Shown here one piece after another: positions 1 to 64,000 of a stretch of DNA of 64,000 nt. Source of the stretch: Candidatus Caccoplasma intestinavium (GTDB lineage Bacteria > Bacteroidota > Bacteroidia > Bacteroidales > UBA11471). The notes under the pieces are model-generated. The model worked only from the letters and a program-made list of their open reading frames with translations, searched no databases and was not told the origin of the DNA. Both the position numbers and the translations under genes were made by a program. Location: positions 24,119 through 88,118 of the forward strand of contig DVKT01000022.1 of the NCBI GenBank assembly GCA_018715885.1, given 5' to 3'. How positions within the stretch are numbered: the first letter of the stretch is position 1; every line of letters starts with the position of its first letter.

Positions 1-661
1 CGGTAGGAAAGTCGGGGGCTTTGATATACTGCATCAATTCTTCGATCGTAATTTCACGGTTATCTATATAAGCGATGATACCGTTTATCGTCTCCGTCAG
101 ATTATGTGGTGGCATATTGGTCGCCATACCCACGGCAATACCCGAAGCCCCGTTTACCAATAAATTGGGAATACGGGTTGGCAATACAACCGGCTCATCG
201 AGGGTATCGTCGAAATTCTTTTGAAAATCGACCGTTTCTTTATCGATGTCGCGCAACATCTCTTCGGTAATACGGGAAAGGCGAGCTTCGGTATAACGCA
301 TGGCTGCCGGGCTGTCCCCGTCGATAGAACCGTAGTTACCTTGCCCGTCAACGAGAGGATAACGCAACGACCAGTCCTGCCCCATACGCACCATGGCAAA
401 ATAGACCGATGAGTCTCCGTGAGGGTGATATTTACCTAAAACCTCACCTACAATTCTCGCCGATTTTTTATATGGTTTATTTGAGGTATTGCCAAGTTCA
501 TTCATACCGAAAAGCACCCGACGATGCACTGGTTTGAAACCGTCTCTGACATCGGGTAATGCCCTCGCTACAATCACCGACATCGAATAATCGATGTATG
601 ATTGCTTCATCTCTTTTTCGATATCGATTTTAAGAATTCTATCTTCTTGTTCTGTCGCCAT
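1..661 (-). CDS. gyrA: DNA gyrase subunit A, N-terminal ~220 codons (gene runs off the window start)
   Basis: Absent from the ORF track because it is open at the edge. Manual minus-strand translation from ATG 661..659 gives [51 protein letters not shown]...[12 protein letters not shown]...[12 protein letters not shown], the canonical GyrA N-terminus including the AAMRYTE catalytic-Tyr region. Confidence 0.95.
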
Positions 662-959
662 GTATTAGAATTTTTATCTTTTTAAGTGATGTAAAAAACA
701 GCACTAAGATACGGCTTTCTTCCCGATTAGAAAAATTTTTCACTCATAAAAACTTTTTCCACCCCTTTGCCAGTTTTTCGTTAACAAGATTTTTCAAATA
801 AGGCATATTTTACGGCTCATGCCTCTGTCAAAACGTCAGAAAAGGACGAGCTGAAATATGTAAAACGCATCTCGGCATACAATTTGCAGGGATAATAATG
901 ATATACGCCATACGAAAGTCGTATATTTGCAAAAGTAATATATAAAGAGAACCTATTTT

Positions 960-3509
960 ATGGAAAGAAATTTTTCACAACGAGTGCGTAATGTATTGGG
1001 ATATAGCCGGGAAGAGGCAGCGCGTTTGCAAACCCCTTATATCGGCCCCGAACATTTGTTGTTAGGAATTCTAAGAGACGGTTCGGGTAAAGCCGTAGAG
1101 GCCTTGCAATACTTAGGAATAAAATCCGATCAACTGAAACATAGTGTAGAAGAAAAACTACGCATGTCCCATGATATTTCCACAATCGATAACCATCACG
1201 ACATCGTGATCAATAAAAGCACAGACAAAGTATTGAAGACCAGCCTACTTGAAGCACGTCTATTGAAAAGCGAAGTAACTGATGCCGAACATTTATTGCT
1301 AGCGATTTTGCGGGACTCCACTACATTGGCGACACAAACACTCAATGCGTTTGACGTAACATACCAGAACGTCAGCGACTATGTGCGCAAAGGGTTGTCA
1401 TACAAGCCATTCGAAGAAGATACCCATGTCTCCCCTTCTATGGGGCCTGAATTTGCAGAAGAAGATGATGACGAAATAGAAAACGGCGGGCCGTTTTCTA
1501 AGAAAAAAGAGAACAAGACGTCGACTATGCAAGCCAAAGAAAACGGCAGTAACACACCGGTGCTGGATAACTTCGGAACCGATATGACCAAAGCTGCCGA
1601 AGAAAACCGGCTCGACCCTGTTGTCGGAAGAGAGAAAGAAATCGAGCGGCTTGCTCAAATATTGAGTCGTCGTAAAAAAAACAATCCGGTTCTTATCGGA
1701 GATCCCGGTGTCGGGAAATCGGCCATTGTAGAAGGTTTGGCATTGCGTATCGTTCAAAGAAAGGTTTCAAGAGTGTTGTTCGACAAACGAGTAATATCGC
1801 TTGATATGGCTTCTATCGTTGCTGGGACAAAATATCGGGGACAATTCGAAGAACGTATCAAGGCCATACTCAACGAACTGTCGAAGAATCCGAACATCAT
1901 TCTGTTCATTGACGAAATACACACCATTGTTGGTGCCGGCGGAGCAACCGGGACTCTCGATGCCGCCAATATGCTCAAACCGGCATTAGCCCGAGGTGAA
2001 ATACAATGCGTCGGAGCAACAACTCTCGATGAGTATAGAAAAAGTATAGAAAAAGACGGGGCCCTCGAACGTCGTTTCCAGAAAATCATGGTCGAACCGA
2101 CTTCGCCCGAAGAGACCTTGCAGATATTGAAAAATATCAAGGATCGTTATGAAGATCATCACAACGTAACCTATACCCCCGAAGCTCTGGAAGCGTGTGT
2201 ATCACTAACCGAACGCTATATAAGCGACCGTAACTTCCCCGATAAAGCCATCGATGCTCTCGATGAAGCCGGATCGCGGGTGCACATCGCCCATATCGTC
2301 GTACCTCGACATATCGAAGAACTTGAAGAGCAAATCGAGGCAACAAGAAAAGAAAAAATCGAAGCCGTCAAATCTCAGAATTTCGAGCTGGCAGCCAATT
2401 TCAGAGACAAGGAGAAATCCCTGATGAACGACCTTGAAGACGAAAAGCGTCGCTGGGAAGAATCTACACAAGAACAACGGGAAGTCGTCGATGCAGAAGA
2501 AATAGCAGCGACAGTAGCCTTGATGTCGGGTGTTCCTGTGCAGCGTGTTGCAGAATCGGAGAGCAAAAAGCTCTTGGATATGGGGAATGAACTCAAAAGA
2601 GCCGTCATCGGTCAAGATACGGCAGTGGATAAAATTGTCAAAGCTATACGCCGGAACAGAGTCGGTCTGAAAGACCCCAACAGACCTATCGGTACGTTCA
2701 TGTTTTTAGGTCCTACCGGTGTAGGGAAAACCCATTTGGCGAAAAAGTTGGCCGAATACCTTTTCGACTCATCCGATGCCTTGATACGGGTAGATATGAG
2801 TGAATACATGGAAAAATTTACCGTATCGAGATTGGTCGGTGCACCTCCGGGATATGTCGGCTATGAGGAAGGCGGGCAACTTACAGAAAAAGTTCGCCGC
2901 AAACCCTATTCGGTTGTTTTGCTCGACGAGCTGGAAAAAGCCCACCCCGATGTATTCAACCTTCTTCTACAAGTTATGGACGAAGGTCATATTACCGACA
3001 GTTTAGGGCGTAAAGTCGATTTTAAAAATACGATTATCATTATGACCTCCAATATCGGAACGCGCCAGCTCAAAGATTTCGGTCGAGGTGTCGGATTCGA
3101 TACAGGCACAGTGAGTGAAAAAGATGTTTCTCGTTCGGTTATACAAAAATCGCTGAACAAAGCATTCTCTCCTGAATTTTTGAACCGTATCGACGACATC
3201 ATCACATTCGACCAATTGGATAAAGAATCGATATTCAAAATCATCGATATTGAGTTGAAAGGATTTTTCGACCGTATTTCGGCGCTCGGTTATCGTGTAG
3301 AACTCACCGACGAAGCCAAAAATTTCGTAGCAGAAAAAGGATACGATATACAATTCGGGGCACGGCCGTTGAAGAGAGCCATACAAAATTACCTCGAAGA
3401 CGAAGTTGCCGAAATAATACTCCGCACCGAAAACAAAAAAGGCGGCACAATCCGGCTCGATTATGATTCCGTGCAAAAAAAGATCATTGCCTCTTTACAA
3501 GAAGAATAA
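960..3509 (+). CDS. clpC: ATP-dependent Clp protease ATP-binding subunit ClpC-type (two AAA+ modules)
   Basis: 849 aa. Duplicated Clp_N repeat at the N-terminus ([12 protein letters not shown] / [11 protein letters not shown]). Two Walker A loops ([18 protein letters not shown]). UVR-like linker ([16 protein letters not shown]). Confidence 0.9.
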
Positions 3510-3549
3510 ATAAAAAACAACTGACAATATGCTCGGAAAACAAGTCAAA

Positions 3550-3581
3550 ATGTCAGACCCACAAGGTCTGGCATTTTTTTT
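3550..3581 (+). terminator. Rho-independent terminator after clpC
   Basis: atgtcagacc-cacaa-ggtctggcat forms a 10-bp stem with one G-T pair, followed by a T8 run. Confidence 0.7.
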
Positions 3582-3622
3582 GCCTCTTATCCGACAGAAT
3601 TTAACAACAAAAATATAAAACC

Positions 3623-5674
3623 ATGCAAAAAGGATCTATTGGGGTAACTACCGATAATATATTCCCCGTCATCAAAAAGTTCTTATACAGCGACCATGAA
3701 ATCTTTTTGAGAGAGTTGGTATCAAATGCCGTCGATGCGACACAAAAGTTGAAAACACTCGCTGCCGTCGGAGATTTCAAAGGCGAACTTGGAAACTTAA
3801 ACGTCGAAGTATCTATCGATAAAGAAGCCGGTACACTGACCGTATCGGACCACGGTATAGGCATGACAGCCGAAGAAATAGAGAAATATATCAATCAGAT
3901 TGCCTTTTCGGGTGCGGAAGAATTCCTCGAAAAATACAAAAACGACGCCAACGCCATCATCGGACACTTCGGATTGGGATTCTATTCTTCGTTCATGGTT
4001 TCAAAAAAGGTCGAAATACGTACCCGTTCTTATCGGGAAGGTGCACAGGCCGTCATGTGGAGTTGCGACGGATCTCCCGAGTATACAATGGAAAATATCG
4101 ATAAAACCGATCGGGGAACCGATATCGTATTATTCATCGATGATGAAAACAAAAACTTTCTCGAGACCTCGGAAATAGAGACTTTACTCAAAAAATATTG
4201 CAGATTCCTGCCTATTCCTGTCGTATTCGGCAAAGAACAAGAGTGGAAAGACGGCAAATACGTCGATACCGATAAAGAAAAAGTCATCAATGATACGACA
4301 CCGGCATGGACCAAGAAACCGACCGAACTCAACGATGAGGATTATCGCAAATTTTATCACGAGCTATATCCGACAATGGACGAGCCATTATTTTGGATAC
4401 ATCTCAATGTCGATTATCCGTTTAAACTGACCGGTATTCTTTATTTCCCTAAAATAAGGAGTAATTTCGATGTCAATAAAAACCGTATACAACTTTATTG
4501 CAACCAAGTATTTGTAACCGATTCGGTCGAAGGTATCGTACCCGATTTCCTCATGTTGCTGCAAGGTGTCATAGATTCACCCGACATTCCCTTGAACGTA
4601 TCCCGTTCATACTTGCAGAGCGACTCCAACGTGAAAAAAATATCGACCTATATCACCAAAAAAGTTGCCGATCGCTTGCAGGAAATATTCAATAACGATC
4701 GCAAACAATTTGAGGAAAAATGGGACGACATAAAATTATTCATCGAATACGGTATGCTCTCCGACGAGAAATTTTATGAGAAAGCTCAAAAGTTTGCGTT
4801 GTTGAAAGATACCGAAGATAAGTACTACACATTTGATGAATATAAGACGCTTATCGAAGCCGAACAAACCGATAAAGACAAAAATCTGATATATATTTAC
4901 GCTACCGACCGCATCGCTCAGTACAATTATATCGAAGCGGCTAGAAACAAAGGATATAGCATATTATTGATGGACGGACAACTCGATGTACACTTCATCG
5001 GTATGCTCGAACAGAAATTCGAGAAAAGCCGTTTTGTCCGTGTCGACAGCGATATTGTAGAAAATTTGGTACGTAAAGAAGATAAAACCGACGTCTCGCT
5101 TACACCCGCACAACGAGACATGATGACAACAATCTTTAAATCGCAAATACCAAGTGTAGAAAAAGCGGAGTTTATGGTCATGTTCGAAGCAATAGGCGAA
5201 ACGGCCCAACCCATTGTCATCACGCAAAATGAGTTTATGCGTCGTATGAAAGACATGTCGGCCATGCAGCCGGGCATGAGTTTCTACGGAGAAATGCCCG
5301 ATAGTTACAACCTTATCGTAAATACACAGCATCCGTTGGCCCAACGGGTATTATCAGAGGCAGAGACAGCTTGCAATGCCGAGATAGACCCGCTGCGTAC
5401 TCAAATAAATGCGCTGAATGACGAAATAACCAAATTGCAAGAGGCTTCCAAAGACAAAAAAAGCGATGAAATACCGGTCGAAGAGAAAGATCGTCTCAAA
5501 AATAAAGAAAACGAGGTCGCCGCTTTGCGTCAAAAAGAAAATAACATACTCAGCGACTATGCCGCCGGGAATAAGTTGGTGCGTCAATTGGTTGATTTAG
5601 CTCTTCTCTCAAACAACATGCTGAAAGGAGAAGCTCTGAGCCGTTTTGTAAAACGCTCGGTCGATTTATTATAA
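3623..5674 (+). CDS. htpG: Molecular chaperone HtpG (Hsp90 family)
   Basis: 683 aa. N-terminal GHKL ATPase signature (FLRELVSNAVDATQKL, DHGIGMT, GHFGLGFYS). Confidence 0.95.
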   Translation: MQKGSIGVTTDNIFPVIKKFLYSDHEIFLRELVSNAVDATQKLKTLAAVGDFKGELGNLNVEVSIDKEAGTLTVSDHGIGMTAEEIEKYINQIAFSGAEEFLEKYKNDANAIIGHFGLGFYSSFMVSKKVEIRTRSYREGAQAVMWSCDGSPEYTMENIDKTDRGTDIVLFIDDENKNFLETSEIETLLKKYCRFLPIPVVFGKEQEWKDGKYVDTDKEKVINDTTPAWTKKPTELNDEDYRKFYHELYPTMDEPLFWIHLNVDYPFKLTGILYFPKIRSNFDVNKNRIQLYCNQVFVTDSVEGIVPDFLMLLQGVIDSPDIPLNVSRSYLQSDSNVKKISTYITKKVADRLQEIFNNDRKQFEEKWDDIKLFIEYGMLSDEKFYEKAQKFALLKDTEDKYYTFDEYKTLIEAEQTDKDKNLIYIYATDRIAQYNYIEAARNKGYSILLMDGQLDVHFIGMLEQKFEKSRFVRVDSDIVENLVRKEDKTDVSLTPAQRDMMTTIFKSQIPSVEKAEFMVMFEAIGETAQPIVITQNEFMRRMKDMSAMQPGMSFYGEMPDSYNLIVNTQHPLAQRVLSEAETACNAEIDPLRTQINALNDEITKLQEASKDKKSDEIPVEEKDRLKNKENEVAALRQKENNILSDYAAGNKLVRQLVDLALLSNNMLKGEALSRFVKRSVDLL

Positions 5675-5693
5675 AGCTTCTACACTGTATAAG

Positions 5694-5728
5694 AAAGTCC
5701 GTTTAATACCCAATTAGGCGGACTTTTT
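5694..5728 (+). terminator. Possible terminator after htpG
   Basis: aaagtccg ... cggacttt forms an 8-bp stem with a ~17-nt loop, followed by ttttgt. The long loop lowers confidence. Confidence 0.4.
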
Positions 5729-5782
5729 GTCGTAAATAATCGAAGCGAATTATTATATTTGTAAAATCAAGAAAAGTACAAT

Positions 5783-6781
5783 ATGATAGAAGAAAGATAC
5801 AAAGCCGATACTCATCGGTACGACACGATGATTTATCGCCGTTGCGGGCACAGCGGCTTGTTGCTTCCCTCTTTGTCATTGGGACTATGGCATAACTTCG
5901 GCAGTATCGACGATTACGATACATACAGCCGCATTGCTTTGGCAGCATTCGACAACGGTATTACCCACTTCGATCTGGCCAATAATTACGGCCCTGTATA
6001 CGGATCGGCAGAAGAAAATTTCGGACGTATTTTAAAACGATCATTAGGCCGTTACCGCGATGAACTGGTTATATCTACCAAAGCCGGTTACGACATGTGG
6101 CCGGGACCATACGGAAATTGGGGAAGCCGCAAATACCTCATGGCAAGTCTTGACCAAAGCCTAAAACGCATGGGAATCGAGTATGTAGATATTTTTTACT
6201 CGCATCGACCCGACCCCGATACACCGATAGAAGAGACGATGGGTGCACTGGCCGATATGGTACGCATGGGTAAAGCCCTCTATGTCGGCATATCAAGATA
6301 TAGCCCTGAACAAACAATTAAAGCCGTCGCAGCTCTGAATGAATATAAGATACCCTGCCTCATACATCAGGTTCGTTACTCTATGTTCGACCGCACCGTA
6401 GAATCCGAGCTATTAGGCTTATTAAAAGATATGGGTATCGGCATGATTGTCTTTTCTCCTTTGGCAGAAGGATTACTCACCGATCGCTACCTGAACGGTA
6501 TTCCCGCCGATTCAAGGGCAGCCCGAGCAACCGGACATCTGAAAAAAGACTCCATCACCCCCGAAAAACTCTCTCAAATACAACAGTTGAACGATATTGC
6601 TCGGCAACGCAACCAAACTCTCGCCCAAATGTCTATTTCTTGGTTGTTACGTAACGAAACCGTTACCTCGGTTCTGATTGGAGCCAGCTCGCCCCAACAG
6701 CTCAAAGATAATCTCAAAGCCCAGGAAAACATCGGTTTTTCTGATGAAGAACTTTCTGCCATCGACAAAATTTTGAAGTAA
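5783..6781 (+). CDS. Aldo/keto reductase (YghZ / L-glyceraldehyde-3-phosphate reductase-like)
   Basis: 332 aa. AKR motifs include GITHFDLANNYG, STKAGY and YVDIFYSHRPD. A TATATTTG box lies at 5754..5761 upstream. Confidence 0.85.
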   Translation: MIEERYKADTHRYDTMIYRRCGHSGLLLPSLSLGLWHNFGSIDDYDTYSRIALAAFDNGITHFDLANNYGPVYGSAEENFGRILKRSLGRYRDELVISTKAGYDMWPGPYGNWGSRKYLMASLDQSLKRMGIEYVDIFYSHRPDPDTPIEETMGALADMVRMGKALYVGISRYSPEQTIKAVAALNEYKIPCLIHQVRYSMFDRTVESELLGLLKDMGIGMIVFSPLAEGLLTDRYLNGIPADSRAARATGHLKKDSITPEKLSQIQQLNDIARQRNQTLAQMSISWLLRNETVTSVLIGASSPQQLKDNLKAQENIGFSDEELSAIDKILK

Positions 6782-6817
6782 AAATCGAAATGAAATTGCT
6801 AATTCGATTTTCGCCAC

Positions 6818-7720
6818 ATGACAAAAAATAAATTCAATCCGATGCAATGGTTGGCTTGGATATTGCTATCCATATCATTTACGGCCAGAGCACAGACTGA
6901 AAGCGATATACAGCTGGCCATACATTCTGTCATAAATGATAAAAGAGCAACCGTTGGTATTGCCATTCTATGCGATGACGGCAATATGGTTGTCATGAAC
7001 GATGATGAACGTTATCCTGTAATGAGTGTATTCAAATTCCATGTGGTCGTAACCGCTCTAAAAAAAATGGAACAACATGGCATTCCGTTGGATAGTATGA
7101 CTCTTATCCCCCAAGAACAAATGTTATCCGACACATACAGTCCGTTAAGAGAGAAATACCCCAACCGGGATATTCCCATATCATACCGGAATATCATAAG
7201 GTACACAATGGCACATAGCGATAATAATACGTGCGATTTTTTGATAGATTTTGTAGGAGGTATAAGTGTTGTCGACTCTCTTATAAGACAGTTGGGCATA
7301 AATAAGTTTGCCTTCTCCGAAACAGAAAAAACAATGCATGAAAATATACTTAACTGTTATAATAATTGGTGTACGCCATCGTCTATGGTATTGTTTCTGA
7401 AAAAGATATATACCGAACCTATCCTAAACAATGATCATTTTCTTTTTTTAGAGCAGGTAATGATCGAAACATCTACGGGAACGAATAAAATAAAAGCCGG
7501 ATTACCGGCCGACGTTATACTGGGACATAAAACCGGTAGCTCCGATAGAACAAAATCCGGTATAAAAATAGGAGATAATGATGCCGGTATCATTTACCTG
7601 CCTCATAATAAACGATGTTATATCGCAATCTTTATAAAAGACTCGAAAGAAAACGATACCGCAAACGCAAAAATTATAGCGGATATTACCGAAAAAATAT
7701 ATGAGATGATTATTCGGTAA
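6818..7720 (+). CDS. Class A (serine) beta-lactamase, Bacteroidales CepA/CblA/CfxA-like
   Basis: 300 aa with a signal peptide. S-x-x-K (SVFK), S-D-N (HSDNN) and K-T-G (HKTGSS) motifs occur in the correct order and spacing. Confidence 0.85.
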   Translation: MTKNKFNPMQWLAWILLSISFTARAQTESDIQLAIHSVINDKRATVGIAILCDDGNMVVMNDDERYPVMSVFKFHVVVTALKKMEQHGIPLDSMTLIPQEQMLSDTYSPLREKYPNRDIPISYRNIIRYTMAHSDNNTCDFLIDFVGGISVVDSLIRQLGINKFAFSETEKTMHENILNCYNNWCTPSSMVLFLKKIYTEPILNNDHFLFLEQVMIETSTGTNKIKAGLPADVILGHKTGSSDRTKSGIKIGDNDAGIIYLPHNKRCYIAIFIKDSKENDTANAKIIADITEKIYEMIIR

Positions 7721-7754
7721 CCATCTCATATACAAAACTTCAAAAATCAAAGGA

Positions 7755-8069
7755 TTATCGCCACTCTTCGTCTATGTCCCAACGACTCTTTTTCAAATCG
7801 ACACAACCGTTTTTCTTGAAAGATACGCCTTCCGCTTCCAATAAAGAACGCTGTTCGAACCACGTCGGGACCAACCGTCCACAACTGTTTACAACCCGAT
7901 GACAAGGCAACGACAAATCTTCCGGAACATGGAACAAGGCTTGTCCCACCATGCGAGAACACAAAGGCTTCCCCATAAGATATGCAATTTGCCCGTATGT
8001 AACGACCCGTCCCTCTGGAATTTCTTTTACAATGTCATATACCTCCCGATAAAAAAGGTATCTCTCCAT
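7755..8069 (-). CDS. MGMT-family protein (methylated-DNA-protein-cysteine methyltransferase DNA-binding domain only)
   Basis: The track ORF 7755..8336 overlaps pyrD. The sensible start is the internal M (MERYLFYREVY...). PCHRVV active-site motif is present. 104 aa. Confidence 0.75.
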   Translation of the reverse strand: MERYLFYREVYDIVKEIPEGRVVTYGQIAYLMGKPLCSRMVGQALFHVPEDLSLPCHRVVNSCGRLVPTWFEQRSLLEAEGVSFKKNGCVDLKKSRWDIDEEWR

Positions 8070-8077
8070 CGATAAAT

Positions 8078-8989
8078 TCAGACCTTTAACGCGCCGATGA
8101 TTTCTTCTACTGACCGACAACCGTGTCTGTCGAGGTAATCTTCTATACCATCGACAATTTTCACCGTTATTTGCGGATCGATAAAGTTGGCGGTTCCGAC
8201 CTGAATGGCACGAGCTCCGGCCAAAAGGAATTCTATGGCATCGGTCGCATTCATAATTCCCCCTAATCCTATAATGGGGATTTTTACCGCATGAAAGACT
8301 TGCCAAACCATACGCAACGCAATCGGTTTGACGCAAGGCCCCGATAAACCTCCGGTAACAGTCGAAACGACAGGGCGTTGACTTTCGGCATCAATAGCCA
8401 TACCCAACAATGTATTGATAAGAGAGACAGAGTCAGCACCTTCGGCTTCCACGGCACGAGCGATCTCGGTTATATCGGTTACGTTGGGCGACAATTTCAC
8501 AATGAGTGTACCGGGATAAGCAGCACGTACAGCTTTTACCACCGATGCCGCACTTTTGCATGACGTACCGAAAGCCATACCGCCCTCTTTCACATTCGGG
8601 CACGAAATATTCAATTCTATCGCCGGGATCTTATCCAAAGAGGCCAAACGGCCCGCAGTCTCGGCATAATCATCGATAGTAGAACCCGAGACATTCACCA
8701 AAATCCGAGTATCAAGATCTTTTATTTGGGGATATATATGCTCTACGAAATAATCGACTCCTTTGTTCTGCAATCCTACGGCATTGATCATACCCGAAGG
8801 CGTTTCGGCCATTCGGGGATAAGGATTGCCTTCTCGGGCTTTCAACGTCGTTCCTTTGACGATAATACCGCCCAATCGGGACAGATCGATAAAATCGGCA
8901 AACTCCAAACCATATCCGAATGTTCCGGACGCAGTCATAACGGGATTTTTCAAAGACAACCGCCCTATATTTACTTTTAAATCTGCCAT
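8078..8989 (-). CDS. pyrD: Dihydroorotate dehydrogenase B, catalytic subunit (class 1B)
   Basis: 303 aa. Contains [22 protein letters not shown] and GLSGP motifs. Overlaps pyrK by 13 nt. Confidence 0.9.
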
Positions 8990-9756
8990 AACAAATTCTC
9001 TATATTAAAAACCGGACCTTCTTTACATACGCAAATATGACCCTCTGTCGTATTCTCTACACAACACAAACATGCACCTACACCGCATGCCATCATATTT
9101 TCGAGCGAAACTTCGCACTTTATTCCTTTTCCCTTGGCATAACGGGCAACAGCTACCATCATCGGTTTCGGGCCGCAAGTATAAATACGGTCGAAATGCT
9201 CTTTTTGCAATAACGAATGTTGGGTAACATATCCTTTTTCTCCGCATGATCCGTCTTCTGTCGTTACATCGACGATTCCCAAAGCCTCGAATTGTTCTTT
9301 TTGTAAAATATCACGAGACGAACGTGCACCCAACAAAAAATGAGGCACAAATCCGGCATTTCGCAAATAACTGCCCAAAAACAACATGGGTGCTGTACCT
9401 ACGCCACCACCGATCAAAAGTACTTTTTCATTTTTTTCGGGAAGAGAAAAACTATTACCCAAAGGCAAAACTGCATTCAAAACATCACCGGATTTCAGTG
9501 TCGACAGACGACGAGTTCCGTCTCCGACAAGCTGTATCAGAAACCATACTTCGTTACGCTTTACATCGACAAAATTGACAGATATCGGCCTCCGCAAAAA
9601 AGTGGTGGGCGAGCCGTCTACACGTAACTCGGCAAACTGACCCGGCAACATTTCGGGAAGTTTGGACCCGTCGGGAGAGGTCGCTTTTAAAAGCACATAG
9701 TGGGTATGCAGAGCGAGATTCTCAGTTACCCGCAGATCTAAAACATATTTTTTCAT
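8977..9756 (-). CDS. pyrK: Dihydroorotate dehydrogenase electron-transfer subunit (FAD/2Fe-2S)
   Basis: 259 aa. RPISV flavin motif, [12 protein letters not shown]-binding-type loop, and a C-terminal Cys cluster ([11 protein letters not shown]). Confidence 0.85.
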
Positions 9757-9890
9757 CGTATTTTCTATTTAACGGCAAAGATAGTGTATGTCGGAAGCCT
9801 AAAAAAGAAAAAAGCCCTTTTATTTCGTCCGATGTACACCTTATTCTGTCGGCTGTTTTGATATGTAAGAAAATAGAAACAGTTTCTGCA

Positions 9891-10397
9891 TCACGTTTTA
9901 TCGAGGGAATATGTCTCGAAAGTATTGTCGGAATAAAATACCATGATCTTAACGATTCGACGAGACTCCGCCTCTGATTTCACCGTAGAAGGTGCCATCG
10001 GATTTCTTATTGCATTATCCTTATTTTCAGAAAATAAAGTAGGGGATTGTAATAGCTCAGTAGGTAAATCCGTGGAATATTCGGGAGGAATACCACCATC
10101 GGTTTGTTTCACGTTATTCTCGGGAGAATAAATTCGGTCTAATGCCGCTTGTTGGTTCGATTTAAACGGACTCCCTTCTCCGAACATTAGCCACTCGATG
10201 GTTACCAAAGGATAGGCATCATGTATTTTCAAAATAAGTTCTTTACTGACCCCATTAGGACCATTGAGACATTGCGACAATGTAGAGCGATTGGTCTGTA
10301 TTTTTTGAGCAAAAGCCGCGTCATTGATTCTATAATATTGAATCAGCCACTTTATTCGTTCTTTCAAATCTCTGTCTTTCTGTTCCGATTCTGCCAT
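9891..10397 (-). CDS. Helix-turn-helix (XRE/Cro-like) domain protein
   Basis: NDAAFAQKIQTNRSTLSQCLNG..VSKELILKI is an HTH pattern. Start set at MAESEQ (10397) because a good promoter sits at 10445..10475, inside the longer track ORF. Confidence 0.6.
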   Translation of the reverse strand: MAESEQKDRDLKERIKWLIQYYRINDAAFAQKIQTNRSTLSQCLNGPNGVSKELILKIHDAYPLVTIEWLMFGEGSPFKSNQQAALDRIYSPENNVKQTDGGIPPEYSTDLPTELLQSPTLFSENKDNAIRNPMAPSTVKSEAESRRIVKIMVFYSDNTFETYSLDKT

Positions 10398-10444
10398 AAT
10401 CAAACATTCATAAAAATAAACTACACGAAATTTTTCGATGTTCA

Positions 10445-10475
10445 CAAAGATAGGCAAATTAGTTCACGAAACAAA
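10445..10475 (-). promoter_or_regulatory. Bacteroides-type promoter (TTTG-N19-TATCTTTG) for the HTH gene
   Basis: On the minus strand, TTTG lies at 10475..10472, followed by a 19-nt spacer and TATCTTTG at 10452..10445. This is 48 nt upstream of ATG 10397. Confidence 0.45.
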
Positions 10476-11132
10476 ATTCACCACCTAAAACAAATGTTTG
10501 TATTTGTGTATTCATTATCATAAACATCATCAAGAATATATTATCCAAACACTTCAATATACCTAATTATATAACACATAATCAAGTAATTGATTATACA
10601 AAGATAGATATAAGAATGATGAAATAAATGATTTAAGAGTTATCGAACAGTAACACCAATACGTTTGTTGAATAATAACTTTATTATATATAAATAATTA
10701 ACTGATAATAAATAATATATTTACACAATACAGCATTAAATAGCCATGCATTCAAGATTCTTTTGGAGTTTATTTTTCTGTTCATAGAAGATGTTTGTAC
10801 TTATGTACTTTTGCGGATAACAAACAAATATGTCTTTAAATCAAGTATATTAATTCAAAATAATGTATACAAGTAAATTGATTTGTGTTCATTATTATGA
10901 ATAAAAAATCGACAACTATTCTACATTACAATATTTGCGGAGCATAAGTCAATAAAAAAGATACAGGCAAAGGATTTTGAGTCAAAACGACAGAAATATG
11001 AGTACAAACAATTATTAATCAATGCAATAAATCGATAATGATATTGATAAACCCTATTTGACAGAAAAATTTTTCGGGACTATTTCCTAAAATTTTATTT
11101 TTTCGGCATCGACCGACCCATATCATAAAAAA

Positions 11133-12158
11133 TCAATGCATAATCTTAAAAACAAGCTCTTTCAATAAATCGGCAATAGACGTGTCCGGAGCACACTCCA
11201 CTCCTTTCGAATGTGCATCATATCGCCGTATTTCAGATATAATCTCAACACATTTCCCGGCTTTATACAGTTGCAATCCCCGCACATAATCATCGGCAGC
11301 ATACCAGTTTACCCCTAACTCCGAAACAATACCATTATTGTTTTTAGGACATGAGGAATAATGTAGCAACAGAAGATTAGCAAAGAATGTAAACAATGAG
11401 CTGAACGCTATAAACGGTTGTTCCGATTTGGTATTCTGCCCGTAATATTTTATAATTCGATTGGCTTTCAACAAATCTCTCTGCGATATAGCCTTGACCA
11501 ATTCCGTATTATTGAATTCCTTGCTGATTCCGACATGCAATTCAACCGTATCTGCGGTAATTCGCTTTTCTCCGGATAAAGACAATAACACGCATAGTTT
11601 ATCGATTTCACCTGCCAGTCGGGACAAGTTTGTCCCGATCGCTTCGCACAGCATGCTCGAAGCCCTATCATCTATACCGAGATTTTTGTCATGCACATAG
11701 CTGTTGACAAATGCCGGCAATTGACTTTCGTAAGTTCTTTTCGATTCAAAAACGACTCCTTGTCTGTTTATTTCGGCAATAATCTTTTTATTCTTCAACG
11801 TACCGTTCTTGTAATTCAGTACTAAGACGGTTGTAGGTTGAGGATTTTGCAAATACAAAAGTAAATCATCTATACTCCGCATCATCTGCATTTCCTTCAC
11901 CACAACCAATTGTCGCTCCGACATCATCGGATAACGCCGAGAGGCTGTGAGGATTGTCGGCATATCGGTATCGGCTCCGTAAACGATGGTCTGATTGAAA
12001 TCCCGATCTTCATCTTTCAGAGCATGCCTGATGATCTCTTCCGTTATCAGATCGATATAATAAGGCTCCTCTCCCATAAGCAAATATACGGGTTTGAACG
12101 CTTTACGACGAATGTCTGCTATAATAGGTATATGCGCCGATGTTTCCTTTTGAGCCAT
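11133..12158 (-). CDS. holA: DNA polymerase III delta subunit
   Basis: 341 aa. The N-terminus FKPVYLLMGEEPYYID is typical of HolA. Size and helical C-terminal domains are consistent. Confidence 0.85.
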   Translation of the reverse strand: MAQKETSAHIPIIADIRRKAFKPVYLLMGEEPYYIDLITEEIIRHALKDEDRDFNQTIVYGADTDMPTILTASRRYPMMSERQLVVVKEMQMMRSIDDLLLYLQNPQPTTVLVLNYKNGTLKNKKIIAEINRQGVVFESKRTYESQLPAFVNSYVHDKNLGIDDRASSMLCEAIGTNLSRLAGEIDKLCVLLSLSGEKRITADTVELHVGISKEFNNTELVKAISQRDLLKANRIIKYYGQNTKSEQPFIAFSSLFTFFANLLLLHYSSCPKNNNGIVSELGVNWYAADDYVRGLQLYKAGKCVEIISEIRRYDAHSKGVECAPDTSIADLLKELVFKIMH

Positions 12159-12256
12159 AATCGAAAAACTATAATTTGGCAGAATATGCCATTTTGTGTA
12201 ATTTTGGAGGTAAAATTAGCGAATCTTCCCGGGACGCGCAAATGATATTGAGACGA

Positions 12257-12721
12257 ATGACCACTCTAAATCTTCCCAAATACATTTTCCGTACAAAAAC
12301 CGAAGACGGAAAACATTTCATTTACGACGACTGGCGTAAACGATACGTCTCTCTGACTCCGGAAGAATGGGTTCGACAACATTTCGCCCGCTTTCTCGTA
12401 CAGGAAAAAGGGTTTCCTGCCGGTCGTATGGGTAATGAAATATCATTGGTTCAAAACGGTCGTAAGCGACGTTGCGATACGGTGGTGTATGATAAAACAG
12501 GTCGGCCGTTCGTCATTGTTGAATATAAAGCTCCCCATGTGGAAATCACACAAACCGTATTCGATCAAATCGTACGCTACAATTCGGTATTACAAGTTCG
12601 ATACCTGATCATATCCAACGGAATCACCCACTATTGTTGCGAGGTCGACTACACAAAACACAAATGTATATTTCTCAAAGAAATTCCTTTTTATACCGAA
12701 TTGAGGCAAACACCGCCCTAA
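12257..12721 (+). CDS. Type I restriction enzyme HsdR N-terminal-domain protein (stand-alone PD-(D/E)xK-like)
   Basis: LTPEEWVRQHF...RCDTVVYD...VIVEYKAP pattern. The track ORF begins at 12176. Alternative starts are 12242 (MILRR) and 12257 (MTTLNLP), and the last is preferred by resemblance to family N-termini. Confidence 0.65.
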   Translation: MTTLNLPKYIFRTKTEDGKHFIYDDWRKRYVSLTPEEWVRQHFARFLVQEKGFPAGRMGNEISLVQNGRKRRCDTVVYDKTGRPFVIVEYKAPHVEITQTVFDQIVRYNSVLQVRYLIISNGITHYCCEVDYTKHKCIFLKEIPFYTELRQTPP

Positions 12722-12848
12722 AAATCTCAGGAAAATATTTCATTACAGAATATTCTCGTTAAAAAAAATCAAATAGATATTATTCAAGAAACTTTCTTCT
12801 TTTTCGTGTGTCTTTATGAATAAAAGTTTCATTTATAAATTTACCGTC

Positions 12849-13388
12849 ATGAAAAAGATTCTATTTTCCTTATTCATGTTGAGTCTACTCTCAACGTCTG
12901 TTATCGCTCAGCAACCTATACAGAAATCCGGAGACAACAATCGAAATAAAGAAATGCACAATACCCCAAAACCGGACATGAAAAAGGACAATAAAAAATG
13001 TTGCATGTCGGTAGCGGAAACGACAAAATTACAGACGGAACAATTGAAAACTCTTTTACAACTCTCCGATGAACAAACCCGGAAAGTCCATGCGATCTTA
13101 TTGCGAGGAAATCAAAACGACAGTATTATGAACATACAAGTCGAAAAAATGAGTAAAGACCAAATGGCACAGCATACAGCACAAGCCGAAGCCATAAAAA
13201 AACTTCTCACCCCTCAACAACAAGCTGCTATGGCTGCCATGCCGGCCTTTGCTTCGGGAAAAGAAATATCATGCCATACGATTTCTCAATGTGCTCCAAG
13301 TCAAAAAAAGCAAATGATGACAGATAAGAACCATCATAAAAAAAACGATAGTAAATCTTCTTCGGGAAAAATCCAAAATAAAAAATAA
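12849..13388 (+). CDS. Secreted low-complexity protein with LTxxQ-type (Spy/CpxP-like) repeats
   Basis: Signal peptide MKKILFSLFMLSLLSTSVIAQQ. LSDEQTRKV and LTPQQQAAM motifs. K-rich tail. Confidence 0.55.
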   Translation: MKKILFSLFMLSLLSTSVIAQQPIQKSGDNNRNKEMHNTPKPDMKKDNKKCCMSVAETTKLQTEQLKTLLQLSDEQTRKVHAILLRGNQNDSIMNIQVEKMSKDQMAQHTAQAEAIKKLLTPQQQAAMAAMPAFASGKEISCHTISQCAPSQKKQMMTDKNHHKKNDSKSSSGKIQNKK

Positions 13389-13421
13389 CTTCTCATTCAT
13401 TATTTCGCATGTAATTTTTCA

Positions 13422-13453
13422 AAAAGCAGCTCGGTGTTCCGAGCTGCTTTTTT
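13422..13453 (+). terminator. Rho-independent terminator
   Basis: aaaagcagctcgg-tgtt-ccgagctgctttt is a perfect 13-bp stem followed by a T-run. Confidence 0.8.
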
Positions 13454-13539
13454 ATAATATCAAATAATCTATCCCTTCATTTCGAATAAATTTTACAGAA
13501 AACCATATCTTTGCAATAGCTTTATAGATTTGTAAAAAT

Positions 13540-14910
13540 ATGGCTAAACTCAAAACTGTATATGTGTGTACCCAATGCGGTGCAGAGTCCCCTAAATGGA
13601 TCGGGAAATGCCCCTCATGTGGAGAATGGAACAGTTATGTCGAAGAAGTGATCAGTTCAAAATCTTCTACGACACAAAGCCCGTCGTATAGCACCGACTC
13701 CCCTCGTTCAAAACCTCAAAAACTCGAAGAAATCTCCATTTCGCAAGAAGAAAGAATCGACTTGCACGACACGGAATTGAACAGAGTTTTAGGGGGGGGG
13801 CTCGTTCCGGGGTCGATGGTATTGATCGGTGGAGAGCCCGGTATCGGAAAATCTACTCTCGTTTTACAGACCGTACTGGGTCTGACAGGGAAAAAAGTCC
13901 TTTATGTATCGGGAGAAGAAAGTGCCCGCCAACTGAAAATGAGAGCAGACAGACTACACCGCAACAATCCCGATTGTTATATCGTATGTGAAACTTCCCT
14001 CGAAGAAATATTTGTGCACATACGTAATGTACAACCCGACATCGTTATTATCGACTCGATACAGACTATCTCGACGCAGTCTATTGAATCTTCTCCCGGT
14101 AGTATTTCACAAGTACGAGAATGTGCTGCATCTATATTGAAATTTGCCAAAGAAACCCATACGCCGGTACTGGTCATCGGGCACATCAATAAAGAGGGAA
14201 GCATCGCAGGGCCCAAAGTATTGGAACATATTGTCGATGCGGTCTTGCAATTCGAAGGAGACCGGCATTACATGTACCGGATTTTACGTTCTATAAAGAA
14301 CCGATTCGGTAGCACAGCCGAATTAGGAATTTATGAAATGTTGCAAAACGGGCTTCGGGAAGTAAGCAATCCTTCGGAATTATTGCTTACGCAAGATCGT
14401 GAGGGGCTGAGCGGTGTAGCCATATCCGCCGCCATAGAAGGGATACGTCCCTTTCTTATCGAAGTACAATCTCTTGTAAGTACGGCGGCCTACGGAACGC
14501 CGCAAAGATCGGCAACAGGGTTCGATCTGCGACGCATGAACATGTTGCTTGCCGTATTGGAAAAAAGAGTCGGTTTCAAACTCGCTCAAAAAGATGTCTT
14601 TCTCAATATTGCCGGAGGATTGAAAGTCAATGATCCGGCAATGGACTTGGGCGTAATCAGTGCCGTCTTGTCTTCTAATATGGACATGGCGATAGAACGG
14701 GACATTGCCATGACCGGAGAAGTCGGCTTATCAGGTGAAATACGCCCTGTTACTCGGGTCGAACAGCGTATCCTTGAAGCCGAGAAACTTGGCTTCAAGC
14801 GTATACTCGTTCCGATCCTTAACTTAAAAGGTTTCGACTCAAAGCGACTGCAAATAGAAATCACACCGGTACGGAAAGTCGATGAAGCCTTCCGTCAATT
14901 ATTCGGATAA
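13540..14910 (+). CDS. radA: DNA repair protein RadA
   Basis: 456 aa. N-terminal zinc ribbon (CTQCGAESPKWIGKCPSCGEWNS), Walker A (GEPGIGKST), KNRFG motif and a Lon-like C-terminus. Confidence 0.95.
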   Translation: MAKLKTVYVCTQCGAESPKWIGKCPSCGEWNSYVEEVISSKSSTTQSPSYSTDSPRSKPQKLEEISISQEERIDLHDTELNRVLGGGLVPGSMVLIGGEPGIGKSTLVLQTVLGLTGKKVLYVSGEESARQLKMRADRLHRNNPDCYIVCETSLEEIFVHIRNVQPDIVIIDSIQTISTQSIESSPGSISQVRECAASILKFAKETHTPVLVIGHINKEGSIAGPKVLEHIVDAVLQFEGDRHYMYRILRSIKNRFGSTAELGIYEMLQNGLREVSNPSELLLTQDREGLSGVAISAAIEGIRPFLIEVQSLVSTAAYGTPQRSATGFDLRRMNMLLAVLEKRVGFKLAQKDVFLNIAGGLKVNDPAMDLGVISAVLSSNMDMAIERDIAMTGEVGLSGEIRPVTRVEQRILEAEKLGFKRILVPILNLKGFDSKRLQIEITPVRKVDEAFRQLFG

Positions 14911-14911
14911 T

Positions 14912-16477
14912 ATGATAAAAGAAATTTCCATACGAGTATTACCACAACAAGCGGCTTCCGAAACAGCTCTCAAAGGATTTCTTGCCCGGGAATTTGCACT
15001 AAATCCCAAAGATATACAAGCGGTAAGAATACTGAAACGCTCCATAGACGCACGAAAGAGACAAGTCATAATAAATCTTACGGTACGCATCTACCTGAAC
15101 GAGCTACCGCCAAACGATATGTTCTCTCCGATTATTTACGGAGATGTTTCGGACAAGCAGCAAGCAATTGTCGTCGGAGCAGGTCCGGCCGGACTTTTCG
15201 CTGCATTGAGGCTCATCGAGTTGGGTATGCGTCCCATCGTATTGGAACGTGGTAAGGATGTACATCAACGGCGTAAAGATATTGCCCGCATCAGCCGAGA
15301 ACATAAGGTAGACAGCGAATCGAATTATTGCTTCGGAGAAGGTGGTGCGGGAGCATTCTCCGACGGTAAACTCTATACCCGTAGTAAAAAACGCGGATCG
15401 GTCGATCGTATTTTATCTATTCTTTGTCAACACGGAGCCTCACTCGACATACTGGCCGATGCCCACCCTCATATCGGAACAGATAAGCTGCCTCGCGTTA
15501 TCGAAAATATCCGTCATACGATTTTGGAATCCGGCGGAGAAGTAAAATTTGGGACACGAATAGACGAACTTATATTTGATAGACAAGAAGTTATCGGCGC
15601 AAAATCTCATACCGGAAATGTTTTTCCCGGACCAGTGATTCTCGCAACCGGTCATTCCGCCAGAGATGTTTATTATTATCTACATCGAAATAATATCGAA
15701 TTGGAGGCAAAAGGTTTTGCCGTCGGTGTGCGGCTCGAACACCCCCAAGAACTCATCGATCGCATACAATACCATAATTCCGAGGGACGAGGTAAATATT
15801 TACCGGCAGCCGAATACAGTTTCGTAACCCAAATCAACGGTCGAGGTGTTTACTCGTTTTGCATGTGTCCCGGAGGTTTTATCGTCCCGGCAGCAAGCGG
15901 TCCCAATCAATTGGTTGTTAACGGAATGTCCCCATCAAACAGGGGCTCTCGATGGGCAAACTCGGGAATGGTCGTAGAAATACGCCCCGAAGATATTCCC
16001 GGATATGAAGTTCACGATGTTTTGGCTGGCATAAAATTTCAAGAAGAAATTGAGTATCAGTGTTTCATCAACGGAAATTGCCGCCAAACAGCTCCGGCCC
16101 AACGCATGACAGATTTCATCAACGGCAAAATATCGCCAGACCTCCCCGCCACATCGTATACACCCGGAGTAATATCTTCTCCTTTACACTTTTGGATGCC
16201 CTCACTTATTACCGAGCGGCTTCGACAAGGATTTCGCCATTTCGGGAAAATATCTCATGGCTTTCTTACTCGAGAAGCCCTCATGATAGGTGTAGAAACC
16301 CGCACCTCTTCTCCCATACGTATACCCAGAGACAGTGAGCAATTACACCATATCCGTTTCGATGGATTATATCCATGCGGCGAAGGTGCCGGATATGCAG
16401 GCGGTATCGTATCGGCGGCTATTGATGGTGAAAGATGCGCAGAAGCTCTCGCTTACAAGTACCTAAAACTTCAATAA
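14912..16477 (+). CDS. NAD(P)/FAD-dependent oxidoreductase (COG2509-type FAD-dependent protein)
   Basis: VVGAGPAGLFAALRL dinucleotide-binding motif. Start moved to MIKEIS (14912), immediately after the radA stop. Confidence 0.8.
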   Translation: MIKEISIRVLPQQAASETALKGFLAREFALNPKDIQAVRILKRSIDARKRQVIINLTVRIYLNELPPNDMFSPIIYGDVSDKQQAIVVGAGPAGLFAALRLIELGMRPIVLERGKDVHQRRKDIARISREHKVDSESNYCFGEGGAGAFSDGKLYTRSKKRGSVDRILSILCQHGASLDILADAHPHIGTDKLPRVIENIRHTILESGGEVKFGTRIDELIFDRQEVIGAKSHTGNVFPGPVILATGHSARDVYYYLHRNNIELEAKGFAVGVRLEHPQELIDRIQYHNSEGRGKYLPAAEYSFVTQINGRGVYSFCMCPGGFIVPAASGPNQLVVNGMSPSNRGSRWANSGMVVEIRPEDIPGYEVHDVLAGIKFQEEIEYQCFINGNCRQTAPAQRMTDFINGKISPDLPATSYTPGVISSPLHFWMPSLITERLRQGFRHFGKISHGFLTREALMIGVETRTSSPIRIPRDSEQLHHIRFDGLYPCGEGAGYAGGIVSAAIDGERCAEALAYKYLKLQ

Positions 16478-16484
16478 TATAACC

Positions 16485-17936
16485 ATGATCTCTTTTTGTA
16501 TTGCATTGGCGGCCTTAATCATAGGCTTTTTCACTTATGGGAAATTTGTAGAGCGGGTATTCGGAATAGACCCGGATAGAAAAACTCCGGCGATAGCCAA
16601 TCCCGACGGAGTCGATTTCGTTCCTTTGTCTGGTTGGAAAATTTTTATGATTCAATTTCTGAATATAGCAGGACTGGGTCCTATATTCGGGGCCATAATG
16701 GGGGCTAAATTCGGAACATCTTCGTTCCTTTGGATTGTTTTCGGCACGATTTTCGCCGGAGCTGTTCACGACTTTATGGCCGGAATGATTTCTTTACGCC
16801 ATAATGGAGAGAGTCTCCCCGAAACAATAGGTCGCTATCTGGGTGTTACAGCCAAGCAGATCATGCGCTTCTTCACCGTTATACTTATGATTCTTGTTGG
16901 CGTCGTATTTGTTGCTGGACCGGCCGACCTACTTGCCATGCTGACTCCCCAAAATTTAGATTCTACATTTTGGATTTTCGTCATATTCGCCTATTACATC
17001 TTGGCAACCATGTTTCCTATCGATAAAATCATAGGTCGAATCTATCCAGCTTTCGCAGTCGCCCTCATTTTCATGGCAATCGGCATTCTTTTCATGCTGT
17101 TCATTTCATTTCCCGATATTCCGGAAATTACGGACGGACTTTCCAATAAATCCGAGGATCCCGAAAACAATCCCATATTCCCCATGCTGTTCATCAGCAT
17201 TGCTTGTGGAGCCATATCGGGATTCCATGCTACACAATCACCATTGATGGCACGTTGTATGACCAATGAACGTCAAGGCCGTTATATCTTTTACGGGGCG
17301 ATGGTTACCGAAGGTATCGTGGCCTTGATATGGGCAGCGGCGGCAACCTATTTTTTCAGTCCCGAAGGTCAAGCATTTTTCCATATCACCGAGCCCGAAA
17401 AAGTCAATGGAAATTCCGCTGTTATCGTCAATATCATATCCAATGGCTGGTTGGGCATGGTCGGTGGTGCTTTGGCAATTCTCGGCGTCGTTGCCGCTCC
17501 TATTACATCGGGAGATACGGCATTCCGTTCCGCACGTCTTATTGTGGCCGATTTCCTACACATGGAACAGCGGAGCATTTCCAAAAGGCTTCTTATATGC
17601 ATACCGCTTTTTCTTGTGGCCATACTCATTCTCATATATAATCTTTCCGACCCGGCCGGATTTGAAAAAATTTGGAGATATTTTGCGTGGAGTAATCAAA
17701 CACTGGCTGTATTCACCCTTTGGGCTATTACCATATATTTATCCCGAAAAGGGAAACCTTATTGGATAACACTTATACCGGCGCTTTTTATGATGGCAGT
17801 CGTAATTACATATATTCTTTTCGATCGTTCGGGCATAGCGCTTCCCTATACGACATCTGTCATTATATCTGCAATCGCAGTCGTTATATCCGCTATATAT
17901 TTCTTCTTATATCGATATAAGGAAAAACACTCGTAA
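16485..17936 (+). CDS. cstA: Carbon starvation protein A (peptide/pyruvate transporter family)
   Basis: 483 aa polytopic membrane protein. The N-terminal FLNIAGLGPIFGAIMGAKFG is typical of CstA. Confidence 0.9.
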   Translation: MISFCIALAALIIGFFTYGKFVERVFGIDPDRKTPAIANPDGVDFVPLSGWKIFMIQFLNIAGLGPIFGAIMGAKFGTSSFLWIVFGTIFAGAVHDFMAGMISLRHNGESLPETIGRYLGVTAKQIMRFFTVILMILVGVVFVAGPADLLAMLTPQNLDSTFWIFVIFAYYILATMFPIDKIIGRIYPAFAVALIFMAIGILFMLFISFPDIPEITDGLSNKSEDPENNPIFPMLFISIACGAISGFHATQSPLMARCMTNERQGRYIFYGAMVTEGIVALIWAAAATYFFSPEGQAFFHITEPEKVNGNSAVIVNIISNGWLGMVGGALAILGVVAAPITSGDTAFRSARLIVADFLHMEQRSISKRLLICIPLFLVAILILIYNLSDPAGFEKIWRYFAWSNQTLAVFTLWAITIYLSRKGKPYWITLIPALFMMAVVITYILFDRSGIALPYTTSVIISAIAVVISAIYFFLYRYKEKHS

Positions 17937-17966
17937 TACTTTTGATATGGTTTGTATCGATAAATT

Positions 17967-17997
17967 TTTGGCAAACAAAAAAATTACATTACCTTTG
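17967..17997 (+). promoter_or_regulatory. Bacteroides-type promoter (TTTG-N19-TACCTTTG) for tRNA-Pro
   Basis: TTTG at 17967..17970, a 19-nt spacer, then TACCTTTG at 17990..17997, 12 nt before the tRNA 5' end. Confidence 0.5.
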
Positions 17998-18009
17998 TCG
18001 CCTGAAAAA

Positions 18010-18084
18010 CGGGGCGTAGCGCAGTCCGGTTAGCGCACCTGCTTTGGGAGCAGGGGGTCGCGAGTTCGAATCTCGCCACCCCGA
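18010..18084 (+). tRNA. tRNA-Pro (anticodon TGG)
   Basis: Manual cloverleaf: acceptor cggggcg/caccccg (one C-A mismatch), D stem gcgc/gcgc, anticodon stem cctgc/gcagg with loop tTTGGGa, and T arm gcgag-ttcgaat-ctcgc. Confidence 0.9.
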
Positions 18085-18091
18085 CTATCGG

Positions 18092-18140
18092 AAATAGGTT
18101 GATAATCAAATATATAACGCGATTATCAACCTATTTTTTA
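18092..18140 (+). terminator. Rho-independent terminator after tRNA-Pro
   Basis: aaataggttgataatc ... gattatcaacctattt is a 16-bp perfect stem followed by a T-run. Confidence 0.75.
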
Positions 18141-18237
18141 TTCTTTCATTTGTTAAAAATAGGACAAAAACATACCTTATTTTGTCTCTTTTATCTTATT
18201 GTGTTTTGTGTATCGTGCGTGCAAATAAATACACTGG

Positions 18238-19167
18238 TCAAATAGAAGAACCCTCCGTACCAACACAAAAGTATGTCCGTTTCAAATCCTTAATCACTGC
18301 AAGGGTATATTTTGCTGCTCCTTCGCTATTGAGATGAGCACTGTCTATGAAATACTCTCTTTTGTTATTAAAGGTTGTATCTGTGTAGTGGTTAATAAAC
18401 GGCACATGATAGCGCTGACATAGTTCCATTAAGGGTTTGAATGCCGACGCATCTGTATTTTTATATTGTGGAGATGCCATAAATACAAGGGAAATACGGG
18501 AATCTCGACAATCTTTTATCAACCGTTCCAAATAATACAGTTTCAGAGGGTCTATCTCACAAGCGGACGTCGTTCCTGTTTCTTGCAAGACAGGCTCATA
18601 CGTCATTTGTCCTTCTAAGGGAACGTAACCATTTATATTTTTTCGCAAAGGCTTTATATTATCCATCATGATTTGAAGGAATTGGGAATTAAAGCGATAG
18701 GATTGTACCATCATCTTGAACCTTTCATTCTTATCCACCGACCAAAAGATAGAATCGACAGCTGGTTCACCGTAATAATATCTCAACCCCGGCAAATAAG
18801 CCATGTTATCGCCTTTCCACAGATCAAAGTTCGGCATGACATCATAGACAATCATTTGTGGGTGATACCTCTGCTGTATCATCTTGAACCAACCATACAG
18901 CAAGATTATTCCATTCCCGTCTTTACCACAATTGTAACAAGACATTTGCAACGAATCTTCCAATAACAACGGATCATAATGGTGGAGCGCTCGCGAAGAG
19001 CCGAAAATCAGCAGGTCTTCCGAAGTCTGTTTACAAATGTAATTAACCCTTCTAGTTTCACCACCTTTTGCACTGTCCACTAACGTTTGGAAACATATAC
19101 CTAAAGCGGTATCGACAAGAAATAGAATGACTAAAAACAAGATAATCTTAGCTACAAGCTGTCTCAT
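18238..19167 (-). CDS. SGNH/DltD-like membrane-anchored protein (partner of the MBOAT acyltransferase)
   Basis: 309 aa with an N-terminal TM anchor. Block I-like IFGSSRA and block V-like DSAHLN are present. Lies 10 nt downstream of the MBOAT gene. Confidence 0.55.
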   Translation of the reverse strand: MRQLVAKIILFLVILFLVDTALGICFQTLVDSAKGGETRRVNYICKQTSEDLLIFGSSRALHHYDPLLLEDSLQMSCYNCGKDGNGIILLYGWFKMIQQRYHPQMIVYDVMPNFDLWKGDNMAYLPGLRYYYGEPAVDSIFWSVDKNERFKMMVQSYRFNSQFLQIMMDNIKPLRKNINGYVPLEGQMTYEPVLQETGTTSACEIDPLKLYYLERLIKDCRDSRISLVFMASPQYKNTDASAFKPLMELCQRYHVPFINHYTDTTFNNKREYFIDSAHLNSEGAAKYTLAVIKDLKRTYFCVGTEGSSI

Positions 19168-19177
19168 ATATATAGGA

Positions 19178-20608
19178 TCAAAAACTTACATAAATAAATT
19201 GTCCTGCATCGAATACACCGCAAAGCAATATGGCACACAACAAAAAAATGTAAACAGACCATCGAACAGCCGCATGCCTACTAACTATCTGTAATCGGTT
19301 TTGTGGAACAAACTCGGTTACACAATCCACAAGGATAACCATGAGTATGGAAGAAAACGATAGCAACATGTCTGTTTTTGATGAGAGAGACAATGGTGAA
19401 ATCAAATCGGTAAATATTTTCGCCGTTACATTCCATCCGTCTGCTATGCTCGGCATCCTGAAAATAATCCACGCGAAATTCACCAATAAAAAAGTAATCG
19501 TCATGCGTCCGACACGTACGATCCCCTTAACCTGAGAATATTGTAGCCCCAAAGCTTTTTCTATGATTTGGAATACACCATGTAAGATACCCCATACTAC
19601 AAATGTCCAATTTGCACCATGCCAGATGCCGCTAATCAGGAAAGTAACAAAAATATTCCAATAGTTGCGCATTTTGCTACAACGGTTTCCTCCTAATGGA
19701 ATATATACATAATCTTTTAACCATATTGAAAGAGAGATATGCCACCTGTGCCAAAAGTCTGTAATAGAGACAGCCAAGTAGGGACGGCGGAAATTATTGA
19801 TCAAGTTGAAGCCCATCAACCGCCCCACACCTATGGCTATCAACGAATAACCAGCAAAGTCGCCATAAATTTGAAAAGTATAGAATATGCTGGCTAACAA
19901 GCAGCTTGCCCCCGAATTATATATGTAGTTATCAAAAATACTATCTACATACAGTCCCACTCTGTCGGCCATTACCACTTTAAGAAACAGCCCCCATAAT
20001 ATTTGTTTCAGTCCTTGCACTGTTTCGACCGGATCGAATGTTCTTTCTCCTTTGATTTGAGGAAGCAGAGAAGAGGCCTTGCTGATGGGGCCAGACAGAA
20101 TCTGAGGGAAAAAAGATACAAACAGCATATAGTCCCACCAATTGTATTCGGGTCGGATACGCTGGAAATACACATCGAACAAATACCCTACAGCCTGAAA
20201 AGTAAAAAAAGATATGCCGACAGGTATGGCCCAATTCAGTCCGGGAAGTTCGCCCCATCCAAAAAGGCTGGCAAAAGAACTCGTAATAAAATTATAGTAC
20301 TTGAACACTAACAGCGGAAGAAGTGCCAGAGCTATTCCGCAACTTATCAGTAAAAATTTCCTTCGCCATTGCCCAACTGCATTTCCAATCCACAAAGCAA
20401 ACAGGTATGTTTCGGCAGTTATACCCAATAAAATCAGTGCATAAGCAGGATTCCACTGCATATAGAGGGCATAAGACACGATCAGCAGCAATCTATTTGC
20501 AACAATTGTCTTACTGATTTTTAAAGGCACAAACAAAATTGGCAAGAAATAATAAGCAACTAAAATTAGCGGCAACAACCATAAAAATTGGAAGGAGTTG
20601 TATAACAT
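19178..20608 (-). CDS. MBOAT-family O-acyltransferase (AlgI/DltB-like)
   Basis: 476 aa polytopic protein. Signature FWHRWHISLSIWLKDYVYIPLGGNR with the conserved His. Confidence 0.9.
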   Translation of the reverse strand: MLYNSFQFLWLLPLILVAYYFLPILFVPLKISKTIVANRLLLIVSYALYMQWNPAYALILLGITAETYLFALWIGNAVGQWRRKFLLISCGIALALLPLLVFKYYNFITSSFASLFGWGELPGLNWAIPVGISFFTFQAVGYLFDVYFQRIRPEYNWWDYMLFVSFFPQILSGPISKASSLLPQIKGERTFDPVETVQGLKQILWGLFLKVVMADRVGLYVDSIFDNYIYNSGASCLLASIFYTFQIYGDFAGYSLIAIGVGRLMGFNLINNFRRPYLAVSITDFWHRWHISLSIWLKDYVYIPLGGNRCSKMRNYWNIFVTFLISGIWHGANWTFVVWGILHGVFQIIEKALGLQYSQVKGIVRVGRMTITFLLVNFAWIIFRMPSIADGWNVTAKIFTDLISPLSLSSKTDMLLSFSSILMVILVDCVTEFVPQNRLQIVSRHAAVRWSVYIFLLCAILLCGVFDAGQFIYVSF

Positions 20609-20921
20609 AAAAAGTCTGTTGGGAAGGGAATTTATATAATAATCAAAGTTACTGACACTTGGTTTTCTATCACATCATGAATCAAAAATTACCCATGTAC
20701 CAAGTATCCATCCACTTCAGTATTCAAAACTCATAAATAAATTCGTATTCTTGTCTTGATAGACAAATAACTATTCTACATTCCATAAGGTGGGTCAAGC
20801 ACATTTCCGTAATAACAAATTTTATTTATGTTGCAAAGATATAAATACAGATAATACAATAATCAAAAGAATACTATAATTTTAAGGAAAAAGTCATCAA
20901 ACCATTACCCATTTCTATACT

Positions 20922-20955
20922 TTTAAAGGGCAGACCAAATAGTCTCCCCTTTAAA
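20922..20955 (-). terminator. Hairpin downstream of the small ORF (possible terminator)
   Basis: tttaaagggcagac-caaata-gtctcccctttaaa forms a 14-bp stem with one mismatch. No clean distal T-tract. Confidence 0.35.
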
Positions 20956-20976
20956 TAAAAATCGCATCAAAAATTT

Positions 20977-21249
20977 TTACTCCCTAGCGGTATCAACACA
21001 AAGAAGGCAAGGTTTTCGTCCCATCTTTTTTGCCGATTCCAATGAATATATTTTTACTTTCCCCTGACATTGCTTCAATGCCGGACAATCCTTATCGGCA
21101 TGATAAGTCGCCGCATATGCCCCCATGCACAAGAACGTTATTTTCAATCGTGCCGGAGGTTTTACGGCCGGCAAATTTTGCCCGCAAAAAAGTAAAATGA
21201 CGATGCTCAATACAAAAAATAATATATGACGACTCCGTAACACGCTCAT
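20977..21249 (-). CDS. Small secreted/membrane protein with an Ada-type Cys motif
   Basis: 90 aa with an N-terminal hydrophobic segment. The C-terminal YHADKDCPALK...GRKPCLLC pattern resembles an Ada-like Zn-binding motif. Confidence 0.4.
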   Translation of the reverse strand: MSVLRSRHILFFVLSIVILLFCGQNLPAVKPPARLKITFLCMGAYAATYHADKDCPALKQCQGKVKIYSLESAKKMGRKPCLLCVDTARE

Positions 21250-21256
21250 ACACCAT

Positions 21257-21889
21257 TTAATCGATAAATTTCACTTTCCCCATATCCCGAGGTTTGGCAG
21301 TCGGAGACTCATCGGGATAACCGACCCCTATCGCATAAAGTAACTCATAATCGTCGGGAAGTTGCAACTTTTCCACATATTCGGCCGCTTCGGGATTTTG
21401 CTTCATAAACGCTACCGGCCCGCCGAGACAACAAGTTCCAAGCCCCAAAGACTGCGCCGCCAAAATAATATTCTCTCCCATCAGGCCGCAATCGACTTGT
21501 GCTGCCCCATTTTTAGGAGACGCAATAAATATAACGGCAGGAGCATTACGGAACATGTTTTTGAAATCGGCATCTTGTTCGACCTTAGGGTTAGCAGCTT
21601 TGTATACAGCCGAAATGCCATCGATGTAAGAAGCATTATCGACAACACGTACCTGCCACTGTTGACGATTCACGGCATTGGGAGCATTAACTCCGCATTC
21701 GACCAACGTTTGCAAGATATCACGGGAAACCGGTTTATCTTGGTATTTCCTGATACTTCGTCGCTCCATAATCGTCTTTATTACGTCATTTTCATAACCA
21801 TTGTTTTCCTTTTTTTCATCGGAAGAAACCGCACAGGAAGACATAATAGCTGCGATACACACAAGCCCAAACCATTTATTTACTTTCAT
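21257..21889 (-). CDS. Nitroreductase-family lipoprotein
   Basis: 210 aa. Lipobox (IMSSC). RRSIRKY...APNAVNRQQW is a nitroreductase signature. Confidence 0.85.
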   Translation of the reverse strand: MKVNKWFGLVCIAAIMSSCAVSSDEKKENNGYENDVIKTIMERRSIRKYQDKPVSRDILQTLVECGVNAPNAVNRQQWQVRVVDNASYIDGISAVYKAANPKVEQDADFKNMFRNAPAVIFIASPKNGAAQVDCGLMGENIILAAQSLGLGTCCLGGPVAFMKQNPEAAEYVEKLQLPDDYELLYAIGVGYPDESPTAKPRDMGKVKFID

Positions 21890-21895
21890 ATCGTA

Positions 21896-22312
21896 TTATT
21901 TATGTTGTAAAACAAGTCCCATTACTTCGTCTTTTTTATCATTATAAAAAAAGAGTCGAGTCTTATCCGCCTCCTTTTTAATCGAGTATGTCGCAGTTTC
22001 ATTAAATGCTCTCATAATATCGGTCTCCGATGGAGAGTCGGGACATGCCATCATGGTTGTAGCCAGATTTTTCAATGCGACAGACTTCCCTTCTGAGACG
22101 GAATAAGGTCCGAAAAAACGATTGCAGCCGTTGCAACCTGCCACTCTCATCTCTTTCGTGTCGAATGTTATCATCGCCGTATCAGCCACAATTACAGGTT
22201 GACCATATGCCGTTTCTATAATCCAAGAACCCTCCAATGAAACAGATTCTGTGTTACACGCCGTGAATAACATAAAAAAAGCCCCAACGGCAAAGAATAA
22301 AAGTTTTTTCAT
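21896..22312 (-). CDS. META-domain (HslJ-like) lipoprotein
   Basis: 138 aa. Lipobox LFTAC. GCNGCNRFFGPY is a META motif. Confidence 0.75.
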   Translation of the reverse strand: MKKLLFFAVGAFFMLFTACNTESVSLEGSWIIETAYGQPVIVADTAMITFDTKEMRVAGCNGCNRFFGPYSVSEGKSVALKNLATTMMACPDSPSETDIMRAFNETATYSIKKEADKTRLFFYNDKKDEVMGLVLQHK

Positions 22313-22500
22313 AATTTCTCTTTTTTAATTGTATACCTCCATTTCAACAAATATACGTAAAAAAACAAATACCCCAAGCGACAGAACGTCAATTATTGCA
22401 TAAAATCCATAACCGAATACCGATCAAACATTCTTTTTGTCTCATTTTTAATTATTTATTTATCAATATTTATTCTTTCTCCGTAAAATAGAAAGAATAT

Positions 22501-22532
22501 TTTGAGTATGACAAACGATTTTTCTACCTTTG
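22501..22532 (+). promoter_or_regulatory. Bacteroides-type promoter (TTTG-N20-TACCTTTG) for tsaC
   Basis: TTTG at 22501..22504, a 20-nt spacer, then TACCTTTG at 22525..22532, 25 nt before ATG 22557. Confidence 0.5.
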
Positions 22533-22556
22533 TTTTCTCTAAAAAAGCAACAGAAT

Positions 22557-23120
22557 ATGGAAGATGATATAAAGAAAGCCTGCGAAATAATGGAGAAGGG
22601 AGGTATTATTTTATATCCAACCGATACCATTTGGGGCATCGGGTGCGATGCAACAAATGAAGATGCAGTAAAACGTGTCTACGAAATAAAAAAACGTATC
22701 GATAGCAAGGCTTTGATCGTCTTGGTCGACAAGCCGGTAAAAGTCGAATTTTATGTACGGGAAGTACCCGAAATTGCGTGGAATCTCATCGATGTTGCCG
22801 ATAAACCGTTGACTATCGTATATCCCAACGCCCGAAATCTGGCAACAAATGTTTTGGCCGATGACGGCAGCGTCGGCATACGCATTACACAAGAGACTTT
22901 CTCCCGTAAATTGTGTGAACGTTTCCGCAAGGCTATTGTCTCAACTTCGGCCAATATCAGCGGCCAACCTGCCCCTACCAACTTCAATGAAATAAGCGAT
23001 GAAATAAAACAAGCCGTCGACTATGTGGTAACCTACCGGCAAGACGACCCTTATCAACCATCGCCATCAAGTGTCATATGGATCGGGGAAGGCGGAGTCA
23101 TAAAAATATTGAGACCTTGA
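22557..23120 (+). CDS. tsaC: L-threonylcarbamoyladenylate synthase (YrdC/TsaC type)
   Basis: GGIILYPTDTIWGIGCDA and STSANISG motifs. Start set at MEDDIKK, downstream of the promoter. Confidence 0.85.
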   Translation: MEDDIKKACEIMEKGGIILYPTDTIWGIGCDATNEDAVKRVYEIKKRIDSKALIVLVDKPVKVEFYVREVPEIAWNLIDVADKPLTIVYPNARNLATNVLADDGSVGIRITQETFSRKLCERFRKAIVSTSANISGQPAPTNFNEISDEIKQAVDYVVTYRQDDPYQPSPSSVIWIGEGGVIKILRP

Positions 23121-23121
23121 T

Positions 23122-24534
23122 ATGAATGCCAAGCGACAAGTAGCCCAATATATCATTAGCGATCTGGTATCGACCAATATAGGTTGGCTTCTGTTCAACA
23201 TATTTCGATACTATCTGTTACCGATAAATAAAGAAATAGCATCTTTATCGGTCTACTTGTCTTATCATAAAATTATCGAAGGACAAATACTGTTCCCCGT
23301 TTTATTTTTGTGTATATTTTATTTATCGGGGTATTATAACCAGCCGTTTCTGAAATCGCGCCTCGAAGAGTTTTTCACCACTCTGTATTCTTTGCTGATC
23401 GGTACATTGATTATTTTCTTCATAGCCATTATCAACGACCTTTCTTATGGTGATTACGGATATAGCGCATTTATAGGGATCTTTGTAATACTATTTGCCT
23501 GTGTGTATCCTTGTCGCGCAATCATTACCGGATATGCTACCCGACAAATACACTCGGGAAAATGGGGATATAATACACTTATCATCGGTGCGGGTAAAAA
23601 TGCACATGCTTTGGCTCGCGAAATAAATCGACAAAATCAGTCTCCGGGTTTCCGTTTAATCGGATATATAAAAAATGAAAGCGATACGACACAAAATCCG
23701 TCGGACGACCTACCCCAATTCCAACCGGAATATTTATCCGATATTATTCGGAATAAACGCATAAAACGGCTGATCGTAGCTCTCGATAAAAACGATTGGC
23801 GTTCAATACAAAAAGAGACGAATATTTTATACGGATATGACTTGCCCATATTGGTCTCGACCGATAATTATGAGACACTTTTCTCTCGCGTAAAAATGAC
23901 GAATATTCTCGGGACTCCACTTATCGATATTACGACGTGCGCACTATCGGAAAGCCAGAAAAATATCAAGAGACTATGCGATATTTTATTCTCTGCCATA
24001 GCACTTGTTTTGCTTTTGCCGATATTCCTTTTTATAGCCACAGCCATAAAACTCACATCAGCAGGAAATGTTTTCTATAAACAAAAACGGGTAGGTCTGC
24101 GGAGAAAAGATTTTACATTATACAAATTCAGAAGCATGATTTCCGATGCCGAAAACGGGACTCCGACGCTATCGAGCGAAAATGATCCCCGCATCACTCC
24201 TTTCGGAAAATTTCTGAGGAAATACCGTCTTGACGAGTTGCCCCAATTTTGGAATATTCTTAAAGGGGATATGTCTCTGGTCGGTCCCCGTCCCGAAAGA
24301 CGTTATTACGTCGAACAACTTTTGCTACAAGTTCCCCATTACAGTCTCATACATCAGCTACGACCGGGACTTACGTCTTGGGGAATGGTGAAATACGGAT
24401 ATGCCCGTAATGTCGAAGAGATGGCCGAAAGACTCAAATACGAGATGCTTTATCTCGAAAATATTTCATTGATTCTCGATTTGAAAATTATAATTTACAC
24501 GATAAAAACGGTTTTTACCGGGAAAGGTATTTAA
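23122..24534 (+). CDS. Polyprenyl-phosphate hexose-1-phosphate transferase (WbaP/WcaJ-like sugar transferase)
   Basis: 470 aa with N-terminal TMs. C-terminal bacterial sugar transferase domain (KRLCDILFS..., YKFRSM, DELPQFWNILKGDMSLVGPRP). Confidence 0.85.
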   Translation: MNAKRQVAQYIISDLVSTNIGWLLFNIFRYYLLPINKEIASLSVYLSYHKIIEGQILFPVLFLCIFYLSGYYNQPFLKSRLEEFFTTLYSLLIGTLIIFFIAIINDLSYGDYGYSAFIGIFVILFACVYPCRAIITGYATRQIHSGKWGYNTLIIGAGKNAHALAREINRQNQSPGFRLIGYIKNESDTTQNPSDDLPQFQPEYLSDIIRNKRIKRLIVALDKNDWRSIQKETNILYGYDLPILVSTDNYETLFSRVKMTNILGTPLIDITTCALSESQKNIKRLCDILFSAIALVLLLPIFLFIATAIKLTSAGNVFYKQKRVGLRRKDFTLYKFRSMISDAENGTPTLSSENDPRITPFGKFLRKYRLDELPQFWNILKGDMSLVGPRPERRYYVEQLLLQVPHYSLIHQLRPGLTSWGMVKYGYARNVEEMAERLKYEMLYLENISLILDLKIIIYTIKTVFTGKGI

Positions 24535-24538
24535 ATAA

Positions 24539-26320
24539 ATGAAACAGGATTTGTTTCTGAAAATTCTTGTATGGCGAGAAAAACATATCAAGGAAAAAGA
24601 TTTTATCTTGATATTAAGCTTTTTCATCGGACTTTTGGGTGCGGTAGCTGCCCTTATGTTGAAAGAAGCCATACATTTGATACAAAAAATCCTCACCAAC
24701 CATTTCTCGATAGACGGGGCAAACTACTTGTACCTCCTATACCCGATTATCGGTATAGGACTATCTTGGCTTTATGTGCACTATATCGTAAAAGATGATA
24801 TAAGCCACGGTGTTACAAGAGTTTTATATGCTATATCACAGCGCAAAAGCCGATTGAAGCCCCATAATATGTATAGTTCCGTGGTCGCCAGTTCCATTAC
24901 CATAGGCTTCGGCGGATCGGTAGGAGCCGAAGCTCCTATCGTGTACACGGGTGCAGCTATCGGGTCGAACTTGGGGAAACTTTTCCGGCTCGACCCGCGT
25001 ACCCTCATGCTACTGGTCGGGTGCGGTGCGGCAGCCGGAATCGCAGGAATCTTCAAAGCCCCGTTCGCAGGCCTGCTTTTCACAATAGAAGTTTTGATGA
25101 TAGACCTTACGGCAACTTCCATCATGCCTCTTATCGTTGCTTCGGCCACAGCTGCTACGGTTACTTATATTGTCTCGGGGGGCGACGCGCAATTTGCGAT
25201 CGACCACACCGAAGCATTCTCATATAACCGTCTTCCTTATGTCTTTTTATTAGGCATCTGTTGCGGATTTGTCTCTCTCTATTTCACACGAATGATATAT
25301 TTCCTCGAAGGCATATTTAAAAAAATGAAAAAGCCTATTTGGAAATTTCTTTTAGGCTCTATTATACTCAGCACGACCATATTCGTTTTTCCCCCATTAT
25401 ACGGTGAAGGGTATGATTCCATTATAAAACTATTGGGAGGGCATGCCGATACCATTACCGACGAAAGTTTTTTCTATGCTTGGAAAGACAATTTCGGCGT
25501 ATTGGCTCTATTTCTCGCTCTTATCGTCCTTTTCAAGGTATTCGCCACGGCCGCGACCAATGGAGGCGGAGGTGTAGGCGGAACATTTGCCCCCAGTTTG
25601 TATGTAGGTTGTATATTCGGCTTTCTGTTCGCATTTTTGGTCAACCATTTCAATCCTTTTGCCATTTCGCTATCCACTACTAATTTTGCTCTTATGGGTA
25701 TGGCAGGGGTCATGTCGGGGGTCATGCACGCCCCATTGATGGCTCTATTCCTTACGGCTGAACTGACCGGTAGTTATGACTTATTTTTACCTTTAATGAT
25801 AACTTCGGCCGTTGCATTTTGGACCATCAGAATGTTCGAATCCCACAGTATCTACACATTGCGTCTGGCTCAAAAAGGAGAATTGATTACTCATCATAAA
25901 GACAAGGCTGTACTCACATTATTAAAAATAGACAGTGTCATAGAAACCGATTTCTTACCGGTTCAACCCGAAATGACTCTTGGAGATATGGTAAAAGTCA
26001 TCTCCAAATCTCATCGAAACATCTTTCCTGTGCTGGATCAAAACGGAATCATGCTCGGAATCGTATTGCTCGATGATATACGGAACATTATGTTCCGCAC
26101 AGAATTATACGACCGTTTCAAAGTAAGAACATTTATGACTATTCCTCCCGGAAAAATAGAAATAGGAATGCCGATGGAGCAGGTTATGAAAATCTTTGAC
26201 GAAACAAATGCATGGAATTTACCCGTCGTCGATGAGCAAGGAAAATATATAGGCTTTGTATCGAAATCAAAAATATTCAACTCTTACCGTCGTGTTTTGG
26301 TACATTTCTCTCAAGACTAA
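24539..26320 (+). CDS. ClC-family chloride channel/antiporter with a C-terminal CBS pair
   Basis: 593 aa. GSVGAEAP and GIFKAPFAG selectivity motifs. The C-terminal region is CBS-like. Confidence 0.9.
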   Translation: MKQDLFLKILVWREKHIKEKDFILILSFFIGLLGAVAALMLKEAIHLIQKILTNHFSIDGANYLYLLYPIIGIGLSWLYVHYIVKDDISHGVTRVLYAISQRKSRLKPHNMYSSVVASSITIGFGGSVGAEAPIVYTGAAIGSNLGKLFRLDPRTLMLLVGCGAAAGIAGIFKAPFAGLLFTIEVLMIDLTATSIMPLIVASATAATVTYIVSGGDAQFAIDHTEAFSYNRLPYVFLLGICCGFVSLYFTRMIYFLEGIFKKMKKPIWKFLLGSIILSTTIFVFPPLYGEGYDSIIKLLGGHADTITDESFFYAWKDNFGVLALFLALIVLFKVFATAATNGGGGVGGTFAPSLYVGCIFGFLFAFLVNHFNPFAISLSTTNFALMGMAGVMSGVMHAPLMALFLTAELTGSYDLFLPLMITSAVAFWTIRMFESHSIYTLRLAQKGELITHHKDKAVLTLLKIDSVIETDFLPVQPEMTLGDMVKVISKSHRNIFPVLDQNGIMLGIVLLDDIRNIMFRTELYDRFKVRTFMTIPPGKIEIGMPMEQVMKIFDETNAWNLPVVDEQGKYIGFVSKSKIFNSYRRVLVHFSQD

Positions 26321-26329
26321 AAAATAAGT

Positions 26330-27301
26330 ATGAAAAAAGAAAATCTGCGTATCGTATATATGGGAACCCCCGATTTTGCCGTAGAAAGCCTCAAACGATT
26401 GGTGGAAAAAGGCTATAATATCGTAGGGGTCATCACCATGCCCGACAAACCGGCCGGCAGAGGCCATAAAATACAATTCTCTCCGGTCAAACAATATGCT
26501 TTATCTCAGAATCTCCCGCTCCTCCAACCCGAAAAGCTGAAAGATGAAAACTTCTTAAAGGCTTTACGCGAATGGAATGCCGACCTTCAAATTGTCGTTG
26601 CATTCCGCATGCTTCCCGAAGTCGTATGGAACATGCCCCGATTGGGAACATTCAACTTACACGCCTCACTTCTACCGCAATATCGGGGTGCAGCACCTAT
26701 AAATTGGGCCATTATCAATGGCGATACAATGACAGGGGTAACGACTTTCTTTCTCTCCCATGCCATAGACACAGGACGCATCATCATGCAACGCACCTTG
26801 CCTATCACTTCCGAAGACAATGCAGGAACGATACATGATAAGCTGATGTTTTTGGGTGCTGACATGGTTACAGATACAGTCGATGAAATCTTGGAGGGGA
26901 ATATATCCTGCATCGAACAAGACAGCATCGAACCAAAAGAACTGCTGCGACAGGCTCCTAAAATTTTCAAAGAAGATTGCCGTATCGATTGGAACCGACC
27001 GGCCCGATATATACACGATTTCGTTCGAGGCCTTTCTCCTTATCCCGCCGCTTGGTGCGAATGGAAAGACGACACGAATATCTACTCTCCCATAAAAATA
27101 TTCCAAACGGAAATATCGGAAGAGATGACGAATAATCTTCCTGCCGGAACAATCCGTACTGATGGAAAAACGTATATCGAGATCAAATGCGGACAAGATG
27201 CTCTCCGTATATTATCCTTGCAACTTCCCGGGAAAAAGAGATTGACCGTAGAAGAATTACTTCGCGGATTTCCCTTGAACAATTCGTTCATAAGCAGATA
27301 A
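26330..27301 (+). CDS. fmt: Methionyl-tRNA formyltransferase
   Basis: 323 aa. MGTPDFAV, PDKPAGRG and NLHASLLPQYRGAAPI motifs. Confidence 0.95.
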   Translation: MKKENLRIVYMGTPDFAVESLKRLVEKGYNIVGVITMPDKPAGRGHKIQFSPVKQYALSQNLPLLQPEKLKDENFLKALREWNADLQIVVAFRMLPEVVWNMPRLGTFNLHASLLPQYRGAAPINWAIINGDTMTGVTTFFLSHAIDTGRIIMQRTLPITSEDNAGTIHDKLMFLGADMVTDTVDEILEGNISCIEQDSIEPKELLRQAPKIFKEDCRIDWNRPARYIHDFVRGLSPYPAAWCEWKDDTNIYSPIKIFQTEISEEMTNNLPAGTIRTDGKTYIEIKCGQDALRILSLQLPGKKRLTVEELLRGFPLNNSFISR

Positions 27302-27360
27302 AAATAAAGACAGGGTATCTTTTAAAGGATACCCTTGTCTTTATTTTGGGAAATATCGAA

Positions 27361-28041
27361 TTACCACTTATATCGATCCCAATCTATTCCTTCTTTTAAT
27401 GGTTTTGCCGGTAGTCCTCCATATATTGTATTGGATTTCTCCAAAATACCCGAAACGACAGCACTGTTAGCAATAATGCAAGAATGAGCAATTCGACTAC
27501 CTTTTAAAACTCTCGTATGGGCAGTCAACCATACGTGATTTCCAATGACAACAGGTTGTGCATAATTTGTTCGCCTCTGTTCAGTTATATCAATGATTGT
27601 ATGGCTATCTCCATTCCTGATCTCTATGTCATTGGAAAACATACAATCATTTCCTATCACTATTTTCTCGCCCTCGGTAGATGCTATATGACCACCTTCC
27701 ATCGTAAAATCTTTCCCCACAACAATAGTACTGTTATCATCTTGTAACCAAAATTGTGTGTTCGAAACGATAGTATTTCCTCCACCGATCTCCAATACAC
27801 AATTATTTCCCAAAAGGACTATATAACAATTATTCAACCGGGTTTTTCTTCCCAAAACGATGGTATTATTTATCCCCTTGATCTCAAACTTAACCCGATT
27901 TAAAAAAGCTCCTTTCTTCCTGATTTTGATTTTATTCCGTCCCAAACAATATCTCCAACTATTATTACGATGCACCATATTATACATATACGCCGCAATA
28001 TCCATCATTCTTGGATTTTTCTTTATTATATCTTTTAGCAT
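27361..28041 (-). CDS. Hexapeptide-repeat (left-handed beta-helix) acyl/acetyltransferase
   Basis: 226 aa. Repeats such as IGNHVWLTAHTRVLKGSRIAHSCIIANSAVV. Confidence 0.75.
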   Translation of the reverse strand: MLKDIIKKNPRMMDIAAYMYNMVHRNNSWRYCLGRNKIKIRKKGAFLNRVKFEIKGINNTIVLGRKTRLNNCYIVLLGNNCVLEIGGGNTIVSNTQFWLQDDNSTIVVGKDFTMEGGHIASTEGEKIVIGNDCMFSNDIEIRNGDSHTIIDITEQRRTNYAQPVVIGNHVWLTAHTRVLKGSRIAHSCIIANSAVVSGILEKSNTIYGGLPAKPLKEGIDWDRYKW

Positions 28042-28160
28042 AAAAACAATTTTTACACATAATTATTTCTATGCAAAGCCATAAATAGTGTATGGCTAAG
28101 AGACTTGTTTTTAAGAAAAATTTATTTTTTGTTTTTTAGGAGCAGAAACCTATAATATCC

Positions 28161-29474
28161 TTATCTCCCAATAGAAAGATACGCAAACCCGAGTTTCTTC
28201 AACTCTTCCGCATCATAAATATTACGCCCATCTATGACGAGCGGTGTTTTCATCGCTTTTTTTATAACGCCCCAACTCGGCATACGGAATTGTTTCCATT
28301 CCGTATGCAACAGTAATGCGTCCGCCTCCAAAACAGCTTCATACATATCTGCTGCATACTCTACACTATTTCCTATCCGACGGCGGCATTCTTTCATTGA
28401 TACCGGATCATAGACTTTCACTCGACAACCCGAATCCTGTAACAACCGTATTGTAACCAACGATGTCGCTTCTCGCATATCATCGGTCTCCGGCTTGAAC
28501 GATAATCCCCAGAGTGCAACCGTCTTGCCTGCCAAATCACCGTTGTAGTATTTCTCCAATTTCCGATAAAGGACTTGCTTTTGGGCCTCATTTACCTCTT
28601 CTACGGCATGCAATACTTTCATCGTATATCCGGCCTTTTCGGCTGTTCTAATCAACGCCTTGACATCTTTGGGAAAACAACTTCCTCCGTATCCGCACCC
28701 GGGATAGAGAAACTTCGAGCCGATACGGCTGTCGCTCCCTATACCTTTGCGAACCATGTTCACGTCGGCTCCTACCAATTCGCATAGATTGGCAATGTCG
28801 TTCATGAACGAGATACGAGTGGCCAGCATCGAATTGGCTGCATACTTGATCATCTCTGCCGAGGGTATATCGGTAAAAATAACCCGGAAATTATTCAACA
28901 GGAAAGGACGATACAGGCGACTCATCTTCTCTCGTGCTTGTTCGCTTTCCACTCCTACCACCACCCGATCGGGAGACATGAAGTCTTTTATGGCGGCTCC
29001 TTCTTTGAGAAACTCTGGATTGGAGGCAACATCAAAAGGGGTATTCTCGCCTCGCTTCTTCAATTCTTCTTCTATGACTTTCTTTACTTTCCGAGCCGTT
29101 CCCACAGGGACGGTACTCTTGGTAACCAATATGGTATATTTCTTGATATGACGACCGAATGTGCGGGCTACCGACAATACATATTGAAGGTCGGCACTGC
29201 CGTCTTCGTCGGGAGGTGTGCCTACCGCAGAGAAAACTATTTCTACGTCATCGATGCACTGGGACAAATCGGTCGTGAAATGTAACCGACCTTCCCGGGT
29301 GTTGCGTAAAACCAGTTCGTCAAGCCCCGGTTCATAAATAGGAATTTTTCCTTGCAACAGCCCTTCTATCTTATTCGCATCTACATCTACACAGGTTACA
29401 TCTATACCCATCTCGGCAAAGCATGTCCCCGAGACCAACCCTACATATCCTGTCCCTACTATCGCTATCTTCAT
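28161..29474 (-). CDS. ugd: UDP-glucose 6-dehydrogenase
   Basis: 437 aa. MKIAIVGTGYVGLV Rossmann start. Catalytic GYGGSCFPKD motif. Confidence 0.9.
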   Translation of the reverse strand: MKIAIVGTGYVGLVSGTCFAEMGIDVTCVDVDANKIEGLLQGKIPIYEPGLDELVLRNTREGRLHFTTDLSQCIDDVEIVFSAVGTPPDEDGSADLQYVLSVARTFGRHIKKYTILVTKSTVPVGTARKVKKVIEEELKKRGENTPFDVASNPEFLKEGAAIKDFMSPDRVVVGVESEQAREKMSRLYRPFLLNNFRVIFTDIPSAEMIKYAANSMLATRISFMNDIANLCELVGADVNMVRKGIGSDSRIGSKFLYPGCGYGGSCFPKDVKALIRTAEKAGYTMKVLHAVEEVNEAQKQVLYRKLEKYYNGDLAGKTVALWGLSFKPETDDMREATSLVTIRLLQDSGCRVKVYDPVSMKECRRRIGNSVEYAADMYEAVLEADALLLHTEWKQFRMPSWGVIKKAMKTPLVIDGRNIYDAEELKKLGFAYLSIGR

Positions 29475-29488
29475 ATCGTTACCGCGGT

Positions 29489-30871
29489 TTATACGGCGTT
29501 CTCATCGCCTTTCAATAAGAGAACAAAGGTGAGAAATATTATTTTCAAATCCAATAAGATGTTCCAGTTTTCGATATACCAAATGTCGTATTCGACCCTT
29601 TTTTCCATCTGCCACAATTCCCGGGTTTCTCCCCTGTAACCGTTGATCTGCGCCCAACCGGTAAGACCGGGTTTCACGAAATGGCGTACCATATATTTTT
29701 CTATAATGGCAGAATAATCTCGGGTATGCTTCAACATGTGAGGGCGCGGCCCGACAAAAGACATATCTCCCTTTAAAATATTAAAAATTTGCGGCAGTTC
29801 GTCGAGGCTTGTTTTACGTAAAAAATGTCCGATTCGCGTAATACGCGGATCGTTGGCTGTTGCTTGTAATTTATCGGCATCTACATTAATACGCATTGTC
29901 CTAAACTTTAAGCAATTAAACTCTTTTCCCATATATCCGGTACGTTTCTGCCGAAAAAGAACTGGGCCAGGAGAAGAGAGCTTTACCATGAATGCAATCG
30001 GCAAATACCATATAGGGGCCAACAAAGTAATGATCAAAGACAAAAGGAAGTCAAAAAATCGTTTCGCACATCGCCCTGTCCACCTTTGCAACGGTTCTTT
30101 GCAAATCGAAAGTAATGGTATATTCCCCATTATCTGATAATGCAGCCGTCGAGGTATATACTGTGATATTTCCGGCAAAATAAAGAAACGGATTCCATTT
30201 TGTTCCGAGAAATACAACAAATCTATAATCTTCCTATTCTCTTTATCGGGTAATGCGCAATATATTTCATCGACTTGATTATCGAGACAAAACGTCCCGA
30301 CCGCTCCTATATCTCCCCTAAACTGCGGAACGAATTTCTCAAAAGACATATCATTATCGAAAAAGCCCAAGAAGCGGAAACCATATCCTGCATCGGATTG
30401 CAACTCATTATACAAAGAAATCCCCGCCGGACCTGCACCGACGATAACGACACGTTTGAAATTATATCCGCGACTGCGAATATATCGAAGTATCCGGTTC
30501 GATAACAACCACCAAAGATTCAAGATACAGAAGAAAAAGGCAAAAAGCAGTAACAATCTCGTCGAATCGATATAGACTTTCACACATGCCATACATGCCG
30601 AAAATACCAAAAAAGAGAAAAAAACCGATTCCGATGCTATCAGCAGCAATCGGTCGATGCACACGATACGCATATTATGTACATACCTGAAAAAAAAGGC
30701 TATGGGCAAATACGACAAATTCAATAAAAGGCAAACGATTCTTCTCGAAAGGGCATCGGTAAAGGTATCGGGATAAAAATATAATAAAAGCAAAAAGGCG
30801 ACATTGAGACACACAAAGTCGCCTAAGGTTATTAGTTTACTAATTAAATGACCGAAACCTTTCCTTATCAT
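29489..30871 (-). CDS. Undecaprenyl-phosphate glucose/galactose phosphotransferase (WcaJ-like sugar transferase), second copy in the window
   Basis: 460 aa. TMs plus KRFFDFLLS..., LKFRTM and DELPQIFNILKGDMSFVGPRP. Confidence 0.85.
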   Translation of the reverse strand: MIRKGFGHLISKLITLGDFVCLNVAFLLLLYFYPDTFTDALSRRIVCLLLNLSYLPIAFFFRYVHNMRIVCIDRLLLIASESVFFSFLVFSACMACVKVYIDSTRLLLLFAFFFCILNLWWLLSNRILRYIRSRGYNFKRVVIVGAGPAGISLYNELQSDAGYGFRFLGFFDNDMSFEKFVPQFRGDIGAVGTFCLDNQVDEIYCALPDKENRKIIDLLYFSEQNGIRFFILPEISQYIPRRLHYQIMGNIPLLSICKEPLQRWTGRCAKRFFDFLLSLIITLLAPIWYLPIAFMVKLSSPGPVLFRQKRTGYMGKEFNCLKFRTMRINVDADKLQATANDPRITRIGHFLRKTSLDELPQIFNILKGDMSFVGPRPHMLKHTRDYSAIIEKYMVRHFVKPGLTGWAQINGYRGETRELWQMEKRVEYDIWYIENWNILLDLKIIFLTFVLLLKGDENAV

Positions 30872-30925
30872 AATAATAGGTTTATGATATGATAACGAAA
30901 AATTCGATACGGATATTATACCGTA

Positions 30926-32824
30926 TTACTGTAATTTTTCATCGATCAGCCCTATTTTTTGGACGATCAACTGCATATCATCTTTTAATTTTTCAATCTT
31001 CCGTTCCAAATCTTCTATCATTTTATTTCCCGACTTGGAAGAAACATTGAGAAAACCCATATTATTTTGATAGGTTTGCAAATTATTTTTCAGACCCTCA
31101 TAGGCCCGCATCAAACGTTCTCGTTCGCGATAAAGTTTGTTTTGGGCTTGATCGGAAGAGGCTAACTCCTCAACTGTATTACTAAACGCATCCAATCGAT
31201 TCCGAGTCTCTTTCATGTTCCAGCGTTTGAAATGTGAATCAAGAGCCGTTTGATATTGTTTACGTAACTTATCTTTTTCTTTAAAGGGAACATGACCTAT
31301 CGCAGCCCATTCGGCCATCAATGCTCTGACCTGTACCAATCCTTCATTTTTATCCAACGTCTCATCTATGGCATTCAATTTTTCGATGACAGCTTGTTTG
31401 GCCGAGAGATTGTTCTGCTCTTCGCTTCTCTTTGAGGCAAATTCCTGCTTCTTCCGTTCAAAAAAGTAATCGCATGCCTCTGTAAATCGTTTCCATACGG
31501 TATCGGAATACTTGCGAGGAACAGCCCCTATCGTGCGCCACTCTTTTTGGAGTTGTGTCAACTTATCCGAAACAGCACGCCAATCTGTACTCTCTTTCAA
31601 GGCCTCTGCTTGTTCACATAAGGCTCTTTTCTTTTCGAGATTGACAGACATTGTATCTTTAACCGATTTATAATAATCGGCTTTACGGGAGAAAAACAAA
31701 TCGCAGGATTTCCTGAATCGTTCGAACAGCTGTGCATTTACCTTTCGAGATGCAAACCCGACAGCTTTCCAACGTTCTTGCATATCCAAGACTTTTTTGG
31801 TCATTTCATCCCATGCGGAAAATGATTGCAAAGAAGACAAATCAATAGCTTCTATCTCTTCGCATAAAGCAATCTTCGACTGCTCATTGGCTTGTTCCGT
31901 AGCTTTTATCGTTTCGAAATATTGTTGGTGGCGTTTGTTAATCACAGTCGATGCCTCTTTGAAACGATTCCATATTTCTTCACGCATTTCTTTCGCAACC
32001 GGTCCTATGCCACGCCATTCCTCATGAAGACTCTGCAATGTTTTAAACGCATCTAATATATCGGTATTCTCAGCAAGAGCTTCCGCTTGTTCGCAAAGAG
32101 AAATTTTTTGTTCAAGATTTTTCTTGAAATCATAATCTCTCAACTCTTTGTGTATCTTCAACAAATCATAGAAGTTCTCGCTGTATGTCTGAAAATTTTT
32201 CCACAATTCGCTGACTGCTGATGCCGGGACATTTACAATTTCTTTAAACGCCTGTTGCCGCTCCTTGAAATCATTATAATATTTACCGATATTATCCGGA
32301 TCTTGAAGATAGCCCTTAATCTCATCGAGAATAGCGTGTTTACGTGCCAAATTTTCTTCTTTTTCCTTTTCTATGGCCTCTATATATGCAGCCTTTTTCT
32401 CTTTGAATACATTCAAAAGGCCTTTTAAAGTATCTTCCAAAGAATCAAACGGAATCTGGAACTCTCCTTTTTCTCCATCTGTTTTTTCATCATATTTCCG
32501 ATGAGCCTCTTCTATTTCATTTTTCCGTTGCTTATAATACAACTGCTTCAATGCATCTATCTCATCTTTTACTTCTTCGACAGGCATTTCCAAAAGAGCC
32601 TTGATACGTTCTATAATCTGCTCCCGTGAATAAATACCCGAAACAGAATCTGCACGTACTACCTCCGAATCGGATGGTGCTGCTTCACATACCACCTCCG
32701 GAGAATCCACAGAAGAGGAAACAGCATTCATTTCCGAATCTGTTACCACATTATTATCAGCTGTATTTGACATATTTTTTCCCAGTACGCTATCTTCCGA
32801 AGAAAGAATATCTTGAGGTTCCAT
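30926..32824 (-). CDS. DUF349 repeat protein
   Basis: 632 aa, acidic and helical. At least four repeats of the W(R/K)xIGxVP...W.RF type (EWRGIGPVAKE, RWKAVGFASRK, EWRTIGAVPRK, EWAAIGHVPFK). Confidence 0.75.
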   Translation of the reverse strand: MEPQDILSSEDSVLGKNMSNTADNNVVTDSEMNAVSSSVDSPEVVCEAAPSDSEVVRADSVSGIYSREQIIERIKALLEMPVEEVKDEIDALKQLYYKQRKNEIEEAHRKYDEKTDGEKGEFQIPFDSLEDTLKGLLNVFKEKKAAYIEAIEKEKEENLARKHAILDEIKGYLQDPDNIGKYYNDFKERQQAFKEIVNVPASAVSELWKNFQTYSENFYDLLKIHKELRDYDFKKNLEQKISLCEQAEALAENTDILDAFKTLQSLHEEWRGIGPVAKEMREEIWNRFKEASTVINKRHQQYFETIKATEQANEQSKIALCEEIEAIDLSSLQSFSAWDEMTKKVLDMQERWKAVGFASRKVNAQLFERFRKSCDLFFSRKADYYKSVKDTMSVNLEKKRALCEQAEALKESTDWRAVSDKLTQLQKEWRTIGAVPRKYSDTVWKRFTEACDYFFERKKQEFASKRSEEQNNLSAKQAVIEKLNAIDETLDKNEGLVQVRALMAEWAAIGHVPFKEKDKLRKQYQTALDSHFKRWNMKETRNRLDAFSNTVEELASSDQAQNKLYRERERLMRAYEGLKNNLQTYQNNMGFLNVSSKSGNKMIEDLERKIEKLKDDMQLIVQKIGLIDEKLQ

Positions 32825-32951
32825 TATACAAAAGTTTAAATAAGATGTATTTTTGTCTTACAAAAGAAAGAAAAATTTTCGGTTATTCATAACAAATCCC
32901 GGCATTTTTTCGCTTGAAAAGATATTTTACGCTTTTTTCTGACGTTTTCGC

Positions 32952-33725
32952 CTATTCATAGATTTCAATGCAACCGAAACCAAGACTTATCTTATCGCCC
33001 AGCCCCGTGTTGTGTATGAGCTGTTGCAAAACCGGATGCAACGTAAGTCTGAACTTGCACATATAACCTATGACCTTAGATTCTTCTCTCGTAAACCGCT
33101 TTATAAATATACCTTTACGCTTAGGCGGGGCTATCAGTTCAAATTTAAAATTGCTTTCATACGGAAAATCTTTTCCATAAAAATAGCTGTATTTTTCCAA
33201 TATCGTATGCAGCAACAGTTCTTCATAGTCGGGTGATTCAGGACCGATATATTCGAAACTGCGATTTGTTCTCATACAGGAAACGACAATAGGCGAAAGC
33301 GATAAATAAGTCATCGTTTCGGTATATTCCACCGGCTCGCTTTTATAGATTTCATCTATTTTGAAAGCAACCTGAGACTTCCTGTCTCCGACCAATATAT
33401 CTCTGCCCTGAAAGGCTCTTCTTATAAATTCTTCGCTTCCCCGCTCAGGCAAGGTCGAAATCCATAACTGTACCCTTTTGGCCAAAACATACAGACGGTC
33501 TTCTTCCACCTTTATCTTGGGTATATAAAAATTCGATACCGACAACAGTTTATACCGGGTATTCATTTCCGGCAAAAAACCATTCATACCCAACCATTGC
33601 TCATAAGCCCCTCTATCTTCTGTCAAGATTCTGTGTACACACGACGATAATTCATACTGATAACTTACCGGCAAAATATTTCCCGACAGCTCCGTCTGTA
33701 CAGATAGCACTAATTTAAATCGCAT
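32952..33725 (-). CDS. cas6: Cas6-like RAMP endoribonuclease (orphan, no CRISPR array or other cas genes in the window)
   Basis: 257 aa. N-terminus MRFKLVLSV...ILPVSYQYELSSCVHRIL is typical of Cas6. The C-terminal glycine-rich loop GLGDKISLGFG fits G-h-G-x5-G-h-G. Confidence 0.65.
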   Translation of the reverse strand: MRFKLVLSVQTELSGNILPVSYQYELSSCVHRILTEDRGAYEQWLGMNGFLPEMNTRYKLLSVSNFYIPKIKVEEDRLYVLAKRVQLWISTLPERGSEEFIRRAFQGRDILVGDRKSQVAFKIDEIYKSEPVEYTETMTYLSLSPIVVSCMRTNRSFEYIGPESPDYEELLLHTILEKYSYFYGKDFPYESNFKFELIAPPKRKGIFIKRFTREESKVIGYMCKFRLTLHPVLQQLIHNTGLGDKISLGFGCIEIYE

Positions 33726-33789
33726 AATTTTTATCCTCCTTACATGTAAGTTTTATCTTACTTTTTCATCAAATCATATTGTGCTGTAT

Positions 33790-35034
33790 TCAACAGCTAT
33801 CCTGAGCTTTGTAATACAACGTAGACATATTATTGGCTCTAAATACCGCTTGTGCCGTCTTTTGCAACGATTCCGGCGTGATACGATAATATTTCTCGAC
33901 TTCCCTGTCTATCGATTCGGCAGCATCTATCAACTCAAAATAAGATAAATTCGCAGCCTTGTCGACATAACTCAAATTTGAAAAAAGATATCCCGTCTCG
34001 AACTTATGCACCATTTTACTGATTTCCTGTTCCGAGGCTGATTCCCTGCAAAGTCTCCCCAACTCCTCCTCTATGGCCTCGTCGGCCTGTTGTAACGAGA
34101 CACCTTGATTCAATCGGCCATTTATCAAAAAAAGACCCGCGTCAATATCACCCGTAATGCTTGCATCTATACTGGTAAAAAGCGACTTTTCCATAACCAA
34201 ACGGCGAAATAAGCGGGAAGAACGACCGTTTGACAGTATGTCCGACATCAAATCACAGGTCTGATAATCGGCATCGCATCGTCGGCCCATATGATAAGCT
34301 TTCACGATGGCATCAGAAGGGATGTCTCTGACAACCTCTTTATAGCGAGGCGCTTCCTGCTCCGGCTCGGGCAAGATACAACGTGGTGCTATATTTCTTT
34401 TCTCAATAGGAGAAAACCACTTTTCGGATAAGCGCAAAGCCTCTTCAAAAGAAATATCGCCGACCACTGCCAAAATTGCATTATTGGGAGCATAATGGTT
34501 ATAAAAAAAAGATCTTACATCTTCGAGCGTAGCTTTCTCTATATGAGATATATCCCGGCCTATCACCGGCCAGCGGTAAGGATGCTCCCGATAAGCCAAT
34601 TCCCGTATAATGGCAGGAATATCCCCATAAGGTTGATTCAATGTCCGTTGCTTGAACTCTTCCATAACAACGGCCTTTTGCACATCAAGGCTATGTTGGG
34701 AAAAATCCAACCCCAACATTCGGTCGGATTCCAACCAAAAGGCAGTCTCTACATTTTGCCGGGGAACTATCGTATAATAATTTGTAATGTCATTACTCGT
34801 CCATGCATTGTTTTCACCTCCGGCCTTTTGCAACGCCGTATCGAAATCGGGGATATGAAGCGACCCGCCAAACATAAGATGCTCAAAAAGATGCGCAAAA
34901 CCCGTACAATCCGGAGACTCGTCCCGAGCCCCCACATCATACAACAGATTTATAGCGACCATTCGCGTATTGCTATCGGCATGATGCAACAGTCTCAATC
35001 CATTGAGAAATTGATATTTATTTACGGTTATCAC
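33790..35034 (-). CDS. M16-family (pitrilysin/insulinase) zinc peptidase
   Basis: 414 aa. Inverted zinc motif HLFEHLMFGG (HxxEH). Confidence 0.85.
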   Translation of the reverse strand: MITVNKYQFLNGLRLLHHADSNTRMVAINLLYDVGARDESPDCTGFAHLFEHLMFGGSLHIPDFDTALQKAGGENNAWTSNDITNYYTIVPRQNVETAFWLESDRMLGLDFSQHSLDVQKAVVMEEFKQRTLNQPYGDIPAIIRELAYREHPYRWPVIGRDISHIEKATLEDVRSFFYNHYAPNNAILAVVGDISFEEALRLSEKWFSPIEKRNIAPRCILPEPEQEAPRYKEVVRDIPSDAIVKAYHMGRRCDADYQTCDLMSDILSNGRSSRLFRRLVMEKSLFTSIDASITGDIDAGLFLINGRLNQGVSLQQADEAIEEELGRLCRESASEQEISKMVHKFETGYLFSNLSYVDKAANLSYFELIDAAESIDREVEKYYRITPESLQKTAQAVFRANNMSTLYYKAQDSC

Positions 35035-35040
35035 TTATCT

Positions 35041-35868
35041 TCAATCCAAAACTTTCATGCTCATTTTTATATCATGTTCCGGCCGGTCTCCATTACGAGT
35101 CGGGACAGATTGTATTCGATCCAAGACATCAAAACCTTCGACCACCTCTCCGAAAACCGTATAATCACCGTCCAAATGCGGAGATCCTCCGATTGTCGTA
35201 TAGGCCTGCTTCTGATCGGGAGAAAAACGTACAGCTCCATCTTTCTTCATAATCTCTTTCGTTTCTTTTATGAGATTATCCTGTAATTCCGATAATGCAG
35301 TCTGATTTCTTTCCAAACGATATTGCATAATCTCTTTGCGACGCTTCGATAACAACGATTGGAATACCATTTCCTCTTTTCGCCGGGTCAATTGCTGTTC
35401 CATCGAAGCCAACTGACCATCGGTAAAAATAGTTCCGGTAACAATATAAAACTGCGACCCCGAAGATTCTTTTCTTGGATTTACATTATCTCCTTGACGA
35501 GCTGCCGCCAACGCACCTTTTTTATGGAAATGAGACGGTGTGAATTCTGCCGGAATCGTATACCCTGGCCCACCTGTACCCAAAGATTGCTCGGACCCGG
35601 CCTGCCGGGAATCGGGATCGCCGCCTTGTATCATAAAGTCTTTTATCACTCTATGAAATAATAAATCCTCATAAAAACCACTATTCACCAACTTAATAAA
35701 ATTATCTCTATGTCCCGGTGTGTCATTATACAACTTCACAATAATTTCTCCAAGATCGGTTTTTATCGATACATATGTATGGGTTTTATCACGCATGGTA
35801 CAAGACGACATAAATAAGATTATAGAAACTATAAGTACGAATTTATTACACATTCCAAACCTCCTCAT
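35041..35868 (-). CDS. Cyclophilin-type peptidyl-prolyl isomerase lipoprotein with an internal helical insertion
   Basis: FHRVIKDFMIQGGDP, SQFYIV and TVFGEVVEG motifs. Start ambiguous between 35898, 35868 and 35853. MRRFGMCNKFVLIVSIILFMSSC reads as a lipoprotein signal. Confidence 0.85.
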   Translation of the reverse strand: MRRFGMCNKFVLIVSIILFMSSCTMRDKTHTYVSIKTDLGEIIVKLYNDTPGHRDNFIKLVNSGFYEDLLFHRVIKDFMIQGGDPDSRQAGSEQSLGTGGPGYTIPAEFTPSHFHKKGALAAARQGDNVNPRKESSGSQFYIVTGTIFTDGQLASMEQQLTRRKEEMVFQSLLSKRRKEIMQYRLERNQTALSELQDNLIKETKEIMKKDGAVRFSPDQKQAYTTIGGSPHLDGDYTVFGEVVEGFDVLDRIQSVPTRNGDRPEHDIKMSMKVLD

Positions 35869-36033
35869 TTTTACATCGAAGGCATTAAACATCTGCACTA
35901 TTTTACTTTTGAAAGAAAAATATACTTTTTGTTTGGTAGCAAATTTACACCTTTACACAATACCCTGCAAGGCTTTTCTGTAAAAAAATTTTCCCTGTTA
36001 TGCATAAATTCCCCTATTTCCATAAATTATTCG

Positions 36034-36041
36034 TATATTTG
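36034..36041 (+). promoter_or_regulatory. -7 box TATATTTG upstream of cysQ
   Basis: Matches TAnnTTTG, 27 nt before ATG 36069. It lies inside the longer track ORF (36000), supporting the shorter start. No clear -33 TTTG. Confidence 0.35.
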
Positions 36042-36068
36042 CAAATCAGTAGATGTATTTTTCTTATC

Positions 36069-36878
36069 ATGACTACCGAAAATTTATTATTGCTTGCTAT
36101 ACGCGCTGCATTAGAGGCCGGGGCGGACATTCGTCGTATCTACAACAATCCGGGAAACGACTTCGATATCGAATACAAGGCCGATAATTCACCATTGACA
36201 ATCGCCGACAAAACATCTGATGCCACGATCGAAAAGCACCTCAAATCTACCCCCTATCCTATCCTCACCGAAGAAAAAAAGGCTTTACCTTTCGAGGAAC
36301 GGAAAAAATGGGAGAAATTATGGATTGTAGATCCGCTCGACGGAACAAAAGAATTTATAAAACGAAACGGTGAATTTACCGTAAACATTGCGTTGGTCGA
36401 AAACGGTTTGCCGACTTTGGGCGTTATTTACGTACCGATAAAAAAAAGTCTTTATTTCGGAGAGATCAATTCAGGTGGTTACCGGGTAGACGACATTACC
36501 GATTTACAAGAAAGCGGTTCTTTTCAAAACTTGATTTCATTGTCCTGTCCACTACCGCAATCCGATCCGCAACGTCCTTATACAGTTGTTGCATCACGCT
36601 CCCACCTTTCACCCGAAACAGAAGTATTTATAAACGACCTGCGTAAAAAACACCATGAAATCGAAATCGTATCGATAGGCAGTTCCTTGAAAATATGTTT
36701 AGTATGTGAGGGTGCTGCGGATATATACCCTAGATTTGCACCTACAATGGAATGGGATACGGCCGCCGGTCATGCCATAGCTCGTGCTACAGGTAAAAAT
36801 ATTTTTCACACCGATAGAAAAACCCCTATCAGTTACAACAAAGAAGATCTTCACAACCCCTGGTTCATAGTGGAATAA
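36069..36878 (+). CDS. cysQ: 3'(2'),5'-bisphosphate nucleotidase (PAP phosphatase)
   Basis: Inositol-monophosphatase fold motifs (WIVDPLDGTKEF, WDTAAGHAI). Confidence 0.85.
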   Translation: MTTENLLLLAIRAALEAGADIRRIYNNPGNDFDIEYKADNSPLTIADKTSDATIEKHLKSTPYPILTEEKKALPFEERKKWEKLWIVDPLDGTKEFIKRNGEFTVNIALVENGLPTLGVIYVPIKKSLYFGEINSGGYRVDDITDLQESGSFQNLISLSCPLPQSDPQRPYTVVASRSHLSPETEVFINDLRKKHHEIEIVSIGSSLKICLVCEGAADIYPRFAPTMEWDTAAGHAIARATGKNIFHTDRKTPISYNKEDLHNPWFIVE

Positions 36879-36898
36879 ATAAACATTTCAGAAAAAAG

Positions 36899-37498
36899 AT
36901 GGAAAAACATATATACCCGATATTCGATCGCATGCTGCAACGCAACGATCGGGAAAAACTACTTGGGCAAAAAGGTATCATGTTATGGTTCACCGGTCTT
37001 TCCGGATCGGGCAAAAGCACTTTGGCCATAGCACTCGAACGCGAGTTATACAATAGCGGTATATTATGCCGTATCCTCGACGGCGACAATATCCGTACCG
37101 GCATCAACAACAACTTGGGATTTACCGAAGCCGATCGGGTAGAAAACATACGTCGCATAGCAGAAGTTGCCAAACTATTTGTCGATTGCGGAGTCGTAAC
37201 AATCGCTGCATTCATCAGCCCGACAGAACAAATACGACAAATGGCCGCCGATATAATCGGGAAAGACGATTTTTTCGAAATTTATGTAAATACACCTCTG
37301 GAAGTTTGCGAAGAAAGAGATGTCAAAGGGTTATACAAGAAAGCCCGACAAGGAGAAATAAAAAACTTTACGGGCATATCCGCTCCGTTCGAAGCGCCAC
37401 TCAATCCTGCCATAACCATTGATACTTCGGCCTGCTCACTGGAAGAAAGCGTAAATTTACTCAAAAAAATCATTATTCCTCAAATAAAGCCCATATAG
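36899..37498 (+). CDS. cysC: Adenylyl-sulfate (APS) kinase
   Basis: 199 aa. [10 protein letters not shown]-loop, LDGDNIR, and the FISP motif. Confidence 0.95.
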
Positions 37499-37572
37499 GA
37501 TTTCTTTGCTTTCAGAGAAATAGCTACATTTGCGGCATTGAAATAACGAGACAATCAGAAAAACAAATAATA

Positions 37573-38481
37573 ATGTCAGAATACAAACTGAGCCACTTGA
37601 AAGAATTGGAATCGGAATCGATTCATATCATACGGGAAGTGGCTGCCGAATTTGAAAATCCGGTTATGTTATATTCCATAGGCAAAGACTCGTCGGTCAT
37701 GGTACGGCTGGCCGAAAAGGCTTTTGCTCCCGGAAAAGTACCTTTCCCCCTAATGCACATCGACTCGAAATGGAAATTCAAAGAAATGATAGAATTTCGA
37801 GACAAGTACGCCCAAGAACACAACTGGAACCTAATCGTAGAATACAATAAAGAAGCATACGAAGCCGGTGTAGGGCCGTTTACGCATGGCAGTAAAGTTC
37901 ATACCGACCTGATGAAGACCCAGGCTTTGCTCCACGCTTTGGACAAATACAAATTCGACGCCGCTTTCGGAGGTGCCCGTCGCGACGAAGAGAAATCCAG
38001 AGCCAAAGAACGAATTTTCTCTTTCAGAGATCGTTTCCATCAATGGGATCCCAAGAATCAAAGACCCGAATTATGGGATATCTATAATACCCGCGTACAC
38101 AAAGGCGAGTCGATACGTGTATTCCCGCTCTCGAACTGGACCGAATTAGACATTTGGCAATATATCCGTCTCGAAAATATTCCTATCGTTCCCCTATATT
38201 TTGCCAAAGAACGACCCATCGTCAATATCGACGGGAATCTCATCATGGTCGACGACGACCGTATGCCCGAAGCATATCGCAAACAAGCACAAATGATGAA
38301 AGTCCGTTTCCGTACCCTCGGTTGTTATCCGCTCACAGGCGCTATCGAATCGGAAGCCGATACAATAGAAAAAATCGTCGAAGAAATGATGACGACAACA
38401 AAAAGTGAACGAACTACACGAGTTATCGACTTTGACCAAGAAGCCAGTATGGAACAAAAAAAACGTGAAGGATATTTCTAA
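37573..38481 (+). CDS. cysD: Sulfate adenylyltransferase subunit 2
   Basis: 302 aa. PAPS-reductase-fold SIGKDS motif. C-terminal [10 protein letters not shown] is typical of CysD. Confidence 0.95.
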
Positions 38482-38495
38482 GCCATTGAGAAAAC

Positions 38496-40259
38496 ATGAA
38501 CGAAACAAATATAAATAAGCTGGATATAAAAGAGTTTCTCGACCAAGATGAGAAAAAAGACCAGTTACGGTTATTGACGGCAGGATCGGTCGACGATGGA
38601 AAATCGACCCTTATAGGCCGACTTCTCTTCGATAGCAAAAAATTGTATGAAGATCAGCTCGATGCCCTTCAACGAGACAGCAAACGAGTAGGTAATGCAG
38701 GAGGAAATATTGATTACGCTCTCCTTCTTGATGGATTGAAAGCTGAACGCGAACAAGGGATTACTATCGATGTTGCCTACCGCTATTTTTCTACAAATAA
38801 ACGGAAATTCATCATCGCAGATACTCCGGGACACGAACAATATACGCGCAACATGATTACCGGCGGATCGACGGCCAATCTGGCAATTATATTGGTCGAC
38901 GCACGTACAGGAGTCATCACCCAAACCCGTCGGCACACTTACCTCGTGTCGCTGCTGGGAATCAAACATATCGTCCTGGCAGTAAATAAAATGGACTTGG
39001 TACAATACAACCAAAAGACGTTTGACGAAATCGTAGATACGTACAAGAAGTTTGTTGCCCCGTTAGCCATACCCGATATTACATGTATTCCCCTCTCCGC
39101 CCTCAATGGAGACAATGTTGTCGAGAAATCTGAGAATATGCCGTGGTATAAAGGTACATCACTATTGGATTTTCTCGAAACCGTACACATCGCAAACGAC
39201 CACAATCTGAAAGATTTCCGTTACCCCATACAATACGTGTTACGTCCCAATCTCAATTTCAGGGGATTCTCCGGCCGTATCGCTTCGGGCATCGTACGCA
39301 AAGGCGATGAAGTAATGGCAATCCCGTCAGGTAAAAAATCTCATGTCAAATCGATCGTAACATACGATGGTGAACTCGATGAAGCATTTTCGCCTCAATC
39401 CATCACCATAACACTCGAAGACGAGATAGACCTATCCCGCGGGGAAATGCTCGTACACCCCGACAATATTCCCCACATCAGCCGAAACTTCGAAGCCATG
39501 CTCGTATGGATGGACGAAAAACCCATGCAGCGAGACCAACAATATTTTATCAAGCAGACGACAAATACCACTCGCGTTCACATCGACCAAATCAAATACA
39601 AAGTCGATGTCAACACCATGGAGCAATCTATGGCCGAAACAATGAGTCTGAATGAAATAGCCCGCGCCGTATTCGTCTCGAACAAACCCCTGTTTTTCGA
39701 TTCTTACAAGCAAAACAAAAACTGCGGCTCCTTCATACTCATCGACCCAATTACCAACAATACAAGTGCCGTGGGTATGATCATAGACGAAGTGAACAGT
39801 TCCGATCTTTCCTCGGCTGTAACCGAAGAAGACCGTAAAAAAACACGCGACGGTATTTCTTTGGTATCGGACAGTGAACGGGAAAGACTTATCGGTCAAG
39901 CAGGCAAACTCTTTATCATCGCCGGCAACAACCTCTCTGTGCAACGGGAATGTGCCTATCTCTTGGAGCGCAGACTCTTCGATACCGGACACTTTGCCAT
40001 TGTACTCGACGCTCAAAAATTAGGTATCGACGGGAAATCCCAAACCGCAGCATTTGCTGCCATTGCAACCGAACTTACCCGGAAAGGTATTATTACGATA
40101 TGTATCGATCTGTATGGCGAAATAACAGTCGACAATGCCTTTACCATAGCCATTGCCGAAGATTCGATCCAACCTGTCGATAAAAACAAAGACTACTGCA
40201 CAGTGTGCCAGCAACATTTGGCCGCCACGATCGAAGATATTATCAATATAAAACTTTGA
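38496..40259 (+). CDS. cysN: Sulfate adenylyltransferase subunit 1 (GTPase) with a ~155-aa C-terminal degenerate APS-kinase-like domain
   Basis: 587 aa. G1 [17 protein letters not shown] and NKMD motifs. Residues ~433-587 align by eye to the neighbouring CysC but lack the P-loop. Confidence 0.9.
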
Positions 40260-40261
40260 AC

Positions 40262-41365
40262 ATGGGATTCAATTTTCAAAAGTTACCGGTAAATACCTTG
40301 ATTGGGGCAGACTGGAAAACATTTCACGAAGTAACAGCCGGTCGCAAAATCGACAAGGGATATAAAACCAAATATCACCTCACCAAGGCCCTTTGTCGTA
40401 TATTAAGTCTAACGAACGGAATCGAAAACCGTCGTTACAATAAGAGACTAGCCGATAAATCCATTGAAAATGCCCCGGTATTCATTCTCGGTCATTGGCG
40501 CAGTGGGACAACTTTTGTCCACAACGTACTTTCACAAGATAAGCAATTCGGATACAATACCACCTACCAGACGGTATTTCCCCACATGATGCTTTTCGGA
40601 CAACCGGTATTCAAGAAAATGGCTGCTATGGCTATTCCTAAGAAACGGCCTACCGACAATATGGAATTGAAAGCCGATCAACCGCAAGAAGAAGAATTTG
40701 CGCTCGTAAACATGAGCCCCTATACGTTCTACAACTTTTGGTTCTATCCACATTATACGCAAGAGTATAGTAAAAAATATCTCCTTTTCGAAGATGCGAC
40801 GAGAGATGAAATCGAGAAGTTCAAAAAAACATTCGAACGGCTCATCAAAATCTCTCTATGGAATACACGAGGAGAACGTTTTCTCTCAAAAAATCCCCCC
40901 CATACAGGACGGATTAAAACGTTACTCGAAATGTTTCCCGATGCCAAATTCATTTACTTGATGCGAAACCCGTATACCGTTTTCGAATCGACACGCAATT
41001 TCTTTACCAACACCATACAACCCTTGAAACTCCAAGATATCTCCGAAAAAGAAATTGTCGACAATATCATCAAGGTATATACCGACCTTTATTTCCGTTA
41101 TCAAGAAGATAAGAAACTTATACCCGAAGGAAATCTCATCGAAATAAAGTTTGAAGATTTCGAGCAAAACTCGCTCGAAATGACACAAAAAATTTATGAG
41201 ACACTTTCTTTACCGGGATTTGAAAAAGCCCGTCCCCAAATCGAAGCTTATATCAACGGGAAAAAGGGTTACAAAAAAAATAAATATAACTATGACCCGG
41301 AAACAGTGCATATCGTCGAGGAAAATTGGGATTTCGCACTGAAAGATTGGGGATATAAACTATAA
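40262..41365 (+). CDS. PAPS-dependent sulfotransferase family protein
   Basis: Start at MGFNFQ, 3 nt after the cysN stop. 5'-PSB-like loop HWRSGTTF and 3'-PB-like YLMRNPYTVFES. Confidence 0.8.
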   Translation: MGFNFQKLPVNTLIGADWKTFHEVTAGRKIDKGYKTKYHLTKALCRILSLTNGIENRRYNKRLADKSIENAPVFILGHWRSGTTFVHNVLSQDKQFGYNTTYQTVFPHMMLFGQPVFKKMAAMAIPKKRPTDNMELKADQPQEEEFALVNMSPYTFYNFWFYPHYTQEYSKKYLLFEDATRDEIEKFKKTFERLIKISLWNTRGERFLSKNPPHTGRIKTLLEMFPDAKFIYLMRNPYTVFESTRNFFTNTIQPLKLQDISEKEIVDNIIKVYTDLYFRYQEDKKLIPEGNLIEIKFEDFEQNSLEMTQKIYETLSLPGFEKARPQIEAYINGKKGYKKNKYNYDPETVHIVEENWDFALKDWGYKL

Positions 41366-41386
41366 TCATCAAAAAAACCAAACATA

Positions 41387-41414
41387 AAAGGCCGGTAAAT
41401 ATTACTGGCCTTTT
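41387..41414 (+). terminator. Terminator after the sulfotransferase gene
   Basis: aaaggccggt-aaatatt-actggccttt forms a 10-bp stem with one G-T pair, followed by a T-containing tail. Confidence 0.6.
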
Positions 41415-41563
41415 ATGTTAATCACCCTCAAAGATTCTCAAATATAAGTATTCCGACATCACAAAGCGCCGCCTTTTGCTTGGATATGTTGAGAAATATT
41501 TCTTTCTTTGTTTGTGAAAATATTTGATCGAAAAATTTCGATACTTTAAATCTGAAAAACTAT

Positions 41564-43336
41564 ATGAAAAACTATCCAAAAATCGGTATTCGTCCGACTA
41601 TTGACGGACGTCAGGGTGGCGTGAGAGAAAGCCTCGAAGAAAAAACGATGAACCTTGCAAAAGCAGTTGCAGAGCTTATTTCAAGTAATGTAAAGTATAG
41701 CGACGGTACACCGGTGCAATGCGTTATTGCCGACGGCACAATAGGCCGTGTCGGTGAAACGGCGGCCTGCCAGGCCAAATTCGAACGCGAAGGCGTCGGT
41801 GCGACCATTTCGGTTACCTCCTGTTGGTGTTACGGTTCCGAAACCATGGATATGCACCCGTATTGGCCGAAAGCTGTTTGGGGATTCAACGGTACAGAAC
41901 GCCCCGGTGCCGTATATTTGGCAGCCGTATTGGCAGCTCACGCTCAAAAAGGATTACCCGCATTCGGAATCTACGGGCACGATGTGCAAGATCTTGACGA
42001 CAACACTATCCCCGAAGACGTAGCCGAAAAGATTCTCCGCTGGGCTCGCTCCGCCATTGCCGTCGCACAAATGCGCGGTGAAAGTTACTTGTCGATAGGC
42101 AGCCAGTGCATGGGTATAGCAGGCAGCATCATCGATCAGGACTTTTTCCAAGAATACCTCGGTATGCGCAATGAAAGCGTGGACGAAGTGGAAATACTCC
42201 GCCGTATGGACGAAGGTATTTATGATAAAGAAGAATATGCAAAAGCAATGGCATGGGTAGAAAAATATTGTAAACCCAATGAAGGATGGGACAAAAATCG
42301 TCCTGAAAAACAAAAAGACCGCCCCGCCAAAGACGCCGACTGGGAATTTGTTGTAAAAATGACGCTCATAATACGCGACTTGATGATCGGGAACCCCAGA
42401 TTGAAAGAACTCGGATTCAAAGAAGAGGCTATCGGGCACAATGCTATTGCCGCCGGTTTTCAAGGCCAACGCCAATGGACAGACTGGAAACCCAACGGCG
42501 ATTTCAGTGAAGCTCTTATGTGTAGTACTTTCGATTGGAACGGCATTCGTGAATCATATGTATTGGCAACCGAAAACGATGCTTGTAACGGCGTTGCCAT
42601 GCTATTCGGTAAGCTCTTGACCGGCTGCGGACAAATGTTCTCCGATGTACGTACCTATTGGAGTCCCGAAGCCGTAAAACGTGTTACGGGCAAAGAACTT
42701 ACCGGTCTTGCCGCCAACGGTATCATACACCTCATCAACTCGGGTGCCACGACCCTCGACGCAACCGGAGCCAGTATCAATGCAGCAGGGGAAGCTTGTA
42801 TGAAACCTTGCTGGGAAATGACCGATGCCGACGCCGAGGCCTGTTTGAAAAATACCAGTTGGTTACCAGCCGATCGGGATTATTTCCGTGGTGGAGGTTA
42901 TTCTTCTCATTTCTTGTCGAAAGGAGGTATGCCGGTTACCATGTCCCGCCTCAATCTTGTAAAAGGCCTCGGCCCTGTATTGCAAATTGCCGAAGGTTGG
43001 ACTGTCGATGTAGCTCCCGAAATTTTCGAGGTCATCAACAAACGCACCGATCCTACTTGGCCTACCACATGGTTCGCTCCCCGCTTGTGCGATAAACCGG
43101 CATTTAAAGATGTATATTCGGTAATGAATAACTGGGGAGCCAACCACGGCGCGATTTCTTATGGTCATATCGGAGCCGATCTCATCACATTGGCATCAAT
43201 GCTTCGCATACCTGTATGCATGCACAATGTCGAGGAAGACAAGATTTTCCGTCCCTCGGCATGGAATGCATTTGGTATGGACAAAGAAGGTGCCGACTAT
43301 CGCGCTTGTGCCGCTTACGGACCTATCTACAAATAA
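41564..43336 (+). CDS. fucI: L-fucose isomerase
   Basis: 590 aa. The N-terminal [21 protein letters not shown] and the overall length are typical of FucI. Confidence 0.95.
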
Positions 43337-43367
43337 TATTTAACCCCAAAACCATTATTAAAAAACT

Positions 43368-44522
43368 ATGATCAACAGATTTGTTCTCAACGAAGTTTCA
43401 TACTTCGGCCCCGGTGCCCGAGAAGTATTGCCCAAAGAAGTAAAACGATTGGGACTGCACAAAGCATTTGTCGCCACAGACAAGGATCTCATTAAATTCG
43501 GAGTGGCCGATAAAGTTCTCAACGTACTGAAAGAAGCCGGTATTCCTTATGAAATATTCAGTGATATAAAACCGAATCCGACCGTAGCAAACGTAAAAGC
43601 CGGAGTAAAAGCATTTGCCGAATCGGGTGCAGATTTTATTCTAGCTATCGGTGGAGGTTCGTCCATCGACACATCGAAAGCGATCGGAATTATTACCAAC
43701 AACCCCGAATTCAGCGATGTCGTTTCTCTCGAAGGCGTAGCTGATACAAAAAAGAAATCGGTACCTATCATCGCCCTGCCCACCACCGCCGGTACAGCAG
43801 CAGAGGTAACCATCAACTATGTGATTACCGACGAGAAAAACGAAAAGAAAATGGTATGTGTCGATCCTAACGACATACCCGCAATCGCCATTATCGATGC
43901 CGAACTCATGTACACTCTTCCCAAAAGCCTTACAGCGGCAACCGGTCTCGATGCATTAACTCACGCTATCGAAGGGTTGATTACCAAAGGGGCTTGGGAA
44001 ATGAGCGACATGTTCGAAATAAAAGCCATCGAAATGATCAACCGTTATCTGGAAACAGCCGTCAACGAACCTCAAAATCCGGAAGCTCGCAACGGTATGG
44101 CCGTAGCTCAATATATCGCAGGTATGGCATTCTCAAATGTCGGCCTCGGTGTCGTACACGGTATGGCCCACCCGCTCGGAGCAATATTCGACATTCCTCA
44201 CGGCGTTGCCAATGCTTTGTTACTGCCTACCATCATGGAGTTCAATGCCCCAGCAGCTCTCGACAAATATGTAACCATTGCAAAAGCTATGAATGTTTAC
44301 AAAGACGGTATGAGCAAAGAAGAAGCTGCTCAAGCAGCCGTAGACGCAGTCAAATCCTTAGCTGTACGGGTAGGAATACCCCAGCATTTGAGTAAACTGG
44401 GAATCAAAGAGAGCGATCTGCCAAAGTTGGCCGATTCGGCTATTGCCGACGTTTGCACTCCCGGTAATCCGCGCGAAGTAACCCGGGATATTATCCTTGA
44501 TCTCTATCGCAAGGTTCTCTAA
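43368..44522 (+). CDS. fucO: Lactaldehyde reductase (Fe-dependent 1,2-propanediol oxidoreductase)
   Basis: 384 aa. Iron-ADH motifs (GGGSSIDTSK, His cluster HGMAHPLG...HG). Confidence 0.9.
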   Translation: MINRFVLNEVSYFGPGAREVLPKEVKRLGLHKAFVATDKDLIKFGVADKVLNVLKEAGIPYEIFSDIKPNPTVANVKAGVKAFAESGADFILAIGGGSSIDTSKAIGIITNNPEFSDVVSLEGVADTKKKSVPIIALPTTAGTAAEVTINYVITDEKNEKKMVCVDPNDIPAIAIIDAELMYTLPKSLTAATGLDALTHAIEGLITKGAWEMSDMFEIKAIEMINRYLETAVNEPQNPEARNGMAVAQYIAGMAFSNVGLGVVHGMAHPLGAIFDIPHGVANALLLPTIMEFNAPAALDKYVTIAKAMNVYKDGMSKEEAAQAAVDAVKSLAVRVGIPQHLSKLGIKESDLPKLADSAIADVCTPGNPREVTRDIILDLYRKVL

Positions 44523-44532
44523 TAGAATCCAC

Positions 44533-44569
44533 AGATTGTTAAGGCCTAAGGCCTTAACAATCTTTTTTT
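44533..44569 (+). terminator. Strong Rho-independent terminator between fucO and the mutarotase gene
   Basis: agattgttaaggcc-taa-ggccttaacaatct is a 14-bp perfect stem followed by a T7 run. Confidence 0.8.
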
Positions 44570-44590
44570 CTCTTAAATCTTAAAACACAC

Positions 44591-44977
44591 ATGGAAACAC
44601 CGCACACAGGATATAGGGTACAGTCATATAGCCAACCCGTTAAAAGATATTGTCAGACCCTCAATCTTAAAGAAAATCCCGAACTGATTGCTGAATATCG
44701 CAAACGGCACCTTAAAGAAAACGCCTGGCCCGAAATATTGGAGGGTATCAGAGAAGTAGGAATACTCGAAATGGAAATCTATATTTTAGGAAGCCGTCTA
44801 TTCATGATTGTAGAAACGCCTCTCGATTTCGACTGGGACGAGGCCATGCAACGCTTAAACACGCTGCCCCGCCAGCAAGAATGGGAAGATTATATGTCTA
44901 TTTTCCAACAAGCCAAACCGGGAGCATCATCGTCAGAGAAATGGCAGCAAATGGAGCGTATGTTTAAGCTCTACTAG
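44591..44977 (+). CDS. L-rhamnose mutarotase-family (RhaM/DUF718) protein, likely a deoxy-hexose mutarotase for the fucose locus
   Basis: 128 aa. KRYCQTLNLKENPELIAEYRKRH...WPEILEGIREVGILEMEIY matches the RhaM-family pattern. Confidence 0.8.
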   Translation: METPHTGYRVQSYSQPVKRYCQTLNLKENPELIAEYRKRHLKENAWPEILEGIREVGILEMEIYILGSRLFMIVETPLDFDWDEAMQRLNTLPRQQEWEDYMSIFQQAKPGASSSEKWQQMERMFKLY

Positions 44978-45138
44978 CATATCCAGACGAAAAACTATCA
45001 ACACACGAAAAAGAGGCTGCAAAGAAATTATCGGCCAACACATAGAACTCGTGTCATGAAAGAAATTTTCGTAGCAAAAAATAAATTCCTGAATGACGGG
45101 GATTTCTTTAATGTTAAATCTTTTCAAAAAACAAATGA

Positions 45139-46365
45139 ATGAAACAAAAAACAAGTTTGGTACGAATGGCAGACGGGAGAAATTTGCTAGTACCTTTTCT
45201 ATTGATAACAACACTCTTCTTTCTATGGGGATTTGCTCATAGCATTTTAGATGTCTTGAACAAACACTTTCAAGATGCATTGGGCATCAATAAAACAAAA
45301 TCGGCTCTGGTGCAAGCGGTCGTATATAGCGGATATTTTCTAATGGCTCTACCGGCAGGAGAAATCATACGGCGATTCGGATATAGAGTTGGAGTACTGA
45401 CGGGTTTACTTCTTTATGGGTGCGGAGCATTGTTATTCATTCCGGGCGGAGAAATAAAATCATTCGAATTTTTCTTATTTTCACTCTTCGTCATCGGCTG
45501 TGGATTGACCTGTCTGGAAACGGCAGCAAATCCATACGTAACGGTTTTGGGAGAAAAAAATTCTGCCGAACGTAGAATCAACTTAGCTCAATCTTTCAAC
45601 GGATTAGGCTGGATATGCGGTCCTCTGGTCGGAGGCTATTTCCTCTTCGGAAACGGTACCGGAGGAAACATTTCGATGCCGTATGCCATTATCGGAGGAG
45701 TAGCGTTACTAGTAGCCCTCCTATTTTCGCGGGTAAAGTTGCCCGAAATCACACCTGAGGTCGATTCTACGGAAAAGAACGCAGACGGGGAAACTACCAT
45801 ACATAAAAGTTTATGGAAACATAAAAACTTCACATACGGGCTTTTAGCATTATTTTTATATATAGCAGCTCAAACCGGTATCAATAGTTTTTTCATCAAT
45901 TATGCTACGGAAAATGCCAGCATATCGGCCCAAGAGGCATCTCTTTGGCTTTCGTTCGTCGGTATGGGGTTATTTACGGTAGGGCGTATGGGAGGTAGCT
46001 GGATCATGAGCAAAATACGTGCAGAAAAAGTATTGATCGTATGTGCTCTCGGTGCTACATTGGCTATGATACTGGCAATCTTTACATCGGGAATGGCTGG
46101 TGTAAGCAGCTTTTTCTTATGTTTCTTGTGCGAATCGATCATGTTCCCGACTATTTTTGCTTTATCCATTAGAGGATTGGGCGAACAGACCAAAAGAGCC
46201 TCTTCATTCTTGATCATGTCGATTGTCGGCGGTGCTATTGCACCTGTTCTAATGGGGTATATTGCCGATACCGTATCTATGTCTTGGGCTTTTCTCATTC
46301 CATTGGGCTGTTTCTTATTTATCTTAGGATTTGCATTAAGTTTCAAAAAACTTTTACAAGCATAA
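45139..46365 (+). CDS. fucP: L-fucose:H+ symporter permease (MFS)
   Basis: 408 aa with 12 predicted TMs. FFLWGFAHSILDVLNKHFQ is typical of FucP. Confidence 0.9.
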   Translation: MKQKTSLVRMADGRNLLVPFLLITTLFFLWGFAHSILDVLNKHFQDALGINKTKSALVQAVVYSGYFLMALPAGEIIRRFGYRVGVLTGLLLYGCGALLFIPGGEIKSFEFFLFSLFVIGCGLTCLETAANPYVTVLGEKNSAERRINLAQSFNGLGWICGPLVGGYFLFGNGTGGNISMPYAIIGGVALLVALLFSRVKLPEITPEVDSTEKNADGETTIHKSLWKHKNFTYGLLALFLYIAAQTGINSFFINYATENASISAQEASLWLSFVGMGLFTVGRMGGSWIMSKIRAEKVLIVCALGATLAMILAIFTSGMAGVSSFFLCFLCESIMFPTIFALSIRGLGEQTKRASSFLIMSIVGGAIAPVLMGYIADTVSMSWAFLIPLGCFLFILGFALSFKKLLQA

Positions 46366-46405
46366 AAGAAAGAGGGGTATCAAAAATGATACCCCTCTTT
46401 CTTTT
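46364..46405. terminator. Bidirectional terminator between the convergent fucP and M13 peptidase genes
   Basis: aaaagaaagaggggtatc-aaaaat-gatacccctctttctttt is an 18-bp perfect stem with A/T runs on both sides. Confidence 0.75.
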
Positions 46406-46420
46406 ATGCTAATTACTAAA

Positions 46421-48448
46421 TTACCAAATCACAACCCGATCTTCGGGAGCCATATACATAGGCTGTTCGGGTGTAATTCCGAATGCCTGATAGAAAGTTT
46501 CGATATTCCGAAGTGCGGCATTCACACGCCATTTTCCCAATGAATGCGGATCTGTTTTTGTACGACGTAGTATTTCCTCATCTCGAATGTTTGACGCCCA
46601 TAAGTTTGCGTATGCCAAGTAAAAACGCTGCTCGGGAGTAAATCCGTCAATAATAGGCAACTTCTCTCCTTCCGTGGCATTTTCAAAAGCTGTGTATGCG
46701 ACACGTAAACCTCCCTGATCGGCAATATTCTCTCCCAAAGTGAAACGTCCGTCGGCATGTACTGTATCAATAACAATAATGCTACTATACTGATCGGCCA
46801 AAATATCGGCACGGAGATTGAACTGACGCGTATCTTCGGAAGTCCACCAATCACTAAGGTTGCCATCTTTATCGAATTGACGTCCCATATCATCGAAACC
46901 ATGCGTCATTTCATGTCCGATAACAACACCGATAGCTCCGTAATTGACGGCATCATCGGCATCGGCATAAAAGAATGGTGGCTGCAAAATACCTGCTGGA
47001 AAACAGATTTCATTGGTAGTCGGGTTATAATAAGCGTTCACGGTCTGCGGGCTCATATACCATATCGACTTATCGACCTCCTTGCCTACTTTTTCGAGCA
47101 TATAAGCCGTCTCGAATTTAGAGGCGTTTTTAAGATTTTCCCAGTAACTTTTCTCGGGAGATATTTCAAGGGCCGTATAATCGCGCCATTTGTCGGGATA
47201 CCCTATTTTGACCGTTATCGCCGCCAATTTTTCAAGAGCACGAGCTTTGGTTTCTTCGCTCATCCAATCGAGATGTTCGATGTGTTGTTGTAGCGCCTTC
47301 TGCAAATTCGCGACTAATTTCAACATACGATTTTTCGACTCCTGCGGAAAATATTTTTTTACATATATCTCACCCAATGCCTCACTCAAAACAGCATCGG
47401 TTGTTGCAAGCGAACGTTTCCATCGTAACCGGGGTTCTTGTTGACCGGATAAAGTCCGTCCGTAAAAATCGAATTTGGCCTCATAAAACTCATCGCTCAA
47501 ATACGACGCGGCACTATTCAATACCGTAAACGCCATATAGTCTTTTACTTCCTGTAATGAAAGCCGGTTATATAACTTGTCTACTCCATCGATAAATGCC
47601 AATTGTCCGGCATCGATGTATTGTAAGCTATCCACTCCCAACGATGTAAAAAAGCCATTCCAGTCAAAATCTTTTTCTCGCCTCAGAAAATCGGTATACG
47701 ACATTCTATTGTAATTTTTCTGCGGATCCCGTAATTCCACCCGGGTATAAGAAAGGCGAGCCAATTCGGTTTCTATTTTCATAACCGATTGAGCCGCTTT
47801 TCGGGCCGATTCGGGAGAATACCCTGCTAATGTAAACAAGCGCTCTATATATTTTATATAAGATTCCCTCAAAGCGATATTCGTACTATCTGCCGACAAA
47901 TAATAATCACGGTCTCCCATAGCAATACCGCCTTGATTAAGGCTCAACAAATTCACGCTGCTATTCTTGCTATCCGGCCCGACATATACAAAAAAGAACG
48001 GATATACCCCTTCGGCATGAAGCCGACCAATAACAGACGACATATTTTTCATATCCGTAATCCCATTTATCTCTTCCAAATCGGCAACCACGGGTGCAAA
48101 TCCTTCGGCATTGAGGCGTACACTGTCAAGCCCCAAATTGTACAAATCACTTACTTTGGCGGCAATACTTCCATCAATTTGTTTCTTCTCTGATAATTCT
48201 GTAACCAAAGTGTGCATTTGCTCCTCGCACAAATCAGCCAATCGATCGAATGAACCATAACGGCTATATTCGGGTTTCAACGGATTATTGGCAATCCAAC
48301 CACCACAAGCATACTGATAAAAATCGACTCCGGGCGCTACACTCAAATCAAAATTAGACTGGGATAGCGGTTTCTCTTTCTCTTGTTTTCCCGAGCAAGC
48401 CGAAAAAGTCAGTGCTGCCATTAACGATAACATCATTGTTTTTTTCAT
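46421..48448 (-). CDS. M13-family zinc metallopeptidase (PepO/endothelin-converting-enzyme-like) lipoprotein
   Basis: 675 aa. Lipobox LTFSAC, HExxH (VIGHEMTHGFD) and downstream ENIAD. Confidence 0.9.
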   Translation of the reverse strand: MKKTMMLSLMAALTFSACSGKQEKEKPLSQSNFDLSVAPGVDFYQYACGGWIANNPLKPEYSRYGSFDRLADLCEEQMHTLVTELSEKKQIDGSIAAKVSDLYNLGLDSVRLNAEGFAPVVADLEEINGITDMKNMSSVIGRLHAEGVYPFFFVYVGPDSKNSSVNLLSLNQGGIAMGDRDYYLSADSTNIALRESYIKYIERLFTLAGYSPESARKAAQSVMKIETELARLSYTRVELRDPQKNYNRMSYTDFLRREKDFDWNGFFTSLGVDSLQYIDAGQLAFIDGVDKLYNRLSLQEVKDYMAFTVLNSAASYLSDEFYEAKFDFYGRTLSGQQEPRLRWKRSLATTDAVLSEALGEIYVKKYFPQESKNRMLKLVANLQKALQQHIEHLDWMSEETKARALEKLAAITVKIGYPDKWRDYTALEISPEKSYWENLKNASKFETAYMLEKVGKEVDKSIWYMSPQTVNAYYNPTTNEICFPAGILQPPFFYADADDAVNYGAIGVVIGHEMTHGFDDMGRQFDKDGNLSDWWTSEDTRQFNLRADILADQYSSIIVIDTVHADGRFTLGENIADQGGLRVAYTAFENATEGEKLPIIDGFTPEQRFYLAYANLWASNIRDEEILRRTKTDPHSLGKWRVNAALRNIETFYQAFGITPEQPMYMAPEDRVVIW

Positions 48449-48478
48449 AACATCGGTATTTAGTTATTTTGCTTATAT

Positions 48479-50446
48479 TTATTTCTCACTTACAGATACT
48501 TCTTTTCGCATTTTTTCCAGTATATCTGTCTGCTCGACCCATAATTCCGTTAAAGCTTCGGCATCTTTCTTCAAAGTTCCGTGTTTCATACATAAATCTA
48601 TATCGGCCATACCCTCTGGGGTAGCCAGACGAGCTTCGATAGCAGAGATTTCTGTATCAAGTTTTGCCAAACGCTGTTCGGTATCGGCAACAGCACGTTC
48701 CTGACGTTTCAATTTTCTCTGCCACTCTTTACGGGCTTCAAACGACAACTTATTTTCTACGGTAGAAGTCGATGTCTTTTCAGCCGGAATTTGAGATCGA
48801 TCCTGTGATCTCGATTTTACTTCCAACTCTTTTAACGAAGCCATTTTTTTCGCCTCCAAAAAATCATATATCCCGCCTAAATGTTCTCGAACTTTCTGCT
48901 GCCCGAACTCGTACACTTTCGATACCAATCCATCGAGAAATTCCCTATCGTGCGATACGACGATAAGAGTCCCGTCAAAATCTTTCAGAGCCTGTTTCAG
49001 AACATCTTTTGTACGCATATCGAGATGGTTGGTTGGTTCGTCGAGAATCAACAGATTGACAGGTTCGAGCAACAAACGAATCATGGCAAGCCGCGTCTTT
49101 TCTCCTCCTGACAAAACTTTCACCTTTTTTTCCGAAGCCTCTCCACCAAACATAAACGCCCCCAATATATCTCGTATTTTGGTACGAATATCACCGACAG
49201 CCACTCTATCTATCGTATCGAATACCGTTACAGATTCGTCAAGAAGCTGAGCTTGATTCTGCGCAAAATATCCGATTTTCACATTGTGTCCTATTTTCAA
49301 CTCTCCATCATAAGGAATCTCTCCCATGATACATTTTACAAGTGTAGATTTTCCCTCGCCGTTCTTCCCGACAAAAGCGACTTTTTCTCCTCGCTTGATT
49401 GTAAAATCGGCATGTGCAAAAACAACATGGTCGCCATAACTTTTCCCCATATTCTTTGCAATAACAGGGTAATCACCCGACCGAGGAGCCGGAGGAAATC
49501 GTAAACGCAATCGGGAATTGTCTACTTCGTCGACCTCTATGCGTTCTATTTTTTCCAGTTGTTTGATACGCGACTGTACTTGCACCGACTTTGTGGCTTT
49601 ATAACGGAAACGTTCGATAAATGCCTCGGTATCCTGTATCTGCTTCTGCTGATTCTCAAAGGCCCGCTGCTGCTGTTCAAGACGCTCGGCCCGTAACTGC
49701 ACATATTTAGAATAATTCACCCGATAATCGTAAATATGCCCAAGAGAAATTTCGATCGTACGATTGGTTACATTATCGATAAACGCCCGGTCGTGTGAAA
49801 CCAATACAACGGCATTGGCCCTTGTGGAAAGAAACATTTCAAGCCACTGTATCGATTCTATGTCCAAATGGTTAGTAGGCTCGTCGAGCAACAATACATC
49901 GGGGCGTTGCAAAAGCAATTTGGCCAATTCGATACGCATACGCCAGCCGCCACTGAACTCGGAAGTCGATCGGTTAAAATCACTCCGCAAAAAACCAAGT
50001 CCCAATAGCGTTTTTTCTATTTCGGCCTGATAATTACCGTTGCCCGACAGTGCAAGTTGTTCGCTTACCTGAGAAATACGGTCGATCAATTCCTGATACG
50101 AATCACTTTCATAATCGGTACGTTCGGCCAATTCTGTATTCATTTGATCAAGACGTTCCTGCATCTCCTGAATATGAGAAAACGCCAATGCCGCCTCCTC
50201 GGTAACCGTACGGCTATCAGAAAGTTGCATTTGCTGCGGCAAATACCCAATGGTTATATCTTTGGGCATATTTACCGATCCTGCCGACGGTTGTTGAAGC
50301 CCCGCTATGATTTTGAGCATAGTAGACTTGCCGGCACCGTTTTTACCGACCAATGCTATACGGTCTTTTTTATTAATGACATACGTTATCTTATCGAGCA
50401 ATGTAAACCCACCGAATTCTACGGTCAGACCCTCTATTGAAATCAT
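48479..50446 (-). CDS. ABC-F family ATPase (two ABC domains, no TM domain)
   Basis: Two Walker A loops (GKNGAGKST, GKNGEGKST) and two LSGG signatures (FSGGWRMR, LSGGEKTR). Coiled-coil C-terminus. Start taken at MISIEG; 50482 is an alternative. Confidence 0.9.
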   Translation of the reverse strand: MISIEGLTVEFGGFTLLDKITYVINKKDRIALVGKNGAGKSTMLKIIAGLQQPSAGSVNMPKDITIGYLPQQMQLSDSRTVTEEAALAFSHIQEMQERLDQMNTELAERTDYESDSYQELIDRISQVSEQLALSGNGNYQAEIEKTLLGLGFLRSDFNRSTSEFSGGWRMRIELAKLLLQRPDVLLLDEPTNHLDIESIQWLEMFLSTRANAVVLVSHDRAFIDNVTNRTIEISLGHIYDYRVNYSKYVQLRAERLEQQQRAFENQQKQIQDTEAFIERFRYKATKSVQVQSRIKQLEKIERIEVDEVDNSRLRLRFPPAPRSGDYPVIAKNMGKSYGDHVVFAHADFTIKRGEKVAFVGKNGEGKSTLVKCIMGEIPYDGELKIGHNVKIGYFAQNQAQLLDESVTVFDTIDRVAVGDIRTKIRDILGAFMFGGEASEKKVKVLSGGEKTRLAMIRLLLEPVNLLILDEPTNHLDMRTKDVLKQALKDFDGTLIVVSHDREFLDGLVSKVYEFGQQKVREHLGGIYDFLEAKKMASLKELEVKSRSQDRSQIPAEKTSTSTVENKLSFEARKEWQRKLKRQERAVADTEQRLAKLDTEISAIEARLATPEGMADIDLCMKHGTLKKDAEALTELWVEQTDILEKMRKEVSVSEK

Positions 50447-50739
50447 AATAGTCGTGTTCTTAAATTTTGCCTGTTTCCACAATAGGCATTCTCAAAACAC
50501 GGCAAAGGTACACATTTTTACCCGAAGAGCATATATCCGTTTTCGTATTAAAAAAATCAGGGAAGAATCCTTACCAATTTTATGCAAAGTTACAAAAGAC
50601 CTCCGGAGAAAAGCTGCCTCATTCAGCCATTCCTCATACAATACCTTGCACACCATCTGTAAGGCAAAGTTGTAGCGCCATCTCCTCATGCGTCGCCAAC
50701 CCGTACTTTAAGGACACTCTCCCCATATTTAAAAGAGAT

Positions 50740-52683
50740 TTACCACCACTGTTGTATACCGTTTTTATAAATAAAGATCCGTTCTTCTGCCCCTCCGCTC
50801 AAATTATGTAATATATACAATTTTCCTGCCGGAACTTTTTGAAAATCGAGATAATAATCGGTAGCGGTCTTTTCTCCCACACATTGCCAAGAAAAACCGT
50901 CCCAATACTCCAAACGATAATGATTCCCCGGAATAATAAAGTTTGTATCGCTTCGGGGTACATAGCGTATCCGCGTCAATGTGTGATCATTTCTTTCACC
51001 CAAATCAAGTGCTACATACCCTTCTACTTTCTTATCTTTTCTAAAATAGGTACTATAATCACCATCGACAGCTTGTTCCCAACCTGTTTCTATTTCATTC
51101 TCCGGGACGCCAAATGCAAATCCGTTCAAAACCTGTTCTTCTTCCGTACCTTGTTTCCGACCATAAAAAACTATTTCTGCCAAATTACCCTCACGATTAT
51201 CATCAAATTTCATTCGAACATATCTATATGGACGAGTAACATTTAAGATAGAATCGACTATATCTTGTGCATCTCTATCCAAAACAGTCATTACAATTTC
51301 CGAGTCTGAAAAATCTGGATTGTCCGAGACCTCCACTGTTGCTCCTAAAAGAGCCTTCGAAAACGAGGTAATACGTGTAAATTTCGGATATTTACGAGTC
51401 AGATGCATATCGACAAAACCGGACGTATCGGATCGGATATATTCTATTCTGCCTTCCTTGTCGAGAATAAAGGGCGGTGTCGCTGGGACAAAGGTACTCT
51501 CATCGTAATAACCAGCCATATAGCAAACATCGCCTATCATATTTTTGAAATAGAACTTGCCCTCGGACACCTGCCCGTAATCGACCGGCTGCCACTCCTT
51601 GTTATCGAACACGCAGATTACGCCATACGGGAACGATCTATATCTATCAGTAACCTCAGGATCACCGGCAACATCTACATCGAATGTCGGAAAATAAAGA
51701 TGCGATACATCGATCCTATCCGACGCCAATAAATACCCGGGAACATACTCGGCAGCATTTTCATTCACATCTTGTATCTCAAAAGTCTGGCGAAATATTT
51801 TAGCCGGTTTATAGGTAAAAAAATACCGTTTTCTATCCAAGGCATCGAAAGGAAGAAACTGGCCGCTATCTTTCAAAACGACCACCCACTCGTGCCCCTG
51901 ACTACGGTTTCCCCAATGATTGACATAATCTATCGTTGCCGGAATCCCACATGCTCTCAAAGTAAGTACATAATATTCGCTCATGTGCCGGCACGATCCA
52001 CGTCGAGCCTGTTCCACCTTACTCCTCGGCAAAGAGATGGGATATCCCCACATCAATCGGCTATTTTTATACTTACGTACTCTATCGAACTCATGATACA
52101 ACTCCTTGATAAGACGGTCATCGTTGATAATAAGCGAATCTCGGATTCTCCGGAATTGCTCGAAATGCCTTTTACGATACGGTTCCAAAGGTTCATTTCC
52201 TATACGGTACGGCAACACGTACCGGCAAAAAAGGTCGAAATCTCGGGATATGAAATCCGGAACTGTCTGCCACGCCTCAAAAGCCGTCTCTATCTCCTCT
52301 ATCAAAAACTCTGCCGAAACGGTTTCCGTATCATACTGTCGTCCTAAATACAAAGGTTGCAGTCGTCCGTATTTGTGCAACAGATTCCACCAACATTGCT
52401 CGACAAGAGCAGGATCGGATTCGGAATTACCACTCCTATATAATCTTTCATATAGCGAAAATATTGTATCATAGCGTTCTATCTGTTTATCCCTATACCC
52501 AAATTTCCCGGGCATATTTTCTATTAAAAATTCCGCAGCCACCCTCTTCAAAGAATCATTGGCGTAAAAATCCAACACTTTTTCCACCTCATCATTTGGT
52601 AAAACCGGAGCTTCCAATACATTACAGCTCCATAAAATTTGCATCAAAAGCAAAATCGAAAAAATACATCTTGATATACTCAT
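50740..52683 (-). CDS. Transglutaminase-like cysteine-protease-fold lipoprotein with C-terminal discoidin (F5/8 type C)-like domains
   Basis: Signal MSISRCIFSILLLMQILWSC. Cys-His-Asp core (RGSCRHMSEY, GHEWVVV, FDALD). The C-terminal ...NLAEIVFYG is discoidin-like. Start moved from 52743 to 52683. Confidence 0.75.
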   Translation of the reverse strand: MSISRCIFSILLLMQILWSCNVLEAPVLPNDEVEKVLDFYANDSLKRVAAEFLIENMPGKFGYRDKQIERYDTIFSLYERLYRSGNSESDPALVEQCWWNLLHKYGRLQPLYLGRQYDTETVSAEFLIEEIETAFEAWQTVPDFISRDFDLFCRYVLPYRIGNEPLEPYRKRHFEQFRRIRDSLIINDDRLIKELYHEFDRVRKYKNSRLMWGYPISLPRSKVEQARRGSCRHMSEYYVLTLRACGIPATIDYVNHWGNRSQGHEWVVVLKDSGQFLPFDALDRKRYFFTYKPAKIFRQTFEIQDVNENAAEYVPGYLLASDRIDVSHLYFPTFDVDVAGDPEVTDRYRSFPYGVICVFDNKEWQPVDYGQVSEGKFYFKNMIGDVCYMAGYYDESTFVPATPPFILDKEGRIEYIRSDTSGFVDMHLTRKYPKFTRITSFSKALLGATVEVSDNPDFSDSEIVMTVLDRDAQDIVDSILNVTRPYRYVRMKFDDNREGNLAEIVFYGRKQGTEEEQVLNGFAFGVPENEIETGWEQAVDGDYSTYFRKDKKVEGYVALDLGERNDHTLTRIRYVPRSDTNFIIPGNHYRLEYWDGFSWQCVGEKTATDYYLDFQKVPAGKLYILHNLSGGAEERIFIYKNGIQQWW

Positions 52684-52708
52684 ATTCAATTCTCCTTTAA
52701 ACGTACGA

Positions 52709-54715
52709 TCAAATCGCCAATGACTTTTTATACCAAACTTCAAATAAAAAACGATATTGCTTCCATATCAAATCCTCTATATTTTTCTCCTCTGCCGGCT
52801 TATAATCATTTCCTGTAAAAATTCCCTGTGCCGTTACTCTTCCCATACGATTATATTGGTACGCCTTATCTACTAGACCTTTTCTCTCATATATACACGC
52901 CAAGTTAAACCACACTCTCGACAGATTTGGCAATTGTTCATTCGAGCTAAACAAATAAAATTCGGCCGTTTCAAAATCGCCAAGCTGCATAGCAATACTT
53001 CCATATTTAGCCAAATCAATAGGATTAGAAGGCTTCTGCGAAATATGTATCAACAAAAAATTTACAACTCGTTCAGTAAATTCTTTGTCGTAAAACCGAA
53101 GTTTTTCCCAATAGGTCGTTTTTAAAATATTCGGTTCTTGCAATACGACAGAAACAAACATTTCTATTGCTTTATCTACAAATCCTTTCTGCCGATATAT
53201 TTTATATAATTCCCATTTGAAAATAAGTTTATCAGGATAAACTGATATCCATTTTTCCAGTTCTTTTAAAAACGTATTTTCCGCTTCCTTAATGGAATAT
53301 AAGCGCACATAAAATGATAAGTGAATATCCAATGGGCTTTTCTTTAAGGCTTTTTCAAAATAACAAAGAGATCTTTCAACATTTTTATCCCGCAAAAAAA
53401 TTGCTCTGTTGACCATAAAAGAAAAACATTCCTTACTATTCCAGTTATAAAGAACCAGTCCAACCACATATGTCATCACTATACAAGGCAAGAAACAAAG
53501 TATGACTGGAAAATTCTTCTTCTCTCTTTCACATTCTACCCTTTTACTTTGTAAAAAAGCTACAAGGAAAAGGGTTGATAATTGTATAACCTTCGAATCG
53601 AACATTGTCGAAAAGGTCTGCTCCCTAACAAAAAAAGCCATTAAAAACAACGATATTATCCATAATTTCCGTTCTTTTCTCTTTATCAATAAAAAAACAA
53701 TAGACCAACAAAGTATCAAATATATACACACACCACAATAACCATACTCAATAAAAAGTTTTGAAATTGTATTGGGTGCATATGTAGTGTAAGAATCAAC
53801 CCTTTTATCACCAACCTGATAATAATCTTTCGCCAAAGTATAGTTATTCAGACCTACACCCCAAGGATATTTTTTCAAGATATCGGAGGTAATTGACATG
53901 GCCTTTACTCTCCCATCTATACTTCTTTGTTGAGAAACAGTCTTATTTATTTCAAAAACTTTTTTCGTTTCATGAGGAAATAAGAAAAAAATTCCTATTA
54001 TAAAAATAGCACAACTACCCAACAGAAATTTTTCCCGATCTACAAATAATCTCTTTCTTTCCAGTATAAACAAAACAATGGCAAACACCAGTGCCGATAA
54101 ATATATTCCTCTCGAAAATGACAATAACAATTGACACAATACCATACAGCCAGTTATAGCAGCAAGAGCCTTGACTTTTCGATTCTCAACATAAAAATAT
54201 GCGATTGCCAATATGCCCCCGAATAACCATTGTAAACTACTCCATACATTATTGGAAATTCCCAATGGAGCATACAAAAACCTGAAATCATACAACGAAG
54301 AAGAACCCGCATTATGGACAGTCTCGGAAAACAGATAATATATATAGAAAGATATAGTTAACAAAACAAAAATGCATACGGTAAATATAGAAAGAAGGTA
54401 ACCCGCAAATTTTCCATAATAGGTAAAAACATACCTCAAAATAAAGTAAGCAAATATATTTGTTATCAAATAAACGAGCATCACATTAGTATTTATCGTA
54501 TTAACTGATGGTAAAAAAAGCCCGTACGCTCCTAACAAAATAATACAAATATCACAAACACCCACTTTCAAAGGCCGTATAAATATGAATATCATTAAGC
54601 TAAAAACCAATAACAACAATTGTACAAAATACGTATCCTTGATATAAAAAAAATCAGCAAGGAACACAAATGTCAATAAACAGCAACTCGATATGCAAAC
54701 CAACTGTTTCATCAT
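52709..54715 (-). CDS. Polytopic Wzy_C (O-antigen ligase/polymerase-like) membrane protein with a C-terminal TPR-like domain
   Basis: 668 aa with more than 10 hydrophobic segments. Wzy_C-type loop LSFSRGIYLSALVF. The C-terminal ~250 aa are TPR-like helical repeats. ATGA overlap with the upstream gene. Confidence 0.6.
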   Translation of the reverse strand: MMKQLVCISSCCLLTFVFLADFFYIKDTYFVQLLLLVFSLMIFIFIRPLKVGVCDICIILLGAYGLFLPSVNTINTNVMLVYLITNIFAYFILRYVFTYYGKFAGYLLSIFTVCIFVLLTISFYIYYLFSETVHNAGSSSLYDFRFLYAPLGISNNVWSSLQWLFGGILAIAYFYVENRKVKALAAITGCMVLCQLLLSFSRGIYLSALVFAIVLFILERKRLFVDREKFLLGSCAIFIIGIFFLFPHETKKVFEINKTVSQQRSIDGRVKAMSITSDILKKYPWGVGLNNYTLAKDYYQVGDKRVDSYTTYAPNTISKLFIEYGYCGVCIYLILCWSIVFLLIKRKERKLWIISLFLMAFFVREQTFSTMFDSKVIQLSTLFLVAFLQSKRVECEREKKNFPVILCFLPCIVMTYVVGLVLYNWNSKECFSFMVNRAIFLRDKNVERSLCYFEKALKKSPLDIHLSFYVRLYSIKEAENTFLKELEKWISVYPDKLIFKWELYKIYRQKGFVDKAIEMFVSVVLQEPNILKTTYWEKLRFYDKEFTERVVNFLLIHISQKPSNPIDLAKYGSIAMQLGDFETAEFYLFSSNEQLPNLSRVWFNLACIYERKGLVDKAYQYNRMGRVTAQGIFTGNDYKPAEEKNIEDLIWKQYRFLFEVWYKKSLAI

Positions 54716-55920
54716 GATTCTTTATATACACGTATCTTCTTGTAAAATGGATATATGATCCGGTACAACATATAAAATGCCAATACCAAGAATAATAATT
54801 GAAGAACAATTTGTTGTACATTCGACCAGTCCGGAGTTTGGCGATATGACAATTCTCTTATCAATAGACTGAAACGATCAGGAAAAGTTTCATAAAACCG
54901 TACGAAAAACAAAGGTAAAACATAGAAAAAGTAAAATCCAAAAAACAAATTGACTACAACCGTATAAACTACTAATCCAGATTTTGCTCCCCGGGATAAC
55001 GCAAATAAATAGGGTCGATGCTCTACTTTTTTATTCTTTATTTTACTCAAAACATATCCAACCCATTCTGTCCCCTTTTTTCGTAAATTGGCAACCCCCA
55101 AAACATCTGACAAAATCCAATATCCGTCAAATTTGAAAAATGGATTCAATGTAATAACAAAATTCATATTCATCACCACAATTATATATTTGAAAAATGG
55201 GTAATGAAAGAAAAAATAAGCTATAAGAAACGGTATTAATAAAACCATCTGAAAATACACACCACCTATATTGATCAGAAAACGCTCCCTTCGAGTAAGT
55301 TTCCATGCCTGAGAAACATCGGTATAGAAAACAGGAATATTAAGATATAATCCGAAGCCAATATTTCCATGAGGAATCTGAAAATAATGACAAGCTGATG
55401 CATGCCCCAATTCATGTATCAACGACGAAAAAATAAAAAACAGGAATAATCCTATTACTGTATAGATACTCAGATCAACGTGTATAGTTTCAGTATAAAA
55501 TTCTGTAAAATGAATAAAATCCAGAATAATAAATATACCGACAATCGCCATCATCACACGGCTATCGAAAAGTATTTTCAGAGAAGAAGCGCACTTTCTT
55601 ACTTTCTCGGACGAAATCAAATCGTGCCGATAAAGAAATACTCCCTTTTTAGTCGAGGATACCTTTCCCTCCGCAATTTTCGACGACAGCATTTCCAAAA
55701 ATTCGATGACATCGTCTTTCGACGGATGTCCATCATGACTTTCTACATAAGTATCCACTGCCACTTCATCGCAACCATTTTCTTTGAGGTAATTCAGCAA
55801 CTCCGCCGCATCTTTTCCTATTTCAAAGAAATGATTATTAAATTCCATCAAAAAAGTTGTATGCAACGACGAAGTAGAAAAAGGTCCCACTGTTATACGC
55901 ATCAAATCAAAATTATCCAT
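54712..55920 (-). CDS. PqqD-like (RRE-like) N-terminal domain fused to an M50/site-2-protease-like intramembrane metalloprotease
   Basis: 402 aa. HELGH at residues 169-173 within a TM segment and NPFFKFDG at 259-266 (M50 NPxxxxDG). The N-terminal ~85 aa (FFEIGKDAAELLNYLKENG...DDVIEFLEMLSSK) resemble PqqD. Confidence 0.7.
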   Translation of the reverse strand: MDNFDLMRITVGPFSTSSLHTTFLMEFNNHFFEIGKDAAELLNYLKENGCDEVAVDTYVESHDGHPSKDDVIEFLEMLSSKIAEGKVSSTKKGVFLYRHDLISSEKVRKCASSLKILFDSRVMMAIVGIFIILDFIHFTEFYTETIHVDLSIYTVIGLFLFFIFSSLIHELGHASACHYFQIPHGNIGFGLYLNIPVFYTDVSQAWKLTRRERFLINIGGVYFQMVLLIPFLIAYFFFHYPFFKYIIVVMNMNFVITLNPFFKFDGYWILSDVLGVANLRKKGTEWVGYVLSKIKNKKVEHRPYLFALSRGAKSGLVVYTVVVNLFFGFYFFYVLPLFFVRFYETFPDRFSLLIRELSYRQTPDWSNVQQIVLQLLFLVLAFYMLYRIIYPFYKKIRVYKES

Positions 55921-55926
55921 AACCGA

Positions 55927-58239
55927 CTATTCTAGAATTGTTGACTGATTAATATCTTTTATTTCTGTACTATGGAATTTGTGTTTTTTCTTACCAAACG
56001 TAAAACGATAGTTGACCGTCAACTGGAACATATTGTCATAGGTGCGTTCATAACGCATCGCATTGATTTTTGAATATGACAATCTTTCATACCAACCTTT
56101 AAACGTTGTTTTCATAAAAGGACTCAATGTCCTGAATTGGATATTCCAACCTTTTATGGAGTAACCGACATTCAAATCAAAACCTCCCGACGATTGAATT
56201 TTCGTCCCAGATTTTTCTATATAAGAACGTTTAGGGGCATACCCTGCCGAAACCGACCAGCCTTTATGAAAAAAATAACAATCGATTGACACATTATACG
56301 AATCACCATATATCGTTTTCCAATATGCTAACTTTTCATGCTTATAGTTTCCATATACCTCAACCATCAATTTTTGGGGTATAATACTATATTGCAACTG
56401 TAATTCATAACTTTGCGATATAGAATTACCACTACTTCGCTGCTGACAGACAAACATATCTCTGTCAGCAGCGTATTCGATATTGGTATAAGGTGAACGG
56501 TAATCTCCTCCGAATATAAAACCCGCACCCACAAAGAATCGATCTACTACCCAAGTATAAATAGCTCCGGCTTGATATTTTCGCCAATCTTTCAACCCGG
56601 GATTTCCTACGGAAATTTCATAAATATTACGACGGTACTCCGTAGCCGTGAGGTTGGTAATACTGGGCGAAGAACCTGATGTTTCGGCAACTATCTGTAA
56701 CATATGTGTTTTATACATATATGTCATTTGCAATGATGGTACAAACATATGATCGAAATAGGTATCAGCACCTGTTTGGCTGAATGATAAACGTTCTGCT
56801 AATCGCAAACGCAAATTCAAACGATTTTTTACCTTGTAATTATAGGTAAGATATAATTGTGTGTTGCCTCGGTTCAAATATACGTCGGATACCACACCTT
56901 CACGCGCGTTGCGATCGTCGGTGCGGGTAAAGTCCTGATTGGCTTCTACATTAAATGACGAACGATTCTTGAATGTTTTGGTATAATTGATTTTAAACCG
57001 TCCATACCAACTCGATTCGTCGGTTGCATTATCATAGGCCGAAGTTATTACATCATCGATTCGATAAACATACCAACGTTTGTAGTCGTTATTACCATAA
57101 CTGCCATACCAATCCATACGCAAACGCTGGTCGTTTTTCAACGCACATTCATACCAAAACGACAATGCCGGAGACAAACCGGTCGAATGCCGGTTTTCTT
57201 GCATAGTATAGGTTTCGGGGGTATTGCTGAATGTCTGACTATTCCATACATCATTCTCTCTCAAGTTTTGATTCAAACGAAAAGAAGAATAGACACTCTG
57301 TTTTTTATCTTTATATATGTAATTGAAATAAGAACGCAAATTATTACTGTTTTTTTGTGAAGGTAGTTCTTGGGTCGTATTCACATTCGTTCCATCAGGA
57401 AAACCGTAAGCCGTTTCTGTATAATTTTCGCTATTGTAGTTACTAAAACAATCATAGCTGTCGGCCACAGAAAGGGCAAATTCCGACTTCCCTTGAAAAT
57501 ATTGAGCCGTCCCCCGAGCACTACCTGTAGGTTTATTTAAGTTATGCTGACCATTGACTGCAACCGTACCGGCATAGTCCCGCTCTTTCAGTACATAGTC
57601 AAACACAACATCAGCTTTGGGATAGTCGGTATTACCATTGGTATAGAAATCGATTCGCTTGATATCTCGCGGATTCAAATTGTTTACCTCGTCTTCGGTG
57701 GCTTCCCGTCCGTCAATGCAGAACAATATCTCTCGTCCCATATAAGTCGGTTTCTGGTCATATATGCCGATGCTCACACCGGGTATGGTCATTGTTCTCA
57801 ACAAGCTGTTTCGGTCATACACATGACGTAACTGTTCACGAGTAGGGTATATCATCGTTTTTTCAGCAGTGTGCACCGTATGATTACCCGTAACAATAAC
57901 CTCCTGTATGAGTGCAGAACTCCGGCTCAAAGTAATATCGCCAAGCCGCACCAACTTTTCTTCGGTAGGATTCAATATAAGGGTCATCTCTTTATAACCG
58001 AGATAGCCTATTTGCAGACGAAACGCCTGTTTCCCCCCCGATAGTTTCAATCTAAAATCTCCTTTACTGTCAGTTATCATACTAGCAACAAGAAGAGTAT
58101 CGGAAGTAAAACAACATACCGTTGCCCCTATCAGGTCATTCCGCTCACTATCCCGCACATGACCTTCCACCTCGATGGTCTGTGCCATAACAGATGGAAT
58201 AGTTGTAAATATGACGATAAAAAAAACGATATATTTCAT
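55927..58239 (-). CDS. TonB-dependent-receptor-like outer membrane beta-barrel (CarboxypepD_reg + plug-like + barrel)
   Basis: Signal MKYIVFFIVIFTTIPSVMAQ. VEGHVRDSERNDLIGATV...DSKGDFRL is carboxypeptidase-regulatory-like. A plug-like segment is present (LLRTMTIPGVSI...CIDGRE...IKRIDFY). The barrel is aromatic-rich and alternating. The track start at 58263 is an alternative. Confidence 0.8.
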   Translation of the reverse strand: MKYIVFFIVIFTTIPSVMAQTIEVEGHVRDSERNDLIGATVCCFTSDTLLVASMITDSKGDFRLKLSGGKQAFRLQIGYLGYKEMTLILNPTEEKLVRLGDITLSRSSALIQEVIVTGNHTVHTAEKTMIYPTREQLRHVYDRNSLLRTMTIPGVSIGIYDQKPTYMGREILFCIDGREATEDEVNNLNPRDIKRIDFYTNGNTDYPKADVVFDYVLKERDYAGTVAVNGQHNLNKPTGSARGTAQYFQGKSEFALSVADSYDCFSNYNSENYTETAYGFPDGTNVNTTQELPSQKNSNNLRSYFNYIYKDKKQSVYSSFRLNQNLRENDVWNSQTFSNTPETYTMQENRHSTGLSPALSFWYECALKNDQRLRMDWYGSYGNNDYKRWYVYRIDDVITSAYDNATDESSWYGRFKINYTKTFKNRSSFNVEANQDFTRTDDRNAREGVVSDVYLNRGNTQLYLTYNYKVKNRLNLRLRLAERLSFSQTGADTYFDHMFVPSLQMTYMYKTHMLQIVAETSGSSPSITNLTATEYRRNIYEISVGNPGLKDWRKYQAGAIYTWVVDRFFVGAGFIFGGDYRSPYTNIEYAADRDMFVCQQRSSGNSISQSYELQLQYSIIPQKLMVEVYGNYKHEKLAYWKTIYGDSYNVSIDCYFFHKGWSVSAGYAPKRSYIEKSGTKIQSSGGFDLNVGYSIKGWNIQFRTLSPFMKTTFKGWYERLSYSKINAMRYERTYDNMFQLTVNYRFTFGKKKHKFHSTEIKDINQSTILE

Positions 58240-58347
58240 TATATTATCATATAATGTATACAAAAATTGAGGGTAATCAAGATTTATACTGAATATAATA
58301 CCATATATAATTTAAAAATATAGATCTCTCACACCCTCAACTTTTAT

Positions 58348-58569
58348 TTATAAATCAAATTCTTGGCAATATTCTGAACAGTATTGCTTACATTTTCCAT
58401 TACATATACAAATGCATTCATCCGAAGAATCAGAACTATCCATATTCAACAACGCCGCTATTGCTAACGGGTCTGTTTCCAATCGTTGTTCCAGCTCATC
58501 TAAATAAAAAGCTGGCAACTCTTCGTTCAGAGAACGAAGTTCATTTTTCTTCTCTTTCATAATTTTCAT
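58348..58569 (-). CDS. Candidate RiPP precursor peptide: acidic helical leader plus Cys-rich CXXX-repeat core
   Basis: 73 aa. All 6 Cys lie at residues 52, 54, 56, 60, 64 and 68 (CICICNGKCKQYCSEYCQEFDL). The leader is ...PAFYLDELEQRLETDPLAIAALLNMDSSDSSDE. Starts 15 nt after the radical SAM gene stop. Confidence 0.75.
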   Translation of the reverse strand: MKIMKEKKNELRSLNEELPAFYLDELEQRLETDPLAIAALLNMDSSDSSDECICICNGKCKQYCSEYCQEFDL

Positions 58570-58584
58570 TTTTAAGTTAATAAA

Positions 58585-59925
58585 TCAGTTATTTAATTGC
58601 AGATCTGCATACGCTTTATTGACAGCATAACGCACAATATCTTCCATACGAAGACAATGATGTCGTTTCAGATTATGAGCCGGACATCCGCATCCGCATA
58701 ACAAAGCATATTTGCACACGGTACAAGCCTGAATCTCTGATATATGCGCCTTATGCCAATTGTCGAGAGGTTCCTGACTCCAAGAAACACCGCCAGCACT
58801 CGCATAATGACCTATGCAGTGTTCGGGCCGGCCTACGACTTCCCAGCAAGGATAGATATTACCATATGGATCAAAAACAAAGCTTCCAGTCTGCGCTCTA
58901 CAAAAAATAGGATGAAAAGACAGAGGTTTTTTCCTCATAATGGCTTGATAAAGTTTATCAAACACGCCATAATCCTGATATTCAAATTGAGATTTAGAAA
59001 CACTATGCTTTTGAATAAATTCTCGTTGCGTCAAGTAATGATAAGTATTGTCCGTTTCGGATTCAGAATAATCAACCAACAATGCCGAATTCATTGAAAA
59101 AAGCGGATTTTCGACATACTGTAAACGCTCGAAAATCGCTTGTAACTCTTTCAAATCTTCGATATTCTCCCTATCTGTATTAACCCGTACAGAAACCCGA
59201 ACACCTCTCTTCAAAGCCAAACCGATATTATCCAAAATACGGTCGAATGTAGGGAAACCCTGGCAATGTATGCGACGACTATTATGGTGGTCACGAACAC
59301 CATCTACCGTGATTTGCAAAAAAGCGATGCCGTCGGGTGAAAGTAAGTCTTCATAAGCAACCAAATCATAACCATTTGTAATAGCAGAAAATGTAAAACC
59401 TAACCTTTTGCCTCTATCAATAATATAAGATATGATTTTTCTGTTTTGTACTAAAAGAGGTTCCCCTCCATATAATGTAATATTTTTAAAAAAATACTTT
59501 TCGTTAGGTTCTATATAAAAAATTGCTTCAAAAGCTTTATCTACCATCTCAGGAGTAAATACCATTTTATCCCTTCCTACTCCTTTCTCAAAACAATATG
59601 GGCAACGGAAATTACAATCGTAAGTAATGACAAATGTAAAACCTTTTTTCAACAACATATCTCTACGGAATAAAATATCGGCCATGTATGCAACATAATC
59701 ATACTCTTCTTGCTCCGCTTTTTCAGTAATATATCCGCGTTGTATCAATGCAGACCATGTTTTTGCAGAATAAGGAAATTCACTCTCTGTAAACGTATCG
59801 TGACTATTGATAAAAGAAACGATTTTATCATTCACTAAATCAATAGCTCCTGTATAACCGTGAATCAACATATGATCATTACTACCATCGACCTTTACAT
59901 CGGTCATATAAGAAGACTTTCTCAT
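58585..59925 (-). CDS. Radical SAM/SPASM-domain peptide-modifying enzyme (putative maturase of the adjacent peptide)
   Basis: 446 aa. CX3CX2C at C104/C108/C111 (YDCNFRCPYCF). C-terminal auxiliary-cluster Cys pattern (CRAQTGSFVFDPYGNIYPC...C...CTVCKYALLCGCGC). ~95-aa N-terminal extension. Confidence 0.9.
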   Translation of the reverse strand: MRKSSYMTDVKVDGSNDHMLIHGYTGAIDLVNDKIVSFINSHDTFTESEFPYSAKTWSALIQRGYITEKAEQEEYDYVAYMADILFRRDMLLKKGFTFVITYDCNFRCPYCFEKGVGRDKMVFTPEMVDKAFEAIFYIEPNEKYFFKNITLYGGEPLLVQNRKIISYIIDRGKRLGFTFSAITNGYDLVAYEDLLSPDGIAFLQITVDGVRDHHNSRRIHCQGFPTFDRILDNIGLALKRGVRVSVRVNTDRENIEDLKELQAIFERLQYVENPLFSMNSALLVDYSESETDNTYHYLTQREFIQKHSVSKSQFEYQDYGVFDKLYQAIMRKKPLSFHPIFCRAQTGSFVFDPYGNIYPCWEVVGRPEHCIGHYASAGGVSWSQEPLDNWHKAHISEIQACTVCKYALLCGCGCPAHNLKRHHCLRMEDIVRYAVNKAYADLQLNN

Positions 59926-59962
59926 GATATTAAATTTTTACATTAATCAATAATATTTTTTG

Positions 59963-59993
59963 CAAATATAGAAAATTTATTTTATAAAACAAA
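59963..59993 (-). promoter_or_regulatory. Bacteroides-type promoter (TTTG-N19-TATATTTG) for the radical SAM/peptide operon
   Basis: On the minus strand, TTTG lies at 59993..59990, followed by a 19-nt spacer and TATATTTG at 59970..59963. This is 38 nt upstream of ATG 59925. Confidence 0.45.
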
Positions 59994-60280
59994 TAATTTA
60001 TCATCAATTATCTTTCAAATATAAAAAACAAGCATAAATAAATTTCAGAATATTTATACACACAAAATAATACATTTATTATTGTTGTATATAAACTATT
60101 GCATTTCCAATAAGCATACAACTGATGTTATTCGATTTTCTATAATCTACTCGATAAAGGCTTCTCATTCTTTGAAAAATTTATCACCCGTTTTCCGCAA
60201 CGATAAAAAATATACAGAAATATTTTCTTCCACACTTCCCCTCGTGCTATCTTTGTCGTAATCTTATAAAATTATCTGTC

Positions 60281-61468
60281 ATGGAGAAGACATGGAGATG
60301 GTTTGGTCCCAACGATCCGATTACGCTCGACATGTTACGGCAAATCGGTGTGGAAGGTATCGTTACCGCCCTGCACGATGTTCCTAACGGAGATGTCTGG
60401 GAAATCGAGAATATATCCCGCAGGAAAGCCTATATCGAATCGCACGGCCTGCGATGGTCGGTCGTAGAAAGCCTGCCCGTATGCGAAGCCGTCAAATATG
60501 GCGGAGCAGAAAGAGACCGGCTCATCGAGAACTATAAAAACAGTCTGGCCAATTTGGGTCGATGCGGTATAAAAACCGTATGCTACAACTTTATGCCCGT
60601 CATCGACTGGATACGCACCGACCTGCAACACCCGTGGGCCGACGGTACCACATCGCTCTACTTCGACCGGGCGCGTTTCGCCTACTTCGACCTTCACATT
60701 CTCGAACGCCCCGGAGCAGAAAAAGATTATCCCGATCCGCTCCTCGCGAAAGTCGAAGAGATGGGTAAAGTCATCAGCGAGAAAGAGAAAAACGACCTCA
60801 TCGAGACAATCATCGTAAAGACACAAGGATTTGTCAACGGGAATATCAAAGAGGGAGATGAAAATCCGGTAAAAATATTCAAAAAACTATTGTCGCACTA
60901 CGAGGGCATTGACCGTGCAGCCCTCCGCGAAAACATGCGGTACTTCTTGTCGGCCATCATGCCCGTGTGCGAAACATTCGGCATAAATATGTGCGTGCAC
61001 CCCGACGACCCGCCTTTCCAAGTACTGGGTCTTCCCCGCATCGTAACCGACGAAGCAGACATCGCATGGATACTCCATGCCGTCGACAACCCGCACAACG
61101 GACTCACTTTTTGCGCCGGGTCGCTCAGTGCCGGATCGCAAAACGACACACGGGAACTGGCCCGGAAATTTGCCAAACGAACACACTTCGTGCACCTGCG
61201 GAGTACAGATGTATTGCCTAACGGAAACTTCATCGAAAGCTCCCACCTATCGGGGCGCGGACATCTCATCGACTTGATACGTGTTTTTGAAAAAGAGAAT
61301 CCGCACCTTCCTATGCGCGTCGATCATGGACGCACCATGTTGGGGGACGAAAATCAGAACTACAATCCCGGATATTCTTTTCACGGTCGCATGCTGGCAC
61401 TGGCGCAAGTCGAAGGTATGATGGCCGTTGTGAAAGACGAACTACAAAAACAAATTTACATACCATGA
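60281..61468 (+). CDS. uxuA: Mannonate dehydratase
   Basis: 395 aa. MEKTWRWFGPNDPITL is a hallmark UxuA N-terminus. A TATCTTTG box at 60248..60255 lies 25 nt upstream. Confidence 0.95.
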   Translation: MEKTWRWFGPNDPITLDMLRQIGVEGIVTALHDVPNGDVWEIENISRRKAYIESHGLRWSVVESLPVCEAVKYGGAERDRLIENYKNSLANLGRCGIKTVCYNFMPVIDWIRTDLQHPWADGTTSLYFDRARFAYFDLHILERPGAEKDYPDPLLAKVEEMGKVISEKEKNDLIETIIVKTQGFVNGNIKEGDENPVKIFKKLLSHYEGIDRAALRENMRYFLSAIMPVCETFGINMCVHPDDPPFQVLGLPRIVTDEADIAWILHAVDNPHNGLTFCAGSLSAGSQNDTRELARKFAKRTHFVHLRSTDVLPNGNFIESSHLSGRGHLIDLIRVFEKENPHLPMRVDHGRTMLGDENQNYNPGYSFHGRMLALAQVEGMMAVVKDELQKQIYIP

Positions 61469-64000
61469 AACGTACTTATCTTTTTTACCCATTATTCGTT
61501 ATTCTCTGCCTGTCTCTCTCCCTGCCGGTGAGTGGCAGTGTGCGGGAAAAGTATAACTTCAATCCGCAATGGCTTTTGCATGTAGGCGATATGCACGGAG
61601 CCGAAAAAGTAAAATTTCCCGATAAGGATTGGAAAAAAATCACCCTTCCGCGAGCCTTCAACGAAGACGAAGCATTCAAAGTTCCCATAAAGGAAATGAC
61701 CGACACTGTCGCGTGGTACCGGAAACACTTCAAACTGCCGAAATCGGCCAAAGGGAAGAAGGTATTCATCGAGTTCGAGGGTGTGCGGCAAGGCGCCGAT
61801 TTCTACCTCAACGGCAAACACATAGGACTGCACGAGAATGGTGTCATGGCCGTAGGCTTCGACCTCACCCCTTACCTCAACTTCAACGGGGAAAACGTGA
61901 TCGCCGTGCGGGTCGACAACGACTGGCAATACCGAGAGAGAGCAACCGGCAGCCGGTTCCAATGGAACGACCAGAACTTCAATGCCAACTACGGTGGGAT
62001 AACCAAAAACGTGTGGCTGCACATCACCGATAAATTATATCAGACATTACCGCTATACAGCAACCTGCAAACTACCGGAGTCTATGTATATGCCTCCGAT
62101 ATAAAAGTAAAAAGCCGGAAAGCGATGATACACGCCGAATCCCAAATCCGTAATGAGCACGACAAACCGATGACCGTCGGCTATGAAGTAGACTTATATG
62201 ACTACGAAGGCAAGCGGGTAAGCTCTTTCTCGGGTACGCCCATAACCGTAAATCCGCAAGAAACCGCAATGCTGGAAGCCTATGCCCCATTGGAGAATAT
62301 CCATTTTTGGAGCTGGGGATACGGCTATCTCTATCATGTCGTAACCCGTCTCATCGTCGACAATAAATCCATCGACGAAGTCGTTACGACGACCGGATTC
62401 CGCAAGACCCGATTTGGAAGCGGGAAAGTATGGCTCAATGACCGTGTCATACAACTCAAAGGCTATGCGCAACGCTCGAGCAACGAATGGCCGGGCGTGG
62501 GCATATCGGTTCCGCCCTGGCTGAGCGACTATTCCAACGGATTGATGATCGAACACAATGCCAACCTTTTCCGCTGGATGCACATCACCCCGCAAAAACA
62601 GGATATCGAGTCCTGCGACAGGGTCGGTGTCATACAGATGCTTCCGGCCGGAGATGCCGAAAAAGATGTGGAGGGACGGCGTTGGGAACAACGTAAAGAA
62701 CTGATGCGCGACGTCATCATCTATACACGCAACAACCCGAGTATCCTCTTTTACGAATGCGGGAACGAATCCATCAGCCGGGAGCACATGATAGAGATGA
62801 TCGCGATACGCGACCAGTACGACCCGCATGGAGGTCGGGCTATCGGTTCACGCGAAATGCTCGACATCAGAGAGGCTGAATACGGAGGAGAAATGCTTTA
62901 CATCAACAAAAGCGAACACCACCCGATGATACAGACCGAATACTGCCGGGACGAAGGTCTGCGCAAATATTGGGACGAGTACAGTTATCCCTATCACAAA
63001 CAGGGAGACGGACCGCTGTATAAAGGGCAAGATGCCTCGGCCTATAATCAGAATCAGGATATGCTTGCCATAGAATTTGTCCGCCGCTGGTACGATATGT
63101 GGCGCGAACGTCCCGGTACAGGACGCAGGGTGAATTCAGGCGGCGCGAAAATCATCTTTTCCGATACGCAAACTCACGGGCGCAGCGAGATGAACTACCG
63201 TGTGAGCGGTGTCGTCGATGCGTTCAGAATACCCAAAGACGGATATTTCGCACACAAAGTCATGTGGGACAGCTGGGTCGACATCGAAAACCACCATACG
63301 CATATCATCGGGCACTGGAACTACACCCCCGACACCCGAAAGCCCGTATATGTTGTATCGTCGGGCGATAAGGTGGAATTATTCGTCAATGGAAAATCAA
63401 AAGGATTCGGCCGGCAGGAATACCGTTTTCTCTTCACGTTCGACTCCATACAATGGGAAAAAGGCTGCATCGAAGCTGTCTCTTACCTCGAAGATGGCAC
63501 AGAAGTAAGCCGGAGCTCCATAAAAACCATCGGAGACCCGAAAGAATTAAAATTGTCGTTGATACAAGGGCCTAACGGAACTTATGCTGACGGAGCGGAC
63601 TTGGCCCTCGTACAAATCGAAGTTGTCGATGAGAACGGCGACCGCTGCCCGTTGGCCAACAATATGGTAAAATTCGATTTGCAAGGTCCGGCCGAATGGC
63701 GCGGCGGTATAGCTCAGGGAAAAGACAATTATGTCCTATCGAAAGAGCTTCCCGTCGAATGCGGCATTACACGTGTCATGATACGGACAACCGATAAATC
63801 GGGAAAAATAACCCTGAAAGCCGAAGCCGAAGGATTGCCTTCGAATGAAATAACTTTTGAAACAAAACCCGTCAAAGTCAGAAACGGACTCTCCTCGTAC
63901 TTCCCGGCACAAAATCTCCCCAGCCGTTTTGACCGTGGAGAGACTCCCGCCACCCCGTCTTACAGAGACTCCAAAGTCGATGTCAAAGTAGACAGTATCA
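61465..64000 (+). CDS. Glycoside hydrolase family 2 protein, secreted (3' end beyond the window)
   Basis: Not in the track because it is open-ended. Manual translation in frame from ATG 61465 is open to 64000. It has a signal peptide, a GH2 sugar-binding-type N-terminus (WYRKHFKLP..., GVRQGADFYLNGKHIG), YECGNES (acid/base region) and IQTEYC (nucleophile region). ATGA overlap with the uxuA stop. Confidence 0.85.
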   Translation, partial: MKRTYLFYPLFVILCLSLSLPVSGSVREKYNFNPQWLLHVGDMHGAEKVKFPDKDWKKITLPRAFNEDEAFKVPIKEMTDTVAWYRKHFKLPKSAKGKKVFIEFEGVRQGADFYLNGKHIGLHENGVMAVGFDLTPYLNFNGENVIAVRVDNDWQYRERATGSRFQWNDQNFNANYGGITKNVWLHITDKLYQTLPLYSNLQTTGVYVYASDIKVKSRKAMIHAESQIRNEHDKPMTVGYEVDLYDYEGKRVSSFSGTPITVNPQETAMLEAYAPLENIHFWSWGYGYLYHVVTRLIVDNKSIDEVVTTTGFRKTRFGSGKVWLNDRVIQLKGYAQRSSNEWPGVGISVPPWLSDYSNGLMIEHNANLFRWMHITPQKQDIESCDRVGVIQMLPAGDAEKDVEGRRWEQRKELMRDVIIYTRNNPSILFYECGNESISREHMIEMIAIRDQYDPHGGRAIGSREMLDIREAEYGGEMLYINKSEHHPMIQTEYCRDEGLRKYWDEYSYPYHKQGDGPLYKGQDASAYNQNQDMLAIEFVRRWYDMWRERPGTGRRVNSGGAKIIFSDTQTHGRSEMNYRVSGVVDAFRIPKDGYFAHKVMWDSWVDIENHHTHIIGHWNYTPDTRKPVYVVSSGDKVELFVNGKSKGFGRQEYRFLFTFDSIQWEKGCIEAVSYLEDGTEVSRSSIKTIGDPKELKLSLIQGPNGTYADGADLALVQIEVVDENGDRCPLANNMVKFDLQGPAEWRGGIAQGKDNYVLSKELPVECGITRVMIRTTDKSGKITLKAEAEGLPSNEITFETKPVKVRNGLSSYFPAQNLPSRFDRGETPATPSYRDSKVDVKVDSI

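Follow-up and report, generated by a model that had tools for sequence, protein, structure and literature searches.

Organization of the locus

Five genes, in the order cysQ-cysC-cysD-cysN-sulfotransferase, lie on the same (+) strand between positions 36069 and 41365 of the window, the whole 64-kb stretch of DNA that was analysed, and are separated in turn by gaps of 20, 74, 14 and 2 nt (Table 1). The open reading frame list of the window confirmed the five co-directional genes and the coordinates proposed in a first-pass annotation, and profile scores assigned them to families: all four PAPS-pathway genes (cysQ, cysC, cysD and cysN) exceed the curated profile cut-offs. The cysQ product is 54-70% identical to that of the first gene of the orthologous clusters, and CysD is 85-96% identical to its cluster orthologs. 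The Walker A motif of CysC (GLSGSGKST) is intact.

Table 1. Features of the cassette, with their positions in the window and the evidence for each.
Feature	Position	Strand	Evidence
Candidate promoter TATATTTG	36034..36041	+	exact match to Bacteroidetes -7 consensus TAnnTTTG; motif match only
cysQ, 3'(2'),5'-bisphosphate nucleotidase, 269 aa	36069..36878	+	TIGR01331 249.9 bits vs cut-off 228.8; PF00459 E 1.5e-42
cysC, stand-alone APS kinase, 199 aa	36899..37498	+	PF01583 221 bits, E 9e-66; NF003013 253.7 bits vs cut-off 163
Second TAnnTTTG motif TACATTTG	37525..37532	+	in 74-nt cysC-cysD spacer; motif match only
cysD, sulfate adenylyltransferase small subunit, 302 aa	37573..38481	+	NF009214 507 bits vs cut-off 413
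cysN, whole gene, 587 aa	38496..40259	+	NF003478 710 bits vs cut-off 590
cysN core, residues 1-440: GTPase and domains II/III of sulfate adenylyltransferase large subunit	38496..39815	+	NF003478; TIGR02034 over residues 24-429
cysN C-terminal extension, residues 441-587, APS-kinase fold without catalytic motifs	39816..40259	+	BLASTP, alignment, AlphaFold2/Foldseek
Sulfotransferase, BtSULT clade, Sulfotransfer_3, 367 aa	40262..41365	+	PF13469 135.9 bits vs cut-off 27, E 3.2e-39
Intrinsic-terminator-like hairpin	41381..41419	+	18-bp stem, 3-nt loop, then UUUUAUGUU

The candidate promoter lies 28 nt 5' of the cysQ ATG and inside a longer alternative cysQ reading frame with its start at 36000, a location that makes 36069 the likelier true start. 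The TAnnTTTG consensus occurs 84 times in the window (60.6 expected). The density in shuffled sequence gives a chance of roughly 0.03-0.04 for a match on one strand of a 74-nt stretch, and TACATTTG may act as an internal promoter of cysD-cysN-sulfotransferase. A sigma-70 promoter scan did no better than shuffles. The hairpin, which begins 15 nt past the sulfotransferase stop codon, folds as RNA with -24.9 kcal/mol (z = -8.3), a value that no sequence among 200 shuffles reaches. Transcription would probably run from a Bacteroidetes-type promoter at the -7 motif upstream of cysQ to this hairpin, and these two features would mark the boundaries of the operon. A few kb upstream, at 29489-30871, is a sugar-transferase-like reading frame, a polysaccharide-biosynthesis gene named from its sequence only.

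A catalytically dead domain on CysN

A Pfam search of the C-terminal extension of CysN gave no match. BLASTP nonetheless relates the extension to the window's own CysC (E 4e-7), and the best 29 Foldseek matches of its AlphaFold2 model (pLDDT 79) are all APS kinases or the kinase domains of PAPS synthases. In the alignment the P-loop, the DGD motif and the lid are lost, a 10-residue Walker A relic is recognisable at 39921-39950, and LERRLFDxG is invariant. The dN/dS ratio is 0.08-0.13 for the extension and 0.017-0.038 for the CysN core. The extension is a conserved, catalytically dead APS-kinase-like fold under purifying selection; its role is probably non-catalytic, for example in oligomerisation, nucleotide sensing or docking.

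Two known architectures resemble it, and both are represented among the Foldseek matches. Bifunctional CysNC proteins (the NodQ type, and M. tuberculosis CysNC, kinase domain PDB 4rfv) have the same domain order, a GTPase-type CysN followed by an APS-kinase fold, but the CysN of the window has lost Walker A, the DGD motif and the lid segment, and its extension therefore cannot be a kinase. The allosteric APS-kinase-like domain of Penicillium chrysogenum ATP sulfurylase (PDB 1m8p) has likewise lost catalysis and retained the fold. That enzyme is homo-oligomeric, however, whereas the dead domain of the window sits on a GTPase-type (CysN) sulfurylase, where PAPS binding is only hypothetical.

The sulfotransferase and its orthologs

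Two nucleotides separate the cysN stop codon, which ends at 40259, from the sulfotransferase ATG, so that the spacing of 3 nt first reported was essentially right. Homologs all start with MG(L/F)..F.KLP, and this shared N-terminus supports the start at 40262 over an upstream in-frame GTG at 40205. The PAPS-binding loops named in the first-pass annotation are present and fall in invariant or near-invariant columns of the family: the 5'-phosphosulfate-binding loop HWRSGTTF occupies residues 78-85 (40493-40516) and the 3'-phosphate-binding motif RNPYTVFES residues 235-243 (40964-40990). G77, R80, G82, T83, T84, R129, D132, E143, K210, R235 and S243 are invariant across the wider family. The AlphaFold2 model has a pLDDT of 93.4, with the lowest confidence around residues 111-140 (79-86). 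Its best Foldseek matches are mycobacterial Stf9 (PDB 2z6v) and Stf1 (PDB 2zq5), at TM 0.66-0.71, followed by other PAPS-dependent sulfotransferases. These closest solved structures share the Sulfotransfer_3-type fold and the P-loop-like 5'-PSB and R...S 3'-PB motifs, but they are only 16-18% identical to the window protein, their acceptors are different or unknown, and their genes lie outside any cysQCDN operon.

The best 120 of 4518 homologs are 64-92% identical to the protein over 98-100% of its length and come from Bacteroides, Phocaeicola, Parabacteroides, Coprobacter and Prevotella. Beyond this clade identity falls sharply, the next full-length relatives being at most 45% identical. Full-length identity to the Bacteroides and Parabacteroides orthologs is about 66-68% (65-68% to the Parabacteroides sp. 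proteins sampled, 66.5% to B. faecis and 67.3% to B. ovatus), where the Bacteroides values refer to B. faecis, B. ovatus and B. congonensis proteins from the 90% cluster of BT_0416 or neighbouring ones rather than to BT_0416 itself. The first-pass annotation had left undecided whether the protein was an ortholog or a paralog of the Bacteroides enzyme; this identity, the same gene order and the placement in the clade mark it as an ortholog and not a distant paralog.

Within the Bacteroides/Parabacteroides clade, the window protein belongs to a subclade of six sequences that is sister to an 80-sequence crown clade containing every tested enzyme. The branches between the two are short (0.17 + 0.17). 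Of the 162 positions at which conservation within the crown clade reaches 97% or more, 153 (94%) are kept in the window protein, which also keeps H214 of NPPHTGR, where the wider-family consensus is N. Of the nine crown-conserved positions that are changed, six lie together within residues 121-140, immediately ahead of the invariant PQEEE motif, where the changes could alter acceptor binding. The substitutions specific to the subclade are M121A, L124A, D127K, L140Q, Q206R and S246N. Of 11 genomes from the same genus, 9 carry the gene, and the two that lack it are 79% and 83% complete.

Gene order and genome context

Among 80 related loci, cysN lies directly 5' of the sulfotransferase in about 58; wherever enough of the flanks is available, these loci follow the complete order cysQ-(permease)-cysC-cysD-cysN-sulfotransferase. 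In Prevotella and Alloprevotella the cys genes are not linked to the sulfotransferase. The cassette had been called self-contained. The PAPS enzymes and the sulfotransferase do lie together, but the term overstates the case, since the window cluster lacks the DASS/SLC13 permease gene that Bacteroides, Coprobacter and Parabacteroides carry between cysQ and cysC. No sulfate transporter gene is linked to the cassette, and the only DASS-family candidate in the genome is on another contig (C70). Downstream, a fucose locus stands where the clusters of those three genera carry a conserved gene for a secreted protein of about 320 aa.

The genome (2.5 Mb, 99.5% complete) has no NIR_SIR match for a sulfite reductase anywhere, the window included, whereas 11 of 14 control genomes have one. 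Matches to the PAPS_reduct fold are CysD, a 432-aa IbrA/DUF3440-like reading frame and three weak ones. The IbrA/DUF3440-like frame, the strongest of the extra matches, adjoins a ParB-like frame on contig C47; the profile search, with the CysD and C47 matches examined, revealed no recognisable cysH in the genome. The statement that the window lacks PAPS/APS reductase and sulfite reductase genes thus holds, and extends to what was recognised genome-wide. Genome searches with Sulfotransfer_1 and Sulfotransfer_3 returned the cassette's own enzyme only, and one with Sulfotransfer_2, run without a positive control, found none. All five cassette genes are single copy. The absence of a sulfite reductase, of a recognised cysH and of a second sulfotransferase indicates that PAPS is made for sulfonation and not for assimilation, as the first-pass annotation had proposed from the window.

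Relation to known sterol sulfotransferase loci

The parallel drawn with a locus of B. thetaiotaomicron proved correct: the PAPS genes Bt_0411-Bt_0415 adjoin BT_0416 (PMC9417993, Le et al. 2022), a sulfotransferase that forms cholesterol sulfate from cholesterol in E. coli, with PAPS in vitro, and also in vivo (PMC9417993). The two clusters share the enzyme set and order (cysQ ... cysC-cysD-cysN-sulfotransferase) and the PAPS-binding motifs, and the B. thetaiotaomicron genome likewise has no NIR_SIR match. The window differs in lacking the permease gene, in a CysN of 587 aa with a dead domain rather than of about 480-490 aa, in the 2-nt cysN-sulfotransferase spacer, in the fucose locus downstream, and in the basal position of its sulfotransferase, which is changed within residues 121-140. 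The sterol sulfotransferases of Parabacteroides merdae, P. goldsteinii and P. johnsonii fall in the same orthologous clade, and four Parabacteroides loci (L024, L031, L059 and L074) show the same linkage to cys genes; unlike the window, the clusters inspected in this genus encode a 601-aa permease and a short CysN. Tested members from these three species all sulfate cholesterol and sitosterol (PMC13696130), and sitosterol is sulfated by each of six Bacteroides/Parabacteroides homologs that share 75-98% identity with the P. merdae enzyme (PMC13696130). A passage of PMC13449962 citing Yao 2022 states that BtSULT prefers steroids with flat A/B rings.

Predicted function

The operon probably activates sulfate only for sulfonation, with the 3-OH of a flat sterol as the most likely acceptor. 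CysD and CysN would convert sulfate to APS, using ATP and GTP, the stand-alone CysC would phosphorylate APS to PAPS, and the BtSULT-clade enzyme would sulfonate a hydroxyl acceptor with PAPS as the donor, while CysQ would hydrolyse PAP, the inhibitory by-product. Sulfate presumably enters through a transporter encoded elsewhere in the genome. Orthology with BT_0416 and its Bacteroides/Parabacteroides relatives points to the 3-OH of cholesterol, phytosterols and other flat (5-ene or 5-alpha) steroids, which would be taken up from the gut lumen. Because the subclade branches outside all tested enzymes, this function is extrapolated beyond the bracket they form, and the acceptor is one that we infer.

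The basal position of the subclade also leaves some room for the same machinery acting on a hydroxy fatty acid, a bile-acid isomer, a phenolic xenobiotic or a lipid of the cell itself. The subclade-specific substitutions cluster near the invariant E143, non-steroid Sulfotransfer_3 enzymes occur in gut bacteria (ErSULT acts on hydroxy fatty acids; PMC13449962), and the neighbouring fucose locus replaces the usual secreted protein gene. We consider such an acceptor unlikely, given the crown-invariant positions and the H214 that are retained, the short branches, and the persistence of sterol activity across the distance between Bacteroides and Parabacteroides enzymes, which are 72-77% identical to each other (PMC13696130).

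It is considerably less probable that the cys genes provide PAPS for general use by a consumer not linked to them (a sulfated capsule or glycan, for example, or a further sulfotransferase), with the adjacent enzyme as only one user. The polysaccharide-biosynthesis genes upstream, the separability seen in Prevotella and Alloprevotella, and a Sulfotransfer_2 family whose absence is unproven would allow it, but the other sulfotransferase searches gave the cassette's enzyme only, the cysN-sulfotransferase linkage is kept in most of the loci compared, and the 2-nt junction with a single downstream terminator would argue for co-expression. In E. coli CysD, CysN and CysC catalyse the canonical first steps of sulfate assimilation, and the cassette might by that token serve cysteine synthesis, with reductive genes elsewhere or unrecognised. 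The missing NIR_SIR match in a nearly complete genome, the IbrA-like character of the strongest extra PAPS_reduct-fold gene in place of a cysH, and the pairing of CysQ with a sulfotransferase in one operon, which fits PAPS use by transfer, make assimilation highly improbable.

With sterol sulfonation as the preferred reading, the cassette is, judged by sequence, a further member of the already described system of PAPS synthesis and sterol sulfotransfer. Apart from two small structural twists, it is largely an ordinary gut Bacteroidales copy.

Organization of the cassette

Five open reading frames on the + strand make up the cassette, occupying positions 36069-41365 with spacers of 20, 74, 14 and 2 nt between them. 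Curated profiles name all five unambiguously. The starts listed for cysQ and for the sulfotransferase gene were preferred to longer versions beginning at 36000 and 40205, respectively, because homologs start at the same points; the position of the upstream -7 motif also counted against the longer cysQ.

Genes and predicted signals of the cassette (profile scores are followed by the cut-off of the profile)
Feature	Position	Strand	Evidence
cysQ	36069-36878	+	TIGR01331, 249.9 vs 228.8 bits
cysC	36899-37498	+	PF01583, E 9e-66; NF003013, 253.7 vs 163 bits
cysD	37573-38481	+	NF009214, 507 vs 413 bits
cysN	38496-40259	+	NF003478, 710 vs 590 bits
Sulfotransferase gene	40262-41365	+	PF13469 (Sulfotransfer_3), 135.9 vs 27 bits
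Candidate promoter TATATTTG	28 nt upstream of 36069	+	matches Bacteroidetes -7 consensus
Second Bacteroidetes -7-type motif	37525, cysC-cysD spacer	+	motif match
Terminator-like hairpin	begins 15 nt past the sulfotransferase stop	+	18-bp stem, U-rich tail, -24.9 kcal/mol, z = -8.3

Taken together, the close spacing, the -7 motifs and the hairpin make the cassette look like a single operon, perhaps with an internal promoter. A scan for sigma-70 promoters and terminators gave counts not above those in shuffled sequence and overlooked the hairpin, which was found by separate folding. An Rfam scan of 35500-41800 returned no riboswitch or leader, the sole matches being sub-threshold and located on the terminator hairpin. 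Past the terminator lies a fucose locus (41564-46365; fucI, fucO, a mutarotase-like gene and a fucP-like permease gene, all named from sequence only), and the same arrangement is found in L009 and L010, two related loci from rabbit-gut metagenome-assembled genomes (MAGs).

The two PAPS-binding loops that the first-pass annotation had picked out in the sulfotransferase were located at residues 78-85 and 235-243, and 57 diverse homologs all share R80, G82, T83, T84, R235 and S243. The protein has the 5'-phosphosulfate-binding loop, the 3'-phosphate-binding R...S motif and the P-loop-like alpha/beta fold. Its AlphaFold2 model has a pLDDT of 93.4, and all 50 of the matches listed by Foldseek, retinol dehydratase among them, have the sulfotransferase fold. 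A sequence search of the PDB returned only Stf9 and Stf1, and thus no solved structure from the clade of BT_0416 (BtSULT), the cholesterol/steroid sulfotransferase of Bacteroides thetaiotaomicron.

Orthology and tree position of the sulfotransferase

A word-index search yielded 4518 homologs of the sulfotransferase. The top 120, with 64-92% identity over nearly the full length, belong to Bacteroides, Phocaeicola, Parabacteroides, Coprobacter, Mediterranea and Prevotella. Against proteins of Bacteroides, Phocaeicola and Parabacteroides, full-length identity is 64-69%. Proteins of B. faecis (66.5% identity; its 90% cluster has 3246 members) and B. ovatus (67.3%) served as stand-ins for BT_0416 in this comparison. 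An exhaustive search of 50% representatives shows a steep drop after this group, with other full-length proteins at 45% identity or less.

A maximum-likelihood tree places the protein within the BtSULT clade, on a basal branch of six members (SH-aLRT 98) that also includes two rabbit-gut MAG loci and a protein from a "Porphyromonadaceae" MAG. The sister of this branch (SH-aLRT 98) is an 80-member clade, the crown, which holds every tested enzyme and spans Coprobacter, Parabacteroides, Bacteroides, Phocaeicola, Odoribacter and Prevotella. The first-pass annotation had allowed for either an ortholog of the B. thetaiotaomicron enzyme or a paralog with a different acceptor; the identity values, the gap to the next relatives and the tree placement favor the former. 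The protein is therefore an ortholog within the BT_0416 clade, but since it sits on the sister branch of the crown, the smallest group that brackets the tested enzymes does not include it. The sulfotransferase of a locus from a MAG labelled as Lachnospiraceae (Anaerobutyricum sp.; L025, CAVGKO010000101.1), with a cysN fragment upstream, nests among Parabacteroides sequences; a binning error is the likeliest cause, with transfer less probable.

Conserved gene order and the missing permease

BT_0416 sulfates cholesterol in E. coli, in PAPS-supplied in vitro reactions and in gnotobiotic mice, and is adjoined by Bt_0411-Bt_0415, which are described as PAPS genes and include a proposed sulfate importer, BT_0412 (Le et al. 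2022, PMC9417993). Six more homologs from Bacteroides and Parabacteroides, which share 75-98% identity with the enzyme of P. merdae, sulfate sitosterol (PMC13696130). The first-pass annotation had pointed to the same gene logic in B. thetaiotaomicron, and the order indeed matches, with cysQ upstream, then cysC-cysD-cysN and the sulfotransferase gene, all on one strand. The cysN gene lies immediately upstream of the sulfotransferase gene in about 58 of 80 related loci fetched for comparison, and loci with enough flanking sequence have the order cysQ, cysC, cysD, cysN, sulfotransferase. Loci L009 and L010 are collinear with the window over 32952-46365. In one Phocaeicola plebeius locus (L064, DSM 17135) cysN and the sulfotransferase gene are 929 nt apart, compared with 1-190 nt in the other loci, which suggests an insertion inside the cluster.

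The cassette shares its gene order and sulfotransferase clade with the B. thetaiotaomicron cluster but lacks an equivalent of the BT_0412 DASS/SLC13 permease. Clusters of Bacteroides, Coprobacter and Parabacteroides carry a gene for a 517-601-aa permease of this family between cysQ and cysC (found in loci L075, L038, L024, L028 and L037). No such gene occurs at that position in the window, where the gap is 20 nt, in L009 and L010, or in the Odoribacter loci. The genome has a single DASS-family gene, which lies away from the cassette on contig C70 (32844-34688); it encodes a 614-aa transporter that shares 27-28% identity with the Bacteroides permease and scores 166.9 bits against TIGR00785, under the cut-off of 198.6. 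This transporter, whose gene is preceded by three ORFs of 459-522 aa, is the only candidate sulfate importer found for the cassette. The description of the cassette as a self-contained PAPS supply is therefore not quite right: the five genes are present, but none of them provides for sulfate entry. Pst-like ABC genes upstream of another related cluster (L078) were considered as sulfate transporters and ruled out, as they scored as phosphate PstSCAB.

Clusters of Bacteroides, Coprobacter and Parabacteroides also have a gene for a secreted protein of about 320 aa after the sulfotransferase gene, which is absent from the window, L009 and L010. The protein (L075:9130-10098, L038:9126-10082, L024:9115-10080, L037:9143-10099) has a signal-peptide-like N-terminus and no NCBIfam match, and may be an unstudied component of the sulfonation cluster. 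In Prevotella and Alloprevotella the BtSULT-clade sulfotransferase gene is unlinked from cys genes: loci L013, L026, L033, L043, L048, L056, L080 and others of these genera have no cysQ, cysC, cysD or cysN within 8 kb of it. The sulfotransferase is uncoupled from the PAPS genes in these lineages.

A kinase-like tail on CysN

The window's CysN is 587 aa long, compared with about 480-490 aa in most clusters. Long forms occur in 13 of 56 scored loci, and mapping long and short forms onto the sulfotransferase tree requires at least four state changes. Residues 441-587 align to the window's own CysC (E 4e-7), although the tail has no match to PF01583 in Pfam even at E up to 10. Its AlphaFold2 model has a pLDDT of 79, and the 29 best fold matches are APS kinases and kinase domains of PAPS synthases; the kinase domain of M. 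tuberculosis CysNC and the ATP sulfurylase of P. chrysogenum, an enzyme that carries an allosteric domain, rank lower among the matches.

The catalytic motifs of bifunctional CysNC are missing from this tail. The GLSGSGKST Walker A of CysC is replaced by a degenerate segment, DAQK stands at the DGDN site and the lid segment is deleted. The LERRLFDxG motif is invariant across long CysN forms. In the two closest pairs, beyond which dS is saturated, the tail has dN/dS values of 0.13 and 0.08; for comparison, the CysN core gives 0.017-0.038 and the sulfotransferase 0.03-0.04. A word-index search with the C-terminal domain found only nine proteins because the domain diverges quickly, and the set analyzed was gathered from related loci instead. 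Loss of the catalytic motifs, together with low dN/dS, argues that the tail is dead as a kinase yet still constrained, and the constraint suggests a role other than catalysis.

Scored as a whole, CysN reaches 735.9 bits against NF004035 (bifunctional CysN/CysC), over the cut-off of 715, notwithstanding the dead kinase tail. A bifunctional CysNC was ruled out by the absence of a competent Walker A (GxxGxGKS/T), DGD(N) motif and lid, but annotation pipelines may misname long CysN forms in this way.

Use of PAPS in the genome

The genome (2.5 Mb in 77 contigs, estimated 99.5% complete) has no match to the sulfite/nitrite reductase family NIR_SIR, which was detected in 11 of 14 control genomes; B. 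thetaiotaomicron, one of the 14, is likewise without a match. Family searches of the genome found neither cysH nor the cysI/J reductive branch. Matches to the PAPS-reductase fold were limited to CysD, three weak matches and one 432-aa ORF on contig C47, which was ruled out as cysH by its length and its ParB-like neighbor. The 432-aa ORF is IbrA/DUF3440-like and runs into the beginning of a ParB-like ORF of 196 aa (C47 ~11800-13600; L002:1429-3238), and the two are an IbrAB-type pair with no tie to sulfur metabolism.

Each of the five cassette genes is single copy. Searches of the genome with Sulfotransfer_1 and Sulfotransfer_3 found the cassette's enzyme as the sole match, and a search with Sulfotransfer_2, run without a positive control, was negative. 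With no sulfite reductase or cysH and a single sulfotransferase, PAPS is therefore for transfer rather than assimilation, and what had been proposed from the window holds across the genome.

Proposed pathway and alternatives

The most probable reading, which we hold with good confidence, is that the cassette activates sulfate from an unlinked transporter, sulfonates a sterol-type 3-OH and clears the PAP that results. Sulfate would enter through a transporter encoded away from the cassette; CysDN would convert it to APS and CysC would convert APS to PAPS. The sulfotransferase would then move the sulfo group of PAPS to a sterol-type acceptor of the gut lumen, at its 3-OH, and CysQ would clear PAP. 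In the passage of PMC13449962 that cites Yao et al. 2022, BtSULT is described as preferring steroids with flat A/B rings, and from its sequence relationships we infer that the window's enzyme probably carries out PAPS-dependent sulfonation of cholesterol or such steroids. Gene identities, motifs, fold, orthology, synteny and the lack of reduction genes are shown here, and on them the enzyme's activity and acceptor, the operon limits and the path of sulfate entry are inferred. What the first-pass annotation observed is confirmed, and its interpretation is supported. The locus adds to the published sulfonation system and departs from it modestly in two ways, lacking an in-cluster permease and bearing a CysN pseudo-kinase tail.

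The same machinery might act on a different acceptor in the window's basal subclade. The protein retains 153 of 162 residues with at least 97% conservation in the crown; of the nine it has changed, six lie within residues 121-140, just N-terminal to an invariant PQEEE motif. We regard a shifted acceptor as unlikely, though it is the leading alternative. The activation genes might instead be a general PAPS supply for another consumer, which is poorly supported given the single sulfotransferase found, and is decidedly improbable. Assimilatory sulfate activation, for which the CysDN and CysC steps would also serve, is poorly supported given the absence of reductive genes, and we give it almost no weight.

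A further reading, which we offer as speculative, joins two of these features: the subclade's acceptor would have diverged from that of BtSULT through residues 121-140, and the CysN pseudo-kinase would be a working regulatory or scaffolding module. The pseudo-kinase could sense APS or PAPS, or could dock CysC or the sulfotransferase for PAPS channelling. In that case, the fungal allosteric ATP-sulfurylase domain would have a GTPase-type counterpart in bacteria. The tree pattern suggests that a regulatory CysN pseudo-kinase may be ancestral to the entire Bacteroidales sulfonation cluster.

Bacterial sterol sulfonation alters host cholesterol and cholesterol-sulfate levels (PMC9417993) and yields circulating phytosterol sulfates (PMC13696130). 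The sulfotransferase gene is conserved in the window's genus, and the nearest named records, L009 and L010, come from rabbit gut. The locus extends the reach of the pathway to a small-genome, uncultured genus of Bacteroidales. It is a naturally minimal cluster without a permease gene, with a version of CysN that retains a dead kinase domain, and each of these features is useful for learning which components the cluster needs and how the supply of PAPS is regulated.

Follow-up and report, generated by a model that had tools for sequence, protein, structure and literature searches.

A candidate cysteine-rich RiPP cassette of gut Bacteroidales with an unusual set of envelope proteins

The 64-kb stretch of DNA analysed here (the window) contains a radical SAM (rSAM)/SPASM enzyme gene next to a small cysteine-rich peptide gene, followed by four genes for membrane and envelope proteins, and the question that it raises is what such a combination makes and how the product leaves the cell. 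Our analysis indicates that the cassette probably serves the biosynthesis and envelope transit of an uncharacterised RiPP family that is widespread in gut Bacteroidales. The product is most likely a cross-linked cysteine-rich peptide, and the helper genes are ones that do not normally accompany such peptides. The initial annotation had regarded the gene set as undescribed, and no account of the six-gene cassette was found in the literature library that was searched.

Organization of the cassette

The features are listed in the order of transcription.

59963..59993 (-), Bacteroides-type promoter: TTTG (59993-59990), 19-nt spacer, TATATTTG (59970-59963)
58585-59925 (-), radical SAM/SPASM peptide maturase, 446 aa; Pfam Radical_SAM E = 8e-16
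58348-58569 (-), precursor peptide, 73 aa; leader at residues ~10-41 (ELRSLNEELPAFYLDELEQRLETDPLAIAALLN), acidic/Ser spacer and core (CICICNGKCKQYCSEYCQEFDL)
58260..58347 (-), long hairpin with an A-tract and a T-tract at its sides, directly 3' of the precursor stop codon
55927-58239 (-), outer-membrane protein (OMP), 770 aa; signal peptide, CarboxypepD_reg and OMP_b-brl_3-type beta-barrel
54712-55920 (-), intramembrane HExxH (site-2/M50-like) metalloprotease, 402 aa; soluble N-terminal domain (residues 1-90)
52709-54715 (-), polytopic Wzy_C/TPR protein (O-antigen ligase/polymerase superfamily), 668 aa; C-terminal TPR
50740-52683 (-), transglutaminase-like (papain-fold) lipoprotein, 647 aa; ATG start (MSISR)

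The six minus-strand open reading frames (50740-59925) and the promoter in front of them were all re-found at the positions given in the initial annotation, and the re-measured spacings (15 nt, 84-108 nt, 6 nt, a 4-nt overlap and 25 nt) equal its figures. Judged from this spacing, the six genes are probably co-transcribed. The promoter elements (TTTG at -33 and TATATTTG at -7) lie ~37 nt 5' of the rSAM start codon, in a divergent spacer of 355 nt that separates the cassette from uxuA on the upstream side. A scan of the window for TTTG-N17-23-TAnnTTTG returned 11 matches against 3.3 expected, a number reached in 0 of 100 shuffles; another promoter-like match lies inside the cassette, at 54910-54942.

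The cassette is the lowest-GC 9.25-kb stretch of the window (36.7%, with 42.5% elsewhere). Among 9.25-kb windows without overlap with the cassette, the minimum was 40.1% (mean 41.8%, sd 1.2%), which upholds the earlier description of the block as AT-rich. The low value is partly due to the two very hydrophobic membrane proteins, since the genes of the Wzy_C/TPR protein and the protease have GC contents of 32.3% and 34.0%. The proposal that the block is an accessory islet is compatible with this composition and with flanks that are not conserved, but no tRNA, border repeat or mobility gene was found around the cassette.

The radical SAM/SPASM enzyme

The rSAM enzyme contains a CX3CX2C motif (C104/C108/C111) and a seven-cysteine SPASM motif (C342, C360, C401, C404, C410, C414 and C424), and the cysteines of both motifs are invariant in 20 homologues; the SPASM model TIGR04085 scores 52.7 bits (cut-off 27). 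Its best NCBIfam matches are maturases of cysteine-rich peptides, namely CefB (129 bits, cut-off 600), TIGR04463 (118, cut-off 525) and PapB (111, cut-off 340), whereas the anaerobic sulfatase maturase model reaches 59 bits. This was in agreement with the PDB search, in which CteB (5wgg) was the best match (6.7e-29) and a sulfatase maturase followed at 2.4e-18. The enzyme is thus nearest to peptide thioether maturases, as had been proposed, and a sulfatase-maturase identity was rejected. No named NCBIfam family's cut-off is reached, and all are missed widely. This includes the 'CXXX-repeat target family' TIGR04115, to which the initial annotation had related the enzyme; it ranks 15th among the matches, with 56.7 bits (cut-off 350).

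The arrangement resembles that of ranthipeptide and sactipeptide systems (CteB/SCIFF, PapB/freyrasin, CefB 'Cys-every-fifth' and TIGR04463), whose enzymes likewise carry CX3CX2C and seven-Cys SPASM motifs and are encoded beside a short precursor that combines a conserved leader with a core rich in Cys; it is these thioether families that supply the top-scoring NCBIfam models and the best-scoring solved structure. Distant homology suggests that the rSAM enzyme may form thioethers; SPASM enzymes make C-C and C-O links too. Unlike the thioether systems, the cassette has no C39/ABC exporter and instead contains the M50-like protease, the OMP, the Wzy_C/TPR protein and the transglutaminase-like lipoprotein.

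The precursor family

A profile of the precursor gave 210 hits at E <= 1e-3 among 1.84 billion representatives, from which two long eukaryote-like repeat proteins were excluded as spurious, and the family comprises at least about 200 sequence clusters. Its members share a near-invariant leader, SLNxELPxLYxEELEQRLETDPL, that is matched by no NCBIfam or Pfam model, and a Cys-rich tail that is hypervariable and contains 2-12 cysteines of varying spacing over varying lengths. CxxxC repeats (up to 7-8 units) are present in the core from the window and in a subset of its relatives, a likeness to TIGR04115 targets, but most cores are not CxxxC repeats, and cysteines spaced by 2, 4, 5 or 6 are each frequent. 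The CXXX-repeat character that had been ascribed to the peptide consequently does not describe the family. Tyr, His, Lys or Asn occupies position Cys+3 in 39.6% of cases, compared with 21.8 +/- 1.5% in shuffled cores, and in 138 of 142 cores at least three residues follow the last cysteine. Both features point to a thioether between each cysteine and a residue lying a few positions C-terminal to it, a reading against which the irregular Cys spacing can be set. The hypervariability of the cores suggests that the products serve in bacterial competition or as signals.

The hairpin that follows the precursor gene folds as RNA with -34 kcal/mol (z = -5.0), and strong hairpins of differing sequence occupy the same position in most of 17 related loci that were folded. 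It is a candidate partial terminator or attenuator, which would probably keep precursor mRNA above enzyme mRNA.

The membrane protease

The protease matches the NCBIfam models daptide_HExxH (E = 5e-24; 85 bits, cut-off 300) and YydH/LiaK (E = 3.5e-12; 46.5 bits, cut-off 225), both below cut-off, and Pfam Peptidase_M50 at E = 2.6 only. The motifs H169-E170-x-x-H173 and N259-P-F-x-x-x-D265-G are invariant, and SpoIVFB is the top Foldseek match of the AF2 model (pLDDT 87). In this model, the N-terminal domain is built of three strands and three helices. The PqqD domain annotated earlier was found neither in Pfam nor in PDB sequence searches. RiPP recognition elements (RREs) give the best structural alignments of the modelled domain, but at Foldseek E >= 0.5; the likeness is weak and not statistically significant, and leader binding by this domain is tentative.

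Related pairings are found in the epipeptide systems of Bacillus (YydFGHIJ/EpeXEPAB), where an rSAM enzyme accompanies an intramembrane HExxH/M50 protease that is thought to cleave and export the peptide (PMC10885120), and in daptide clusters, where tailoring enzymes accompany an intramembrane HExxH/M50 protease that cleaves off the leader and may also export the product. The window protease differs from both in its additional 90-residue N-terminal domain, its substrate is Cys-rich rather than epimerised or C-terminally aminated, and the ABC transporter is missing from the cassette.

Envelope components

The OMP starts at ATG 58239 (MKYIVFF), with a possible alternative TTG start at 58263. CarboxypepD_reg was detected in it (E = 1e-6), its N-terminal domain matches SusC, and a barrel match, to OMP_b-brl_3, was obtained with homologues; among four family members, all contain CarboxypepD_reg and three contain PF14905. 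The label 'TonB-dependent-like' is tentative, as domain profile searches found neither Plug nor TonB_dep_Rec. Every locus with enough context carries either the OMP or FtsX/ABC/OEP/MFP (MacB/TolC-type) genes, never both, and in the sister cassettes L002, L081, L100, L101 and L104-L106 the latter take the place of the OMP. This mutual exclusivity points to outer-membrane transit and suggests that MacAB-TolC-type exporters perform an equivalent step, for which the window would use a single CarboxypepD_reg/OMP_b-brl_3 barrel without an ATPase or adaptor.

In the Wzy_C/TPR protein, Pfam Wzy_C scores 48 bits (cut-off 31.7), and TPR matches were obtained in both Pfam and PDB profile searches. The lipoprotein has a lipobox (LWSC), a Transglut_core match (28.7 bits, cut-off 23) with invariant C231 and H264 and a third catalytic residue that is not conserved, and two galactose-binding-like/discoidin modules at its C-terminus. 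The modules match CBM62 (2yb7) over two stretches at 1.8e-24 in the PDB profile search; by Pfam, F5_F8_type_C is absent from the window lipoprotein and found in three of seven homologues. Most of the initial domain assignments were thus reproduced, with PqqD, Peptidase_M50 and F5_F8_type_C as the exceptions. Lasso peptide clusters also contain transglutaminase-like leader peptidases (PMC10885120). The lasso B protein, which works with an RRE, shares the transglutaminase-fold Cys/His enzyme, but it is a small cytoplasmic protease, whereas the window enzyme is an exported lipoprotein of 647 aa that has a helical region at its N-terminus and carries two carbohydrate-binding modules.

Conservation of the gene set

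The six genes are co-conserved in Prevotella, Segatella, Bacteroides, Butyricimonas and others. Their order is identical in Prevotella (L001) and in L082 (a 3.6-Mb contig) and is kept in 13 of the 20 metagenome loci with enough flank, while the rearranged loci retain the same members. In the reverse test, the Wzy_C/TPR protein served as bait and the neighbours were then read; in the loci recovered (23-48% identity), the protease gene was directly upstream in 44/46 and the rSAM gene was present in 18/20. The conservation across Bacteroidales bears out both the proposed maturase-precursor pair with its dedicated membrane metalloprotease and the inclusion of the three envelope genes in the same unit. 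The core of rSAM enzyme, peptide and protease is retained in Balneola, Ignavibacteria, Melioribacteraceae, Ktedonosporobacter, Petrocella, Clostridium and Endomicrobiia. In relatives from other phyla, other lipid-handling enzymes stand in for the Wzy_C/TPR protein and the lipoprotein, namely a protein of 660-740 aa with a squalene-hopene-cyclase/prenyltransferase-like toroid domain in five loci and a lipid A acyltransferase-PqqD fusion in Ignavibacteria.

Proposed function and alternatives

In the pathway that we propose, the rSAM/SPASM enzyme would recognise the leader in the cytoplasm and form intramolecular cross-links, most likely thioethers, at the core cysteines. The HExxH protease would grip the leader through its cytoplasmic N-terminal domain, remove it and possibly convey the core through the inner membrane, as has been suggested for EpeP, the protease of epipeptide systems; no inner-membrane exporter or immunity gene is recognisable in the window cassette. 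On the periplasmic side, where the TPR domain of the Wzy_C protein is predicted to lie, this protein and the glycan-binding lipoprotein, with its cysteine-protease fold, may handle, trim or modify the peptide, which the CarboxypepD_reg/beta-barrel protein, or a MacB-TolC-type pump in relatives without it, would then take through the outer membrane. The OMP could, however, act in import rather than export, and the roles of the Wzy_C protein and the carbohydrate-binding modules are left unaccounted for by a simple secreted-peptide model.

Wzy_C proteins are known to act on undecaprenyl-linked glycans, not peptides. The WaaL/Wzy-like protein could link the exported, cross-linked peptide to such a glycan, to a lipid or to a polysaccharide of the cell surface, or vice versa, with the lipoprotein processing or anchoring a glyco- or lipo-conjugated or surface-attached RiPP. 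We regard this as unlikely, although the Wzy_C/TPR gene is linked to the cassette as strictly as the protease gene, its TPR domain is predicted from K/R-rich loops to be periplasmic, the lipoprotein bears CBM62/discoidin-like modules, and relatives in other phyla swap in lipid-handling enzymes. Glycosyltransferase, flippase and sugar-nucleotide genes are absent from the cassette, and, in six aligned sequences, no His in the conserved Wzy_C loops is invariant, whereas O-antigen ligases depend on a His there. The alternation of the OMP with MacB/TolC also agrees with release of a soluble product.

Less likely again is a metal-binding peptide, either a metallophore or a metallothionein-like RiPP, whose loaded form the OMP would re-import. 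Cys, Asp, Glu and His are abundant in the cores (mean net charge -2.3), the N-terminal domain of the OMP is typical of SusC/TonB-dependent transporters, and a RiPP and a TonB-dependent importer are encoded together in methanobactin clusters. However, Plug and TonB_dep_Rec are undetected, the OMP is exchanged for an efflux-type pump and not for an importer, the hypervariable length, Cys number and Cys spacing of the cores are unlike a conserved metal site, and rSAM cross-linking would use up the thiols.

That the rSAM enzyme, peptide and protease form the system alone, with the OMP, Wzy_C/TPR and transglutaminase-like genes as chance neighbours, is very improbable and already disfavoured: relatives outside Bacteroidales lack these three genes and some Segatella-like loci hold OMP-protease-Wzy_C without rSAM or peptide, but the window genes overlap or lie 4-25 nt apart, the protease gene adjoins Wzy_C/TPR in nearly all baited loci, and the co-occurrence survives both changes of gene order and a divergence to 23-28% protein identity.

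Gene organization of the cassette

The cassette consists of six co-directional genes on the minus strand preceded by a promoter of the Bacteroides type. The gene set and spacings proposed in the initial annotation were all reproduced by ORF listing and direct reading.

Features of the cassette in the window
59993-59963, minus strand: promoter TTTG-N19-TATATTTG, upstream of the rSAM gene
58585-59925, minus strand: radical SAM/SPASM peptide maturase (rSAM), 446 aa; ORF listing and direct reading
58348-58569, minus strand: precursor peptide, 73 aa; ORF listing and direct reading
55927-58239, minus strand: outer-membrane protein (OMP), 770 aa; the ATG start yields a normal signal peptide, MKYIVFFIVIFTTIPSVMAQ
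54712-55920, minus strand: HExxH protease, 402-aa membrane protein; ORF listing and direct reading
52709-54715, minus strand: Wzy_C/TPR protein, 668-aa membrane protein; ORF listing and direct reading
50740-52683, minus strand: transglutaminase-like lipoprotein, 647 aa; ATG start, lipobox LWSC

Successive genes are separated by 15, 108 (84 from an upstream TTG), 6, −4 and 25 nt. The composite promoter pattern occurs 11 times in the window (3.3 expected). Another stretch that fits the Bacteroides promoter pattern exactly lies at the 3′ end of the protease reading frame (54910-54942, minus strand), ∼200 nt ahead of the start codon for the Wzy_C/TPR protein; it could be an internal promoter or reflect chance. 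A TAccTTTG −7-like element of its own precedes the downstream ABC-F gene (48479-50482) at 50492-50520 on the minus strand, so the cassette transcription unit probably ends in the ∼250-nt spacer that follows 50740; no terminator-like site was found in this spacer. Directly 3′ of the precursor stop codon, RNA folding indicated a long hairpin between an A-tract and a T-tract (−34 kcal/mol, z = −5.0). A strong hairpin was present at the equivalent position in most of the 17 related loci that were folded, often followed by a T-run, and these hairpins are unrelated in sequence. Operons of this kind commonly obtain an excess of precursor over enzyme by partial termination downstream of the precursor gene.

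The rSAM enzyme

The rSAM protein contains the CX3CX2C radical SAM motif (C104-NFR-C108-PY-C111) and seven SPASM cysteines for two auxiliary clusters (C342, C360, C401, C404, C410, C414 and C424), all of which are invariant across 20 homologues. A protein with 100% identity to it is annotated in Candidatus Caccoplasma intestinavium (family Bacteroidaceae). It scores above the cut-offs of both Pfam Radical_SAM (59 versus 29.5 bits) and the SPASM domain model TIGR04085 (52.7 versus 27 bits), which places it in the general class. The best NCBIfam matches are all maturases of Cys-rich peptides, namely CefB (129.3 bits), TIGR04463 (117.5), PapB (110.6), FlmE/OhkG (109) and Clo7bot (103), and every one of these scores is far below the curated cut-off. 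Membership in NF038107 (CefB), TIGR04463 and NF047865 (PapB), with cut-offs of 600, 525 and 340 bits, was therefore rejected, and SCIFF and the other named maturase families were ruled out by their curated cut-offs as well. The same applies to the CXXX-repeat target family (TIGR04115) mentioned in the initial annotation, a model that ranks 15th in NCBIfam, scores 56.7 bits (cut-off 350) and matches only residues 94-362. A literature search on the NCBIfam names CefB, OhkG and FlmE returned nothing relevant, and in the June 2026 release of NCBIfam neither the precursor nor the accessory proteins have a model, nor does this rSAM at the family level.

The initial annotation had named clustering with anaerobic sulfatase maturases or other non-peptide rSAM enzymes as a finding that would speak against a peptide maturase, and both the NCBIfam and PDB rankings led to the rejection of such an assignment. 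The rSAM scores 58.9 bits with the sulfatase maturase model TIGR03942 (cut-off 349). In a search of the PDB with the family profile, the nearest solved structure is the SCIFF thioether synthase CteB (6.7e-29), and the sulfatase maturase ranks below it (2.4e-18).

The precursor family and its cores

Where related Bacteroidales loci include enough sequence beyond the rSAM gene, a small precursor gene follows it immediately, as had been anticipated for a Cys-rich small ORF, and the same arrangement occurs in several other phyla. A near-invariant leader, ELRSLNxELPxLYxEELEQRLETDPLAxGGLL, is common to 25 database homologues and ∼30 further copies in related loci, and is followed by an acidic/Ser-rich spacer of ∼16 residues and a hypervariable Cys-rich end. 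The 73-aa ORF is, as judged from its sequence, a genuine precursor. It matches no Pfam or NCBIfam model. A leader-plus-core profile retrieved 210 representatives (50% clustering) from 1.84 billion proteins; two long eukaryote-like repeat proteins were set aside as spurious. The pairing of an rSAM enzyme with an adjacent precursor, first read from this single DNA stretch, is thus supported and extended, and the cassette appears to represent a new, widespread family within the known rSAM/SPASM-modified peptides.

The CxxxC repeat noted earlier is present in the core from the window (C-NGK-C-KQY-C-SEY-C), and some relatives contain seven to eight units. It is a sub-pattern and not a rule of the family, as cores have 2-12 cysteines (mode 3) and spacings of 2, 4, 5 and 6 are all common. 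At least three residues follow the last Cys in 138 of 142 distinct cores (mode 4). In the same 142 cores, Y, H, K or N occupies position Cys+3 in 39.6% of cases, compared with 21.8 ± 1.5% in within-core shuffles (maximum of 1000 shuffles, 26.6%). These regularities give a statistical hint of short rings from Cys to a downstream residue. In ranthipeptides and sactipeptides, the Cys sulfur is joined to a carbon of the acceptor residue, with a mass change of about −2 Da per link.

Processing of the double-glycine/C39 type was considered and rejected: many leaders end in ...AxGGLL, but GG is replaced by AA, SA, SG, GN and other pairs, and no C39 domain was found. The database protein P0124 (47 aa), from a 1.9-kb ENA contig, has the same core as the window peptide but lacks exactly the conserved leader segment FYLDELEQRLETDPLAIAALLNM, which may reflect either a deletion that arose naturally or an error of assembly.

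The protease and its N-terminal domain

The protease has the two elements that define M50/site-2 proteases, i.e. HExxH in a membrane helix and a downstream NxxPxxxxDG metal ligand. The corresponding motifs, H169-E-L-G-H173 and N259-P-F-F-K-F-D265-G266, show no variation, either among 13 homologues that span several phyla or among 40 homologues from databases. The score for Pfam Peptidase_M50 (PF02163) is below the gathering threshold (7.7 versus 27.2 bits, E = 2.6), and two homologues carry a precomputed PF02163 match. In NCBIfam, the protein is linked to the intramembrane HExxH proteases of the daptide (E = 5e-24) and YydH/LiaK (3.5e-12) systems, both with scores below the cut-off. A confident AlphaFold model built with 40 sequences (pLDDT 87, pTM 0.81) gave SpoIVFB (8vjm) as the top Foldseek match with a probability of 1.00, but with E = 0.012 and a TM-score of 0.26-0.35.

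In the model, residues 1-90 form a soluble domain of three strands (10-14, 22-27 and 30-35) and three helices (36-48, 52-61 and 68-90), the order of strands and helices expected for the winged-helix fold of RiPP recognition elements. The PqqD label that this region had received did not hold at the sequence level: PF05402 gave no match at E ≤ 10, a PDB profile search returned only chance matches, and hhalign against the rSAM N-terminus gave a probability of 1.8%. Among the alignments from fold searches, only those with the recognition elements of ThcOx, TbiB1 and McbB were both long and low in rmsd (TM-score 0.45-0.50, E ≥ 0.5), and the TbiB1 structure was solved with its leader. A leader-binding role for the modeled N-terminal domain is plausible but unproven.

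Domains of the envelope proteins

Residues 192-332 of the Wzy_C/TPR protein score above the gathering threshold of Wzy_C (PF04932; 48 versus 31.7 bits), and the C-terminal 240 residues consist of TPRs. The K/R-rich loops at 219-229, 345-350 and 396-403, together with one further transmembrane helix, suggest that the TPR domain faces the periplasm. Catalysis by the O-antigen ligase WaaL relies on conserved His and Arg residues of a periplasmic loop. Among six aligned sequences of the present family, the Wzy_C domain contains invariant Arg (SFSRG, SQQRS...R) and no invariant His.

The lipoprotein matches Transglut_core (PF01841; 28.7 bits, cut-off 23). Residues C231 and H264 are invariant in seven sequences, and the third catalytic position varies (D, N, E or A). 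Its C-terminus comprises two CBM62/discoidin-like modules, since the family profile aligns with CBM62 (2yb7) over two stretches (1.8e-24). Pfam F5_F8_type_C is found in three of seven homologues and was not detected in the window protein itself. In the OMP family, CarboxypepD_reg is present in four of four members and the OMP_b-brl_3 barrel in three of four. The TonB-dependent designation of this protein is unproven, as no Plug or TonB_dep_Rec match was obtained at E ≤ 10 for the window OMP or at E ≤ 0.1 for the four family members.

Conservation in Bacteroidales and a proposed outer-membrane step

The scan of genome contigs undersampled Bacteroidales, which was compensated by a metagenome scan baited with the Wzy_C/TPR protein. 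Among the matches listed from the rSAM side, all six genes occur in the same order in Prevotella (L001) and on a 3.6-Mb contig (L082), and the transglutaminase-like gene has moved upstream in Segatella copri (L006), Paraprevotella (L002) and Butyricimonas (L081). In the baited loci, the protease gene is directly upstream of the Wzy_C/TPR gene in 44 of the 46 with enough upstream sequence and within 3.2 kb in the other two. Where the full context was available, the six-gene order is identical in 13 of 20 loci and an rSAM gene is present in 18 of 20, with Wzy_C/TPR identities of only 23-48%. The expected conservation of the neighborhood across Bacteroidales was thus borne out. The three envelope genes belong to the cassette system, and the module is strictly co-conserved and unusual.

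The OMP never shares a cassette with a MacB-type pump. The ∼38 OMP-carrying loci, including divergent Segatella versions confirmed by blastp, have no FtsX, ABC, OEP or MFP genes in the cassette. All loci without the OMP (L002, L081, L100, L101, L104-L106 and L005) contain FtsX-type permease genes, most have an ABC ATPase, and L002, L081 and L104-L106 additionally have OEP and MFP genes. Since MacB pumps use TolC to expel substrates from the periplasm, the alternation is most simply explained if the OMP performs the outer-membrane exit step. The inner-membrane step would then fall to a component that the two versions share, which could be the protease, the Wzy_C/TPR protein or a housekeeping system. 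Precedents for the roles of the protease and the transglutaminase-like protein are mentioned in the review PMC10885120, according to which cleavage and also export of the epipeptide are proposed for the M50 protease EpeP, and the leader peptidases of lasso peptides are transglutaminase-like cysteine proteases.

Relatives outside Bacteroidales

The rSAM-precursor-protease core is also found in Balneola, Ignavibacteria, Melioribacteraceae, Ktedonosporobacter, Petrocella, Clostridium and Endomicrobiia, where the envelope genes of the cassette are replaced by other partners, FtsX/ABC genes among them. Five of these loci encode a 660-740-aa partner with an alpha-alpha-toroid domain like that of squalene-hopene cyclases and prenyltransferases.

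Toroid-domain partner in non-Bacteroidales loci
L007, 5229-7217
L008, 12105-14237
L009, 13154-15379
L016, 6863-9073
L017, 2158-4131

The partners in Ignavibacteria are a lipid A acyltransferase-PqqD fusion (L011, 3024-4181) and a TPR protein. Since enzymes of the lipid- or glycan-carrier type recur, the peptide may be conjugated and not simply released. In Ktedonosporobacter rubrisoli (L009, 11499-12765), five tandem precursors have a related leader, ...EIEGLNDEDITAELLDERVELSTVVPLW, and short CxCDxDC cores.

A possible envelope maturation pathway

No earlier description of this accessory gene set was noted in the initial annotation, and none was found in the full text searched, which included few subscription journals. 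The one dedicated study of RiPP mining in Bacteroidales describes a different YcaO/rSAM/PCAT cluster, and M50, O-antigen ligase, transglutaminase and TonB go unmentioned in it (PMC10352776).

The cassette is a genome-mining candidate and, among important gut bacteria, a well-defined and testable lead. In a joint reading that we regard as improbable, the M50-like protease would cut the leader and pass the cross-linked core over the inner membrane without an ABC transporter, the WaaL/Wzy-like enzyme with its periplasmic TPR domain would couple the peptide to a lipid-linked glycan or lipid, the glycan-binding transglutaminase-fold lipoprotein would process or anchor the conjugate, and the dedicated barrel would then release it. 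If true, glyco- or lipo-RiPPs assembled in the envelope would constitute a new class in the dominant gut Bacteroidales.

Bacteroidales dominate the human gut, and to our knowledge hardly any of their modified ribosomal peptides have been characterized. The cassette is carried by Prevotella/Segatella, Bacteroides, Butyricimonas, Paraprevotella and related genera, and hundreds of differing cores on one leader are the pattern expected of molecules for strain competition or communication. It offers a defined test case for a modified peptide that would cross both Gram-negative membranes without the usual protease-ABC exporter, and O-antigen-ligase-like and transglutaminase-like envelope proteins may prove to have a new function in it. 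Mining and heterologous production have a ready handle in the conserved leader.

Genomic context and atypical loci

The initial annotation had read the AT-rich block as a possible accessory islet. It is indeed the lowest-GC 9.25-kb stretch in the window (36.7% versus 42.5% GC), and much of the low GC is contributed by the two polytopic membrane genes. The flanking uxuA, ABC-F and M13 peptidase genes adjoin the cassette in no other locus examined. Low GC and variable flanks fit an islet, but there is no tRNA near the block, no integrase and no flanking direct or inverted repeat beyond chance. The context of the cassette is variable with no visible mechanism, and its horizontal spread is plausible.

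Two Segatella-copri-like metagenome loci (L123, 6429-11923; L128, 6489-11983) contain the OMP-protease-Wzy_C/TPR trio without the rSAM, precursor and transglutaminase-like genes upstream, where a MutS-like gene and a gene for a 590-aa lipoprotein are located. These trios may be remnant or re-purposed cassettes. In L110, the OMP gene is split (1277-2509 and 7773-8771) by a ∼5.2-kb insertion with several ORFs, one of them small and radical-SAM-activase-like, and the cassette is otherwise intact. In L003, a single 1094-aa ORF (3142-6426) resembles the protease over its N-terminal portion and the OMP over its C-terminal portion, owing either to a frameshift or assembly artefact or to an unusual fusion; the protease and OMP portions lie upstream of the rSAM gene in this locus.

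What the first reader, a model, noticed from the sequence alone, without database searches (positions are those of the whole stretch)
54712..55920. Fusion of a PqqD-like domain to an M50 (site-2-protease-like) intramembrane metalloprotease inside the operon
Both M50 signatures are present in hydrophobic context: HELGH at residues 169-173 and NPFFKFDG at 259-266. The soluble N-terminal ~85 aa follow the PqqD/RRE pattern (hydrophobic strand, then 'EIGKDAAELLNYLKENG', then 'DDVIEFLEMLSSK').

A leader-binding module tethered to an intramembrane protease would give a one-protein solution for recognising and cleaving the leader at the inner membrane. It could be coupled to translocation, replacing the usual C39-ABC exporter.

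Its stop overlaps the start of the next gene (ATGA), implying translational coupling with the Wzy_C/TPR protein.
Basis: partly seen in the sequence, partly recalled or inferred. Interest (0 to 1): 0.7.

Follow-up and report, generated by a model that had tools for sequence, protein, structure and literature searches.

The report
Leader-binding domain fused to membrane protease
This gene encodes a membrane-embedded zinc protease with a small peptide-recognition domain at its front end, sitting in a gene cluster for a modified cysteine-rich peptide; the design is real but was already described in 2023 for another peptide class, so this is a new, widespread relative, not a new invention.

Summary
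Window 54712-55920 (-) is a 402-aa ORF. HELGH (169-173) and NPFFKFDG (259-266) are invariant in 33 homologues, and a 4-nt ATGA overlap joins it to the Wzy_C/TPR gene.

The membrane part is a site-2-protease-like HExxH...DG metalloprotease. It falls below the Pfam M50 cut-off. Its best matches are the RiPP proteases MpaP (daptide, E 5e-24) and YydH/LiaK (E 3.5e-12), both below their cut-offs.

Residues ~8-88 model as a beta3-alpha3 winged helix. The window protein itself does not hit Pfam PqqD. At family level, however:
- 7 of 31 members hit PqqD (best E 2.8e-5).
- hhalign to true PqqD gives probability 81-85% (P about 1e-5; shuffled controls P 0.2-0.9).
- hhalign to the MpaP N-terminal domain gives 79%.

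By the positive-inside rule, the domain and the active site both face the cytoplasm.

The gene pairs with a CteB-like rSAM/SPASM maturase in 25 of 34 loci across several phyla. The precursors share an 'SLN...ELExRLE' leader and have Cys-rich cores.

Most likely it is an RRE-guided intramembrane leader peptidase. That architecture is already published for daptides (Ren et al. 2023). Coupling to export is suggestive only. Cleavage and binding remain untested.

The parts
54712..55920 (-). Whole gene: 402-aa RRE-like + S2P-like intramembrane metalloprotease
   Evidence: ORF list. 437 homologues of about 400 aa with full-length coverage. AF2 mean pLDDT 86.7.
55657..55920 (-). N-terminal soluble domain (residues 1-88), beta1-beta2-beta3-alpha1-alpha2-alpha3 winged helix, PqqD/RRE-like
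   Evidence: AF2 topology. The best compact Foldseek hits are RRE proteins (McbB, ThcOx, TbiB1, LynD), but all have E>0.5. Family alignment A4 vs PqqD: probability 81-85%, P 7e-6 to 1.2e-5; controls P 0.2-0.9. A4 vs MpaP N-terminus: probability 79%. 7 of 31 family members hit PF05402.
55615..55638 (-). Conserved strand FLYRHDLI (residues 95-102; F95 invariant) between the soluble domain and TM1
   Evidence: It is a strand in the full-length AF2 model but disordered in the isolated N-terminal model, so it probably packs on the membrane domain (inference). F95 is invariant.
54712..55563 (-). Membrane domain (residues 120-402), about 6 TM helices, N-in/C-in
   Evidence: AF2 helices. Family-mean K+R counts per loop are 3.7, 10.2 and 3.6 for inside loops, against 0.4, 0.1 and 1.8 for outside loops. 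NCBIfam daptide_HExxH E 5.3e-24 and YydH/LiaK E 3.5e-12 over residues 122-294.
55402..55416 (-). HELGH zinc-binding/catalytic motif (residues 169-173) near the cytoplasmic end of TM2
   Evidence: Translation. H169, E170 and H173 are invariant.
55123..55146 (-). NPFFKFDG motif (residues 259-266); D265 is the presumed third zinc ligand
   Evidence: Translation. N259, P260, F261, F262, F264, D265 and G266 are invariant. In one distant member (L077) the only Peptidase_M50 match (17.9 bits, below the domain threshold) falls on profile positions 160-195 and covers this motif.
54712..54715 (-). ATGA stop/start overlap with the Wzy_C/TPR gene
   Evidence: Tight juxtaposition is conserved in 41 of 44 loci.
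58348..58569 (-). 73-aa precursor peptide with leader motif SLNEELPAFYLDELEQRLETDPL (nt 58465-58533) and Cys-rich core ECICICNGKCKQYCSEYC
   Evidence: ORF. 36 related precursors share the leader consensus 'n..l.eF.l.eLE.RLETDPL' and have hypervariable Cys-containing cores. The motif recurs in other phyla. No NCBIfam model matches.
58585..59925 (-). rSAM/SPASM peptide maturase (446 aa), CteB-like
   Evidence: Pfam Radical_SAM, NCBIfam SPASM domain, CefB/PapB-type models below cut-off. Best PDB sequence match is CteB 5wgg, E 3.7e-11. Found within 10 kb of the protease homologue in 25 of 34 fully flanked loci.
55927..58263 (-). 778-aa outer-membrane-barrel-type protein with CarboxypepD_reg N-terminal domain, 6 nt upstream of the protease gene
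   Evidence: A homologue is fused in frame to the protease in 5 Prevotella/Segatella loci.
52709..54715 (-). 668-aa Wzy_C (O-antigen-ligase-like) polytopic membrane protein with C-terminal TPR
   Evidence: Pfam Wzy_C E 1.4e-12 plus TPR. Conserved neighbour.
50740..52743 (-). 667-aa transglutaminase-core protein with a lipoprotein-like signal (…LLMQILWSC); a second candidate protease
   Evidence: Pfam Transglut_core E 1.7e-6. Present in 14 of 20 fully flanked Bacteroidota loci.

Best explanation
The gene encodes an RRE-guided intramembrane leader peptidase of a radical-SAM RiPP pathway.

Shown by computation:
- A cytoplasmic, divergent PqqD/RRE-type winged-helix domain (residues ~8-88) is tethered by a short linker to a six-helix, site-2-protease-like zinc metalloprotease.
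- The HExxH (169-173) and Asp (D265 in NPFFKFDG) sit at the cytoplasmic ends of TM2 and TM4.
- The gene is one cistron of a tightly packed operon: rSAM/SPASM maturase, 73-aa precursor, OM barrel, this protease, Wzy_C/TPR protein, transglutaminase-like lipoprotein.

Inferred mechanism:
1. The CteB-like maturase cross-links the Cys-rich core in the cytoplasm.
2. The protease's N-terminal domain docks the conserved leader segment 'SLN...ELExRLETDP'.
3. This presents the downstream peptide to the membrane-embedded active site, which cuts off the leader.
4. By analogy with daptides, where the ELExMEAP motif ends at position -1, the cut would lie shortly after the motif.

More speculative: cleavage at the inner membrane hands the product to the co-translated Wzy_C/TPR protein and the OM barrel for export. 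The transglutaminase-like lipoprotein may trim the remaining 'LxxGGL..' linker outside the cytoplasm.
For: **Motifs and family links**
- Motifs are invariant in 33 homologues.
- NCBIfam links the membrane domain to RiPP intramembrane proteases: daptide_HExxH E 5.3e-24, YydH/LiaK E 3.5e-12.

**N-terminal domain**
- AF2 gives beta3-alpha3 at pLDDT about 85.
- The best compact Foldseek matches are four different RRE proteins (also 5lq4 and 4v1v).
- 7 of 31 family members hit PF05402, best E 2.8e-5. One full-length member scores 22.1 bits against a cut-off of 23.4.
- hhalign of the family against true PqqD: probability 81-85%, P 0.7-1.2e-5, against scores of 6.6-11 for reversed or shuffled controls.
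- hhalign against the MpaP N-terminus: probability 79%, E 1.6e-5.

**Precedent**
- RRE N-terminally fused to an S2P in daptide clusters.
- M50 EpeP, TglG and TmoG process RiPPs. The S2P-clan TmcP removes a leader.

**Topology and context**
- Topology is N-in, with the domain and active site on the same face.
- A homologous rSAM/SPASM lies within 10 kb in 25 of 34 loci, including Ignavibacteriota, Chloroflexota, Acidobacteriota, Myxococcota and a B. cereus plasmid.
- The leader motif is conserved while cores are hypervariable.
- No C39/PCAT is present in the operon. The adjacent ABC protein is a soluble ABC-F.
Against: - The window protein alone does not hit PF05402 at E<=10. An alignment of close relatives only gives no significant hhalign match to PqqD (P 0.11).
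- Foldseek E-values for the RRE hits are 0.8-3 and TM-scores are 0.40-0.50.
- Pfam Peptidase_M50 scores 11.5 bits against a cut-off of 27.2.
- The full-length model did not retrieve mjS2P among the top 50 Foldseek hits. The family profile finds 3b4r only at E 3.9.
- No similarity was found to the rSAM's own N-terminal domain, which presumably binds the same leader.
- The operon has a second candidate protease, the transglutaminase-like protein.
- Some relatives (L003, several proteobacterial loci) have no rSAM within 10 kb.
- No binding or cleavage experiment exists for this family. In the paper text retrieved here, MpaP's role is stated but no assay of it appears.
Confidence: 0.6

Rival explanations
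1. The transglutaminase-like lipoprotein (50740-52743) is the real leader peptidase, acting after export as an extracytoplasmic cysteine protease. The M50-like protein would then do something else: clear free leader or unprocessed precursor from the membrane, confer immunity, or act purely as an export or escort component.
For: - Transglut_core with a Cys motif, plus a lipoprotein-type signal.
- Present in 14 of 20 fully flanked Bacteroidota loci.
- Lasso-peptide leader proteases are transglutaminase-like and RRE-dependent (review).
- Bacteroidales precursors carry an extra conserved 'TDPLxxGGL' stretch between the ELExRLE motif and the core. This could be a second processing site (inference).
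Against: - The transglutaminase-like gene is absent from most non-Bacteroidales loci that still keep the rSAM + protease + 'ELExRLE' precursor trio (only 2 of 14 fully flanked loci have it). It therefore cannot be the general leader peptidase of the family.
- The catalytic motifs of the M50-like protein are invariant, which argues for an active protease.
- Both enzymes could act in sequence, which would fold this rival into the main model.
Confidence: 0.2
2. The N-terminal winged helix is not a leader-recognition element. It is a generic regulatory or gating module, comparable to the PDZ or CBS domains of other site-2 proteases, or a docking site for another protein such as the rSAM. Substrate selection would then be done by the membrane domain.
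For: - Sequence and fold matches to RREs are sub-threshold for the window protein itself.
- Winged helices are common, and weak hits to other wH families appear (DUF4423_like, PKMT_2nd).
- Other S2Ps are known, from established literature, to carry non-RRE soluble domains.
Against: - The family-level match is specifically to PqqD (top family, 7 of 31 members; P about 1e-5 with clean controls) and to the MpaP N-terminal domain that RRE-Finder classed as an RRE.
- The domain faces the cytoplasm, where the precursor is made.
- A strongly conserved leader motif co-occurs with the protease across phyla.
Confidence: 0.15
3. It is a classical regulated-intramembrane-proteolysis site-2 protease. It would cleave an anti-sigma factor or membrane regulator to control expression of the cluster or an envelope stress response.
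For: It has S2P-type motifs and a polytopic membrane core. Weak Peptidase_M50 similarity appears in distant members.
Against: - No sigma or anti-sigma gene lies in the operon or its flanks.
- The closest models are RiPP maturation proteases.
- Co-occurrence is with rSAM maturases and precursors across phyla.
Confidence: 0.05

Closest known systems
MpaP / DapP, the 'RRE-peptidase' of daptide clusters (NCBIfam NF041824; Ren et al. 2023, PMC10036551)
   Same: - Same architecture: N-terminal RRE followed by an intramembrane HExxH...DG site-2-type protease, encoded in a RiPP cluster and proposed to remove the leader.
- The membrane domains are homologous (E 5.3e-24 over residues 126-294; tblastn 28% identity to S. 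virginiae mpaP).
- The N-terminal domains align by hhalign (probability 79%).
- Both leaders carry an 'ELEx...P' motif close to the core.
   Different: - It scores 85 bits against a cut-off of 300, so it is not an MpaP equivalog.
- None of the partner enzymes mpaB/C/D/M is present; the maturase is an rSAM/SPASM.
- The host is Gram-negative Bacteroidota, with OM-barrel, Wzy_C/TPR and transglutaminase-like partners instead of ABC transporters.
- MpaP in S. virginiae is 543 aa with a C-terminal extension.
EpeP / YydH / LiaK epipeptide M50 protease (NCBIfam NF058609)
   Same: - Intramembrane HExxH metalloprotease paired with a radical SAM peptide-modifying enzyme.
- Thought to both cleave and export the peptide (review).
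- Homologous core (E 3.5e-12).
   Different: - It scores 46.5 bits against a cut-off of 225.
- The YydH/LiaK profile is only 246 positions, with about 57 before the region matched here. That leaves no room for an RRE-sized N-terminal domain (inference).
- The partner rSAM there is an epimerase, not a SPASM cross-linker.
Canonical site-2 proteases (Pfam PF02163 Peptidase_M50; mjS2P 3B4R, RseP, SpoIVFB)
   Same: HExxH in a membrane helix, a distal Asp in an N/P...DG motif, a beta-hairpin after the HExxH helix, and a polytopic core.
   Different: - Below the Pfam threshold (11.5 bits).
- The motif is NPxxxxDG, not NxxPxxxxDG.
- The soluble domain is RRE-like, not PDZ or CBS.
- The presumed substrate is a soluble cytoplasmic peptide, not a membrane-anchored regulator.
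Lasso-peptide B proteins (B1 RRE + B2 transglutaminase-like protease, split or fused)
   Same: An RRE is tethered to or partnered with the leader protease, so recognition and cleavage are coupled. This operon also holds a transglutaminase-core protein.
   Different: The protease class differs (Cys vs zinc), B proteins are soluble, and there is no membrane embedding.
TmcP (DUF3267, S2P clan) of TMcin clusters and TglG/TmoG M50 proteases of pearlins
   Same: S2P-clan intramembrane metalloproteases with experimentally shown RiPP-processing roles.
   Different: None has a described N-terminal RRE. TmcP has four TM helices and a membrane-integrated substrate. TglG and TmoG act as carboxypeptidases.
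PCAT (C39 peptidase-ABC exporter) systems, common in Bacteroidales RiPP clusters
   Same: Same functional niche: leader removal at the inner membrane, coupled to export.
   Different: There is no ATPase, no C39 domain and no GG motif in the leader here. Coupling to export is not demonstrated.

Membership tests
PqqD / RiPP recognition element (Pfam PF05402; RRE as defined by profile similarity to PqqD) | Significant match of the protein itself to the PF05402 HMM | tested here: not met
   There is no PqqD hit at E<=10 for the window's N-terminal 100-121 residues, nor for 29 close relatives.
PqqD / RiPP recognition element (Pfam PF05402; RRE as defined by profile similarity to PqqD) | Profile-profile (HH-type) similarity of the domain family to PqqD | tested here: met
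   - A4 (window + 30 distant members) vs the true-PqqD alignment A3: probability 81-85%, P 0.7-1.2e-5, window residues 17-62.
- Reversed and 20 shuffled controls give P 0.2-0.9.
- 7 of 31 members hit PF05402 directly, best E 2.8e-5.
- With close relatives only, the match is not significant (P 0.11).
PqqD / RiPP recognition element (Pfam PF05402; RRE as defined by profile similarity to PqqD) | Winged helix-turn-helix fold: three strands followed by three helices | tested here: met
   Two AF2 models give E10-14, E22-27, E30-35, H36-48, H52-61, H68-87 at pLDDT about 81-87.
PqqD / RiPP recognition element (Pfam PF05402; RRE as defined by profile similarity to PqqD) | Significant structural similarity to solved RREs | tested here: inconclusive
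   The best compact Foldseek hits are McbB 6gri, ThcOx 5lq4, TbiB1 5v1u (target-normalised TM 0.50) and LynD 4v1u (query-normalised TM 0.46). All have E 0.8-2.9 and probability 0.23-0.41.
PqqD / RiPP recognition element (Pfam PF05402; RRE as defined by profile similarity to PqqD) | Binds the precursor's leader peptide | not testable with these tools
   This needs a binding assay or a complex prediction.
Peptidase M50 / site-2 protease (Pfam PF02163, MEROPS clan MM) | HExxH within a transmembrane helix | tested here: met
   HELGH 169-173 lies in helix 152-179. H169, E170 and H173 are invariant.
Peptidase M50 / site-2 protease (Pfam PF02163, MEROPS clan MM) | Distal Asp ligand in an N..P....DG-type motif at a second membrane helix | tested here: met
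   - NPFFKFDG 259-266 is invariant at N, P, D and G.
- The spacing is a variant, NP rather than NxxP.
- In one distant member (L077) the only Peptidase_M50 match (17.9 bits, below the domain threshold) falls on profile positions 160-195 and covers this motif.
Peptidase M50 / site-2 protease (Pfam PF02163, MEROPS clan MM) | Score above the Pfam gathering threshold | tested here: not met
   The window protein scores 11.5 bits (E 0.19) against 27.2. Distant members score 17-24.6 bits.
Peptidase M50 / site-2 protease (Pfam PF02163, MEROPS clan MM) | Fold similarity to a solved S2P (3B4R) | tested here: inconclusive
   - 3B4R is not among the top 50 Foldseek hits of the full-length model; no hit has E<0.5.
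- The family profile finds 3b4r_A at E 3.9, in the right register (125-269 vs 10-153).
Daptide intramembrane metalloprotease MpaP (NCBIfam NF041824, equivalog) | Score above the curated cut-off (300 bits) | tested here: not met
   It scores 85 bits, E 5.3e-24, over the membrane core only.
Daptide intramembrane metalloprotease MpaP (NCBIfam NF041824, equivalog) | Cluster contains mpaB/C/D/M and a Thr-terminated daptide precursor | tested here: not met
   The operon holds an rSAM/SPASM, a Cys-rich precursor ending in ...EFDL, an OM barrel, Wzy_C/TPR and a TGase-like protein. Compare the real daptide locus L084.
YydH/LiaK epipeptide maturation metalloprotease (NCBIfam NF058609, equivalog) | Score above the curated cut-off (225 bits) | tested here: not met
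   It scores 46.5 bits, E 3.5e-12.

The most novel reading that the evidence does not exclude
In Bacteroidota, the RRE-protease, the translationally coupled Wzy_C/TPR membrane protein and the OM barrel form an ATP-independent, trans-envelope 'cleave-and-export' conduit for radical-SAM cross-linked Cys-rich peptides. This conduit would take the place of the PCAT/ABC route. The transglutaminase-like lipoprotein would do a second, extracytoplasmic trimming step. The cross-phylum 'SLN...ELExRLE' precursors, together with the CteB-like maturase and the RRE-protease, would then define an uncurated, widespread RiPP family.
Probability: 0.2. Interest if true: 0.7.

Novelty: new member of a known kind. 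Interest (0 to 1): 0.42.

Why it matters
- **Family size:** it extends the RRE-fused intramembrane leader peptidase from Gram-positive daptide clusters to a large, cross-phylum family. That family has 437 clusters at 90% identity and more than 560 genome loci, many from gut and rumen Bacteroidales, paired with radical-SAM/SPASM maturases.
- **Mining handle:** the protease, the maturase and a sharply conserved 'SLN...ELExRLE' leader, which matches no NCBIfam model, form a ready three-part signature for an uncharacterised set of Cys-rich peptides in Prevotella, Phocaeicola and Bacteroides.
- **Export question:** gene fusions of the protease to HlyD or to the OM barrel in relatives, and the conserved overlap with Wzy_C/TPR, make it testable how Gram-negative bacteria export such peptides without a PCAT.
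- **Limit:** the architecture itself is not a surprise to RiPP specialists.

Tried and rejected
- **HMMER, N-terminal domain vs Pfam:** no PqqD hit, either alone or as 29 close relatives.
- **HMMER, N-terminal profile vs PDB sequences:** only designed helical repeats and EF-hand noise.
- **hhalign, close-relative alignment A2 vs PqqD:** P 0.11. Vs the N-terminal domain of the cluster's own rSAM: P 0.12. The broader A4 vs the rSAM N-terminus: P 0.04. All not significant. I dropped the idea that the two leader-binding domains are recent duplicates.
- **Foldseek, full-length model vs PDB:** dominated by P450 and channel noise, with no S2P.
- **Family profile vs PDB:** mjS2P only at E 3.9.
- **PqqD homologue search:** returned only near-identical enterobacterial PqqDs. 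I added the two PDB PqqD sequences to widen the comparator.
- **N-terminal profile vs 1.84 billion representatives:** 207 hits, all at the N-terminus, the full-length ones about 380-450 aa and the shorter ones probably truncated gene calls. No unambiguous stand-alone copy and no other fusion partner was seen at HMMER sensitivity.
- **Promoter/terminator scan of the operon:** nothing above shuffle expectation.
- **Literature searches:** none found a description of this Bacteroidales cassette. The Bacteroidales RiPP survey discusses PCAT/GG systems only.
- **Adjacent ABC protein (48479-50482):** rejected as an exporter. It is a soluble ABC-F.

Full report
**1. The observation**

Window 54712-55920 on the minus strand is a 402-aa ORF. 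Direct translation places HELGH at residues 169-173 and NPFFKFDG at 259-266. The stop codon shares ATGA with the start of the next gene.

The gene lies in a tightly packed minus-strand operon:

| Gene | Coordinates | Size |
|---|---|---|
| rSAM/SPASM maturase | 58585-59925 | 446 aa |
| Cys-rich precursor | 58348-58569 | 73 aa |
| CarboxypepD_reg/OM-barrel protein | 55927-58263 | 778 aa |
| This gene | 54712-55920 | 402 aa |
| Wzy_C + TPR membrane protein | 52709-54715 | 668 aa |
| Transglutaminase-core lipoprotein | 50740-52743 | 667 aa |

The gaps between successive genes are 15, 84, 6, -4 and -35 nt.

A search of 5.8 billion proteins found 437 homologues. The listed ones are mostly about 400 aa and cover 95-100% of the query. 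In an alignment of 33 of them (37-70% identity), H169, E170, H173, N259, P260, D265 and G266 are invariant. The motifs are therefore real and under selection.

**2. The membrane domain**

- Pfam gives no significant hit. Peptidase_M50 scores 11.5 bits (E 0.19) against a gathering score of 27.2.
- NCBIfam matches residues 126-294 to the daptide intramembrane metalloprotease model (NF041824, E 5.3e-24, 85 bits, cut-off 300).
- NCBIfam also matches residues 122-281 to the YydH/LiaK epipeptide protease model (NF058609, E 3.5e-12, 46.5 bits, cut-off 225).
- Distant members of the family reach 17-24.6 bits on Peptidase_M50.
- AF2 (mean pLDDT 86.7) gives about six membrane helices and a beta-hairpin (187-200) after the HExxH helix.
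- Foldseek with the whole model found nothing significant and no S2P in the top 50. The family profile sees mjS2P 3B4R only at E 3.9, though in the expected register.

I therefore call it an S2P-like HExxH...DG intramembrane metalloprotease of the RiPP-associated MpaP/YydH branch. It is not a Pfam-grade M50 member.

**3. The N-terminal domain**

*Fold.* Both AF2 models (full length, and residues 1-100 alone) give strands 10-14, 22-27 and 30-35, followed by helices 36-48, 52-61 and 68-87. This is the beta3-alpha3 winged helix of PqqD/RREs.

*Sequence methods on close relatives failed:*
- No PF05402 hit for the window protein or for 29 close relatives.
- No RRE in a profile search of PDB sequences.
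- hhalign of the close-relative alignment to true PqqD gave P 0.11.

*Foldseek on the isolated domain* gave no significant hit. However, its best compact alignments (70-79 columns, TM 0.40-0.50, probability 0.23-0.41) were to four different RRE-containing proteins: McbB, ThcOx, TbiB1 in complex with its leader, and LynD.

*The decisive step was widening the family.* A scan of one genome per species found more than 560 loci, reaching Ignavibacteriota, Chloroflexota, Acidobacteriota, Myxococcota and Proteobacteria. The matches start at query residues 8-23, so they include the N-terminal domain. With the window protein aligned to 30 such members (A4):
- PqqD became the top Pfam family: 7 of 31 members, best E 2.8e-5. 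One full-length member scores 22.1 bits against a cut-off of 23.4.
- hhalign to true PqqD gave probability 81-85% and P 0.7-1.2e-5 over window residues 17-62.
- A reversed PqqD alignment and 20 column-shuffled PqqD alignments scored 6.6-11 (P 0.2-0.9), against 32.7 for the real one.
- The same alignment matches the N-terminal region of a bona fide daptide protease (S. virginiae mpaP) with probability 79%, E 1.6e-5, window residues 17-76.

The domain is thus a divergent PqqD/RRE-type winged helix. This is shown at family level and inferred for the window protein through full-length homology.

**4. Topology**

Family-mean K+R counts per loop:

| Loop | K+R | Predicted side |
|---|---|---|
| 142-151 | 0.4 | outside |
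| 177-211 | 3.7 | inside |
| 239-240 | 0.1 | outside |
| 259-312 | 10.2 | inside |
| 338-367 | 1.8 | outside |
| C-terminus | 3.6 | inside |

By the positive-inside rule the protein is N-in and C-in. The RRE-like domain is cytoplasmic, and HExxH and D265 sit at the cytoplasmic ends of TM2 and TM4. Recognition domain, active site, ribosome and rSAM maturase are all on the same side. This is an inference from the rule, not a measurement.

**5. Context and substrate**

- Among 34 related loci with at least 6 kb on both sides, 25 carry a homologue of the window's rSAM/SPASM within 10 kb. That is 18 of 20 in the closer, mostly Bacteroidales set and 7 of 14 elsewhere.
- The rSAM is CteB-like (5wgg, E 3.7e-11).
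- Thirty-six precursors from these loci share the leader consensus 'n..l.eF.l.eLE.RLETDPL', followed by hypervariable Cys-containing cores.
- Outside Bacteroidales the same '(S/P)LN...ELExR(L/I)E' leader sits next to rSAM + protease pairs in Elizabethkingia, Balneola, Ignavibacteria, Anaerolineae, Sulfidibacter and Kofleriaceae. There the first Cys often comes only 4-10 residues after the motif.
- None of these precursors matches an NCBIfam model.
- In daptides the conserved leader motif ELExMEAP ends at position -1. By analogy the cut here would lie shortly after the motif. This is inference only.
- The OM barrel, Wzy_C/TPR and transglutaminase-like genes are mostly Bacteroidales additions.

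**6. What is already known**

- Ren et al. [quoted passage not shown] They list an 'RRE-peptidase' class and describe MpaP as an 'RRE-dependent intramembrane peptidase'.
- M50 proteases act in epipeptide (EpeP, thought to cleave and export) and pearlin (TglG, TmoG) pathways.
- An S2P-clan DUF3267 protease removes the TMcin leader.
- RRE-protease coupling is also the rule in lasso peptides.

What I could not find described is this particular family and cassette. The Bacteroidales RiPP survey covers PCAT/GG systems only, and the other searches were empty.

**7. Export coupling**

For:
- The operon has no C39/ABC exporter, and the neighbouring ABC protein is a soluble ABC-F.
- The protease gene's stop and the Wzy_C start overlap or nearly abut in 41 of 44 loci.
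- In five Prevotella/Segatella genomes the protease ORF continues in frame into a homologue of the OM barrel.
- In Azospirillum the homologous N-terminal + protease module is fused to a HlyD adaptor next to TolC.

Against:
- The B. cereus relative and the daptide clusters sit next to ABC transporters.
- Nothing shows that the protease itself translocates peptide.

I rate this as a lead with probability about 0.2.

**8. Verdict**

- The architecture is supported.
- The leader-peptidase role is the best explanation (confidence about 0.6) but is untested.
- The main rival is a division of labour with, or replacement by, the transglutaminase-like lipoprotein.
- Novelty: a new member of a known kind (RRE-fused S2P-type RiPP leader peptidase), embedded in a cassette that may be a new variant.
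- Interest is moderate. It is a good genome-mining and export-mechanism lead in gut Bacteroidales, not a conceptual surprise.

Noticed in passing
L041:3142-6426, L043:9968-13252, L046:9968-13249, L047:2552-5836, L050:9968-13252: In five Prevotella/Segatella genomes the protease homologue is a 1093-1094-aa ORF. It continues in frame, through a signal-peptide-like stretch (…KKxMAAVAxLFAVVPNAGAQQ…), into a homologue of the window's OM-barrel protein (20% identity over 670 aa, E 3e-16). This is either a real fusion or a lost stop codon, conserved across species.
   Followed up: partly
L085:6908-9109 (Azospirillum brasilense plasmid NZ_CP012916.1): A 733-aa protein annotated as a HlyD adaptor has an N-terminal ~300 aa that matches the window protein from residue 5 to 283 (RRE-like + HExxH...DG). 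It lies next to a TolC-family gene and two more adaptor genes, with no rSAM annotated in the 7-kb flanks. Thirteen of the matching plasmid records are from Azospirillum.
   Followed up: partly
L086:3715-11398 (Bacillus cereus plasmid CP046512.1): A Gram-positive version of the cassette: a candidate Cys-rich precursor (MENKSFKIRSVNEND…CFNCSICCDNCCFNCCFQV), two rSAM/SPASM genes, a 413-aa protease homologue with the same N-terminal pattern, then an ABC ATPase and an FtsX-like permease.
   Followed up: partly
window 58465-58533; L051:9646-9879, L061:7412-7678, L068:5653-5895, L058:1667-1873, L039:2830-3000 and others: A cross-phylum precursor family has the leader '(S/P)LN…ELExR(L/I)E' and hypervariable Cys-rich cores, always beside the rSAM + protease pair. 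No NCBIfam model matches it. Bacteroidales members carry an extra conserved 'TDPLxxGGL' stretch after the motif.
   Followed up: partly
L003:5502-13196 and L001:2765-5887: Related loci carry a TPR protein and a DUF3244 protein upstream. L003 keeps the OM barrel-protease-Wzy_C triad with DUF3244 but has no rSAM within 10 kb. The triad may therefore also serve another substrate.
   Followed up: no
L063, L064, L074, L076, L078-L080 (Massilia, Janthinobacterium, Duganella, other Betaproteobacteria); L066, L067, L069 (Pyrinomonadaceae): These homologues have the same N-terminal pattern but no homologous rSAM within 10 kb. L074 is 708 aa with an unexplained C-terminal extension. Their partner enzymes and substrates are unknown.
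   Followed up: no
window 52709-52743: The Wzy_C/TPR gene and the transglutaminase-like gene overlap by 35 nt as called from the first start codon (TTG). The real start of the downstream gene may be the later ATG just before the lipoprotein-like signal (MSISRCIFSILLLMQILWSC).
   Followed up: no
window 55615-55638 (residues 95-102): The segment FLYRHDLI, with invariant F95, is a beta-strand only in the full-length model and is disordered in the isolated N-terminal model. It probably packs against the membrane domain's hairpin (187-200). No coordinates were available to check.
   Followed up: no
window 46421-50482: Downstream on the same strand lie an M13 (neprilysin-like, HEMTH) lipoprotein peptidase (assigned by eye from the HEMTH motif in the translation, not scanned) and an ABC-F ATPase (two ABC_tran + ABC_tran_Xtn, no membrane domain). 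These are ordinary housekeeping genes, not part of the cassette in related loci.
   Followed up: partly
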